Shown here piece by piece: positions 1 through 33,201 of a stretch of 33,201 bases of DNA. The translations under genes were made by a program, and so were the position numbers. Origin of the DNA: an uncultured Gammaproteobacteria bacterium (GTDB lineage Bacteria; Cyanobacteriota; Vampirovibrionia; LMEP-6097). The notes beneath the pieces were generated by a model that was given only the letters and a program-made list of their open reading frames with translations, did no database searches and was not told the DNA's origin. Position 1 is the stretch's first letter. Every line of letters begins with the position of its first letter. Where the stretch lies: assembly GCA_964487825.1 (NCBI GenBank), contig CAZASO010000006.1, forward strand, positions 1 to 33,201. Direction: 5' to 3'.

Positions 1-55
1 AATCCCTGTTGCATGGATGAAAACCATGTGTCCTAGGCCTCTAGACGATGGGGGC
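1..55 (-). tRNA. tRNA-Glu (anticodon UUC), 3' portion cut off by the window edge
   Basis: The reverse complement of 1-55 reads GCCCCCA TC GTC TAGAGGCCTAG GAC A CATGG TTTTCAT CCATG CAAC AGGGATT. This gives the acceptor 5' strand and a D arm with the UAGAGGCCUAG loop typical of bacterial tRNA-Glu. The anticodon stem is CATGG/CCATG with loop TT-TTC-AT, followed by the variable loop and the start of the T arm. The rest lies outside the window. Confidence 0.85.
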
Positions 56-67
56 TGAACCTCGCAT

Positions 68-76
68 ATTATAACA
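68..76 (-). promoter_or_regulatory. candidate extended -10 promoter element (TGtTATAAT) for tRNA-Glu
   Basis: The minus strand reads TGTTATAAT, ending 12 nt upstream of the mature tRNA 5' end at position 55. I saw no convincing -35, which is consistent with an extended -10 promoter. Confidence 0.35.
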
Positions 77-158
77 GAGACTTTTGAGAAATATAGGCCT
101 TTTATAAAAGATACAGCTTCTTTGCGACAAATAAAGCCTTCCATGACATATTGAAAAT

Positions 159-2837
159 ATGGCAAGCCAAGACATTGCCACTTTGAGACAAGAGGCTGGT
201 TTTACCCTGCCTTTTGCGCTCGTCTTGTGTTTGGTTTTTTCTTCGCTATTGACTAGTGTTCTCTATTTCCTTGATCTTAATAGCCAAGACTCTAACCGCA
301 ATATTTATAGATTGCAAGCTAAATATTTAGCAGAGGCTGCTAACGCAAGAGCTATAGCCCGGCTCAATGTTAAAACCTTACCCACTGTATTTAAAAAACC
401 AGAGCAGATAGAACAAGAGTCAGACCTGGAAAATTTTGAAGAGTGGACTGATGAAGATTGGGAGGAGTGGGATTACCAAGAATCTAATTTTGATGAGGAG
501 GGTGAAGAGCAAGAATCAGATTTTAATGATTTAGATCTCGCTCAGGTAGCACGATACATTAATTTTTATCAAGTAGATCCTTACTATATTAATATTGATA
601 CAGGGGAGATCATTAGTAGTGCTCAGTATACCGCTATGGTCTTACAACAAAGGCTTGCCATTGAAACCGCTAAGGCAGCGGGTTTGGATGCCAAGAATCA
701 ACTGCTAATAGAAGAATTATATTTTGCACTACCTGAAGTTAATGTCCAAAGAATAGGGCGCATACCACTACCGAAAGGCATGCATGTCAAACCCGGTTTC
801 CAAGTGGTTTTGGCAGATCAGATTCCTGTAACTATTAGACAGAATGATATTAGAGAAGAGTATCTTAATGTAGTTCCTTCTTATGGACTGGATTCCAAGC
901 GACCTTACTTGCGTAGCATTAGTCCTAATTATGCTGAAGCAGGACAAGATGTAGATATCAGGATCGACGGAGACAATCTAGAGCAGTTTAAGCCGATTTT
1001 TAATGTGGCTGAAATCCAAGTTACAGAGCGCTCTTCACGGGATATCTCTGCGCAGATTTCTGATGAGATAGTACCCGGTCGTTACAAACTTCGTTTGGGT
1101 TCTCAGTCGGCATATTTTTATGTAGTGCCTGCTTATGCTTCACGATTGGCTCCGCAAATCAAAGACATAGTGGTTCCTCAAGAGCTGCAAGCAGACTATG
1201 GGCAACAGTTTGCTAGGCTCAAAAGTTCTGATGAGATACAAGGTTTGCGTATGGAGGGTAATGCTTTTGGTGATATTAACAATACACCTATCTTGGTTCC
1301 AGATTCTGATGCTATAGATGTGGAGATAGTTTCTTATACTGATACTGAAGTCATTTTCAATATCAAAACTAGAGCAGCTGAACCCGGATTGCACTCTATA
1401 ACCCTCTTCAATAAAGGAGGACAGACTAGTGCTTGGTCTTTTAGTGTAGACCTTAAAGATCAGTCTGAGACTAAAGATCTGGGTATCGGTACTTATAGTA
1501 CTGTAATCACTTTGCTCTATGTCAAATCTCACTCGAATATACCTTTAGATGGCAGGGGTTCTGGCGGCGGCAAAGTAGAAGAAGCCAAATCTAAAGACGA
1601 TGGTAGACCCTCGGATCAGTCTGGGTCTTCAGGAGATGCTTCTCGTTATCAGCACAGTTTTGATCTGCTGAAGTCAGACATGGAGACTGTTTGGAAGGTC
1701 GAGACTATCGCTACTGTCGCAGGGCATAGCTATAAAGAAACTCAAATTATGAGAAGAGAATTACCAAGAGTACATGCGGCTTTAACTAATAATGCTCGTA
1801 TTAGTTTTGGTACTTCTGATATTCAGATTAGAGGTTTTCAAGAAGCCTTGGGGACTTTGTTTGAGCCTAGTAGTAGTGGAGATCTAGAGATAGTGATAGA
1901 AGATCCTAGACCAGAGAATTCTGCTTTTAATTTGCCCGGTGATACTAGTGCTCCACCCATGCCTAGTGGAGCTGCCATTATCGAAGATCTGTGGTTTAAG
2001 ACTAGAGATACAAGTCCCTCTGGGAGAGGTTTTAAGCCAGATCATATCGTAGCGATAGTTCCTGCTGGAGCTAAATCTAAGTTTAGTGATTATGCAATAG
2101 TAGATCAGGTTGGAGCCAAAGAGATTTTCGTTAAATATCCCGGTTTTGAAGAACCGCATTACATCAATGATGAGATTATTCAATTTATCCCTTCTATTAT
2201 TAGTCCTTATGGTTTGAGTGAACAAGATGCTGACAGGTTCTTGGTTCCAGCTAGTTCTCATATTTCAGTTCTAGCCAAAACCAGATTAGATTATGTCCTA
2301 GCTACGCCTCTGAAGACCTTGGGTGAATGGACAGGAGCCATCAGCACTGAGACTCAAGTCCCAGATGGGATTTACCAAGATTATCAAGGTTATTTGGGGC
2401 TGCATATTATTTATGGGACACCTAGTTATGATGGAGCTAATGCACTAGCTGGTCAGGGACTACTAGTTATAGACACTACTCAAGGTGGGCTCAATCCCGC
2501 TGGTGGACTGGTTCGTATAGGAGGTGGTACTTCTAAGCCTAGCCAGTTTGATGGGGTTATCTATGTAATAGGAGATTTGGAGATCTCTGGCAATGTGGAA
2601 ATCAATGGAGCGATAGTTGTAGATCCGACTGGACCTAATTCTGAGATGAATATTAGCGGACATGGCAATATCGCTTATAGTCGAGGCTCTATTACGAAAG
2701 CTTTACTGGGTATACCTTTTACCAGAGCCAAATCCTCTATTAAACTTGAAAAATATTCATCATCTCAAGAAGAGTTTCTTAAAGCTTACAAGGATGCTAT
2801 TAAGTTTAGAGAAAAAGAAGGAGGCAAATCCAGATGA
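159..2837 (+). CDS. large type IV pilus-associated surface protein (PilX_N-like N-terminal anchor, Ig/IPT-like modules, beta-helix-like C-terminus); function unknown
   Basis: This is an 892-aa ORF. Its N-terminus (EAGFTLPFALVLCLVFSSLLTSVLYFL) resembles the hydrophobic PilX_N-type anchor. An acidic Trp-rich stretch (aa 82-126) carries three QES[DN][LF] repeats. Two IPT/TIG-like modules lie at about aa 248-324 and 331-430. The C-terminus has GVIYVIGDLEISGNVEINGAIVVD, typical of PilX-like proteins. The stop overlaps the start of the downstream pseudopilin (ATGA at 2834-2837). Confidence 0.6.
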   Translation: MASQDIATLRQEAGFTLPFALVLCLVFSSLLTSVLYFLDLNSQDSNRNIYRLQAKYLAEAANARAIARLNVKTLPTVFKKPEQIEQESDLENFEEWTDEDWEEWDYQESNFDEEGEEQESDFNDLDLAQVARYINFYQVDPYYINIDTGEIISSAQYTAMVLQQRLAIETAKAAGLDAKNQLLIEELYFALPEVNVQRIGRIPLPKGMHVKPGFQVVLADQIPVTIRQNDIREEYLNVVPSYGLDSKRPYLRSISPNYAEAGQDVDIRIDGDNLEQFKPIFNVAEIQVTERSSRDISAQISDEIVPGRYKLRLGSQSAYFYVVPAYASRLAPQIKDIVVPQELQADYGQQFARLKSSDEIQGLRMEGNAFGDINNTPILVPDSDAIDVEIVSYTDTEVIFNIKTRAAEPGLHSITLFNKGGQTSAWSFSVDLKDQSETKDLGIGTYSTVITLLYVKSHSNIPLDGRGSGGGKVEEAKSKDDGRPSDQSGSSGDASRYQHSFDLLKSDMETVWKVETIATVAGHSYKETQIMRRELPRVHAALTNNARISFGTSDIQIRGFQEALGTLFEPSSSGDLEIVIEDPRPENSAFNLPGDTSAPPMPSGAAIIEDLWFKTRDTSPSGRGFKPDHIVAIVPAGAKSKFSDYAIVDQVGAKEIFVKYPGFEEPHYINDEIIQFIPSIISPYGLSEQDADRFLVPASSHISVLAKTRLDYVLATPLKTLGEWTGAISTETQVPDGIYQDYQGYLGLHIIYGTPSYDGANALAGQGLLVIDTTQGGLNPAGGLVRIGGGTSKPSQFDGVIYVIGDLEISGNVEINGAIVVDPTGPNSEMNISGHGNIAYSRGSITKALLGIPFTRAKSSIKLEKYSSSQEEFLKAYKDAIKFREKEGGKSR

Positions 2838-3268
2838 TCCAAAGCCGCTCCAATAGTGGATTGTCTCTAATAGAGATTTTGGTTGCGATAGCCATTATAT
2901 CTACGGTTTTACTCTCTATACTTGGGTTCTATAACTATTCTGTCCGCATGAATTTTAGAAGTCAGAGTCAAACTGAACTCAAATATATAGCAGAACAAGA
3001 GATGGAGAGATTGCTGTCTCTACCTTATTCTTCGCCAGAACTCGATTGTTATGGAGCTTTTGCGGGTCGAGTAAATTATTACATCAAAGACGATAAATAT
3101 TTAGTCAAAAGCACGGTGATTTTTATGAGTCCAGATAGTGGAGAGCTTGAAGACAATGTACCCCGTAGTCCCAAGGATGATACTCATCTGAAGAAGATTA
3201 TAGTTAGTGCTGCTAGGCTCGATGCTGTGGGAGGGCAGGTTGATCTTGTAACTTTTAGGACACCTTAG
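2834..3268 (+). CDS. prepilin-type N-terminal cleavage/methylation domain protein (minor pilin / pseudopilin)
   Basis: The N-terminus MIQSRSNSG|LSLIEILVAIAIISTVLLSIL has a class III signal: Gly at -1, Glu at +5 and a hydrophobic helix. The gene is translationally coupled to the upstream gene. Confidence 0.8.
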   Translation: MIQSRSNSGLSLIEILVAIAIISTVLLSILGFYNYSVRMNFRSQSQTELKYIAEQEMERLLSLPYSSPELDCYGAFAGRVNYYIKDDKYLVKSTVIFMSPDSGELEDNVPRSPKDDTHLKKIIVSAARLDAVGGQVDLVTFRTP

Positions 3269-5420
3269 TAGTGTCAGCATTGTCTAGGCGCAGCATATGA
3301 GCAGAGACAGCATCCATGTCAGAAGGTATTTCATTGTAAGACAGTATGGATAGTTGAGGGAAGTTGCGCTCTATGAGTTTGCGTAGAGCTAGTCTGATTT
3401 TGTTGTTGCAGAGTAAGATGGGTGGGTAACCTTGGCTACAAAGCTCATCAATAGCGGAACCTAGACTTTCTAGTAAGAATTTAATTTTATTAGGATCTAG
3501 AGCTAGCCTGTCTACATGCAAAGCTGTAACTAATTCTTGTTCTATGCTGGGATGGAAGGTTATAGCATTGAGTCTATTGTCTACAGTAAAATGAGAACAG
3601 ATTTGTCTACCGATGCCTTCTCTAACTCTTTCAGCAAGGAACTCTGATTCTTTGTTGATGCGAGCATAATTAGCACATTGTTCTAATATAGAATTAAGGT
3701 CTCTAATTGAAATCTGCTCCTTGAGTAGGTTCTGGAGTACAGCTAGTTGTTCTCCTGTGCTCATGAGAGCATTGACTTCATCTACTATGTTTTGATTATG
3801 TTCTTTGACTTGCTCCAGCATTCTTACCAGATCTTGTCTTGAGAGTATCTCGCCAGCATATTTGCGTATAGTTTCCGTGAGATGTGTCGCTAAGACAGAA
3901 GATGGAGTCGCTACGGTATAACCTAGAGCCTCTGCTTGAGATCTGTGTTTGTCTTTGATCCATACTGCTGCTAGGCCATAACTAGGTTCTGTGGTTTTTT
4001 CACCTGTGAGTGGCTCAGCTTCTGGATCTACGAGCCCAGTATTTACCGCTAGAAAATGATCTGCTCTGATGTTACCCTTGGCAATTACAGCACCTCTTAG
4101 CTTAATGCAGTATTCATTAGCAGCTAGTTGTAGATTATCATGTACCCTAATAGCAGGTACTGGTAAACCCAGTTCTACCATAATCTGCCTGCGGATTTGT
4201 CCTATCCTATCCATGAGGTCTCCACCTTTCTCTGGGTCTAGGAGCCCCACTAATTTGTAACCAATTTCTATTTCCATTTGATCTATTTTCAGTAACCTGA
4301 TGACACCTTCAGGGCTATTGTCTTGGATTTTTTGTTTTTGTTTTTCTTTGAGTTTGATTTCACTAAGTTCATCTGCTGTTACCATGCGACCGTCAGGAGC
4401 CGCTACCAGAGTGGCTTTGTCTATACTATCCCTTTGATATTTTTTGTAGGCCCAGAAAGCTAGACCAATAGAGACCAAGAAAAATGGTAAAAATGCCCCT
4501 TTGACACCTATACCTAATATCATCATTGTTGCGGAAGCTACAGAGATAACTTCTTTGTTATTGAAGAGTTGTATACCGATATCTCCAGCAAGGCTGATAT
4601 CTGGGTCCGCTCGAGTGACTATGATACCTGTTGCTACGCTTACTATGAGAGCTGGGATTTGAGAGACCAATCCTTCACCTACTGTCAGCAAAGTAAATAG
4701 CTGAGCAGATTCTGGGGCTGAGAGTTGTAGTTGCAGCATTCCTATTACAAAACCTGCTGCGATATTAATGAAAGCGATTATGATAGAGGCGATGGCATCA
4801 CCTTTGACAAATTTGCTACCACCATCCATAGTGGCATAAAAATCTGCTTCTCTTGCTATATCTCTTCGTCTTTGTTTTGCTGTGACCTCATCTATAAGAC
4901 CAGCATTAAGATCAGCATCTACCGCTAATTGTTTGCCGGGCATACTATCGAGAGCAAACCTTGCTGCGACCTCTGAAACCCTGCCAGCACCTTGAGTTAC
5001 GACTATAAAGTTTATGACGAACAGTATAATAAAAACGATAATGCCGACTACATAGTTGCCGCCTACAACGAACTCTCCTACAGCATGGATTACATTACCT
5101 GCGTGTCCGCCGAGTAAAATAGATCTAGTCGCACTGATCTCTAGAGCGAGTCTTCCCAGTGTTACTAGAAGTAAGACAGTCGGGAAAGTACTAAACTCCA
5201 GAGGGTCTTTACTGTACATGGTGACTAAAATTATTCCTAGAGAAACTGAAAAATTAAGTACAAAAGCTAAATCTAAGATGAAAGGCGGAAGAGGAATTAG
5301 CATCATTCCGAGAACTAGAATGATGAACAGGGCTAGTATATTAGATTGATTACTCAGTAACCTTTTGGCCAAGCTAAATAGCTCGGCTAGTCTAAGTTTC
5401 TGGAATGACAAGGCTTCCAT
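3255..5420 (-). CDS. flhA: FlhA/SctV-family type III export apparatus protein (FHIPEP family)
   Basis: The 721-aa product carries hallmark FHIPEP stretches: VGGNYVVGIIVFIILFVINFIVVTQGAGRVSEVAARFALDSMPGKQLAVDADLNAGLI and DFYATMDGGSKFVKGDAIA. It has an N-terminal polytopic membrane domain and a large cytoplasmic C-domain. Confidence 0.9.
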   Translation of the reverse strand: MEALSFQKLRLAELFSLAKRLLSNQSNILALFIILVLGMMLIPLPPFILDLAFVLNFSVSLGIILVTMYSKDPLEFSTFPTVLLLVTLGRLALEISATRSILLGGHAGNVIHAVGEFVVGGNYVVGIIVFIILFVINFIVVTQGAGRVSEVAARFALDSMPGKQLAVDADLNAGLIDEVTAKQRRRDIAREADFYATMDGGSKFVKGDAIASIIIAFINIAAGFVIGMLQLQLSAPESAQLFTLLTVGEGLVSQIPALIVSVATGIIVTRADPDISLAGDIGIQLFNNKEVISVASATMMILGIGVKGAFLPFFLVSIGLAFWAYKKYQRDSIDKATLVAAPDGRMVTADELSEIKLKEKQKQKIQDNSPEGVIRLLKIDQMEIEIGYKLVGLLDPEKGGDLMDRIGQIRRQIMVELGLPVPAIRVHDNLQLAANEYCIKLRGAVIAKGNIRADHFLAVNTGLVDPEAEPLTGEKTTEPSYGLAAVWIKDKHRSQAEALGYTVATPSSVLATHLTETIRKYAGEILSRQDLVRMLEQVKEHNQNIVDEVNALMSTGEQLAVLQNLLKEQISIRDLNSILEQCANYARINKESEFLAERVREGIGRQICSHFTVDNRLNAITFHPSIEQELVTALHVDRLALDPNKIKFLLESLGSAIDELCSQGYPPILLCNNKIRLALRKLIERNFPQLSILSYNEIPSDMDAVSAHMLRLDNADTTKVS

Positions 5421-5499
5421 CTATCACAATATGCCCGCGAAACTAGCTCTAGAACTGGGTTTTAGCTAGGAATAAACTGTTTGGACTAGACTAGATGAA

Positions 5500-5925
5500 T
5501 TAGAAATCATCATCAAAAATGATATCTTCTTCTTCATAGAGTGCTTCTATGCGCGCACGATTTTCTAAAACCTCAGTCATTAATATGTCTTTGTTGCTGA
5601 AAGGATCTACAACGGCTTCTAGCTTGAGGGTTCTATGTCCTTCTATGAGTTCTACTATGCCGGGTAGGTTCTGTACTATGCGAAGATACTCGAAGTTCTC
5701 TACATTGATATGCATTCGCCTATTAAACACTATGGTGCTTTCTGTTTCATTACAAAAAACCTCTACCACATAGGCTTCGTCTTCTATTTGAATATCACCG
5801 TCTATAGTATCTGTAAAAAAAACATGATCAAAACCCTTAAGAACACGCATCATATCTCTTTTGGACATGACCACCCCTTTGCCAACTATGCAGGGAATTT
5901 GTTTGTCTTCGGGTTCTTTACTCAT
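5500..5925 (-). CDS. hypothetical acidic protein, co-directional and immediately upstream of flhA
   Basis: The open frame runs 5500-5937. The ATG at 5925 (MSKEPEDKQ...) is more plausible than the TTG at 5937. The C-terminus is very acidic (EEEDIIFDDDF). I recognise no family. Confidence 0.5.
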   Translation of the reverse strand: MSKEPEDKQIPCIVGKGVVMSKRDMMRVLKGFDHVFFTDTIDGDIQIEDEAYVVEVFCNETESTIVFNRRMHINVENFEYLRIVQNLPGIVELIEGHRTLKLEAVVDPFSNKDILMTEVLENRARIEALYEEEDIIFDDDF

Positions 5926-6074
5926 TATAAAAATCAATCTATATAATTAATATTAGACCCATTTTGGAGGCTATCCTAACAGCCTATTTCGTAATAAGTC
6001 TAGTGAAGAATGGCTCTGTTGAGGCTCTTTTAGCATTATATCATTATGGTGATATAATCATCTGTGATTATATC

Positions 6075-7178
6075 TTGACAAATCACTCTTCTAGTAAATT
6101 TGCTTTCCAATTATTAACAAAAGCCCCTGCTATCAGGTCTGGGATTATTAGTACCAAATCAGGTTCTATTCGAACACCAGTCTTTATGCCAGTCGGAACT
6201 CAATCCTGTATTAAAGCTTTGTCTTGGGATCAAGTGGAGGCTTTGGGGGCAGAGATAGTCCTAGCTAATACTTATCACCTGCATCTTAGGCCGGGGGAAG
6301 ATCTTATTGCAGAAGCAGGTGGTCTACAGCAATGGACTAATTTCCAGAAACCTTTTTTGACAGATTCTGGCGGTTTCCAGATTTTTTCTCAAGCTAGGCT
6401 TAATCGTTGCAAAATCACAGATAGAGGAGCAGAGTTTATAGATCACATAGATGGTTCAAAACATTTTATAGGGCCTAGAGAATCTATTCAGATCCAACAC
6501 AAATTAGGTGCAGACATTATTATGGCTTTTGATCACTGTCCCCCCGGTCAAGTTACTTATGCTGAGGCTAGAGATGCTATGGAAAGGACTCATCTCTGGG
6601 CAGAGATCTGCGTAGATGAGCATGAGAAACTCAGCGTCAAAGCTAGTCAGGAAGGGCGTTCTAGCCCGGCATTGTTTCTGATAGTGCAAGGTTCGACATA
6701 TAAAGAGTTACGAACAGAAAGTGCTAAGACTATAACTTCGATGCGAGCTGATGGTTATGCGATAGGAGGAGTCTCTGTCGGAGAGACTAGAGAAGAGATT
6801 GATGAGATAGTCAAATTTACGGCTCCGCTCTTAGCAGAGGATAAACCTAGATATCTGATGGGTGTTGGTACTCATGAAGATGTGATTAAAGCCATTCAAG
6901 CAGGCATAGATATGTTTGATTGCGTTATGCCTACTCGAATAGCTAGACATGGTTGTTTTTTTGATATTGGGGGTAAGAGACAACTTATTAAAGCGGAGCG
7001 ATATAGATCTGATTTTGCTCCACTTATGGCAGATTGTGAATGCTATAGCTGCAAAAGACATAGTAGAGCTTATATCCGGCATCTGTGGCGGGTTTCAGAG
7101 ACTTTGGCTGGGACTTTATTGAGCATACATAATCTACATTATTTGATTAATTTGGCTAAATCTCAGACTTTAGAGTAA
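6075..7178 (+). CDS. tgt: queuine tRNA-ribosyltransferase (tRNA-guanine transglycosylase)
   Basis: Motifs seen: TPVFMPVGT, LANTYHLHLRPG, LTDSGGFQIFS, and the zinc motif CECYSCKRHSRAYIRHL. The ORF is open from the TTG at 5964, but alignment to the canonical Tgt N-terminus (MKFEL...) favours the TTG at 6075 (MTNHSSSKFAFQLL). The start is therefore uncertain. Confidence 0.9.
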   Translation: MTNHSSSKFAFQLLTKAPAIRSGIISTKSGSIRTPVFMPVGTQSCIKALSWDQVEALGAEIVLANTYHLHLRPGEDLIAEAGGLQQWTNFQKPFLTDSGGFQIFSQARLNRCKITDRGAEFIDHIDGSKHFIGPRESIQIQHKLGADIIMAFDHCPPGQVTYAEARDAMERTHLWAEICVDEHEKLSVKASQEGRSSPALFLIVQGSTYKELRTESAKTITSMRADGYAIGGVSVGETREEIDEIVKFTAPLLAEDKPRYLMGVGTHEDVIKAIQAGIDMFDCVMPTRIARHGCFFDIGGKRQLIKAERYRSDFAPLMADCECYSCKRHSRAYIRHLWRVSETLAGTLLSIHNLHYLINLAKSQTLE

Positions 7179-8082
7179 AGCCTTTGGCTGAGACATAATG
7201 CATTGCTTGTCGATTGGAGTGCAGGAATCGTTTGGCTTGGACTTGTAGGGCACAGTTGAGAATGATCTCAAAAGCTTTGGGGAGTACAGCTAGCCTGAAA
7301 TCAACTAGCAAGTCTATAGCGACTTGTTGTTCAGTCGGACTGATGTGAGTGGAGGCTTGGATAAGACTGCTGAGTATTTTGCGCCTCAAAGAAATGTCTT
7401 TATGCTCAGAGAGTTGTTTGTGAATAGCAACTAAGAACTTTGGGCTCATACCTTCTATGGCGCTTAGTATTTTGCCGCTAGTTCCTATCAAAACAAGAGC
7501 CTCAACGGTGGAAAATCCTAAAGCCCTGAAATCTGCTTCTTGACTGAGTTTGGAGAGGTCTGAGTGAGAGCCGAGTCCTATGGATTTATATTTGTGAATT
7601 TGTGATGAGTGTTCTACTTCTATGATTTGATGAGAAGCGCCACCGCTATCTAAAATACTATAGTTGCTTAGTTTGGGATAGAGTCTTGAGATCTCTGCGA
7701 TTACTCCTTTTGCTGCATATAGGCATTCTTCATCTTCGCTAAAAACACGAATGTCTCTGAATCCTCTTCGCTCTAATTCTTTTATGAAATTTTGTGCGGA
7801 TTTGGCTGGGTCTTGCATGGCTTTGCGGATAGCCGCTGTAGCGAAAACCAGTACCTGAGCGGGTTCTACTGAGAATTCTTGGAGCCGCATTAGAATCTCC
7901 TGGTCTAGGCTTCTAAGGGCGGTTTTGACAGACTCAGGATTGAGGCTAGTAGCGTTAAGCATGTTTTTGCCTAGACTGCTCTCATATTTGTAGGTGAAAC
8001 CCTTGGAACCTGCATGGTTATTGCGGTGTAGTTTGTAGCTGCCGCTGCCTATTTCTAAAATCGTATAAGGTGTTTGGGACAT
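7156..8082 (-). CDS. Ppx/GppA-family phosphatase-like protein (ASKHA fold, N-terminal domains only)
   Basis: Motifs ILEIGSGSYKL, VFATAAIRKA, SEDEECLYAAKGV and ILDSGGASHQII match the phosphate-1, adenosine and phosphate-2 motifs of Ppx/GppA. At 308 aa it lacks the C-terminal HD-like part. Confidence 0.7.
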   Translation of the reverse strand: MSQTPYTILEIGSGSYKLHRNNHAGSKGFTYKYESSLGKNMLNATSLNPESVKTALRSLDQEILMRLQEFSVEPAQVLVFATAAIRKAMQDPAKSAQNFIKELERRGFRDIRVFSEDEECLYAAKGVIAEISRLYPKLSNYSILDSGGASHQIIEVEHSSQIHKYKSIGLGSHSDLSKLSQEADFRALGFSTVEALVLIGTSGKILSAIEGMSPKFLVAIHKQLSEHKDISLRRKILSSLIQASTHISPTEQQVAIDLLVDFRLAVLPKAFEIILNCALQVQAKRFLHSNRQAMHYVSAKGFTLKSEI

Positions 8083-8087
8083 AGGAC

Positions 8088-11003
8088 TTAGGAACTTAGT
8101 AGAGTTCTTGTGTTTAGTGCTTTGGCAAGGTATCTGGCTGTGTGAGATTTGGGATTATGGATGATCTCTTCTGGACTGCCCTCAGCAATGACTTCTCCTC
8201 CATGTATACCACCTTCGGGACCCAAATCTATAATGTGATCTGCTTGTTTAATGAGATCCAAGTTGTGTTCTATGACTAGGACTGTATTACCAGCGTCTAC
8301 TAGCTTGTTTAGCATATCCAAGAGATATTGGATATCTTGCCAGTGCAAGCCAGTCGTAGGCTCATCTAGGAGATAGAGGGTTTTGCCAGTGGATCTTTTG
8401 CTCAATTCAGAAGCTAATTTGATGCGCTGGGCCTCGCCCCCAGAGAGGCTTGTAGCTGCTTGACCTAATTTGATGTAGTTGAGTCCCACATCGTGTAAAG
8501 TTTGCAGTTTGGATCTAACTCTAGGGATAGCATCAAAGAACAACAAAGCCTCTTCAATGGTCATTTCTAGAATGTCATAAATAGATTTGGCTTTGAATTT
8601 AACTTGTAGAGTCTCTTGGTTGTATCTTTTACCTTTGCAGACATCACAGCTAACATAGACCGATGGCAAGAAATTCATCTCTATCTCTATAACCCCAGCA
8701 CCTCCACAAGACTCGCAGCGACCACCTTTGACATTAAAACTAAATCTACCGGGATTATAGCCGCGAGCTTTGGCTTCTATGGTATTACAGAAGACTTCTC
8801 GAATTGCATCAAAAACTCCCACATAAGTTGCAGGGTTAGATCTTGGCGTTCTACCTATGGGGCTTTGATCTATGACTATGATTTTGTCTATCTCCTCGTA
8901 GCCCTCTAAGCTTTGAAGCTCAGTAGGGAAGGCTATTTGGCGGTCTAAATGATATCGCAGGGCTGGGTATAAAATCTCGTTAATGAGAGAGCTTTTGCCA
9001 GAACCAGAGACTCCTGTTACAGCTATAAATTTACTGAGAGGTATATCAACATTAATATTGCGAAGATTGTTTTTAGTAGCACCTCGAATTTTTAGTGATT
9101 TGGAATTGCTACCACGATTGCGTTTGCTGGGGCTTGAGATTTGTTTGCGTTTGGATAGATAGTCCCCGGTGATAGAGCGAGAAGAGGCACATATGTCAGA
9201 GACGAGTCCTTCTGCAACGACTTCCCCACCATGCACACCAGCACCCGGACCTATATCTATAATCCAATCTGAAGCTAACATGGTGTCTTCATCATGCTCT
9301 ACCACTAAGACTGTGTTACCTAAGTCTCTTAGTTGTTTGAGCGTGTTCAATAACCTATCATTGTCTCTTTGGTGTAATCCAATAGAAGGTTCATCAAGGA
9401 CATAGAGAACCCCAGAGAGTCCTGAGCCTATTTGTGAGGCTAGTCTGATCCTCTGAGCCTCGCCCCCTGAGAGGGTTCTAGCGCTACGATCCAGAGATAG
9501 ATAGCCAAGTCCGACATTGAGTAAGAACCTTAAACGAGCTTTAATTTCTATGAGGATTTGATGGGAGATTTTTTGTTGTCTAGCCGTGAGTAAAGTTTCG
9601 AGAGCTTCAAAAAAATCAGAGGCAGTCTCAATGGACATGCGACTTATGTCGTAAATGCTGAGTCCTTGGATTTTGACTGCTTCTGATTCTTTCTTGATAC
9701 GAGCCCCTTTGCAGCTGGGACAGGGTCTCTCTATCATGTATCGTTCTATATCTGATTTCCATTTGTCTGAGCCAGATTCAGCGTATCTGCGTCGGAGTTG
9801 AGGAATTACGCCTTCGTAATTTATTTTGTAGTTTTGATAGCCAAGAGAAGGATATTTCTTACAGTCAATGGTGATGCGGATTTCAGGGTTATCGTAGCAT
9901 TCACCTTCTATATTGTATCTGCTACTACTAGGAGGATCTTCTGTTCCATAAAGTATAAGTTGCTGGATATTAGCAGCTAATCTTTTAAAGGGTGTCTCAG
10001 TCGAGAACCTGTAAGTCTCTGCTAAAGCTTCTAGTAGGGCTGTGTAGTAGATATTGCCAGTTTTGGCCCAAGGAGCAATAGCGCCCTGTTCTAGACTTAA
10101 ATTCTCATCAGCGAGTATTAAGTCTTCCGAGAATTCTTGCTCAAAACCTAGTCCAGAACATTCTTGGCAAGCACCGTGAGGAGTGTTGAAGCTGAACATA
10201 CGAGGGGCTAATTCCGCGATACTTCCATGTCCATTGGGGCAGGCTAATAATTCTGAGTAGAGATGGTCTTTAGGATTTTGCTCATCTAGTTCTTGGATTA
10301 TGACCTTGCCCTCTCCTCTGCTCAAAGCTAGTGAGACGCTATCGCTAATACGACTGCGTGCAGATTCTTTGACTATAACCCTGTCTACGACTAGTTCTAT
10401 GCTGTGTTTATGAGTTTTAGCTAGTTTGATTTCTTCTTCTAGGGTATAGATAGTCCCATTAATGCGGACTCTATTGAAACCCTCAGACTTTAGGGCTGAA
10501 AATAAATTATTATGCTCACCTTTTTTGTCTTGAATCAAAGGAGCCAAGATTATCAGCTTGGACCCCTCAGCTAGAGACATGATCTGGTCTATGATTTGAT
10601 CTATGCTCTGAGCTTTGATCTCGACATCACAGACATGACAGTGAGCAGTGCCGATTCTTGCATAGAGCAATCTCAGATGATCGTAGATCTCAGTTACAGT
10701 GCCCACTGTAGAGCGAGGATTGTGCGATGTGGATTTCTGATCTATGGCTATAGCTGGACTAAGACCTTTGATTTCTTCTACATCAGGCTTATCCATCTGC
10801 CCCAGAAACTGCCTAGCATAAGCACTCAAGCTTTCTACATAGCGGCGCTGACCTTCTGCAAAAATAGTATCAAAAGCTAGAGAGCTTTTGCCTGAACCAC
10901 TGACCCCAGTGATAGTCACTAATTGATTCTTGGGGATTTTGATATCTATGTTCTTGAGGTTGTGTTGTTTGGCACCTCGAACTTTGATGTATTCTTCTTT
11001 CAT
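8088..11003 (-). CDS. uvrA: excinuclease ABC subunit A
   Basis: The 971-aa product has two ABC ATPase modules (GVSGSGKSSL twice, LSGGEAQRI twice). It also has the zinc-finger Cys pairs and the typical N-terminus KVRGAKQHNLKNIDIKIP. Confidence 0.95.
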   Translation of the reverse strand: MKEEYIKVRGAKQHNLKNIDIKIPKNQLVTITGVSGSGKSSLAFDTIFAEGQRRYVESLSAYARQFLGQMDKPDVEEIKGLSPAIAIDQKSTSHNPRSTVGTVTEIYDHLRLLYARIGTAHCHVCDVEIKAQSIDQIIDQIMSLAEGSKLIILAPLIQDKKGEHNNLFSALKSEGFNRVRINGTIYTLEEEIKLAKTHKHSIELVVDRVIVKESARSRISDSVSLALSRGEGKVIIQELDEQNPKDHLYSELLACPNGHGSIAELAPRMFSFNTPHGACQECSGLGFEQEFSEDLILADENLSLEQGAIAPWAKTGNIYYTALLEALAETYRFSTETPFKRLAANIQQLILYGTEDPPSSSRYNIEGECYDNPEIRITIDCKKYPSLGYQNYKINYEGVIPQLRRRYAESGSDKWKSDIERYMIERPCPSCKGARIKKESEAVKIQGLSIYDISRMSIETASDFFEALETLLTARQQKISHQILIEIKARLRFLLNVGLGYLSLDRSARTLSGGEAQRIRLASQIGSGLSGVLYVLDEPSIGLHQRDNDRLLNTLKQLRDLGNTVLVVEHDEDTMLASDWIIDIGPGAGVHGGEVVAEGLVSDICASSRSITGDYLSKRKQISSPSKRNRGSNSKSLKIRGATKNNLRNINVDIPLSKFIAVTGVSGSGKSSLINEILYPALRYHLDRQIAFPTELQSLEGYEEIDKIIVIDQSPIGRTPRSNPATYVGVFDAIREVFCNTIEAKARGYNPGRFSFNVKGGRCESCGGAGVIEIEMNFLPSVYVSCDVCKGKRYNQETLQVKFKAKSIYDILEMTIEEALLFFDAIPRVRSKLQTLHDVGLNYIKLGQAATSLSGGEAQRIKLASELSKRSTGKTLYLLDEPTTGLHWQDIQYLLDMLNKLVDAGNTVLVIEHNLDLIKQADHIIDLGPEGGIHGGEVIAEGSPEEIIHNPKSHTARYLAKALNTRTLLSS

Positions 11004-11914
11004 CTTTTGTTTGTGTCCGCAAGAGCAGCAGCTTTGGCTAGCTTGGAGAGTCTTTCGGCTTCGACTATAGGGTAGGCAGCAAGTCCAGCTAGTGAGAGAG
11101 GTATAACCAGTTTGAGAGCATTTTCTCCTGAGAGCATGAGGTAGAACTGAGCTGCCGCAAAAATACTACCGCCTATCCTCATCATGAGACTTTCTCGCAT
11201 AAAGCCAAAAGCGATTTTAGAGAGACCGTCGATAAAACTAGAGAAAGCTAAAGCCCGCACAGAGACAGTGGTCCATAGCTCTGCACTCTGAATATAGACA
11301 GGAGTTTTCTCCCAAAACCCTAGCCAAGCAGATAGTTCTAAGATGGCAATGATAAATAGTGGTGTCGCAGAGATGATGCGCATGAGGCTAGAAAAAAACT
11401 GCGAACGAATAGCATCATGTATGAAAGCTTTGAAATTGCCAGCTTTAATTTCTAATAACATTTCGTAAGATCTTCTGAAAGTCTCTCTAACAATAGTTTT
11501 GGCATATTTTAGTTTATGGGAGCCTAGTAAATCTTTTTCTGGGGGGTATTGTTCTGGGTGATATTTGTTGAGAGCCTCATAGCTGTAATCTATCTTAATG
11601 AGGCTTACGAAAAGCCCTTCACGAAAAGCATTACCAATGGGATTGGTTGCAAAATAATTAGTAACAATAATGCCACAAATTCCAGAGCTGATCAGAACTC
11701 TCCATTGAGGTATATAAACCATGAGTAGGGGTATGTTTTGCAAGGCACAGGAGGCTAGCATAATTTGATTTGAGATTTTGTAAAGTTCTTCTTGACCGCT
11801 TATCAAGAGGACTGCTGTAATAAGACCTGTGATAAAAGATCCATAACCGAAGAATTCATTGAGGATAATTCTGGGGTCTTGGAGTCTGATTTTAAGTTCT
11901 TGATTGAGCATCAC
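11000..11914 (-). CDS. hypothetical polytopic membrane protein
   Basis: The 304-aa ORF has several hydrophobic helices and no recognised family. Its TGA overlaps the uvrA ATG (ATGA at 11003-11000). Confidence 0.6.
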   Translation of the reverse strand: MMLNQELKIRLQDPRIILNEFFGYGSFITGLITAVLLISGQEELYKISNQIMLASCALQNIPLLMVYIPQWRVLISSGICGIIVTNYFATNPIGNAFREGLFVSLIKIDYSYEALNKYHPEQYPPEKDLLGSHKLKYAKTIVRETFRRSYEMLLEIKAGNFKAFIHDAIRSQFFSSLMRIISATPLFIIAILELSAWLGFWEKTPVYIQSAELWTTVSVRALAFSSFIDGLSKIAFGFMRESLMMRIGGSIFAAAQFYLMLSGENALKLVIPLSLAGLAAYPIVEAERLSKLAKAAALADTNKR

Positions 11915-11951
11915 TAATTTTAGTTTAGCCTAAAGAAAAGCTTTGTCTGAG

Positions 11952-13079
11952 CTAGTCTTGCTTCTTAGGGATTTTTTGTTGTTTGGCATTAATGACTAGG
12001 CTAAAAAACAGCCAAATGCCAACTACGCTCAGGCTATATTTCAGAAAATCATAAGCGATGTCTTGACCTAGAAGAGAGCAGCCGAACAAAGCAGAGACAA
12101 AAGTTATGCCATAGAGGAGATAGTTGACTTGTTTTTGACTGAGTCCCAAGTTTAAGAGCTTGTGATGTAAGTGTTCAAGATCTGGACGCATGATGGCTTG
12201 TTTTTTGAGGGCTCGCCTGCAGATAGCAAGTAAAGTATCGAAAATAGGCAGAGCGAAAACCAAGACTAATATTGGTGAGATGACGACTACTGTTACTTTT
12301 TTAACTAAGCCTATACAAGAGATACCAGCCAATAGAAAACCTATGAGATAGGCTCCGTTATCCCCAAGAAAAATCCTAGCAGGATTGAAATTATATCTAA
12401 GAAAACCAAAACAAGCTCCAGCCATGGTTGCTGCCAAAACCGCTCCAGCAGGCTGATTCAGCAGTGGGCTCATGGTGATAGCAACGCTGGCTAAAGAAGC
12501 GATAATCGCTACGCCAGCAGCTAGACCATCGATGCCATCCAATAGATTTACGGCATTACTGATACTAACTAAAAAAATTACAGTGACTATATAACTACTA
12601 AGACTATCTAATTCCAAAGTCGCGACTTGAGAATGATCTATATAGAAGAAGGGATTTGCTAAAAAATCTATTCGTACATTGAGTAGCCAAGACAGGCTTG
12701 CAGCAAGGCTTTGACCGAGTAGCTTGCTAAGAGGAGAGAGGGGTTTAATATCATCTAAGAGTCCCACCAAGAAAATCACAAAAGCCCCTAGAGCCATTCC
12801 TTCGAGTTCTAGGTGTTGGATGCCAGCAGGGGTGTAGCGACCATAGATGGCGATATATAGTAAAGTGGTTAGGACTAAACTTAGTAGAATAGCTATACCC
12901 CCTAGTCTAGGTTTTAGAGAAGTTCGTTTATGTTGTTCTCTGATTTCTGTTTGTCTGTTGATTTCTAATTTTTCAGCTCTTTCTTGGATAAGAGGAGTGA
13001 TGATAAAAGCAAATAGAGTTGCTATGAGAAAAGCCAGAGCTTGGGAGTTTTCTTGTTCTAGTATTTTAAGGACGCTCAT
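11952..13079 (-). CDS. glycosyltransferase family 4 polyprenyl-phosphate sugar-1-phosphate transferase (WecA/TagO/MraY family)
   Basis: The protein is polytopic and carries GLLDDIKPLSPLSKLLGQ and NAVNLLDGIDGLAAG, the motifs of the MraY/WecA superfamily. The DD..LS..KL..Q pattern looks more WecA/TagO-like than MraY-like. Confidence 0.8.
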   Translation of the reverse strand: MSVLKILEQENSQALAFLIATLFAFIITPLIQERAEKLEINRQTEIREQHKRTSLKPRLGGIAILLSLVLTTLLYIAIYGRYTPAGIQHLELEGMALGAFVIFLVGLLDDIKPLSPLSKLLGQSLAASLSWLLNVRIDFLANPFFYIDHSQVATLELDSLSSYIVTVIFLVSISNAVNLLDGIDGLAAGVAIIASLASVAITMSPLLNQPAGAVLAATMAGACFGFLRYNFNPARIFLGDNGAYLIGFLLAGISCIGLVKKVTVVVISPILVLVFALPIFDTLLAICRRALKKQAIMRPDLEHLHHKLLNLGLSQKQVNYLLYGITFVSALFGCSLLGQDIAYDFLKYSLSVVGIWLFFSLVINAKQQKIPKKQD

Positions 13080-13089
13080 TATAATAATA

Positions 13090-14463
13090 TTATAATTTTG
13101 TTATAATATCGACCATTGACTCTAGCACATAATTCAGGGATTTTTGAGAAATAGTATAAGGAGGTAGAAAATACAAGCTTTGTCCAAGAGGTCTTAGGTA
13201 AATATGTCTTCTCAGGAACTCTTGTTGGAGTTTCTGAGCCCAAAGAGGGTCTTCTTGCTTATGGAACTCTACTACAGCTAAGGCTCCTATGATGCGGACA
13301 TCTAAAACAGAATCTCTAGATTTAATTTCATCTCTATTCAGGGCATCCTTCATGTTCCGCTCAATCAGTGAGACATCAGTAAGTCTGTTCTCTTGGATAT
13401 AAAGTTCTAGGCTGGCTAGGGCAGCAGCGCAAGCAAGAGGATTTGCTGTATAGGAATGCCCATGAAAAAAAGTTTTGGCAATAGAGTCATCATAAAAAGC
13501 CAAATAAATCTCTTCTGTGCAGAGAGTTAATCCCATGGGTAGGTAGCCTCCTGTAATGGCTTTGGAGAGACAAAGCAGATCTGGAACTATGTCTGCTTGC
13601 TCGCAAGCGAAATTAGTCCCAGTGCGCCCAAAACCAACAAAAACCTCATCAGCAATAATTAGAACATCATGCCTGTCAGCAAGTAGTCTAAGTTCTTTGA
13701 GAAAATTAGGACTATGAAATTTCATGCCACCAGCACCTTGCACTAGGGGCTCTATGATGATGGCGGCATATCTATTGGTGTGTAAAGTCAGTAAGCGACT
13801 GAGTTCTGCGATGGTCTTTTCGCTAGCTTCTTGATAGGATTCTTGGTCTAGAAGATTGGGGCTGGGAGATCTCACGAAATCAAAACCCAAATTTAAGCTT
13901 TTGAAAGCTTGCTGAAACTGGGGAGTTCCGCTCAGGGAGAGGGCTCCAACGGTATCCCCGTGATAACTGTCATTAAAAGCGATGACTCTAGTTTTATTGT
14001 AGAGACCTTGGTTGTAAAAATACTGGATGGCGATTTTGAGTGCGACTTCTACTGCTGTAGAACCATTGTCTGAGAAAAAAGCTCTTTGAAGTTTGCGAGG
14101 AATCTGTGCACTATTAGTAAGTCCTTGAGGTAGTAGTCCGAGTAGCTTGGCTATAAAATCAGTAGCGGCTTTATGGGTGAAGTTGGCAAAAATCACATGC
14201 TCATAACTATCTAGTTGTTCTTTGATTTTTTGGTTAATGTAGGGGTGACAGTGTCCGTGTATATTGACCCACCAAGAAGATATCCCGTCTATGATTTTTT
14301 TGGAATTACCATATTTGTCTTTGACATAGAGGAATTCTTTTTCGGCTTTTTCTAACATCAGTGGACTTTCACTAAGCTTGGCTTGAGTGAAGGGATGCCA
14401 AATATGTTTTTCGTCTATATCAAAACAACGAATATAATCCAGTAGTGAAGGGGGTTTGCTCAC
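13090..14463 (-). CDS. bioA: adenosylmethionine-8-amino-7-oxononanoate aminotransferase
   Basis: Class III aminotransferase features: HIWHPFTQ near the N-terminus, DEVFVGFGRTG, and the PLP-lysine context LSKAITGGYLPMG. The apparent GTG start overlaps the glutaredoxin stop. Confidence 0.85.
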   Translation of the reverse strand: MSKPPSLLDYIRCFDIDEKHIWHPFTQAKLSESPLMLEKAEKEFLYVKDKYGNSKKIIDGISSWWVNIHGHCHPYINQKIKEQLDSYEHVIFANFTHKAATDFIAKLLGLLPQGLTNSAQIPRKLQRAFFSDNGSTAVEVALKIAIQYFYNQGLYNKTRVIAFNDSYHGDTVGALSLSGTPQFQQAFKSLNLGFDFVRSPSPNLLDQESYQEASEKTIAELSRLLTLHTNRYAAIIIEPLVQGAGGMKFHSPNFLKELRLLADRHDVLIIADEVFVGFGRTGTNFACEQADIVPDLLCLSKAITGGYLPMGLTLCTEEIYLAFYDDSIAKTFFHGHSYTANPLACAAALASLELYIQENRLTDVSLIERNMKDALNRDEIKSRDSVLDVRIIGALAVVEFHKQEDPLWAQKLQQEFLRRHIYLRPLGQSLYFLPPYTISQKSLNYVLESMVDIITKL

Positions 14464-14783
14464 AGTAGCTTTTTGAGTTCGCCATTTTGATGCATTTCCA
14501 TGGCTATATCGCAGCCGCCAATAAACTCAGAGTTAATATAAAGCTGAGGGAAGGTTGGCCATTCGGAATATATTTTCATGGCAGATCTTAGGTCTGGACG
14601 GCTAAGAATGTCATAAGTTATAAAATCTTGGTCATAGAATTTGAGTATCTTGACGACAGCATCAGAGAAGCCGCATTGAGGAAAATCTTTAGTACCTTTC
14701 ATGAAAAGTACTATCTTGTTGGTCTTGATGATAGAGTCTATTTCTTGTTTGAGTTGATCTGGGATTTGTTCGTTGATTTGCAT
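14460..14783 (-). CDS. grxD: monothiol glutaredoxin (Grx4 family, CGFS active site)
   Basis: The sequence reads IVLFMKGTKDFPQCGFSDAVVKIL...WPTFPQLYINSEFIGGCDI, which is a canonical CGFS glutaredoxin. Confidence 0.9.
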   Translation of the reverse strand: MQINEQIPDQLKQEIDSIIKTNKIVLFMKGTKDFPQCGFSDAVVKILKFYDQDFITYDILSRPDLRSAMKIYSEWPTFPQLYINSEFIGGCDIAMEMHQNGELKKLL

Positions 14784-14794
14784 ATTGCTCCTTT

Positions 14795-15028
14795 TTATAA
14801 AACTTTGATGACTAATGCGTGGATGCTCTCGTCTGCAAGGTAGTCAGAGAGTGCGGTGTAGACTAGTTGTTGTTGTTTGACTCGGCTAAGTCCCTCAAAA
14901 TCGGCAGCAGAGATTTCTACTTGCCAGTGGTTGCCACCTTTAAGATCTATGGCTCTAACCAAGTGAACGGCTTTTAGGCGTTCTTGGAGACGCTCTTCTA
15001 TATCTTCTGCTCTTAGTACCATGTTCAT
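14795..15028 (-). CDS. bolA: BolA/IbaG-family protein
   Basis: The 77-aa product has the BolA pattern HLVRAIDLKGGNHWQVEISAADFEGLSRVKQQQLVY...IHALVIKV. It lies adjacent to the monothiol Grx partner. Confidence 0.8.
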   Translation of the reverse strand: MNMVLRAEDIEERLQERLKAVHLVRAIDLKGGNHWQVEISAADFEGLSRVKQQQLVYTALSDYLADESIHALVIKVL

Positions 15029-16314
15029 GCTCTTAGTATCCTTGTTACTTTGTTGAGGGCTTTGACGAAGAGATCAATATCTTCTTCGTTATTATAAATC
15101 CCAAGAGACATTCTAGCGCTAGCGACTAGTCCAAATCTTCGCATAAGTGGCTGGGCACAGTGATGTCCAACCCTAATAGCGATGTTTTCTTCGTTGAGTA
15201 AGATGGCTAGATCAAAAATCTCTATGTCTTCGAAATAAAAACTAATTAGAGAGGCTTTTTTGCCAGACAAAAAATCTCCGCTTTGGCTTTTACCTAAGAC
15301 CTGAAGACCAGTGACATTGAGCATTTGACTCAGAGCGTATTCAGCAAGCTGGGCTTCATGTTGAGATATAGCATCCATGCCTAGATCTTCCAAATAGTCT
15401 ATAGCTTCACCTAAACCTATAGCTTCTACTATGGCTGGAGTGCCAGCCTCAAATTTATAAGGAGCTGAAGCAAAACTAGTTTCTTCAAAACTAACATTTT
15501 CTATCATTTCTCCGCCACCATGATATGGGCTGAGTCTCTCTGCCCAAGTGTTTTTCATGTAGAGTACGCCTATCCCGGTAGGACCATAGAGTTTGTGACC
15601 AGAAAAAGCATAAAAATCTGCATCCAAGTCTTGAACATCTACCTTCATGTGTTGCACTGCTTGAGCACCATCTACTAGAACTATGACCCCTGCTTTTTTG
15701 GCAGTTTGGATCATGGATTTGATATCAATGACACTGCCAGTGCTATTAGATACATGGCAGATAGCTAGGATTTTGATTTTGGGGTTTTGGATGAGAGTCG
15801 CATAAGCATTGAGGTCTAGGCTCCCATCATCTAAGACTGGTATGGATCTGATTTTGATGGAACTCGCTAAGGTTTTGTGGTTTAACCCTGAGCGGAGGCT
15901 CGGGTCTGCCCATCTAGAAGCGGCAAGTTGCCAAGGCACTATATTTGCATGGTGTTCTAGTCCGCTGATAAGGATTTCATCTCCAGCTTCTAGAATGCTG
16001 TTGGCAAGGCAAGTTGCGACTAGATTGATGGCTTCTGTGGTTCCTCTGCAAAAAATTATTTCATTTGGGCTAGCAGCATTGATAAATTTGGCGAGTTTAG
16101 ATCTCGCTTCGTCAAAGGCTTTGGTGGATTTGGCGCAAAGTTTGTATAGTCCTCTTCTGACGGTGGCGTTCTCTTCTTGGAGAAAACGATTCATTCTTTC
16201 TATGACGCGATATGGTTTCTGACTGGTGGCTGCGGTATCTAAATAGACTAGATCAGAATTCGATACCATCGGGAAGTCTTGTCTTATGGTTTTTAGTTGT
16301 GATGAGTTAGGCAT
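15025..16314 (-). CDS. sufS: cysteine desulfurase, SufS type
   Basis: Motifs seen: IRQDFP...VYLDTAATSQKP, the PLP lysine in FSGHKLYGPTGIGVLY, and the catalytic Cys in RVGHHCAQPLM. The gene follows sufD. Confidence 0.9.
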   Translation of the reverse strand: MPNSSQLKTIRQDFPMVSNSDLVYLDTAATSQKPYRVIERMNRFLQEENATVRRGLYKLCAKSTKAFDEARSKLAKFINAASPNEIIFCRGTTEAINLVATCLANSILEAGDEILISGLEHHANIVPWQLAASRWADPSLRSGLNHKTLASSIKIRSIPVLDDGSLDLNAYATLIQNPKIKILAICHVSNSTGSVIDIKSMIQTAKKAGVIVLVDGAQAVQHMKVDVQDLDADFYAFSGHKLYGPTGIGVLYMKNTWAERLSPYHGGGEMIENVSFEETSFASAPYKFEAGTPAIVEAIGLGEAIDYLEDLGMDAISQHEAQLAEYALSQMLNVTGLQVLGKSQSGDFLSGKKASLISFYFEDIEIFDLAILLNEENIAIRVGHHCAQPLMRRFGLVASARMSLGIYNNEEDIDLFVKALNKVTRILRA

Positions 16315-17357
16315 TTTTTGATGACAGATTTATTGTCTAGATTTACTTTGATATTAGAGCTGAGATTTTTGACAGCGAGTTTGCTGATATAGTCTCTAGC
16401 AGATTCTAGTTCGACCTTGTTGATGATTTCTTTGCAAAAACTATACATGAGTACGATTTGGGCTTCTTCTGAATTAAGTCCTCGGCTTTGTAGATAAAAA
16501 AGCTCTTCTTCATTGAGTTTGCCAGTGCTAGAGCCATGGTTGGCTTTGACATCATCAGACAGTATGTTGAGTTGAGGACTAGACTCCATGTGAGCGAAAG
16601 GAGAGAGTAGTAAGTTCCTGTTGAGTTGACTTGCTTTGACTTGAGGGCAAGATTTACTGATATCTATAAGTCCAGTGAAAGCAGCTCTAGCATTGTCATA
16701 GAGCAGTCCTTTGAATAATTCTTCACTTTTGGTATGTCCGCTTTTATGTCTGATGCTGACATTGTGATATGACTCACGATTAGCATTTACGATGAAGAGT
16801 CCTGAGACATTGGCTTCAGCACCTTGTTCTAGAAGTTCTACTTCTATATCGTCTCTTGAAATTTGAGATCCAAAACCAAAACCGTTGAATTCAAAATAGC
16901 TATCTTGTTTTTGTTGGACATGTAGTTTATAAGATCTACTGGCTAATTTAGATTCATCTTGAATTTTGTCTAATTTGAGCCTAGAACCCTTATCAAGAAT
17001 GGCTTCTACGGCGATATCACTAAAATAAGCCTGATCTTCAGGTCCTCTATCTGTTACCGAAAGTTTCAGGTTGGCTCCTAAACCTAGATAGATAAGTACC
17101 TTGCTTTGCTTGGACTGGTCGGAGCTAGAGTCATGAATAATTTGTAAGGGTATATCTATGAAGGCATGGTCTTCGACATAAAGTAGAAAACCCTGAGTTT
17201 CTTGCGATAGTTCCTTGGCAAAATATTTTGTGCAGATCTGGTTAATTGTAGATCCAGAGAGATTCTTGAGATCCGCTATGTATAAGCCTTTGGGGCTGTT
17301 ATGAAAGATAGATAAATCTGCTTGGAAGGAACCATTAAGGCAAGTTACTTTATTCAT
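16293..17357 (-). CDS. sufD: Fe-S cluster assembly protein SufD
   Basis: It sits between sufC and sufS. The C-terminal beta-helix region carries DVKANHGSSTGKLNEEELFYLQSRGL, typical of SufB/SufD. Confidence 0.85.
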   Translation of the reverse strand: MNKVTCLNGSFQADLSIFHNSPKGLYIADLKNLSGSTINQICTKYFAKELSQETQGFLLYVEDHAFIDIPLQIIHDSSSDQSKQSKVLIYLGLGANLKLSVTDRGPEDQAYFSDIAVEAILDKGSRLKLDKIQDESKLASRSYKLHVQQKQDSYFEFNGFGFGSQISRDDIEVELLEQGAEANVSGLFIVNANRESYHNVSIRHKSGHTKSEELFKGLLYDNARAAFTGLIDISKSCPQVKASQLNRNLLLSPFAHMESSPQLNILSDDVKANHGSSTGKLNEEELFYLQSRGLNSEEAQIVLMYSFCKEIINKVELESARDYISKLAVKNLSSNIKVNLDNKSVIKKCLTHHN

Positions 17358-18093
17358 AACCTGTGCGCTCCAGTTCTAGTGCTAATTCTTTGTTGCCAGT
17401 TTTGATAATGCGTCCGTGACTGAGGACATGTACGAAATCTGGTGCGACATAGTCTAGAAGCCTTTGGTAATGGGTGATCATCAAGATGGCGTTCTGAGGG
17501 CTGCGATAATTATTAATGCCAGAAGCTACAACCCTGAGAGCATCTATATCAAGCCCAGAGTCTGTCTCATCCAAGATAGCAAGAGAAGGTTGTAAGACTA
17601 AGAGTTGTAAGATTTCGTTTTTCTTTTTTTCACCGCCAGAAAAACCTTCATTAAGATCTCTACTGAGAAACTTAGGATCCATATTCAGAATTTGGCTTCG
17701 TTCTTCTAGGTAGTCATCAAAATCTAGAGGGTCCATCTCCGCTAGTCCAAGATATTTTTGTTTAGAGTTGTAAGCCATTCTAAGAAAATTAGCGTTGTTG
17801 ACACCAGCTATCTCAACAGGATATTGGAAGGAGAGGAAGAGTCCAAGATTGGCTCTCTCAGAGGCTTCTAGCTCAGTGATATCGCGTCCTTGGAAGAAGA
17901 CAGTCCCAGCGCTAATCTCATAACTAGGATGCCCAGCTAAGACTTTGGAGAGAGTGCTTTTGCCTGAACCATTGGGTCCCATGATGGCGTGTACTTCTCC
18001 AGCTTTGATGGTGAGATCTAGTCCAGTGATGATATCTTCGCCGTCTTTGAGTTTGGCATGTAAGCCCTTGATTTCTAATATATTTTTATCCAA
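17350..18093 (-). CDS. sufC: Fe-S cluster assembly ATPase SufC
   Basis: Motifs seen: [48 protein letters not shown] and ITHYQRLL. Confidence 0.95.
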
Positions 18094-19534
18094 CGCTATT
18101 CTCCAACTTTAAAGATATTAACTGGTTTGCTTCTGCTGCAAATTCTCCGGGTAATTCAGCAAAGACTTCTTTGCAAAAACCCCCAATGATAGCAGACAAG
18201 GCATCTTCAAGAGAGATGCCTCTTTGTTGAAGATAGAATAATTGTTCTTCTGAGATCTTAGAGGTAGAAGCCTCGTGCTCTACAGTGGCGCTATTGTTAT
18301 TGATCTCTATGTGAGGGCTGGTGTTGGCATGAGAGTTGGAGCCAATTAACATAGAGTCACACTGAGTATAATTTCTAGCATTCTCAGCACTAGGACTGAT
18401 TTTGACTAGACCTCTATAAGTATTTTGGGATTTGCCAGCAGAGATGCCTTTGCTGATGATAGTTGATTTAGTGTTTTTGCCTATATGAATCATCTTGCTA
18501 CCAGTATCTGCTTGCTGGACATGGTTGGTCAGAGCTACAGAATAGAATTCGCCTACACTGTTGTCTCCAAGCAGGATACAGCTAGGATATTTCCAAGTGA
18601 TAGCAGAACCAGTTTCTACTTGAGTCCAAGAGACCTTGGAATTAATTCCTGCACATTTGGCTCTTTTGGTAACAAAATTATAAATCCCACCTTTGCCATT
18701 TTCATCGCCAGCATACCAATTCTGAACTGTAGAATATTTGATCTCTGCGTTATCCAAAGCTACTAACTCTACGACAGCAGCATGTAATTGATTGCTGTCA
18801 AAAGCAGGCGCCGTGCAGCCTTCAAGGTAGGATACATAACTGTCATGGTCACAGATGATGAGGGTTCTTTCAAATTGTCCTGAGCCTTCGGTGTTGATTC
18901 TGAAGTTGGTAGAGAGTTCCAGGGGACATTTGGTTTTGGGTGGAATATAAACAAAAGTTCCATCACTAAAAACAGCTCCATTGAGAGCTGCATAAAAATT
19001 ATCAGAGCTAGGTACTACGGAAGCTAAGTATCGTTGTACTAGATCTGGATATTCTTGCAGAGCTTCAGAGATGGAGCAAAAAATTATACCTATCTCAGCG
19101 AGAGCTTTCTTGTGAGTGTTAGCGATAGAGACACTATCGAAAATAGCATCTACGGCAATACCTTCTAGGCGTTTTTGTTCTTGAAGAGGGATGCCTAATT
19201 TCTCGTAGGTTCTTAGAATTTCTGGATCTACTTCATCTAGACTGTTTTTGCTGATTTTAGTTTTGGGAGCAGAGTAGTAACTAATGTTTTGAAAATCTAT
19301 TGGCGGATATTGGACTTGAGCCCATGTGGGTTCTTTCATGCGAAGGAATTGTTCGTAAGATTTGAGCCTAAATTCTAAGACAAAACTAGGCTCTTTTTTG
19401 ATTTGAGAAATGCGCCTGATTACACTTTCAGAGAGACCCTTCTCGAAGATGTCAGATTCAAGATCGGTGGTGAAGCCATATTTGTAATCTTGGCTATTAA
19501 GTTTTTCAAGATTAAGTTCCATTAGCTGTGACAC
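18086..19534 (-). CDS. sufB: Fe-S cluster assembly scaffold protein SufB
   Basis: The 482-aa product has typical SufB stretches: [21 protein letters not shown] and [21 protein letters not shown]. Confidence 0.95.
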
Positions 19535-20004
19535 AAATCTCTTCCCTTTAGTTCGCTATGCACTGTTTGCTCGGAGCCAAGAAGTTCTTGTAGTCTGATA
19601 GATTTGAAGTAATTACTCACCATGCTAGAGATAGTGGACCAGACTGGTCTAATAGAACACTCTTTGCTATGAGCACAGACTTCTACTGAACCACTATGAT
19701 TGTTACAAAAATCATCAGCGAAGGCTTCGTCAGAGAGAGCTTGCATGATTTCTAATAAATCAATTTGACTAGCCGTTTTACTAAGACGATAACCACCCTT
19801 CTTACCTCTGACACTTTCTACAATGCAGCCTTTCTTTAATTTAAGTAAGATTTGAGCAGCATAGTCGCTGCTGATTTGTTCAGCTTCTGAAATTTCAGAG
19901 AGAGTTACTAGGTCTCTTTCGCCTTTAGATTTTTTGCTTTCTAAAATCTTCGCTAATTGCAAAATAACTCTCAGTCCATATTCTTCGTTTGCGGTTATTT
20001 TCAT
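19522..20004 (-). CDS. Rrf2-family transcriptional regulator with three-Cys cluster motif (IscR/SufR-like role inferred)
   Basis: The N-terminal winged helix reads [19 protein letters not shown] Cys motif C-x9-C-x5-C is present ([18 protein letters not shown]). It is the first gene of the suf block. Confidence 0.85.
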
Positions 20005-20012
20005 CTAAAAAT

Positions 20013-20035
20013 GCTATATTTGAGCCTGATATAGC
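20013..20035. promoter_or_regulatory. perfect 7-bp inverted repeat GCTATAT-N9-ATATAGC, candidate Rrf2 operator
   Basis: It lies 9-31 nt upstream of the Rrf2 start codon (20004), in the 55-bp divergent intergenic region shared with the UbiA-family gene. Confidence 0.3.
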
Positions 20036-20059
20036 CCTTATTAGTATTTTATAATAATC

Positions 20060-20953
20060 TTGACTAAAATTTCAAGTTTAACTCAGAAAATTAAGCTTTC
20101 TTGCTCAATGATCAAAATTGAACATACGCTTTTTTCTTTGCCTTTTGCTTTAAGTTCCGCCTTATTGGCTTTGGATTACCTCTCTAAGAGAGGAGAGTTC
20201 CCTTCTTTGCAGCATTTATCTCTCAGTCTAGTGTGGATTTCACTAGCTCTTTTTGGAGCAAGGTCTATGGGCATGGCTTTGAACCGTATCATAGACAAAG
20301 ACATAGACGCCTTAAATCCTCGCACCAAAACTAGAGAGCTTCCTTCTGCCAAGCTTGCTCTGAAAGAAGCTTATCTTTTGATTTTTTTTGCTTTAATCCT
20401 TTATATTTATGCGACTTTGCACTTGCCTAGGCTCTGTCAAATCCTCTCACCAATTCCTCTTATCTGGGTATCTATTTATCCATATCTCAAAAGATTTACA
20501 TACTTAAGTCATTTATTTTTGGGGACTACTTTGGGGGGAGCGACTTTAGGAGCTTGGATAGCTATAACTGGCAGTATTGATAATATGGCGCCACTTTATT
20601 TGGCTCTTGGAGTTATGTTTTGGGTTACAGGTTTTGATATTGTGTATGCTACTCAAGATCAAGACTTTGATCGCAGTCAGGGACTGCATTCTATTCCTCA
20701 GAGATTTGGTTTTGCTAAAGCCATATGGCTTGCTAGGTTTATGCACCTATTAACGGTTATTTGTTTGTATTTAGCTGGAGAAGTTTTGACTCTAGGTTTG
20801 GCTTATAAATTAGCTATACTTTCTGTGATCTTAGCTCTACTCTATGAACAAAAACTTGTTTCTCAGGGTCGTATAGAGCAAGCTTTTTTTGTGGTTAATA
20901 GCTGGGTCTCTGTTTTGATTTTGTTTTTTGTTGTATTGGAAGTGGCTTGGTGA
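20060..20953 (+). CDS. UbiA-family aromatic polyprenyltransferase (4-hydroxybenzoate/MqnP-like)
   Basis: Both Asp-rich motifs are present: NRIIDKDIDALNPRTKTRELPS and YATQDQDFDRSQGLHSIP. The protein is polytopic. The start is either the TTG at 20060 or the ATG at 20108 (MIKIEHTLFSLPFAL). Confidence 0.8.
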   Translation: MTKISSLTQKIKLSCSMIKIEHTLFSLPFALSSALLALDYLSKRGEFPSLQHLSLSLVWISLALFGARSMGMALNRIIDKDIDALNPRTKTRELPSAKLALKEAYLLIFFALILYIYATLHLPRLCQILSPIPLIWVSIYPYLKRFTYLSHLFLGTTLGGATLGAWIAITGSIDNMAPLYLALGVMFWVTGFDIVYATQDQDFDRSQGLHSIPQRFGFAKAIWLARFMHLLTVICLYLAGEVLTLGLAYKLAILSVILALLYEQKLVSQGRIEQAFFVVNSWVSVLILFFVVLEVAW

Positions 20954-22584
20954 TTGTTTTTCGTTACATTTCTAAATATAGGACTACTTATGCTTGGGGT
21001 TTTCTGATTTTACTTCTAGTAAATTTATTATCAGCCTATATACCCCAACTTATTCGCTCAGCGATCAATCTTCTAGAAAATACTTCTGGGCGGATTCTTG
21101 CTTTGGAGAGTCAGTTGATTAATCAAATAGTTGTTCAAATTATAGTTTTAGCTATTTTGATGGCGTTATTGAGGACTGCTTCTCGATGGCTGATTTTTGG
21201 CTTGGGGAGACAGATTGAGTATGATCTCAAGTCTGATATCTTTCAGCATTTGCTTAGGTTTGAGCCTAAATTCTTTAATAAGTATCAAGCTGGTGACTTG
21301 ATCTCTATTATGACTAATGATGTGCAGTCTATTAGAGGTATGGCTGGTTTTGCTGTGCTTAACTTGCTTAACACTATTATTGCTTTTGCAATCATAGTTC
21401 CTTTGATGTTTAAGCTTAATGCTCTTCTTACAAGTTGTTTTTTATTATTGATACCTTTAGTTTTATTGGTAGTAGCTGCAGTTAGTAAACAAATCAAAGA
21501 CTATCAAGAATTAGTTCAAGAAAAATTAGCAGAGATTAGTAGATTTATAGAACAAAATCTTTCTGCTATTCATATCATCAAAGCCTATGCCCAAGAGGCT
21601 TCTGAGCGGAAGCGTTTTCAGAAACAAAACCAATCCTTATTAGCTGATTACCTCAAACTAGTTCGAGCAAGAGCGTTTATGGGGCCTTGCATGAGGGTGA
21701 TAGCCAGTGCTGGCTTTATACTCCTTTTGTATTTTGGTTCCCAAGCGGTATATAAAGGCGAGTTTAATATTGGTGACTTTGCGGCTTATAGTTTATACAT
21801 AGAGAGATTGCTCTGGCCTATTGGGACTTTGGGTTGGTTGGTTACTATCATTTACAGAGCCAAAGTCAGTGGAGAGCGCATTCAAGGTCTTCTACAAATT
21901 CAGCCAGAGATTTGTGATGCTCCTGATGCTGTCTCTATCCGGGCTTTTGAGCGTTCCATTCAGCTACCTTATCTTTCTTTGAATCCAGTTCCAGAGATAT
22001 TGGCTGGCTCTAGTACTGCCATAGTTGGTTCTATAGGTTCTGGTAAATCCAGATTAGTTCGCAAACTTATGAGGCTAGAAGATAGTCAAGCAGGAGAGAT
22101 CTTTGTAGATGGTCTTGATATCACTAAGATTAGTCTTGAATCCTTGAGATCAGTGTTTTCTATAGTTCCTCAAGAAAGTTTTTTATTCTCTGCTACTGTT
22201 AGAGAAAACATCCTCTATGCCACTAATGATGATAGTTTGGAGCATGCAAGAGCCCTAGCAGAGTTAGTTGCCCTAGATGAAGAGATCTCCAATCTACCCC
22301 AAGCTTATGACACTCTTATTGGTGAGCGAGGCATAACTCTCTCTGGTGGTCAAAGACAGCGCATAGCTATTGCAAGAGCCTTGGCTCGCAAACCCCAAGT
22401 TCTCATCTTGGATGATGCTCTTAGTAGTGTTGATGCTCAGACGGCTGAGTTTATTATGGCTAAGATCAAAAAACTTAGACAAGGGCTCACTACTATATGG
22501 ATTACTCACAAAGCCAGTCAGGCAGAGCAAATGGACAGAGTTTTATTTATGGATTCTTACACTAAACATGCGACACGAAGATAA
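20947..22584 (+). CDS. ABC exporter permease/ATPase fusion, subunit 1 (degenerate-site half: Walker B followed by Asp)
   Basis: It has six TM helices plus an NBD. Walker A is GSIGSGKS, the signature is the canonical LSGGQRQRIAIARAL, and Walker B is VLILDD (Asp replaces the catalytic Glu). The GTG start overlaps the upstream stop (GTGA). Confidence 0.85.
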   Translation: MVIVFRYISKYRTTYAWGFLILLLVNLLSAYIPQLIRSAINLLENTSGRILALESQLINQIVVQIIVLAILMALLRTASRWLIFGLGRQIEYDLKSDIFQHLLRFEPKFFNKYQAGDLISIMTNDVQSIRGMAGFAVLNLLNTIIAFAIIVPLMFKLNALLTSCFLLLIPLVLLVVAAVSKQIKDYQELVQEKLAEISRFIEQNLSAIHIIKAYAQEASERKRFQKQNQSLLADYLKLVRARAFMGPCMRVIASAGFILLLYFGSQAVYKGEFNIGDFAAYSLYIERLLWPIGTLGWLVTIIYRAKVSGERIQGLLQIQPEICDAPDAVSIRAFERSIQLPYLSLNPVPEILAGSSTAIVGSIGSGKSRLVRKLMRLEDSQAGEIFVDGLDITKISLESLRSVFSIVPQESFLFSATVRENILYATNDDSLEHARALAELVALDEEISNLPQAYDTLIGERGITLSGGQRQRIAIARALARKPQVLILDDALSSVDAQTAEFIMAKIKKLRQGLTTIWITHKASQAEQMDRVLFMDSYTKHATRR

Positions 22585-24277
22585 ATCACAAACCAATTTT
22601 GCTTTACTTGCCTTGTTAGTGCCCTTCATTAAGCCCTACTATAAACGGGCTTTGTTGATTTTGATGTTTTTGCCTTTAGGCTCTCTTGCTTATTCGATAC
22701 AACCTACCATTATTCAAAAAGCCATAGATGGACCCATTAGTTCTTTTGCTCATTATCACAGCCTTTCAGCCTTTCTCTCTGCTTTGTATCCTTATATTTT
22801 TGCTTTGCTTGCTGCGATAGCTTTGAATTTTTATGTTCAGATTAATATGCTTTATTCCATCAACGACCTTGGTCAGCATATGGTTGCAGATATTAGGACC
22901 AAACTTTTTCAGCATCTAGAGTCTTTACCTATGACTTTTTTTGACAGGACTCCTGTTGGCAGAAATGTAACCCGCATCACTAATGATATGGAGCAATTAG
23001 CAGATAGTTTCGCTGGTGGGTTGATACTTATCGTTGTAGACATCGTGAATGCTATTGGAGTTATAGCTTTTATGTCTTACTTGAATTTGCGATTAAGTTT
23101 AGCTGTCTTGTTCTTACTCTTACCTATGTATTTTATCGCGAAGCATTTTCAAGAACAATTCCGCAAAGCCAATCTACTAGCGAGGTCTGAGCTATCACGC
23201 CTGAATTCTTTTTTGCAGCAAGCAGTTATAGGTGTGGATGTAGTGCAGGCTTTGAATGCTGGCAAGCAAAGCATGTCTAAGTTTGCAGCCATCAATAAGC
23301 AATATTACAAAGCCAATGATGACAGTATCAAAGCAGATGCTTCATTCTCTGCGACTATCGAATTAGTCGCGATTGCTGCTGTAGCTCTTTTGATTTTTCT
23401 TAGTAAAGAAATACTTATGAGCGGCACTCTGATTAGTGTTGGGGTGATCATAGCCTTCCTCCAATACGCCCAGACTCTCTTTGATCCTATCCGTAATCTT
23501 TGTGACAGGTTTAGTATCATACAGGCAGGCTTTACCGCAGCAGAGCGAGTCTCTCAACTTTTGAGTGAAGAAGAGAGTATTAGGGAGCCAGAATCACCTC
23601 AATCCTTAACTGAGCTGGCTAGGATACATGGCAGAGACTTCCCTGCTATAGAATTTCGCAATATTTATTTTAGATATAGCGAAGATACAGATTGGATCTT
23701 AGAGAACTTCAATCTCACGATCAAAGCCTCTGAGAGAGTGGCTTTGGTGGGGAGGACTGGCTCAGGCAAGAGCAGTATCGTCAAACTGCTCACTAGATTG
23801 TATGAGCCTCAGAGGGGGGAGATTCTGATTAATGGGGTTAATATTTGCAATTTTCCTCAAGAAGAACTCAGGGCTTTTGTTGCAGTGATACATCAGGATT
23901 CTTATATTTTTGCTGGAGATCTCAAATCCAATATTCTTCTGGATAGAGATCACTGTGACCTAGACTTAGCCAAACCATATATCCAAATCTTGTCAGAGAG
24001 AGCTATTGAGCTAGATACTTCTTTGGAGCAACGAGCTACTAATATTTCTAGTGGTGAAGAACAACTTATTAATTTCGCTAGAGCCATAGTGTCTAGGCCC
24101 AAAATCTTAGTTCTAGATGAGGCCACTGCCAAAATAGATCTTAAGACTGAGAAGATTTTACTAGAGGCCTTATCTGAGTACAGGCAAATAGAACAATGTT
24201 CTGTATTAGCTGTAGCTCATAGAACAGAGACTCTCTCTGATTTTGATAAAATCATCAATATTTCTGAGGATTCTTAA
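22568..24277 (+). CDS. ABC exporter permease/ATPase fusion, subunit 2 (consensus Walker B-Glu, degenerate signature)
   Basis: The ATG at 22568 (MRHEDKSQTNF...) overlaps the upstream gene by 17 nt. Walker A is GRTGSGKSS, Walker B is ILVLDEAT, and the signature is degenerate (ISSGEEQ). The longer ORF from 22370 is an out-of-frame read-through of subunit 1. Confidence 0.85.
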   Translation: MRHEDKSQTNFALLALLVPFIKPYYKRALLILMFLPLGSLAYSIQPTIIQKAIDGPISSFAHYHSLSAFLSALYPYIFALLAAIALNFYVQINMLYSINDLGQHMVADIRTKLFQHLESLPMTFFDRTPVGRNVTRITNDMEQLADSFAGGLILIVVDIVNAIGVIAFMSYLNLRLSLAVLFLLLPMYFIAKHFQEQFRKANLLARSELSRLNSFLQQAVIGVDVVQALNAGKQSMSKFAAINKQYYKANDDSIKADASFSATIELVAIAAVALLIFLSKEILMSGTLISVGVIIAFLQYAQTLFDPIRNLCDRFSIIQAGFTAAERVSQLLSEEESIREPESPQSLTELARIHGRDFPAIEFRNIYFRYSEDTDWILENFNLTIKASERVALVGRTGSGKSSIVKLLTRLYEPQRGEILINGVNICNFPQEELRAFVAVIHQDSYIFAGDLKSNILLDRDHCDLDLAKPYIQILSERAIELDTSLEQRATNISSGEEQLINFARAIVSRPKILVLDEATAKIDLKTEKILLEALSEYRQIEQCSVLAVAHRTETLSDFDKIINISEDS

Positions 24278-24717
24278 GAACCGAAATATTTCTTGAGAAA
24301 AGTTTCATCTAAACTAAATTTGCCAGCTCCATGACTAAATAAGACGGAGAGCATCATGAAATAATAAAGAGCTATCTCAAAGCCACCATCTCTTGCTGCA
24401 AATACTTGAGTTCCGTGTACCAAAAAAATAGCAACTAACATCACTGCCATTAAAGGTAAAGCTATAAAACGAGTTCCCAGACCTAAAATCAGCAAAGCCA
24501 CTCCCAGAGCTTCACTTGTGGTTGCAAGAAAAGCCATAAGCTCTGCTGCTGGTAAATGTAAGCCGTCTCGGAACCATATGATGATGTTGTCGAAATGATT
24601 GATTTTTTTGATAGCTGGCTCAAAAAAACCATAAGCGAGAATTATTCTCAGCAAGAGAAGAGAAAGGTTCTTGGATCTTCCGAATAATTTAGTTAAACCT
24701 TGTGATAATTTATCCAT
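24274..24717 (-). CDS. DoxX-family membrane protein
   Basis: The 147-aa product has four helices. Its LLLLRIILAYGFF...FLVHG...GGFEIALYYFMMLSVLFSHGAGKFSLD pattern is typical of DoxX. Confidence 0.75.
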   Translation of the reverse strand: MDKLSQGLTKLFGRSKNLSLLLLRIILAYGFFEPAIKKINHFDNIIIWFRDGLHLPAAELMAFLATTSEALGVALLILGLGTRFIALPLMAVMLVAIFLVHGTQVFAARDGGFEIALYYFMMLSVLFSHGAGKFSLDETFLKKYFGS

Positions 24718-24792
24718 AAAGTCTTAATTCAATTATAGACAGAGAGTCACTTATTGTATATGATGGTCTAGGTTCTATCACCTCATTTAAAG

Positions 24793-26184
24793 ATGCTACA
24801 GAAATTTTTTAGTAACGAAGAAAATAGTTCAGCCAAATTTTTTCTATTTTCTGCGGTAGTTTGGCTGGTAATTGGCATGGGACTAGGCCTTCTAGGGGCC
24901 CTTGAGTTTTCGGCGCCAGATCTCACCAAAGGCATTCCCCAGCTATCTTTCACCCGTATTCGCCCAGCGCATGTAAATATAGTCGCTTTTGGCTGGCTTT
25001 CTATGGCGAATATAGGCTCAGCTTTATATATGATTCCAGCTCTTTGTAAGACCAAACTCTACTCAGAGAAGCTTGCTAATTTTGTTTGTTGGGTTTGGAA
25101 TGCTGTTGTGGCTTTTGGCGCGATTTCCCTTCTGAACGGTTACACGGAAGGCCGCGAATATGCTGAGCTTAGAGAACCTTTTGATGTTCTGGTTATAGTT
25201 GGTCTGATTCTACTTTCTTATAATCTTTTCCGTACAGTCCTAAACCGCCAAGTCAAGAAACTTTATGTTTCAGTTTGGTATATCATGGGCGCTTTTTTTT
25301 GGATGCCTTTTGTTTATATGGTAGGCAACCGTACCTTCGTTGCCATGGATGGTCTTAATGACGGGATTATGAACTGGTTCTATGGACACAACATACTCGG
25401 TATGTGGTTTACAGTTCTTGGTGTTGGTATCGCTTATTACATGCTACCTAAGATGAGCGGTAAACCAGTTTGGAGCCACTCTTTATCTATGCTAGGTTTT
25501 TGGACCATAGCTTTTTTCTATGCACCTACAGGTACTCACCATCTTTTGCAGGCCCCAGTCCCTGAGTGGCTTAAAGCCCTTGCAGTAATTTTTTCTGCGG
25601 CTTTGGTTATCCCAGTTATTTCTGTTCTCACTAATTTCTATATGACTATGAGAGGTAGTTGGTGGATGCTCAGTACTAATATGCCTCTTAGGTTTGTTAT
25701 GACAGGAGCTTTGTTCTATCTCTTTACTTGTATCCAAGGACCCTTTCAAGCTACTCGTGGTGTCAACTGGTATATCCATTTCACCCAGTGGGTTGTAGGT
25801 CATGCTCATGCTGCTTTGCTTGGTACTTTTACTTTCTTTGTTATAGGCTCTGTTTATTATGCTGTTCAGCGTTTTACTGGCAGACGCATTTATAGTGTTC
25901 GTTTGGTCAAATGGCATTATTGGTTATTGTTTATAGGTTTCTCTATATTTTATTTGGTTTTAACTGTAGCTGGTTTACAGCAGAGTGCAGGTTGGGCTTT
26001 GGGTTATCCAGTAGCACAATGGTCTCTAGTACTGGCTCCCATGTGGTTCTGTAGGGCTATTGGTGGAGCGATGATGTTCTTGTCTAGTTGTCTTTTTGCA
26101 TACAACATCTACATGACTATGAATAATCCTTCACTCTCAGATGAAACCGAATTGCAGATAGCAGTCCCAGTGGAGAAAAATTAA
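24793..26184 (+). CDS. ccoN: cbb3-type (C-family) haem-copper oxidase catalytic subunit I
   Basis: The low-spin haem His is in IRPAHVNIVAFGW and a CuB His is in WFYGHNILGMWF. The cross-link Tyr plus the CuB His pair are in FFYAPTGTHH, with Tyr 6 residues before the first His as in CcoN. The haem b3/b His pair is in WVVGHAHAALLG. Confidence 0.9.
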   Translation: MLQKFFSNEENSSAKFFLFSAVVWLVIGMGLGLLGALEFSAPDLTKGIPQLSFTRIRPAHVNIVAFGWLSMANIGSALYMIPALCKTKLYSEKLANFVCWVWNAVVAFGAISLLNGYTEGREYAELREPFDVLVIVGLILLSYNLFRTVLNRQVKKLYVSVWYIMGAFFWMPFVYMVGNRTFVAMDGLNDGIMNWFYGHNILGMWFTVLGVGIAYYMLPKMSGKPVWSHSLSMLGFWTIAFFYAPTGTHHLLQAPVPEWLKALAVIFSAALVIPVISVLTNFYMTMRGSWWMLSTNMPLRFVMTGALFYLFTCIQGPFQATRGVNWYIHFTQWVVGHAHAALLGTFTFFVIGSVYYAVQRFTGRRIYSVRLVKWHYWLLFIGFSIFYLVLTVAGLQQSAGWALGYPVAQWSLVLAPMWFCRAIGGAMMFLSSCLFAYNIYMTMNNPSLSDETELQIAVPVEKN

Positions 26185-26186
26185 TA

Positions 26187-27254
26187 ATGGCAGACGATAA
26201 AAACAAAATTGGTGCAAAAGGCTATATTCTTCCCGCTTTAGTTGTAGCGATTTCTTTCTTTACTATTTACACAGTCACTGTAATTATTCCAGATATGGCT
26301 GTCTTTAAGGCAGAGCCTAGTGCCTATGCTACAGAGTATGTGCAGACTAATGCTGATGGGGAGCTACTCTTAGATGCTGCTGGCAAGACCCAACTCAATG
26401 ACGCTGGTAAAGGGCGTGCCATCTATGTTAGAGAAGGTTGTTTTTATTGTCATTCTCAGTTTGTTAGACCTCAAGACAGAGATTTTGGCTCAAAAGTCCA
26501 AGCAGGTGACTATGCTAATGAAACCCCCAATGTCTTAGGTACATCTAGGACTGGTCCAGATCTTAGTAACGAAGGTGGCAAGATGCCAGATGCTTGGCAT
26601 TTAGGGCATCTCAAATCCCCGCGCAATTATACGCCGGGTTCCATCATGCCTTCTTTTAGCTATTTAGAGGATGAAGACCTTAGACTTCTTGTAGCCTATA
26701 TCCAAACCTTAGGCCGCAAGCGGATGGAAGATCCTGCGAATCGCTCTGTTTATGAGGCTTTCTATCCAGAAGCTGATACTGCTCTCTGGGAAGCCTCCAA
26801 AAAACACAAACCCAATGTAGATAGTGCAGCTGCAGCCAACTCTGGAGCAGGTATATTCAGGCAGAATTGTGCAGTTTGTCATGGACTCAATGGACTTGGT
26901 AATGGACCGAATGCTCTTGCCATGAACAAGAAACCAGCTAATTTCTCTAATCCTTTCTTCCTCAAATATACTAATGAGACTTGGTACTATAAAGTCGCAG
27001 AGGGAGTTCCGGGGACTCGCATGCCTCGCTGGAAGCTCAAACTAGAACCCCAACAAATGTGGTATCTAGTGGCTTACCTCAAAACCTTGCCTCGCCAAGA
27101 CGGACCTATTATTGAGCCCTATCAGTCTATAGATTTGGATGCATGGAACCAGCAGTCTGCTATAGATCCTCGCATCTTAGATAATTTCAAAAGATTAGAA
27201 GCTGCCAAAGCCGCTTCCCCAGCGGCATCTACGGAAGGAGCGTCAGGTCACTAA
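26187..27254 (+). CDS. ccoO: CcoO-like monohaem subunit II fused to an extra C-terminal class I cytochrome c domain
   Basis: It has an N-terminal TM anchor. CcoO motifs are GRAIYVREGCFYCHSQFVRPQ, SRTGPDLSNEG and SIMPSF. A second haem site, CAVCHGLNG, follows with the distal Met context GTRMPRW. Confidence 0.85.
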   Translation: MADDKNKIGAKGYILPALVVAISFFTIYTVTVIIPDMAVFKAEPSAYATEYVQTNADGELLLDAAGKTQLNDAGKGRAIYVREGCFYCHSQFVRPQDRDFGSKVQAGDYANETPNVLGTSRTGPDLSNEGGKMPDAWHLGHLKSPRNYTPGSIMPSFSYLEDEDLRLLVAYIQTLGRKRMEDPANRSVYEAFYPEADTALWEASKKHKPNVDSAAAANSGAGIFRQNCAVCHGLNGLGNGPNALAMNKKPANFSNPFFLKYTNETWYYKVAEGVPGTRMPRWKLKLEPQQMWYLVAYLKTLPRQDGPIIEPYQSIDLDAWNQQSAIDPRILDNFKRLEAAKAASPAASTEGASGH

Positions 27255-27436
27255 TGATAGATAGAGCTTACTTGCATCAGTGGATACTTAGCACTTTTCA
27301 CAAAGAAAGTCTTGCTGCTTTTGCTCTGACTTGCGTGTTCTTTTTTTTGACTTCTTTGCTTTTTGCCAAATGGGCTATGGATCACGGACAATTCACTAAT
27401 CTTGAAGAATCAAAACTGGAGATGATGGAGTTATAA
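27254..27436 (+). CDS. small single-TM protein (possible CcoQ-like accessory subunit)
   Basis: The 60-aa ORF is coupled by a TAATG overlap to the upstream gene. It has one hydrophobic helix (LAAFALTCVFFFLTSLLFA). No family was recognised. Confidence 0.5.
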   Translation: MIDRAYLHQWILSTFHKESLAAFALTCVFFFLTSLLFAKWAMDHGQFTNLEESKLEMMEL

Positions 27437-27439
27437 ACT

Positions 27440-27625
27440 ATGGATGAGATGTCGCCAATAGATCTGGATACAGGAAGAGGAGTGCCCAAAGAATTTATTA
27501 GAGGAGCCCTACCTACAGAAGAGTACAGAGTTGGTCACCATAAACCACCTTTGTTTTTAGTCGTTCTCTATGTCTTGGTTATAGTCTGGGCTGCTATTAG
27601 TTGGATACCTTTTTATGGCTACTAA
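27440..27625 (+). CDS. small single-TM protein, unknown
   Basis: The 61-aa ORF starts 3 nt after the previous stop. It has a C-terminal helix (PPLFLVVLYVLVIVWAAISWIPF). Confidence 0.5.
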   Translation: MDEMSPIDLDTGRGVPKEFIRGALPTEEYRVGHHKPPLFLVVLYVLVIVWAAISWIPFYGY

Positions 27626-27626
27626 A

Positions 27627-28421
27627 ATGAAACACACTAAACTCAAACTCCTCTCTGCCGCTCTCCTAGTGGCTTTTATGTTGGGAGCTTGTTCTTCTTA
27701 TGACCCCAACAAATCAGGGCGCACCAAAGAACTTCAGCAAGTACTCTTGGATCCCAAAGCTAGCGCAGAAGATCTAAGCTATCCAGCTTATGATCCTTCC
27801 ATCATCAAGGGCAAAGAAATTTATAAACAACATTGTGCTGCTTGTCATGCTACTAGTGCTGGACTTCCAGACCGCATCCTTACTAAAGATTATCTCAGGA
27901 CTCGTAGCCCTCAAGATCAATACCTGACTATAGTTCGGGGCAACTCCAAAGGTATGCCGAGCTTTAGAGATACTCTCACTAGAGATCAAAGATGGGATGT
28001 GCTTATGTATCTTAGATCAGAAGTCTTAGGTTATTTTCCTTTGAACTCTGAGGCTCTATCCGAGATGGACAAAATCTTTGGAGCGAACTGTGCTGTTTGT
28101 CATGGTACTAGAGGTGATGGAGATGGTCCTCTACACAAATCACTAGAACCCAAACCTGCTGACTTCAATATGTTTAGTAGACTTTATACTCGTTCTGACA
28201 ATAAAATCTTCGATGAAATCTCCAATGGTATTCCTTGGACAGCCATGCCTGCATGGAAAGACCGTTATGATTATGATTTACATTATGCTTTTGATGAAGA
28301 GCTTAGATGGAAACTTGTGAATTATGTTCGTCAGTTTGCTTTTTCACAAGAGATTTTCAGATTAGATCAAGGCCGTCAGCGCATCGCTGAATATAAAGCC
28401 AAACTAGGAGAAGCCAAATAA
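27627..28421 (+). CDS. dihaem c-type cytochrome, lipoprotein
   Basis: The ATG at 27627 lies 1 nt after the upstream stop. It gives the signal peptide MKHTKLKLLSAALLVAFMLGAC with a lipobox. Two CxxCH sites are present (CAACH, CAVCH). An alternative in-frame ATG lies at 27615. Confidence 0.8.
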   Translation: MKHTKLKLLSAALLVAFMLGACSSYDPNKSGRTKELQQVLLDPKASAEDLSYPAYDPSIIKGKEIYKQHCAACHATSAGLPDRILTKDYLRTRSPQDQYLTIVRGNSKGMPSFRDTLTRDQRWDVLMYLRSEVLGYFPLNSEALSEMDKIFGANCAVCHGTRGDGDGPLHKSLEPKPADFNMFSRLYTRSDNKIFDEISNGIPWTAMPAWKDRYDYDLHYAFDEELRWKLVNYVRQFAFSQEIFRLDQGRQRIAEYKAKLGEAK

Positions 28422-28423
28422 TT

Positions 28424-29038
28424 ATGAGTAATCAGTTTGATAGAAGAGACTTTATCAAAGCTTTGTTAGCCATACCCGTGATTGGTTCTTTTGCAGCTTT
28501 TTTGATGTCGCCTTTTGTTCGCTATCTCAAACCTACTTCTGGTCCTTTGGCTACGGCTGAAGTTTTTAAGAGACCAGACAAACCCTCTCCAGTAGAGGTT
28601 ATTAGGTTTCCTGTTGCAGATTTTTCGGAGCCTTGGTCCTTCAAATATTTTATGTTTCAAGAGACCAATCGTGAGTATACAGCGGTAGGAGAACAGATCA
28701 AAACCATACCTGGAGCTGTTGTTAGGCTTACTACTAGTACTAATGGTGTTCCTGATTTTGTAGTTTTTAGTAGAGTCTGCCCGCATCTAGGTTGTGTTTT
28801 CAATTTCGTTCCAGTAGAAGCTGAGGTTGCTGCTGGTTATAACTACAGCCCCAAACCCGGTCAAAAAGTTTTTGCTTGTCCTTGTCATTTGTCTGTCTAC
28901 GATCCTATGCAAGAAGACACCAAAGGCAGAGGCAAAGTCGTATCAGGACCAGCTCCTAGGTCTCCCTTTAAGTTTAATTTCGAGGTCAAAGAAGGCACTA
29001 TATCTATTAGTAGTCTTGAGTCAGGAGGTATATCCTAA
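28424..29038 (+). CDS. Rieske [2Fe-2S] protein with Tat signal
   Basis: The twin-arginine motif is RRDFIKALL. The cluster boxes are CPHLGC and CPCHLSVYD. Confidence 0.9.
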   Translation: MSNQFDRRDFIKALLAIPVIGSFAAFLMSPFVRYLKPTSGPLATAEVFKRPDKPSPVEVIRFPVADFSEPWSFKYFMFQETNREYTAVGEQIKTIPGAVVRLTTSTNGVPDFVVFSRVCPHLGCVFNFVPVEAEVAAGYNYSPKPGQKVFACPCHLSVYDPMQEDTKGRGKVVSGPAPRSPFKFNFEVKEGTISISSLESGGIS

Positions 29039-29040
29039 GC

Positions 29041-30468
29041 ATGTTAGCGATAGCTCAGCAATTAGTTAAATTCATTGAAGCCAAAATCAAAAATATAGAT
29101 TTTTTTGATGAAAGTTTTGTCGATAAACAAAGAGACAATGTTTGGTACAAACTTGGTCCTCTCCAGTGGATCACTTGGATGCTCACTGTTCTTTCTGGTT
29201 TGATTTTGGTGATGTGGTATATCCCTACCATGGATGAGGCTTACGATAGTATCATCATCATCCAAGAACATATCCCTTTCGGTTGGTTGATACGAGGCAT
29301 GCATAAATATGCAGCAGATGCTTTTATAGTGGTTTGTACTATGAAGATGTATCGTATGTTTATTTGCGCGGACTACAAAGGCAATAGAGAACTAAATTTA
29401 TGGATTTGTTTTTTCTTGCTGCTTTTAGGTTTTTATTCTGGTCTTTCAGGTTATCTACTGATTTGGAACCAAAGAGCTTTCTGGGCTACCAAAGTTTTTG
29501 CAACCTTCCCCGGCTATATGGATCAGTTTGGTCTCAATTTAGCTTTTCTGGGAGATACAGTCGTCAAGAAGCTTCTAGAGCTAGGAGTCCCTACTTCCCT
29601 GCCGGGAGTCGGAGTGCTCTGGGATATGAAACTACTCAACCAATACATCAACCTTAATATGGGTATGGTGACTCAGCAAATCCTTCTAGGAGGTAGTGCG
29701 ATAGGACAAGCTACTATCACAAGGTTTTACTCTATGCATATGGCTCTTTCTACTTTGGGAATTATCGTAGTGGAGTTGTATTTTTATAGCAACAAGAAAA
29801 AACGCTTCAATATCCCTTGGTCAGAGGGTTTCCTTGTTATAGCCATGGTGGCTGCGGCGGCTACAGTGTTTCCTGCAGAGATGGGTGCTCGTGCTAATCC
29901 CTCTGTAACACCTTTGCCTATACTTTCGGATTGGTATTTCTTGGCTCTTTATCAGATGTACAAATACATAGAGCCAGTCCTAGCTACTTTCATCACGATG
30001 CTTATACCTCTTACTGTACTCTCTGTACCTTTCTTTGATACTGGCAAAGAAACGAAGATCTGGAGACGACCTATCATCATGTCTCTTTGTATTATGGGAG
30101 CCCTCAATACCATAGCCTTCTCTGCTCTCATTATTATGAATATTGCCAACATCAATACAGACCCACCCTACTGGATTTTTGCTAGTACTATGATAGTTGC
30201 GGTAGGTATTTATTTTTCAGAGCTTCAGAGGGGCCGTAATCGCTGGAAGCTATTCTCTCTCTACACTCTGTTCATGTTGCTCTATTTATCTCGTATCCAT
30301 ACCGTGCCATATTTTGCTTTGACTGCTTTAGAGCCTCTACTCAAAGACACTATGTTTGCTGATGGACCTTGGGGGCGTATGTGGATTTTCTATGGAGGCT
30401 TTGCTCTCTTACATCTTTTGGTTTTAGCTATGGAGCGCAATTTAACTAAGGAGACTACGAAGTCGTGA
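29041..30468 (+). CDS. cytochrome b (full-length, extended C-terminus) lacking the two haem bH axial His ligands
   Basis: [28 protein letters not shown] aligns without gaps to b6 [51 protein letters not shown] aligns to [23 protein letters not shown]. A PEWY-type Qo motif is present as SDWYFLALY. Extra TM helices follow at the C-terminus. Confidence 0.85.
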   Translation: [475 protein letters not shown]

Positions 30469-30773
30469 AGAATTTTTCTTGGACTTACGCTTCAGTTTTT
30501 CTTTTAGCCACTTTTGCGCTATCTGGATTTTTTAATGCAGATGAATATTTCCAATCAGGGGATCTAGGGCGAGGTTTTTTTATTTCAGCTTTGAGTTTTC
30601 TTCTTTTCATTTTGGCTTTGATTTATATGGCTTACCGCATTTATGCAGAAGAAAAACAAAAATCTAATCTAAGAGTTCAATGGGGAATTTTTGAATATTT
30701 ATACGCAAGAGACCCCCAATATTCTTCTCAAACTCAGGCGCAAGATAAAACAAGGAGTTCAAATGTCAGCTAA
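30465..30773 (+). CDS. hypothetical two-TM membrane protein
   Basis: The 102-aa ORF has a GTG start overlapping the cytochrome b stop (GTGA). It has two hydrophobic helices. No family was recognised. Confidence 0.5.
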   Translation: MKNFSWTYASVFLLATFALSGFFNADEYFQSGDLGRGFFISALSFLLFILALIYMAYRIYAEEKQKSNLRVQWGIFEYLYARDPQYSSQTQAQDKTRSSNVS

Positions 30774-31104
30774 TAAAAAAAGCGATAATAATTTTATTAT
30801 AATAGCCTCCCTAGTAGCCTTGGCGAACTTGGCTGTCTTTGGCTTAATGTTTACCTTAATGGGATATTTTGAATTACTTGGTGCTGATAAATCTTATTTC
30901 GACGAAGGCAGTCTCAATAATATTCAGATTATAAATAGTCTAACTCAAGTTTTTGGTTTCAAAATAGATCCTATGCAGCATATCAAGATTAGTACTCTTG
31001 CTTATTCTGTTTGTTATGGTGTGGCTCTGCTTTCTACTGGGCTTAGTATTTTTATTGCGACTAGAAAAGCAAAAGAGCAATATGAGGTGAGTGATTGTGT
31101 TTAG
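30763..31104 (+). CDS. hypothetical two-TM membrane protein
   Basis: The ATG at 30763 is preceded by AAGGAG with a 5-nt spacer. The longer frame from 30691 lacks an RBS. The product begins MSANKKSDNNFIIIASLVALANLAVFGLMF.... Confidence 0.5.
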   Translation: MSANKKSDNNFIIIASLVALANLAVFGLMFTLMGYFELLGADKSYFDEGSLNNIQIINSLTQVFGFKIDPMQHIKISTLAYSVCYGVALLSTGLSIFIATRKAKEQYEVSDCV

Positions 31105-32218
31105 TGTAATAGTAAGACAAGGGCAAAAATTATTTCTCAGGATAGAGGATGCTATTAATCGCATCTTTGGATCCGAGCAGAACATACTCTACTATCATGG
31201 TGCTGTTCCTAATTTCTTTCTCTGGGTTTTATTACTCTCTGGACTTTTACTTTTTGTCTACTATATGCCAACCCTAGAGGGTGCTTATTTATCAGTTGAA
31301 TATATTACTGGCAAAGTCGCTTTTGGTGACATGATCAGAGGCATACACCGCTATGCTGCTGATGGCATGCTCATAGCAGTTTTATTGCACGCTCTTAGAG
31401 TTTATTTTACGGATAGATACCGTCAGTATCGTATTATTGCTTGGTATTCTGGTATCGCTTTATTGTTTATGATGACCATCATAGGCATCTCTGGCTATAT
31501 CCTAGTCTGGGACGAGCGTTCATATATTATAGTCATGAAATTAGCAGACTTATTGAATTCTATTCCTTTGATAGGACCCGGTATGGCTCATGCTTTTATC
31601 AATGATGATGTCATTTCCAATTACACAATGTCCATGGCTTTCTTTTTACATACAGGAATGTCTTTCGCTCTGCTGGTGATGTTGTGGGTCCACTATATGC
31701 GTATTTCTAGACCAGTCGTTAATGTCTCTTGGGGCATAGGATCTCTATTGATGGGAATAGTGCTTGTGGTAGCGGGGCTCTATCCAGCGAACTCAGGTCC
31801 AGAAGCAGTTATGACGCGGGTCCCAGAGTATTTTGCTATGGATTGGTTCTACTTATGGTTATTTCCTTTGATGGATAATCTTGGTAATTTAGCTACGGTT
31901 TTGTTTATAGTAGCCCTGACAGTTTTCTTAGTGCTCTTGCCCAACTTTGTTGATGGAGGGGATAGAGAACCAGCTTTAGTAGACTCTGATCACTGCGTTG
32001 GCTGCAAACTTTGTTCTATAGATTGTCCTTACGAAGCTATTTATATGGCTCCTAGAACTGATGGCAGCAAATACAAAGAAATCGCAGTCGTAATCAGTGA
32101 CCGCTGTTCAGAGTGCGGACTCTGTGTTGGAGCTTGTAATTTTGATGCGATAGAGATACCAACTCTAAGGTCTCCTGTTGTGATGGATGATATAAGGATA
32201 GCTCTACAAAAAGCTTAG
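31091..32218 (+). CDS. cytochrome b paralogue (four His ligands intact, six TM helices) fused to a C-terminal 2x[4Fe-4S] ferredoxin domain
   Basis: Helix B reads GIHRYAADGMLIAVLLHALRVYF (H86/H100). Helix D reads FFLHTGMSFALLVMLWVHYMR (H187/H201). An ef-loop motif AMDWFYLW is present. Two ferredoxin motifs follow: CVGCKLCSIDCP and CSECGLCVGACN. The start is the GTG at 31091 or the GTG at 31097; the latter has better spacing to GAGG at 31085-31088. Confidence 0.8.
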   Translation: MIVFSVIVRQGQKLFLRIEDAINRIFGSEQNILYYHGAVPNFFLWVLLLSGLLLFVYYMPTLEGAYLSVEYITGKVAFGDMIRGIHRYAADGMLIAVLLHALRVYFTDRYRQYRIIAWYSGIALLFMMTIIGISGYILVWDERSYIIVMKLADLLNSIPLIGPGMAHAFINDDVISNYTMSMAFFLHTGMSFALLVMLWVHYMRISRPVVNVSWGIGSLLMGIVLVVAGLYPANSGPEAVMTRVPEYFAMDWFYLWLFPLMDNLGNLATVLFIVALTVFLVLLPNFVDGGDREPALVDSDHCVGCKLCSIDCPYEAIYMAPRTDGSKYKEIAVVISDRCSECGLCVGACNFDAIEIPTLRSPVVMDDIRIALQKA

Positions 32219-32226
32219 GAGATTTT

Positions 32227-32655
32227 ATGGCAGAAAGCACTACAAGCAAATCAGCAAAAGAAGTTCAAATAGTAGTTATCGCTTGTCGTCGTAGCGTAAA
32301 CCTCGATGGGCAACTAGAAGAGACTACTAAACTCAAAGGAGTCTCTAACTGTCAGGTTATACAAGTACCTTGTAGCGGCATGATACAACCCCGCATGATA
32401 GAGTCTGCCTTCAAAGCAGGTGCTGATGGCACTATAGTTATGGGTTGCCAAATAGGTGATTGTCATTTCCGCGAGGGTAATAAGTTCTGCCGTGAAAGAC
32501 TTCTTGGCAAAAGACCACCAGTCATCAAAAAATCTGTTCCTAAAAATAGACTTAGAGGTTTTTGGATGTCAGAAGTGCAACTGGCTGATTTCAAGTCTAG
32601 GATTGAAGACTTCAAGGGACATGTTGCAGAAGAACTTTCTAAGGAGACCAAATAA
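32227..32655 (+). CDS. MvhD/FlpD-like Fe-S protein (methyl-viologen-reducing hydrogenase delta-subunit family)
   Basis: VIQVPCSGMIQPRMIESAFKAGADGTIVMGCQIGDCHFREGNKFCRERL and RLRGFWMSE match the FlpD/MvhD core. The N-terminal CCNWC-type motif is reduced to IACRRS. AGGAG lies 5 nt upstream of the ATG. Confidence 0.75.
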   Translation: MAESTTSKSAKEVQIVVIACRRSVNLDGQLEETTKLKGVSNCQVIQVPCSGMIQPRMIESAFKAGADGTIVMGCQIGDCHFREGNKFCRERLLGKRPPVIKKSVPKNRLRGFWMSEVQLADFKSRIEDFKGHVAEELSKETK

Positions 32656-32762
32656 TGAGCAAAGACAATGTTTCGGTTCTTTTTGAGAATATAGTTTTTT
32701 ATTTGATATTTTTTTTCAGTCTATTGTTAATCGCAAGTTTTGGCATTATTGCAGAAGCTTAA
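32655..32762 (+). CDS. unannotated 35-codon ORF, predicted single-TM peptide
   Basis: The ATG at 32655 overlaps the MvhD-like stop (TAATG). AAGGAG at 32641-32646 lies 8 nt upstream. The product is MSKDNVSVLFENIVFYLIFFFSLLLIASFGIIAEA. It is below the 60-aa cut-off of the ORF track. Confidence 0.4.
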   Translation: MSKDNVSVLFENIVFYLIFFFSLLLIASFGIIAEA

Positions 32763-32763
32763 T

Positions 32764-32811
32764 GCTCGCTGTCTTGCAACTCATCTACGCTCGCTGTCTT
32801 GCAACTCATCT
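32764..32811. repeat. perfect tandem direct repeat, 2 x 23 nt (GCTCGCTGTCTTGCAACTCATCT) separated by AC
   Basis: The copies at 32764-32786 and 32789-32811 are identical. The 25-nt period is not a multiple of 3. The repeat starts 2 nt after the stop of the last ORF of the operon. Confidence 0.9.
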
Positions 32812-32836
32812 GCTGTGTTGTGCTTCGCTGCATTGT

Positions 32837-33095
32837 AGCTAGCTGAGCACTTGCTACTTAGCCTAGGCTCGAGCTGGCTTCGCACAAGCGCAGTTAAGCT
32901 CATCACCTCATCGCTAACGCGCCCATTCGGCTCGGCACCAGCACATGGCATTTTGCTACGCAAAACGCTCATGGCTGCTGAACTCAGGGTCCTTCGCCCC
33001 TCGCCATGGTCGCTAGCTCTCTCGGCTCTTCGCTAATCTGCGCTAGTACTCACACAGATTCTCGCTACGGCTAAGAGCAAGTACTCAGCTAAGCT
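32837..33095. other. GC-rich non-coding element closed by a long imperfect inverted repeat (candidate structured RNA or MITE-like element)
   Basis: The arms at 32837-32873 and 33061-33095 can form about 32 Watson-Crick pairs with four small bulges and one mismatch. An internal hairpin lies at 32944-32973 with 12 pairs. Local G+C is about 53-60%, against about 38% in flanking genes. There is no credible ORF. Confidence 0.5.
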
Positions 33096-33201
33096 TTCAA
33101 AGCCGTTTACCTAGTGCTTTATAGGAAGATTCGATAAATAATCATTTTGGCTCGGTATCTCGGTTATAGACTAGAGGACTATGCGCTCACACTTTAGGCA
33201 T

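Follow-up and report, generated by a model that had tools for sequence, protein, structure and literature searches.

A Rieske-associated cytochrome b clade without haem bH ligands, almost always encoded beside a four-histidine cytochrome b fused to a ferredoxin domain

Within the window, that is the whole 33,201-nucleotide stretch analysed here from an uncultured member of the Vampirovibrionia, a Rieske gene is followed by the gene of a cytochrome b, b1, which keeps both histidine ligands of haem bL and in which both histidine ligands of haem bH are replaced (by Lys102 in helix B and Tyr247/Phe248 in helix D). A second cytochrome b, b2, fused to a ferredoxin domain (b2-Fd), is encoded downstream, and the conservation patterns of b1 and b2 are complementary. 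We hypothesize that b1, without a bH site, and b2 form one complex in which the low-potential electron would pass from haem bL of b1 to the haems of b2 and on to the N side, a reading to which we assign a probability of roughly 0.5.

The module runs in the order Rieske, b1, s3, s4, b2-Fd, MvhD-like protein and tiny peptide (Table 1). Upstream of it, in most loci, lies the CcoN-like gene, whose product has ccoN as its top NCBIfam match, under the cut-off of that model. The fusion of the CcoO-like protein to cytochrome c is kept in related loci, s1 is kept in the close subclade and weakly FixS-like in relatives, and s2 has blastp matches in most family loci (36-77% identity). The dihaem cytochrome c gene directly precedes the Rieske gene in most loci, a cytochrome c likewise precedes it in the Armatimonadota locus L040, and the dihaem protein probably takes up the electron from Rieske. 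The Rieske protein carries the cluster boxes CPHLGC and CPCHLSVY; among 43 orthologues, box I reads CPHLGC in 36 and box II reads CPCHLS[VI]Y in 39. Downstream of b1, genes of equal size to s3 stand at the equal position in relatives (32-42% identity in the close subclade), and s4 has 48-55% identity in the close subclade and equal-sized genes in distant loci. The strict C-terminus FG[LIVM][LIVM][AS]E follows MvhD in 27 fetched loci and the window, with variant endings in five more, and in P0125, P0131 and P0134 cytochrome b1 itself ends in the tiny-peptide segment. No RNA genes turned up when the window was scanned with Rfam and for tRNAs, and the open reading frames and Pfam matches of its operon include no NAD-binding subunit.

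Table 1. Genes of the Rieske/cytochrome b operon in the window
Feature	Coordinates	Strand	Basis
CcoN-like catalytic subunit of a cbb3-type (C-family) haem-copper oxidase, 463 aa	24793..26184	+	Pfam COX1 E=7e-92
CcoO-like (FixO) protein with C-terminal class I cytochrome c domain, 355 aa	26187..27254	+	Pfam FixO and Cytochrom_C / Cytochrome_CBB3
Small membrane protein s1, 60 aa	27254..27436	+	ORF
Small membrane protein s2, 61 aa	27440..27625	+	ORF
Dihaem c-type cytochrome with lipoprotein-type signal (LGAC), 268 aa	27615..28421	+	Pfam Cytochrome_CBB3 and Cytochrom_C, two stretches
Rieske [2Fe-2S] protein with twin-arginine signal (RRDFIK), 204 aa	28424..29038	+	Pfam Rieske
Cytochrome b1, 475 aa	29041..30468	+	Intact full-length ORF; Pfam PF00033 and PF00032
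Small two-helix membrane protein s3, 102 aa	30465..30773	+	ORF
Small two-helix membrane protein s4, 113 aa from ATG at 30763	30763..31104	+	
Cytochrome b2-Fd, 375 aa	31091..32218	+	Pfam Cytochrome_B and Fer4 families
MvhD/FlpD-like iron-sulfur protein, cytoplasmic, 142 aa	32227..32655	+	Pfam FlpD E=1e-23
Tiny one-helix membrane peptide with C-terminus FGIIAEA, 35 aa	32655..32762	+	

The b1 gene starts 2 nt past the end of the Rieske gene and encodes a protein with ten predicted helices, of which two at the C-terminus are additional to the bc1 core. The bL ligands are H88 (CAT, 29302-29304) and H233 (CAT, 29737-29739). At the helix-B bH site stands K102 (AAG, 29344-29346), and the helix-D bH region holds Y247 (TAT, 29779-29781) and F248 (TTT, 29782-29784), with E245 (GAG, 29773-29775) just before them; that is, two of the four histidine ligands on helices B and D are present. 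The protein has five histidines in total: the two bL ligands, H77 in the A-B loop, and H420 and H458 in the C-terminal extension. Inspection of the whole protein found none in helices A-D besides H88 and H233, and since histidine occurs only at these five positions, no register shift brings one to a bH position. When b1 is aligned by phmmer with cytochrome b6 from the PDB, K102 lies opposite the second histidine of helix B and F248 opposite that of helix D. The helix-D register is uncertain by up to two residues across alignment methods, which set E245, Y247 or F248 opposite the ligand, and none of these is His.

The ligand loss is shared by relatives. In a MAFFT alignment of b1, 120 homologues, the second cytochrome b of the window and b6, both H88 and H233 are invariant among the 120 homologues, column 102 contains Arg in 80 and Lys in 39 and never His, column 247 contains Tyr in 119, and all 120 carry E245. 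With a profile HMM whose training set consisted solely of 96 canonical four-histidine cytochromes b, 18 diverse members of the b1 family were aligned: both bL histidines are found in 18 of 18, the helix-B bH column reads Arg in 16 and Lys in two, and the helix-D bH column reads Tyr in eight, His in five, Glu in three and Phe in one, with one gap. In the canonical comparison set, the bH histidine is present in 90 of 90 sequences at helix B and in 88 of 90 at helix D, so that its replacement in b1 is not due to chance. Across the clade the helix-B site is always Arg or Lys, and Glu245 is invariant. Arg is the common residue; Lys is limited to the subclade of the window and three Holophagaceae loci (L027, L028 and L031). 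Position 247 varies across the wider family (Tyr, His, Arg, Phe or Leu), with His in five representatives (P0125-P0127, P0131 and P0134). The clade spans Vampirovibrionia (Melainabacteria), Holophagaceae, Deinococcales, Armatimonadota and others, and is set apart by a gap in scores, with E ~1e-66 for its most distant full-length member versus ~1e-30 for canonical proteins. The codons used across loci are varied as well (five Arg and two Lys codons at position 102, both Glu codons at position 245), which shows selection on those residues. Taken together, these comparisons show that the loss of bH ligands in the b1 clade is real and ancient, and reflects neither error nor decay.

A preliminary description of the b1 gene, made from the window alone, had assigned H88 and H233 as retained ligands and Lys102 and Tyr247/Phe248 as the residues at the bH sites, with no further His in helices A-D. 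The three alignments (phmmer, MAFFT and profile HMM) and the inventory of five histidines bear this out, and the alignment to the canonical HMM restores no His at the bH positions of b1. At helix D the absence of His stands, whereas the exact residue opposite the ligand can be given only to within two positions. Assembly error or strain-specific decay, which that description had kept in view, is refuted by the replacement being shared by close and distant homologues. Conservation of Lys and Tyr, which it had raised as a question, holds in part: close homologues have Arg more often than Lys at 102 and nearly always Tyr at 247, and family-wide Arg is likewise the commoner residue and position 247 is variable.

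We assessed the N-side pocket by the statistics of alignment columns. The helix-C glycine found in 90 of 90 canonical proteins is Ala, Ser, Cys or Gly in the b1 family and aligns with C123 of b1 in both the ungapped and the MAFFT alignments; an apparent change of this glycine to Phe was rejected as an artefact of a one-residue gap in the phmmer alignment. Trp120, present in 89 of the 90, is relaxed in the b1 family, and further positions change from canonical to b1-family residues at 43 (Leu to Tyr/Trp), 104 (Leu/Ala to Tyr/Phe), 245 (Ala/Gly to Glu) and 248 (Leu to Phe). In our model, Arg or Lys at position 102 of helix B would probably pair with the invariant Glu245 of helix D at the former haem site, and the remaining N-side space would be taken up by the bulkier aromatics. 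Two residues, Gly39 and Arg105, do not vary within the family: the helix-A glycine (Gly39 here) leaves space for the edge of haem bn (PMC5600118), and Arg105, a residue mostly shared with canonical proteins, lies three positions past the helix-B ligand that is lost. Because these two residues are invariant, a flat cofactor at the N-side site is still conceivable. Tyr247 was rejected as a family-wide haem ligand because the position is variable, and donation of a bH ligand by a small subunit was rejected because s3, s4 and the tiny peptide contain no conserved His in the sequence comparison across relatives. Overall, we favour as the likelier reading that b1 would bind haem bL only, rather than retain haem bH.

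The elements of the Qo site are nearly or fully invariant in the b1 family, namely the cd1 helix GYLLxWxQRxxWAT ([16 protein letters not shown]) and [13 protein letters not shown], and b1 has both the cd1 helix and a PxWY-type motif, which reads SDWY instead of PDWY/PEWY (29926-29937). The family also has a conserved N-terminal D-x-F-D-E motif. Pfam assigns to b1 both Cytochrome_B (PF00033, 82.9 bits against a gathering cut-off of 27.2) and Cytochrom_B_C (PF00032, 30.6 bits against 20.7). An AlphaFold2 model without cofactors, based on a 149-sequence alignment that includes canonical cytochromes b, reached a pLDDT of 86.9 and a pTM of 0.87; an earlier model from 35 close homologues (pLDDT 59) was discarded. 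Foldseek matched the model to the bc1 cytochromes b 2yiu_A, 7jrg_C and 1zrt_C with TM-scores of 0.6-0.7 on target length and E ~1e-10 across ~400 columns, so that model and match agree on the eight-helix cytochrome b fold. The adjoining Rieske gene encodes both cluster boxes. Both cytochrome b domains lie on the single b1 polypeptide, not on a split b6 and subunit IV. The CxGG motif for haem cn is absent from b1, in which phmmer sets YKLGP opposite YCLGG of b6 and Cys is replaced by K37, and column 37 is Ala, Leu, Thr or Ile in the family. None of the curated NCBIfam models exceeds its cut-off for b1 or b2: the cytochrome b6 model gives b1 106.9 bits (cut-off 325) and the subunit IV model 43.9 (cut-off 127). 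We infer that b1 is functional and serves as the cytochrome b subunit in a Rieske/cytochrome b complex, with Qo site and haem bL kept.

The b2-Fd gene starts 623 bp past the b1 stop codon. Its cytochrome part, b2, has six helices and all four haem histidines (H86, H100, H187 and H201), and carries, fused to its cytoplasmic side, a 2x[4Fe-4S] ferredoxin domain with eight cysteines; conservation of these four His and eight Cys across 36 orthologues is 90% or higher. The Qo elements of b2 are degenerate, with the cd1 signature lost and the Qo motif mostly lost (MDWF in the window, with only the Asp conserved). The two cytochromes share the signature H[KR]Y[GA]AD, and the nearest non-self relatives of b2 are members of the b1 family. 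Of the 39 informative loci, 38 have b2-Fd beside a bH-less b1, and at least six phyla are represented. An MvhD-like gene follows b2-Fd wherever the contig continues, and a Rieske gene is found in the fetched loci whose contigs reach upstream of b1. The exception is L021 (Vampirovibrionales), with a bH-less b1 and neither b2-Fd nor MvhD within 9 kb downstream. Among 36 loci with a canonical four-histidine cytochrome b, the b2-Fd/MvhD pair was found in none: an apparent match in L064 was rejected as HdrA with MvhD/G/A hydrogenase genes, and b2-Fd matches in L054, L058, L061, L068, L071, L072, L074 and L076, which have no accompanying MvhD match, were rejected as well; we take each to be the N-terminal half of a b6-type gene that is split in two. 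In the Caldisericia relative L042, the module genes flank two Fe-S proteins and an NAD-binding (NAD_binding_1/DHODB) Fe-S flavoprotein, which makes a cytoplasmic exit for electrons plausible.

The preliminary description had also noted that b1 keeps a Qo-type motif next to a Rieske partner, as confirmed above, and had concluded that the classical return path of the Q cycle seems to be missing from this subunit. This conclusion holds for b1 alone, but overlooks the four-histidine b2-Fd downstream. In the path we propose, quinol would be oxidised at the Qo site of b1, the first electron passing through Rieske and the dihaem cytochrome c to the cbb3-type oxidase and the second reducing bL of b1. 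Since b1 has no bH, the second electron would leave sideways to b2, which owns both haems and a degenerate Qo site, most likely by bL-to-bL transfer within a b1/b2 heterodimer that stands in for the usual homodimer. From bH of b2 it would reach the N side, either ending at a quinone site on b2 or continuing by way of the 2x[4Fe-4S] domain of b2-Fd and then the MvhD-like protein to an acceptor in the cytoplasm. The more specific version, a natural heterodimer without a Q cycle whose low-potential electron goes through b2, the two [4Fe-4S] clusters and MvhD to such an acceptor, is one that we hold only tentatively; there, the cbb3 oxidase branch would pull Qo oxidation and the acceptor would be NAD(P)+, ferredoxin or a disulfide.

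The co-occurrence of b1 and b2 would also be expected from shared-operon inheritance alone, and the two proteins may be separate enzymes. Rieske/b1 would then be a simplified quinol:cytochrome c oxidoreductase that runs no Q cycle, bL serving as a transient store and both electrons entering the high-potential chain, and b2-Fd/MvhD would independently link the quinone pool to a cytoplasmic partner. A cytochrome b with 4Fe-4S and MvhD but no Rieske does occur in Magnetospirillum and Turneriella (PMC4122944), so b2 could by analogy work by itself; L021 has b1 with neither b2-Fd nor MvhD beside it, and contact between b1 and b2 is our inference. We nonetheless consider separate enzymes unlikely, because loss of bH from both monomers abolishes bc1 function in vivo (PMC4152375), invariant bL ligands and Qo site are hard to square with a dead-end haem, and b2, given its degenerate Qo-type elements, has no obvious quinol site of its own. 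The complementary losses, the 38/39 linkage across phyla, and the fusion to b1 in some lineages of the gene that follows MvhD also argue for the shared complex.

Distinctly less probable is that b1 still holds an N-side haem with unusual ligation (from the Lys/Arg side, by Glu245/Tyr247, or as a five-coordinate high-spin haem), in which case b1 alone would conduct across the membrane, possibly with new N-side chemistry. Glu- and Tyr-ligated haems are known from cytochrome bd and catalase, and the invariant Gly39 and Arg105, the small residue kept at 123 and the His at 247 in the five representatives named above would fit such a site. His-to-Lys mutants of bc1 cytochrome b, moreover, remain low spin and functional (PMC4807273). 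The helix-B residue is however mostly Arg, which is no haem ligand, with Lys mainly within the window's own subclade; position 247 varies, the canonical helix-C Gly is replaced, several pocket positions are bulkier, and the small subunits offer no conserved His. As for a sequencing or assembly error or a pseudogene decaying in a single genome, Y247 (TAT) is one transition from the His codon CAT, but the chance of this is negligible: the b1 ORF runs unbroken over its full length, no fewer than two changes separate K102 (AAG) from any His codon, and all 120 homologues carry the replacements, as do independent assemblies across several phyla, where the codons vary synonymously.

Compared to a canonical bc1 cytochrome b, b1 shares both Pfam domains, the eight-helix core, the bL ligands, cd1, an xDWY-type motif and the adjoining Rieske, and differs in the replaced bH histidines, the lost helix-C Gly and two more C-terminal helices; it adds the putative R/K102-E245 pair, the D-x-F-D-E motif and, in 38 of 39 loci, the companion b2. 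The arrangement proposed for b1 and b2 resembles the cross-inactivated bc1 heterodimers of the Osyczka laboratory (PMC4152375, PMC4330944), in which one subunit has Qo without bH and the other bH without Qo. An engineered bc1 that lacks a working bH in one monomer and a working Qo in its partner can sustain growth via the bL-bL bridge, whereas knockout of bH in both monomers does not (PMC4152375). Those dimers are laboratory fusions of near-identical, point-mutated subunits, whereas b1 and b2 are natural, diverged paralogues with a presumed association, and the bH-bearing b2 carries Fe-S domains.

Natural loss of a bH ligand throughout a lineage, read as haem loss, is known from the Pyrobaculum cytochrome b (Kao and Hunte 2014, PMC4122944), where it concerns the helix-D ligand only, in one archaeal genus with no partner cytochrome b reported; in b1, both bH ligands are gone, across several bacterial phyla. 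Subfamily K, the cyanobacterial short cytochrome b (Dibrova et al. 2017, PMC5600118), likewise comes from a cyanobacterial lineage and has its helix-2 haem His replaced, but by Glu/Gln, in a four-helix protein mostly without its own subunit IV and without the helix-1 Gly, whereas b1 is a long protein that retains Gly39, carries Arg/Lys instead and is paired with a Rieske protein of its own. In content, b2-Fd with MvhD is like the PDWF-FeS clade (Kao and Hunte 2014, PMC4122944), which combines cytochrome b, 4Fe-4S and MvhD and is reported to have a PDWF motif and no Rieske in the cluster; this likeness is one of domain content, and b2-Fd differs in its separate MvhD gene, degenerate motif (MDWF in the window) and adjacent Rieske/b1. 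An N-side cytoplasmic Fe-S route draining the low-potential electron has been proposed for the anammox Rieske/cytochrome b complexes (Kartal et al.; PMC12954380), which are split and b6-type, carry all haems plus haem cn and multihaem cytochromes c, and are modelled as homodimers. In the module of the window, by contrast, one cytochrome b is without bH, the second supplies it, and there is no NAD-binding subunit; the flavoprotein of the Caldisericia cluster L042 is where a likeness to the anammox NAD(P) oxidoreductase is found.

A search of open-access papers brought up no account of either the bH-ligand loss in b1 or the module with its two cytochromes b. Cytochromes b are usually taken to have four invariant haem histidines, and the b1 clade provides natural exceptions to this rule. 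Because a large survey of cytochrome b dropped sequences without the four histidines (PMC4122944), a clade like b1 would not show up there. The operon of the window is the Melainabacteria 'complex III/IV' cluster for which a b6f-like nature and a bearing on the ancestor of Cyanobacteria have been discussed (PMC6349859); that inference needs another look, since b1 has neither the b6f-type split nor the CxGG motif and falls short of the b6 and subunit IV models. If b1 and b2 form one complex, it would be the natural counterpart of the engineered cross-inactivated dimer (PMC4152375) and direct evidence for physiological use of the bL-bL bridge. The Fe-S/MvhD cytoplasmic exit parallels the output proposed for anammox (PMC12954380), and since aerobes carry the module, quinone-based bifurcation may prove easier to test here. 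The cytoplasmic-output reading, if true, would mean quinone-based bifurcation in aerobic relatives of Cyanobacteria and in several other phyla.

The cytochrome b under study (b1), whose gene starts 2 nt past the end of the Rieske gene in the ORF map of the window, retains both His ligands of the P-side haem (bL) and has replaced both His ligands of the N-side haem (bH), as the preliminary description had read from the sequence. The codons it named for H88, K102, H233, Y247/F248 and SDWY are correct on re-reading, and three alignments agree on their placement. More specifically, phmmer alignment to solved cytochromes b6 places K102 opposite the second helix-B His and F248 opposite the second helix-D His, and a MAFFT alignment of b1 with 120 homologues, the second cytochrome b of the window (b2) and b6 gives the same outcome at the bH positions. 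Furthermore, a profile HMM made from 96 canonical, four-His cytochromes b only was used to align 18 diverse b1 relatives: the bL columns are His in all 18, the helix-B bH column is R (16) or K (2), and the helix-D bH column is Y (8), H (5), E (3), F (1) or a gap (1). The helix-D register of b1 differs by at most two residues among methods, with E245, Y247 and F248 as candidates, none of them His. Helices B and D span residues 81–108 and 223–251 in a confident structure model, and b1 contains five His in total (77, 88, 233, 420 and 458), with H88 and H233 the only ones in helices A–D. Because H77 sits in the loop preceding helix B and H420 and H458 in the C-terminal extension, no change of register puts a His at a bH position. 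The phmmer alignment also pairs 'YCLGG' of b6 with 'YKLGP' of b1, so the cysteine of haem cn is missing.

Judged by its sequence, the remainder of b1 is a working Qo-side (quinol-oxidising) cytochrome b. Across 28 diverse family members, the end of helix C, the cd1 helix and the ef-loop motif are invariant or nearly so. A structure model built from a 149-sequence alignment (pLDDT 86.9, pTM 0.87, ten long helices) aligns with bc1-complex cytochromes b over ~400 columns in a structure search, and the Rieske box CPCHLS[VI]Y is kept in 39 of 43 orthologues. On the cytoplasmic side, the N-terminal acidic motif D20-x-F22-D23-E24 is invariant or nearly so over the whole clade; the canonical consensus lacks such a motif, which might serve to dock the ferredoxin domain of b2 or the MvhD/FlpD-like iron-sulfur protein (MvhD). 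Members of the window's subclade have a P-side insertion of ~40 residues between the cd helices and helix D, and the relatives P0096 and P0122 have another form of it; b1 residues 185–199 are predicted with pLDDT below 50.

Coordinates of the operon, its surroundings and the sites discussed in b1
Feature	Positions	Strand	Details
Rrf2-family regulator and SufB, SufC, SufD, SufS-like genes	15025-20004	minus	upstream of operon
UbiA-family prenyltransferase	20060-20953		upstream of operon
Two ABC transporter genes, CydDC-like	20947-24277		upstream of operon; fused membrane and ATPase domains
DoxX protein	24274-24717	minus	upstream of operon
CcoN-like oxidase subunit	24793-26184		gene 1
CcoO-like subunit	26187-27254		gene 2; fused to C-terminal class I cytochrome c domain
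Small membrane proteins s1, s2	27254-27436, 27440-27625		genes 3-4
Dihaem cytochrome c lipoprotein	27615-28421		gene 5
Rieske protein	28424-29038		gene 6; twin-arginine signal, both cluster boxes
Cytochrome b1	29041-30468	plus	475 aa; Pfam Cytochrome_B and Cytochrom_B_C, both above gathering scores
b1 N-terminal acidic region	29041-29115		residues 1-25
b1 H88 codon	29302-29304		CAT
b1 K102 codon	29344-29346		AAG
b1 P-side insertion	29533-29655		residues ~165-205
b1 H233 codon	29737-29739		CAT
b1 Y247/F248 codons	29779-29784
b1 SDWY	29926-29937
Small two-helix proteins s3, s4	30465-30773, 30763-31104		genes 8-9
Cytochrome b2-Fd	31091-32218		gene 10
MvhD/FlpD-like protein	32227-32655		gene 11
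One-helix membrane peptide	32655-32762		gene 12; 35 aa; overlaps MvhD stop codon (TAATG)
Non-coding stretch	32760-33100		~340 bp
Direct repeat, two copies	32764-32811		23 bp

The replacement of the bH ligands is shared by homologues and is not restricted to one strain. In 120 close homologues (47–89% identity to b1), H88 and H233 are invariant, column 102 is R in 80 and K in 39, E fills column 245 in all 120 and Y fills column 247 in 119. The Tyr reported earlier is nearly fixed at this range and the Lys shares its site with Arg; in the wider clade, position 102 is mostly Arg and 247 varies. We delimited this clade of b1 relatives (R/K102, E245) by a scan of 1.84 billion representative proteins, where a score gap separates it from other cytochromes b: the most distant full-length members have E 1e-66 to 1e-112, fragments reach down to ~1e-38, and ordinary cytochromes b begin at ~1e-30. 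Three remote members (P0140, P0145 and P0147) have E near 1e-30. The helix-B site is R or K in every member, Glu stands at 245 in all except P0145, and nearly all non-clade proteins listed have His at all four positions. A scan with one genome per species places the clade in Vampirovibrionia (Obscuribacterales, Vampirovibrionales, Caenarcaniphilales), Holophagaceae, Deinococcales MAGs, Armatimonadota, Sysuimicrobiota and one Anaerolineae MAG, with Caldisericia as a more distant carrier. Lys at 102 occurs only in the window's own subclade and three Holophagaceae loci (L027, L028, L031), with Arg elsewhere. Across the fetched loci, five Arg and two Lys codons are used at position 102 and both Glu codons at 245, a synonymous variety that indicates selection on the residues. 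Sequencing error or a pseudogene is refuted, since the same replacements occur in 120 homologues and several groups with synonymous codon variation. We put the probability that the ligand loss is an ancient, selected trait at about 0.9.

The b1 gene is the seventh in a twelve-gene operon. The CcoO-cytochrome c product resembles a CcoO-CcoP fusion, and the operon has no separate CcoP gene. The UbiA and ABC transporter genes also lie upstream of the operon in the relative L001. Right past the operon, two copies of a direct repeat, gctcgctgtcttgcaactcatct, 25 bp apart, open a non-coding stretch of unusual composition for which Rfam and tRNA scans gave no match.

The operon also encodes b2, which retains the complete set of haem His (H86, H100, H187, H201) and to which a 2x[4Fe-4S] ferredoxin domain is fused following helix six, on the cytoplasmic side (b2-Fd). 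When the proteins of the window are compared against ORFs from 84 fetched loci, the run Rieske, b1, b2-Fd, MvhD is found in 38 of the 39 clade-bearing loci with enough flanking DNA, and the b2-Fd/MvhD pair in none of 36 loci with a canonical cytochrome b. The sole informative exception, L021 (Vampirovibrionales MAG, 9911–20702), has no b2-Fd or MvhD within 9 kb downstream of b1; its cytochrome b has R102, E245 and Y247 and is followed by two small ORFs and an opposite-strand gene. An apparent match to the pair beside a canonical cytochrome b, in L064 (Chloroflexi MAG, 2210–11454), is HdrA with Mvh hydrogenase. That locus carries HdrC/B-like, HdrA, MvhD, MvhG and MvhA genes and, directly downstream, genes for a b6-type cytochrome b extended at its N-terminus by a CxxCH segment, a PEWY-bearing subunit IV and a Rieske protein, possibly a different link of the Hdr/Mvh system to a Rieske/cytochrome b complex. 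The four-gene core is constant, unlike the high-potential side: most lineages have cbb3 genes upstream, the annotated Armatimonadota locus L040 has cytochrome c alone, the related L037 and L038 gave no cbb3 matches, and one Sysuimicrobiota locus has an oxidase downstream. The Caldisericia MAG L042 (3700–9726) is rearranged, with Rieske, b2-Fd and MvhD followed by three genes (Fer4 protein, Fer4_22 protein and NAD_binding_1/DHODB Fe-S flavoprotein) and then an R/E-type b1; no oxidase genes adjoin the module in this anaerobe.

Conservation in b2 is the opposite of that in b1, where Qo and bL are kept and the bH ligands lost. Among 36 orthologues of b2, the four His and the eight Cys each show at least 90% conservation, the cd1 signature is lost and the Qo motif is reduced to a conserved Asp, xD[WVLA][FWL][FY]. 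The two proteins have in common the signature H[KR]Y[GA]AD past the first helix-B His, and the best non-self matches of b2 are b1-family members, slightly above canonical proteins; both observations hint at an origin of b1 and b2 by duplication. The C-terminus of the one-helix peptide, FG[LI][IV]AE[AF], is conserved across phyla (27 fetched loci and the window, with variant endings in 5 more). In the relatives P0125, P0131 and P0134, b1 itself ends in this segment as its C-terminal helix, and P0125 is located in the same kind of operon. That a gene past b2 and MvhD is fused to b1 in some lineages argues for a single assembly encoded by the operon.

On the sequence evidence, loss of haem bH is the likelier reading, and the haem is probably truly absent from b1. 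Arg is not known to ligate haem iron, and helix D offers no conserved ligand, since position 247 differs among lineages (Y, H, R, F, L). Column statistics further show that all 90 canonical proteins have Gly at the helix-C position that lies against haem bH in bc1 structures, versus A/S/C/G in the b1 family. The neighbouring Trp, present in 89 of the 90 canonical proteins, is less constrained in the family; aromatic residues replace aliphatic ones at positions 43, 104 and 248, and Glu replaces a small residue at 245. On the simplest reading, the invariant basic helix-B residue and the invariant helix-D Glu form an ion pair, which would join helices B and D where His-Fe-His formerly did. An N-side haem retained through unusual ligation would be in line with the invariance of Arg105, three residues past the lost helix-B ligand, with the His at 247 in some members, and with the invariance of Gly39 on helix A, where a glycine accommodates the edge of haem bn (PMC5600118). 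Cytochrome bc1 His-to-Lys ligand mutants also stay low spin and functional (PMC4807273). Such retention fits poorly with Arg on helix B and a variable position 247, and we do not favour it over loss of the haem.

In the bc1 dimer, the two bL haems are near enough for electron transfer (PMC4152375; PMC4330944). Photoheterotrophic growth is possible with engineered dimers in which a bH knockout in one monomer is combined with a Qo knockout in the other, but not when both monomers carry the bH knockout (PMC4152375). We propose an electron relay from b1 to b2, to which we give about even odds, with the pair standing in for the usual homodimer. Quinol would be oxidised at Qo of b1, one electron passing through Rieske and the dihaem cytochrome c to the cbb3 oxidase and the other from bL of b1 to bL and then bH of b2, and on to the N side. 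There a quinone site of b2 could accept it, in which case a Q cycle with just one N-side site would be preserved, or it could travel by way of the Fe-S clusters and MvhD to an acceptor in the cytoplasm. That the eight Cys and MvhD are so strictly conserved speaks for a genuine function of the latter path, and the flavoprotein gene between MvhD and b1 points to pyridine nucleotides as a partner in the Caldisericia lineage; the window encodes no NAD-binding subunit. Alternatively, b1 and b2 could be two independent enzymes sharing one operon, as cytochrome b/4Fe-4S/MvhD proteins exist without Rieske (PMC4122944) and L021 lacks b2-Fd/MvhD beside b1, but the invariant bL and Qo of b1 would then have no electron exit and b2 no conserved quinol site. 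The relay resembles the scheme proposed for anammox Rieske/cytochrome b complexes, in which low-potential electrons would be handed to a cytoplasmic NAD(P) reductase (PMC12954380).

The cluster is the 'complex III/IV' operon of Melainabacteria, previously annotated as b6f-like (PMC6349859). That assignment fails, as b6f complexes have a split cytochrome b and a CxGG motif whereas b1 is unsplit and lacks the motif, and b1 scores below the NCBIfam cut-offs for cytochrome b6 and subunit IV. For b1 and b2 alike, the best NCBIfam match is 'cytb_ExtP', a b-type cytochrome from a selenite/tellurite reduction operon, with scores (119 and 129 bits) far below the cut-off of 290. Pyrobaculum has naturally lost one bH ligand (PMC4122944), whereas b1 has lost both; the helix-2 His is also replaced in cyanobacterial subfamily K (PMC5600118). 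In the open-access literature we found neither the loss of both ligands nor the R/K-E pair nor the b1/b2 module described. Kao and Hunte discarded sequences without any one of the four His before analysis (PMC4122944), and such filtering may be why the clade has gone unremarked. The preliminary view that the classical Q-cycle return path is missing is right for the b1 subunit and incomplete for the complex, where a four-His b2 with a fused Fe-S domain is co-encoded. Taken together, the b1-type enzyme is conserved, widespread and testable.

Follow-up and report, generated by a model that had tools for sequence, protein, structure and literature searches.

A bc-type cytochrome b with a fused ferredoxin domain in a Vampirovibrionia oxidase operon: member of a separate family that probably wires membrane haems to the cytoplasm

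The second cytochrome b gene of a conserved respiratory operon of the Vampirovibrionia encodes a bc-type cytochrome b with a C-terminal 2x[4Fe-4S] ferredoxin domain (b2::Fd), and what is new here is that this protein belongs to a separate, uncharacterised family whose genes neighbour those of haem-copper oxidases and which probably connects the haems of the membrane with the cytoplasm. Judged by sequence, the module that b2::Fd forms with the adjacent FlpD/MvhD-like protein is a split and shortened form of a widespread fusion protein and not a local invention. The reading that we favour, albeit tentatively and at slightly less than an even chance, is that a Rieske/cytochrome b-cbb3 assembly includes b2::Fd, FlpD and the micro-protein s5 as subunits, and that in it the second cytochrome b (b2) would pair with the upstream one (b1) and provide a transmembrane haem b/Fe-S wire that mainly feeds electrons inward, i.e. 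from the cytoplasm to the oxidase. The initial annotation of the locus, which had proposed a b1 paralogue that adds an electron branch to a Rieske/cytochrome b complex, with bifurcation as a possible output, is partly supported.

Operon content and conservation

The window (the whole stretch of 33,201 nt that was analysed) comes from a lineage of the Vampirovibrionia (Melainabacteria) that is nearest to the Caenarcaniphilales. It holds an operon of 12 genes, all on the forward (+) strand, for a cbb3 oxidase, a dihaem cytochrome c, a Rieske protein, b1, b2::Fd, FlpD and five small membrane ORFs (s1 to s5). The operon search matched 184 species representatives in total, and among the 80 species-representative loci, from three orders, that were compared for synteny the gene order is the same wherever the flank is long enough. 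Scans of the window for Rfam families, tRNAs and repeats returned nothing bearing on the cytochrome b-ferredoxin-FlpD module.

The operon opens with the CcoN-like catalytic subunit of a C-type (cbb3) haem-copper oxidase (24793..26184; Pfam COX1, E = 7e-92; NCBIfam ccoN, E = 8e-88, below the cut-off of that model) and a CcoO (FixO) protein with a fused C-terminal cytochrome c (CcoP-like) domain (26187..27254; Pfam FixO and Cytochrom_C). The interval between the oxidase and cytochrome c genes (27254..27625) is filled by two small single-TM ORFs, s1 (27254-27436) and s2 (27440-27625), both with syntenic tblastn matches in most loci. They are followed by the dihaem cytochrome c (27615..28421; Pfam Cytochrome_CBB3 and Cytochrom_C; two CxxCH motifs), whose hydrophobic N-terminus ends in LGAC, a possible lipoprotein signal, and by the Rieske [2Fe-2S] protein (28424..29038), which has a twin-arginine N-terminus (RRDF), the boxes CPHLGC and CPCHLS, and a Pfam Rieske score of 21.5 bits against a cut-off of 20.3, the NCBIfam Rieske and PetC models matching below their cut-offs.

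Two further small membrane ORFs, recognised by hydropathy, lie between b1 and b2 (30465..31104), namely s3 (30465-30773) and s4 (from the ATG at 30763 to 31104), the latter overlapping the b2 start; according to tblastn they are kept in the Caenarcaniphilales loci and weak or absent in the Obscuribacterales loci. The final gene of the operon, s5 (32655..32762), is a single-TM micro-ORF of 35 aa whose ATG overlaps the FlpD stop (TAATG). It is found by tblastn in many loci at 48-82% identity, the gene calls of loci L001 and L003 have genes of 39-48 aa in its place, and its Obscuribacter orthologue has the C-terminus ...LLIA.FG..AE. in common with it. None of s1 to s5 has a Pfam match, even at E<=5. 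From b1 through s5 successive genes either overlap at their start and stop codons or are separated by a few nucleotides, and the genes beyond s5 vary from locus to locus.

A bc-type cytochrome b with a cytoplasmic ferredoxin domain

The 375-aa ORF at 31091..32218 (+) had been read as a protein with cytochrome b helices and four haem-ligating histidines, two further helices around an AMDWFYLW loop, and a C-terminal 2x[4Fe-4S] domain, and all of these elements were recovered. The N domain matches Pfam Cytochrome_B (E = 2.5e-27, aa 29-205), with 96.4 bits against PF00033 (cut-off 27.2), and its best solved relatives are cytochrome b6 chains (PDB, E = 2.4e-26). The ligands of haems bL and bH (H86, H100, H187 and H201 in helices B and D) are invariant in 77 homologues. 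Within the cytochrome b part (helices A-F, aa about 29-287) the AF2 model (pLDDT 82.8) has helices A-D, helix E (214-230), an ef helix that carries DWFYLW (257-264) and helix F (266-286), and Foldseek aligns it with bc1 cytochrome b over about 283 columns. There is no PF00032 match, and of the C-domain helices b2 has only E and F. In the conservation map the cd helices are not conserved and DWF.L is kept. The loops on the N side (YYHG, TDRYRxYR, HYxRxxRP) are very conserved, which is compatible with a docking surface as well as with a Qi-like pocket; the invariant YYHG aligns where b6 has Cys35, the attachment site of haem cn.

The C-terminal domain (aa 295-356, nt 31973-32158) matches Fer4, Fer4_21 and Fer4_7 (E about 1e-9 to 1e-10). 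It consists of two CxxCxxCxxxC(P) motifs within about 55 residues, CVGCKLCSIDCP and CSECGLCVGACN, which are predicted to bind the clusters and of which all eight cysteines (C302, 305, 308, 312, 339, 342, 345 and 349) are invariant in the same 77 homologues; in the AF2 model this domain has a pLDDT of 45-60, i.e. low confidence. Since a ribosome-binding site (GAGGTG) lies at 31084-31089 and the homologues begin with MF..., the true start is probably the GTG at 31097 and not 31091, which would move the b2 residue numbers of the initial annotation by -2.

The ferredoxin domain had also been placed in the cytoplasm, and this holds. Six TM helices in the canonical N-in topology, which hydropathy and loop charge support, put the end of helix F and therefore the Fer4 domain on that side. 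Independent confirmation comes from fused relatives (see below), in which FlpD is followed by a TM helix and, in some, by a cytochrome c that must be periplasmic, so that Fer4 and FlpD have to be cytoplasmic. These observations, together with the lack of a signal peptide in FlpD, rule out a position of the Fe-S domain on the P side.

The FlpD/MvhD-like gene (32227..32655, +; 142 aa) starts 8 nt past the TAG stop of b2 and is preceded by AGGAG. Its original assignment is borne out by matches to PF02662 (E = 1e-23; 84.1 bits, cut-off 22.3) and to the solved MvhD 5odc_D (E = 3.6e-16); C20, C49, C74 and C79 are invariant in 74 orthologues and align with the MvhD/VhuD cysteines, in keeping with a cytoplasmic [2Fe-2S] protein. 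As its sequence relationships indicate, FlpD is the third domain of the cytochrome b-2x[4Fe-4S]-FlpD fusion family, split off as a gene of its own.

An upstream cytochrome b without haem bH

The partner cytochrome b of the Rieske protein, b1 (29041..30468, +), comprises an N domain, a subunit-IV-like C domain and extra helices (Pfam Cytochrome_B and Cytochrom_B_C; PF00033, 82.9 bits; PF00032, E = 4e-7), and among solved structures it is closest to b6. That it lacks haem bH, as first proposed from the single sequence, is a fixed trait: in 74/74 distinct orthologues from three orders the ligand pattern is H,[K/R],H,Y, i.e. both bL histidines are invariant and both bH positions hold K/R and Y. 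Its Qo region is nearly invariant in the stretches YSGLxGYLLIWNQRAFWATKVFATFP and VTPLPILSDWYFL, and the cd helix and the PEWY-type ef loop are both kept. The invariance of bL ligands and Qo motifs, and the fixation of the substitutions in three orders, rule out that b1 is a pseudogene or degenerate.

With haem bL and a nearly invariant Qo region and no haem bH, b1 would lack any Qi site. Because this state is conserved over three orders, b1 must rely on the haem chain of a partner, for which, as for an outlet of the orphan haem bL, the operon offers b2 as the one evident candidate.

A widespread cytochrome b-2x[4Fe-4S]-FlpD fusion family

At E<1e-30 the b2 family counts 314 cluster representatives, and in 120 of the 148 best-matching ones FlpD is fused C-terminally to the cytochrome b-Fer4 part. 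Residues about 10-370 of the b2 query match the N-terminal parts of fusion proteins of 480-790 aa, with 30-40% identity over about 350 aa. They have the four His, the eight Cys, the DWF(Y)L motif and an SRP motif after helix D in common with b2. The architecture is cytochrome b-2x[4Fe-4S]-MvhD, usually continued by a TM helix and a periplasmic domain (X), for which neither FixG_C nor cupredoxin nor any other Pfam model gave a match, even at E<=5; some members carry a cytochrome c at the C-terminus. In a neighbour-joining tree b2 groups with this fusion family and b1 with canonical b/b6. The idea that b2 is a paralogue made within the complex has to be dropped on these grounds, and a recent duplication of b1 is ruled out by an identity of only about 23-25% as well as by the clustering.

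In SAR324, Nitrospira, Planctomycetes, Rokubacteria, Thermodesulfobacteriota, Spirochaetota and an archaeal MAG the fusions are neighbours of haem-copper oxidase clusters of the CuA type or of NO-reductase-like clusters. At eight of nine fusion loci the genes for CuA subunit II, COX1 and usually SCO1 adjoin the fusion, without a Rieske gene alongside, and UbiA genes are found among the neighbours too; one family member (P0278) has a SCO1 domain fused N-terminally. Because the fusions adjoin oxidase, SCO1 and UbiA genes in the absence of Rieske genes, the module is tied primarily to haem-copper oxidases and is not an invention of Rieske/cytochrome b complexes, contrary to the new branch of such a complex that had been suggested for it. 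Haem bL and the P-side DWF motif are kept in the Rieske-less members.

The fusion loci and the window are alike in that a haem-copper oxidase is encoded within the same gene cluster (CcoN in the window). The Vampirovibrionia differ in that FlpD is a separate gene, X is absent and the TM+X part is at most reduced to the 35-aa s5, in that the oxidase is C-type (cbb3) and not CuA-type, and in that a Rieske protein and the bH-less b1 are present.

In the fusion loci examined, genes for only two cytoplasmic partners adjoin family members, one for a NuoF-like flavoprotein and one for a small ferredoxin of the 2x[4Fe-4S] type. The NuoF-like gene sits between two fusions at locus L085, where a separate Rieske/cytochrome b cluster with a GltD-like NAD(P)-type flavoprotein lies about 5 kb off on the opposite strand, and the ferredoxin gene directly follows the fusion at the archaeal locus. 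Neither the window nor any of the related Vampirovibrionia loci examined encodes a cytoplasmic partner, and the operon contains no flavoprotein gene and no CCG domain. HdrA flavoprotein, HdrBC and hydrogenase are missing from the window, where the initial annotation had already found neither HdrA nor hydrogenase, and also downstream in two related loci with gene calls.

Comparison with known systems

Like the cytochrome b of b6f and bc1 complexes (PetB+PetD, QcrB), b2 matches PF00033, has its four His in helices B and D, superposes with helices A-F on bc1 and is encoded beside a Rieske protein and a dihaem cytochrome c. Unlike it, b2 stops after helix F without a PF00032/subunit-IV region, has DWF in place of PEWY, does not conserve the cd helices, carries a 2x[4Fe-4S] domain fused on the N side, has in b1 a partner without haem bH and falls outside canonical b/b6 in the tree.

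The Fe-S part resembles the C-terminal part of HdrA2, to which b2 Fer4 (HdrA2 572-641) and FlpD (640-770) match in the same module order, and the MvhD of Mvh-Hdr, with which FlpD has the four conserved Cys in common. In contrast to both systems, the module of the window sits on a membrane cytochrome b and an O2-reducing chain, and HdrA, HdrBC and hydrogenase are absent from the window and the related Vampirovibrionia loci. QmoABC, HdrED and DsrMK follow the same general logic, in that a membrane cytochrome b with two haems is connected to Fe-S clusters in the cytoplasm. These complexes combine a NarI/HdrE-type cytochrome b with HdrA-like or CCG-domain catalytic subunits, and QmoB carries an MvhD-like domain; b2, however, has the bc-type fold (Pfam Cytochrome_B, Cytochrom_B_N_2), and HdrA-like and CCG subunits are absent. 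The operon differs from anammox-type complexes of Rieske/cytochrome b and an NAD(P) oxidoreductase by having no flavoprotein gene, although locus L085 has such a cluster, separately.

Proposed mechanism and alternatives

In the assembly that we favour, the carriers would be arranged from haem bL (P side) via haem bH (N side) and the two [4Fe-4S] clusters to the cytoplasm-exposed [2Fe-2S] cluster of FlpD. The simplest pairing would be a b1/b2 heterodimer via the usual cytochrome b dimer interface, and the electron left on bL of b1 after quinol oxidation would then exit through bL of b2. The Fe-S/MvhD arm would mainly feed electrons from a cytoplasmic low-potential carrier (e.g. ferredoxin) via bH and bL of b2 to the c-type haems and the oxidase, and the electron on bL of b1 would drain by the same P-side route, not out to a low-potential cytoplasmic acceptor.

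The inward direction is the least certain element of this scheme. It is suggested by the NuoF-like gene, the 2x[4Fe-4S] ferredoxin gene and the C-terminal cytochrome c fusions in relatives, its basis being two partner genes in unrelated organisms and textbook midpoint potentials, none from the Vampirovibrionia. In canonical cytochrome b the potential of bL lies below that of bH, an order that favours flow from P to N and counts against the inward direction. It also counts against our preferred scheme that an electron passing from bL of b1 to cytochrome c would amount to a built-in short circuit, at the expense of the Q cycle.

The same order of potentials would suit bifurcation, in which the Qo electron of a b1/b2 heterodimer runs over bL-bL-bH and the Fe-S/MvhD arm to a cytoplasmic acceptor and Qi is replaced. 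The loss of bH from all b1 orthologues with the Qo region intact, and the fact that b2 brings first a bH and then Fe-S clusters on the N side, fit this output equally, and so does the Rieske/cytochrome b cluster with its GltD-like flavoprotein at L085, which resembles the bifurcating Rieske/cytochrome b complexes proposed for anammox bacteria. We nevertheless consider it unlikely. Menaquinol has a midpoint potential of about -74 mV and the Rieske centre one of about +100 to +150 mV, and with menaquinol the P-side potential of the low-potential electron would be roughly -250 to -300 mV, while the electron would still have to cross against the membrane potential. After that cost it would fall short of ferredoxin or NAD+, which makes an output to acceptors at their level, as initially suggested, thermodynamically doubtful; the electron could serve only acceptors of roughly -100 mV upwards, for which the vicinity holds no gene. 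The partner genes in the neighbourhood of relatives fit input better, the same module occurs in other phyla without a Rieske protein beside it, and half of the respiratory electrons would have to go back to the cytoplasm.

A quinone site at bH of b2 may exist, given the conserved N-side loops, and could support an obligate inter-monomer Q cycle with a Qi-type site on b2, at which the Fe-S/MvhD arm would allow ferredoxin to reduce quinone. It has long been proposed that, in cyclic electron flow, cytochrome b6f acts as a ferredoxin:quinone reductase of this kind. Among solved structures b6 is the closest to the cytochrome b domains of b1 and b2 alike, and one of the very conserved N-side motifs of b2 is the YYHG at the b6 haem cn site; Melainabacteria are moreover reported to have a ferredoxin-linked metabolism and an NDH-1 without NuoEFG (PMC6349859). 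We regard this arrangement as improbable, since no Qi residues were found in the sequence, and since it leaves unexplained both the neighbourhood of CuA-type oxidases, which cannot oxidise quinol, and the retention of bL and the P-side DWF in Rieske-less members.

Decidedly improbable is a b2::Fd/FlpD homodimer that shares no more than a transcript with the bc genes and works for the oxidase only, as donor or as maturation or repair reductase (e.g. in copper reduction, by analogy with CcoG, likewise a 2x[4Fe-4S] protein of the membrane, whose C-terminal domain is a beta domain): the structural and maturation genes (SCO1/SenC, UbiA) beside family members and the SCO1 domain of P0278 agree with such a role, but it leaves the orphan haem bL of b1 without an outlet, X has no FixG_C or other Pfam match and is absent from the Vampirovibrionia, and the position of the module between b1 and the end of the operon, stoichiometric and translationally coupled, speaks for a structural subunit.

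Implications

A more specific version of the favoured assembly is possible, although the balance is against it: the core would be an obligate heterodimer of a one-haem, Qo-only b1 and a two-haem b2 that ends on the N side in three Fe-S clusters, instead of or besides a Qi site, with bL-bL as the sole route and direct exchange with a cytoplasmic carrier such as ferredoxin, and the fusion family would be an unrecognised class of respiratory modules linking Fe-S carriers to haem-copper O2/NO reductases in bacteria and archaea. If true, this would be a natural bc-type complex with compulsory inter-monomer electron transfer, which in bc1 has to our knowledge been shown only with engineered heterodimers, and one whose low-potential haem chain is hard-wired to cytoplasmic Fe-S chemistry. 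As the hosts belong to the sister lineage of the oxygenic cyanobacteria and are their closest non-photosynthetic relatives, it would bear on the debated ferredoxin-to-b6f route of cyclic electron flow. The large, unnamed fusion family is a candidate for the missing electron-entry component of CuA-type oxidases and NO-reductase-like enzymes.

Published descriptions of the cluster

The gene cluster of the window is the same as the 'complex III/IV' cluster of the Melainabacteria, described as type C oxidase genes beside 'petB, petB, petC' (PMC6349859, Supplementary Note 6 and main text) and, for Obscuribacter, as part of a complete respiratory chain that includes complex III and a cbb3 terminal oxidase (PMC4040986). 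Neither paper speaks of a ferredoxin fusion or an MvhD-like gene, nor of bH ligands missing from the first petB or a kinship with the fusion family, and in the literature searchable here we found no characterisation of the b2::Fd/FlpD module or of that family. Both genes are currently mislabelled by annotation pipelines, and the fusion proteins are annotated only as 'hydrogenase iron-sulfur subunit' or 'cytochrome b N-terminal domain-containing protein'. Separately, one row of a literature table lists a Chloroflexi protein with b6+DMSOR_beta+FlpD domains.

Conserved operon and genomic distribution

The tightly packed series of genes at 24793-32762 (+ strand) starts with a CcoN-like COX1 (24793-26184) and a FixO/CcoO-cytochrome c fusion (26187-27254), followed by the short TM ORFs s1 and s2, by genes for a dihaem cytochrome c (27615-28421), the Rieske protein (28424-29038) and cytochrome b1 (29041-30468), and by another pair of short membrane ORFs, s3 and s4. 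Then come a cytochrome b with a C-terminal 2x[4Fe-4S] domain (b2::Fd, or b2; 31091-32218), an FlpD/MvhD protein (FlpD; 32227-32655) and the 35-aa TM micro-ORF s5 (32655-32762), the ATG of which overlaps the FlpD stop (TAATG). As a gene cluster the operon is already known from the Melainabacteria literature: 'petB, petB, petC' were described beside type C oxidase genes as a 'complex III/IV combination' (PMC6349859), and Obscuribacter was described as having a complete respiratory chain that includes complex III and a cbb3-type terminal oxidase (PMC4040986). The MvhD-like gene, the fusion to an Fe-S domain and the absence of bH ligands go unmentioned in both publications.

When one genome per GTDB species was scanned, 184 species proved to have a relative, and 80 loci were kept. 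The order ccoN - ccoO/P - s1 - s2 - dihaem c - Rieske - b1 - (s3, s4) - b2::Fd - FlpD was found in every locus with enough flanking sequence, and s5 marks the end of the operon, the next gene (i.e. URO-D, a hydrolase or a sigma factor) varying by locus. The combination of b2::Fd and FlpD is real and conserved. The named homologues come from MAGs of Melainabacteria, Caenarcaniphilales, Obscuribacterales or Vampirovibrionales, some with plainly wrong bin labels; identity among the nearest ranges from 70 to 87%, and these include loci under the labels Caenarcanales or Caenarcaniphilales at about 70-75%. In GenBank, many MAG records with the Vampirovibrionia operon bear the title 'uncultured Gammaproteobacteria bacterium' (L004, L005, L007-L009, L011, L019, L026 and others), and single operon-bearing loci go under the names Chloroflexota, Proteobacteria or Flavobacterium psychrophilum; the oddly titled records are probably mislabelled or contaminated bins. 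The micro-ORF s5 is conserved as a single-TM product of 35-48 aa across loci and may be what is left of the TM helix found after FlpD in the fused relatives described below.

Domains, ligands and topology of b2::Fd and FlpD

All that the initial annotation had read directly from the b2::Fd and FlpD sequences was borne out. Pfam recognizes Cytochrome_B in b2 (aa 29-205, E=2.5e-27) and Fer4 dicluster models at aa 295-356, and all four haem histidines (H86, H100, H187 and H201) as well as the eight cysteines of the two CxxCxxCxxxC motifs are invariant among 77 homologues. FlpD follows after 8 nt, with AGGAG upstream, and matches PF02662 (E=1e-23); it aligns with MvhD from solved Mvh-Hdr structures (5odc_D, E=3.6e-16) and its four cysteines are invariant across 74 orthologues. 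Judging by the RBS GAGGTG (31084-31089) and by where homologues begin, the real start of b2 is probably the GTG at 31097. Residues 34-37 of b2 (31190-31201) form an invariant YYHG, of which the His lies on the N side near bH, the N-side haem; the fusion family described below has F/Y-x-L-G at this position. The motif aligns with FYCL of cytochrome b6, including Cys35, the residue to which haem cn is covalently attached.

The cytoplasmic location that had been proposed for the Fe-S domain is supported by three lines of evidence, which place FlpD in the cytoplasm as well. There are six helices in the canonical N-in orientation, the B-C and D-E loops are Arg-rich and the E-F loop is acidic, and in fused relatives the chain goes on after FlpD with one more TM helix and, in some of them, a cytochrome c domain that must be periplasmic. 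An AF2 model of b2 (77-sequence alignment, mean pLDDT 82.8, above 90 over most of the membrane part) contains helices A-D, E (214-230), an ef helix bearing DWFYLW and F (266-286), the Fer4 domain being of low confidence; with Foldseek it aligns to bc1 cytochrome b over about 283 columns.

Cytochrome b1 lacks the bH ligands

Upon alignment with b2 and cytochrome b6, b1 has kept both histidines for bL, the P-side haem, and the positions of the bH ligands are occupied by K/R and Y in 74 out of 74 distinct orthologues from three orders. The partner noted earlier as bH-less is a conserved, predicted one-haem cytochrome b, which is of interest in itself. The Qo elements of b1, namely YSGLxGYLLIWNQRAFWATKVFATFP and VTPLPILSDWYFL, are nearly invariant, unlike the cd helices of b2, which are not conserved. 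From this pattern of ligands and conservation, b1 has the look of a functional Qo/bL subunit that lacks bH and Qi, and b2 that of a carrier of bL and bH in which the Qo pocket is poorly kept. Relative to cytochrome b6, about 45 aa are inserted in b1 after the cd region and ahead of helix D (aa 163-206), and there are extra C-terminal helices (aa about 380-475); b1 of Obscuribacter phosphatis (L063, 7309-9210) has 633 aa and a long, apparently soluble, C-terminal extension.

A widespread family of single-chain relatives

An exhaustive HMMER search with b2 in 1.84 billion cluster representatives yielded 314 matches at E<1e-30, most of them 480-790 aa long and aligned over b2 residues of about 10-370. 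According to Pfam these are single chains of Cytochrome_B, 2x Fer4 and FlpD; among the best 148 of the 314, FlpD is fused in 120 and both Cys motifs are present in 142, and all members of the fusion family have the four haem histidines. Beyond FlpD the chain continues with a TM helix and a periplasmic domain (X) of about 150 aa without a Pfam match, which a Rokubacteria locus encodes as a gene of its own; in a few members a cytochrome c forms the C-terminus. Domain X has the motif C..RER.PV.L....DG...Y.P.G...DG (L087 9578-10111; C-termini of P0250, P0247 and P0257) and is probably beta-rich. Named members derive from SAR324, Nitrospira, Deltaproteobacteria/Thermodesulfobacteriota, Planctomycetes, Rokubacteria, Spirochaetota and a Euryarchaeota MAG, and carry only generic annotations.

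In a neighbour-joining tree, b1 of Vampirovibrionia falls with canonical b/b6 and b2 with the fusion family, so that the b2::Fd/FlpD pair can be viewed as a split form of the fusion. The occurrence of the same domains in one chain elsewhere is strong evidence that FlpD would work physically with b2::Fd.

The gene context of the fusions points to terminal oxidases. In 8 of the 9 fusion loci we found the cluster small ORF - subunit II - COX1 - (UbiA) - SCO1/SenC - fusion, in which subunit II (about 175 aa) has a complete CuA motif, CNE[YF]CxIGHHxM, and a Rieske gene adjoins the fusion in none of the loci examined. On these sequence comparisons, the b2::Fd/FlpD module belongs to a widespread family associated with oxidases, from which it was recruited. 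Because nirS (cytochrome cd1), haem d1 biosynthesis-type or Rrf2 genes adjoin the CuA clusters of three loci (L087, L090, L092), some of the oxidases may be NO reductases of newly described families; the survey of those families mentions no cytochrome b-Fe-S-FlpD partner (PMC11214002). Cytoplasmic redox partners occur at two fusion loci only: L085, where a NuoF-like gene separates two fusions, and the archaeal locus, where the gene directly 3' of the fusion encodes a small 2x[4Fe-4S] ferredoxin. A membrane protein of about 265 aa that contains a single CxxCH motif is encoded in L084 and L088 as well. On the single metagenomic contig of L085 (4069-21349) the two fusions that flank the NuoF-like gene are accompanied by two COX1, UbiA, SCO1 and a rhodanese, and encoded on the opposite strand are a Rieske protein, a cytochrome b and a multihaem c, clustered with a GltD-like NAD(P)-type flavoprotein.

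The architecture had been taken to be uncharacterised, and we found no characterised example of the b2 module or of the fusion family in the searchable literature, which adds to the interest of the family. A Chloroflexi protein with b6, DMSOR_beta-like and FlpD domains appears as an undiscussed table entry (PMC8756737). The closest characterised analogues are MvhD/HdrA2, in which the Fd and MvhD modules have the same order as in b2::Fd/FlpD, and the Qmo/Hdr-type cytochrome b/Fe-S modules, in which the cytochrome b fold differs.

Possible electron paths

The operon for complexes III and IV encodes ligand sets for bL, bH, two [4Fe-4S] clusters and one [2Fe-2S] cluster, i.e. a membrane-spanning chain from the P side to the cytoplasm. 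Re-oxidation of b1 would proceed only via another haem within electron-transfer distance, for which the bL of b2 would be the sole candidate, a point in favour of a b1/b2 heterodimer or of some other contact just as tight. With modest confidence we prefer an outward wire, in which electrons would leave b2 on the P side towards cytochrome c and the oxidase and the Fe-S arm would serve as input from a cytoplasmic reductant, since the family-wide link is with CuA oxidases without Rieske protein, some members are fused to cytochrome c, and ferredoxin and NuoF-like genes occur as neighbours. It is also conceivable that a Qi-like quinone site at the bH of b2 receives the electrons, the Fe-S arm again being the input, and an independent or maturation role of b2::Fd/FlpD is kept as a further alternative.

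Menaquinone has a potential of about -74 mV and the menaquinol-type Rieske centre one of about +100 to +150 mV. The bifurcation of the initial annotation, in which the Fe-S arm delivers electrons to a cytoplasmic acceptor, is conceivable but the less likely direction given the family context and these textbook potentials, as roughly -250 to -300 mV would be available on the P side and the electrical cost of inward electron movement would lower this further, leaving ferredoxin or NAD+ out of reach. The earlier interpretation is partly right and needs recasting in two respects, the direction of electron flow and the origin of the module in the oxidase-associated family; the architecture, topology, bH-less partner and uncharacterised status stand.

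Other features of the window

Neither HdrA nor a hydrogenase is encoded in the window. Directly 3' of s5, a perfect 23-nt direct repeat, GCTCGCTGTCTTGCAACTCATCT, is present in two copies with a spacing of 25 (32764-32811) and opens a relatively G+C-rich stretch (32760-33120) that has no convincing ORF, Rfam match or tRNA. An 892-aa ORF (159-2837, + strand) has no Pfam family at E<=1e-5 and the small gene after it encodes a prepilin-type N-terminal methylation motif. Besides flhA, tgt and uvrA, the window contains a suf Fe-S assembly cluster (SufB, SufC, SufD and a SufS-like Aminotran_5) with an Rrf2 regulator and a glutaredoxin (14460-20004, - strand), near an operon that requires many Fe-S clusters. 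Directly 5' of the oxidase operon (20060-24717) lie a UbiA prenyltransferase, two ABC_membrane+ABC_tran genes and DoxX; the ABC pair, which has a CydDC-like domain layout, is also found 5' of the operon in the related locus L001.
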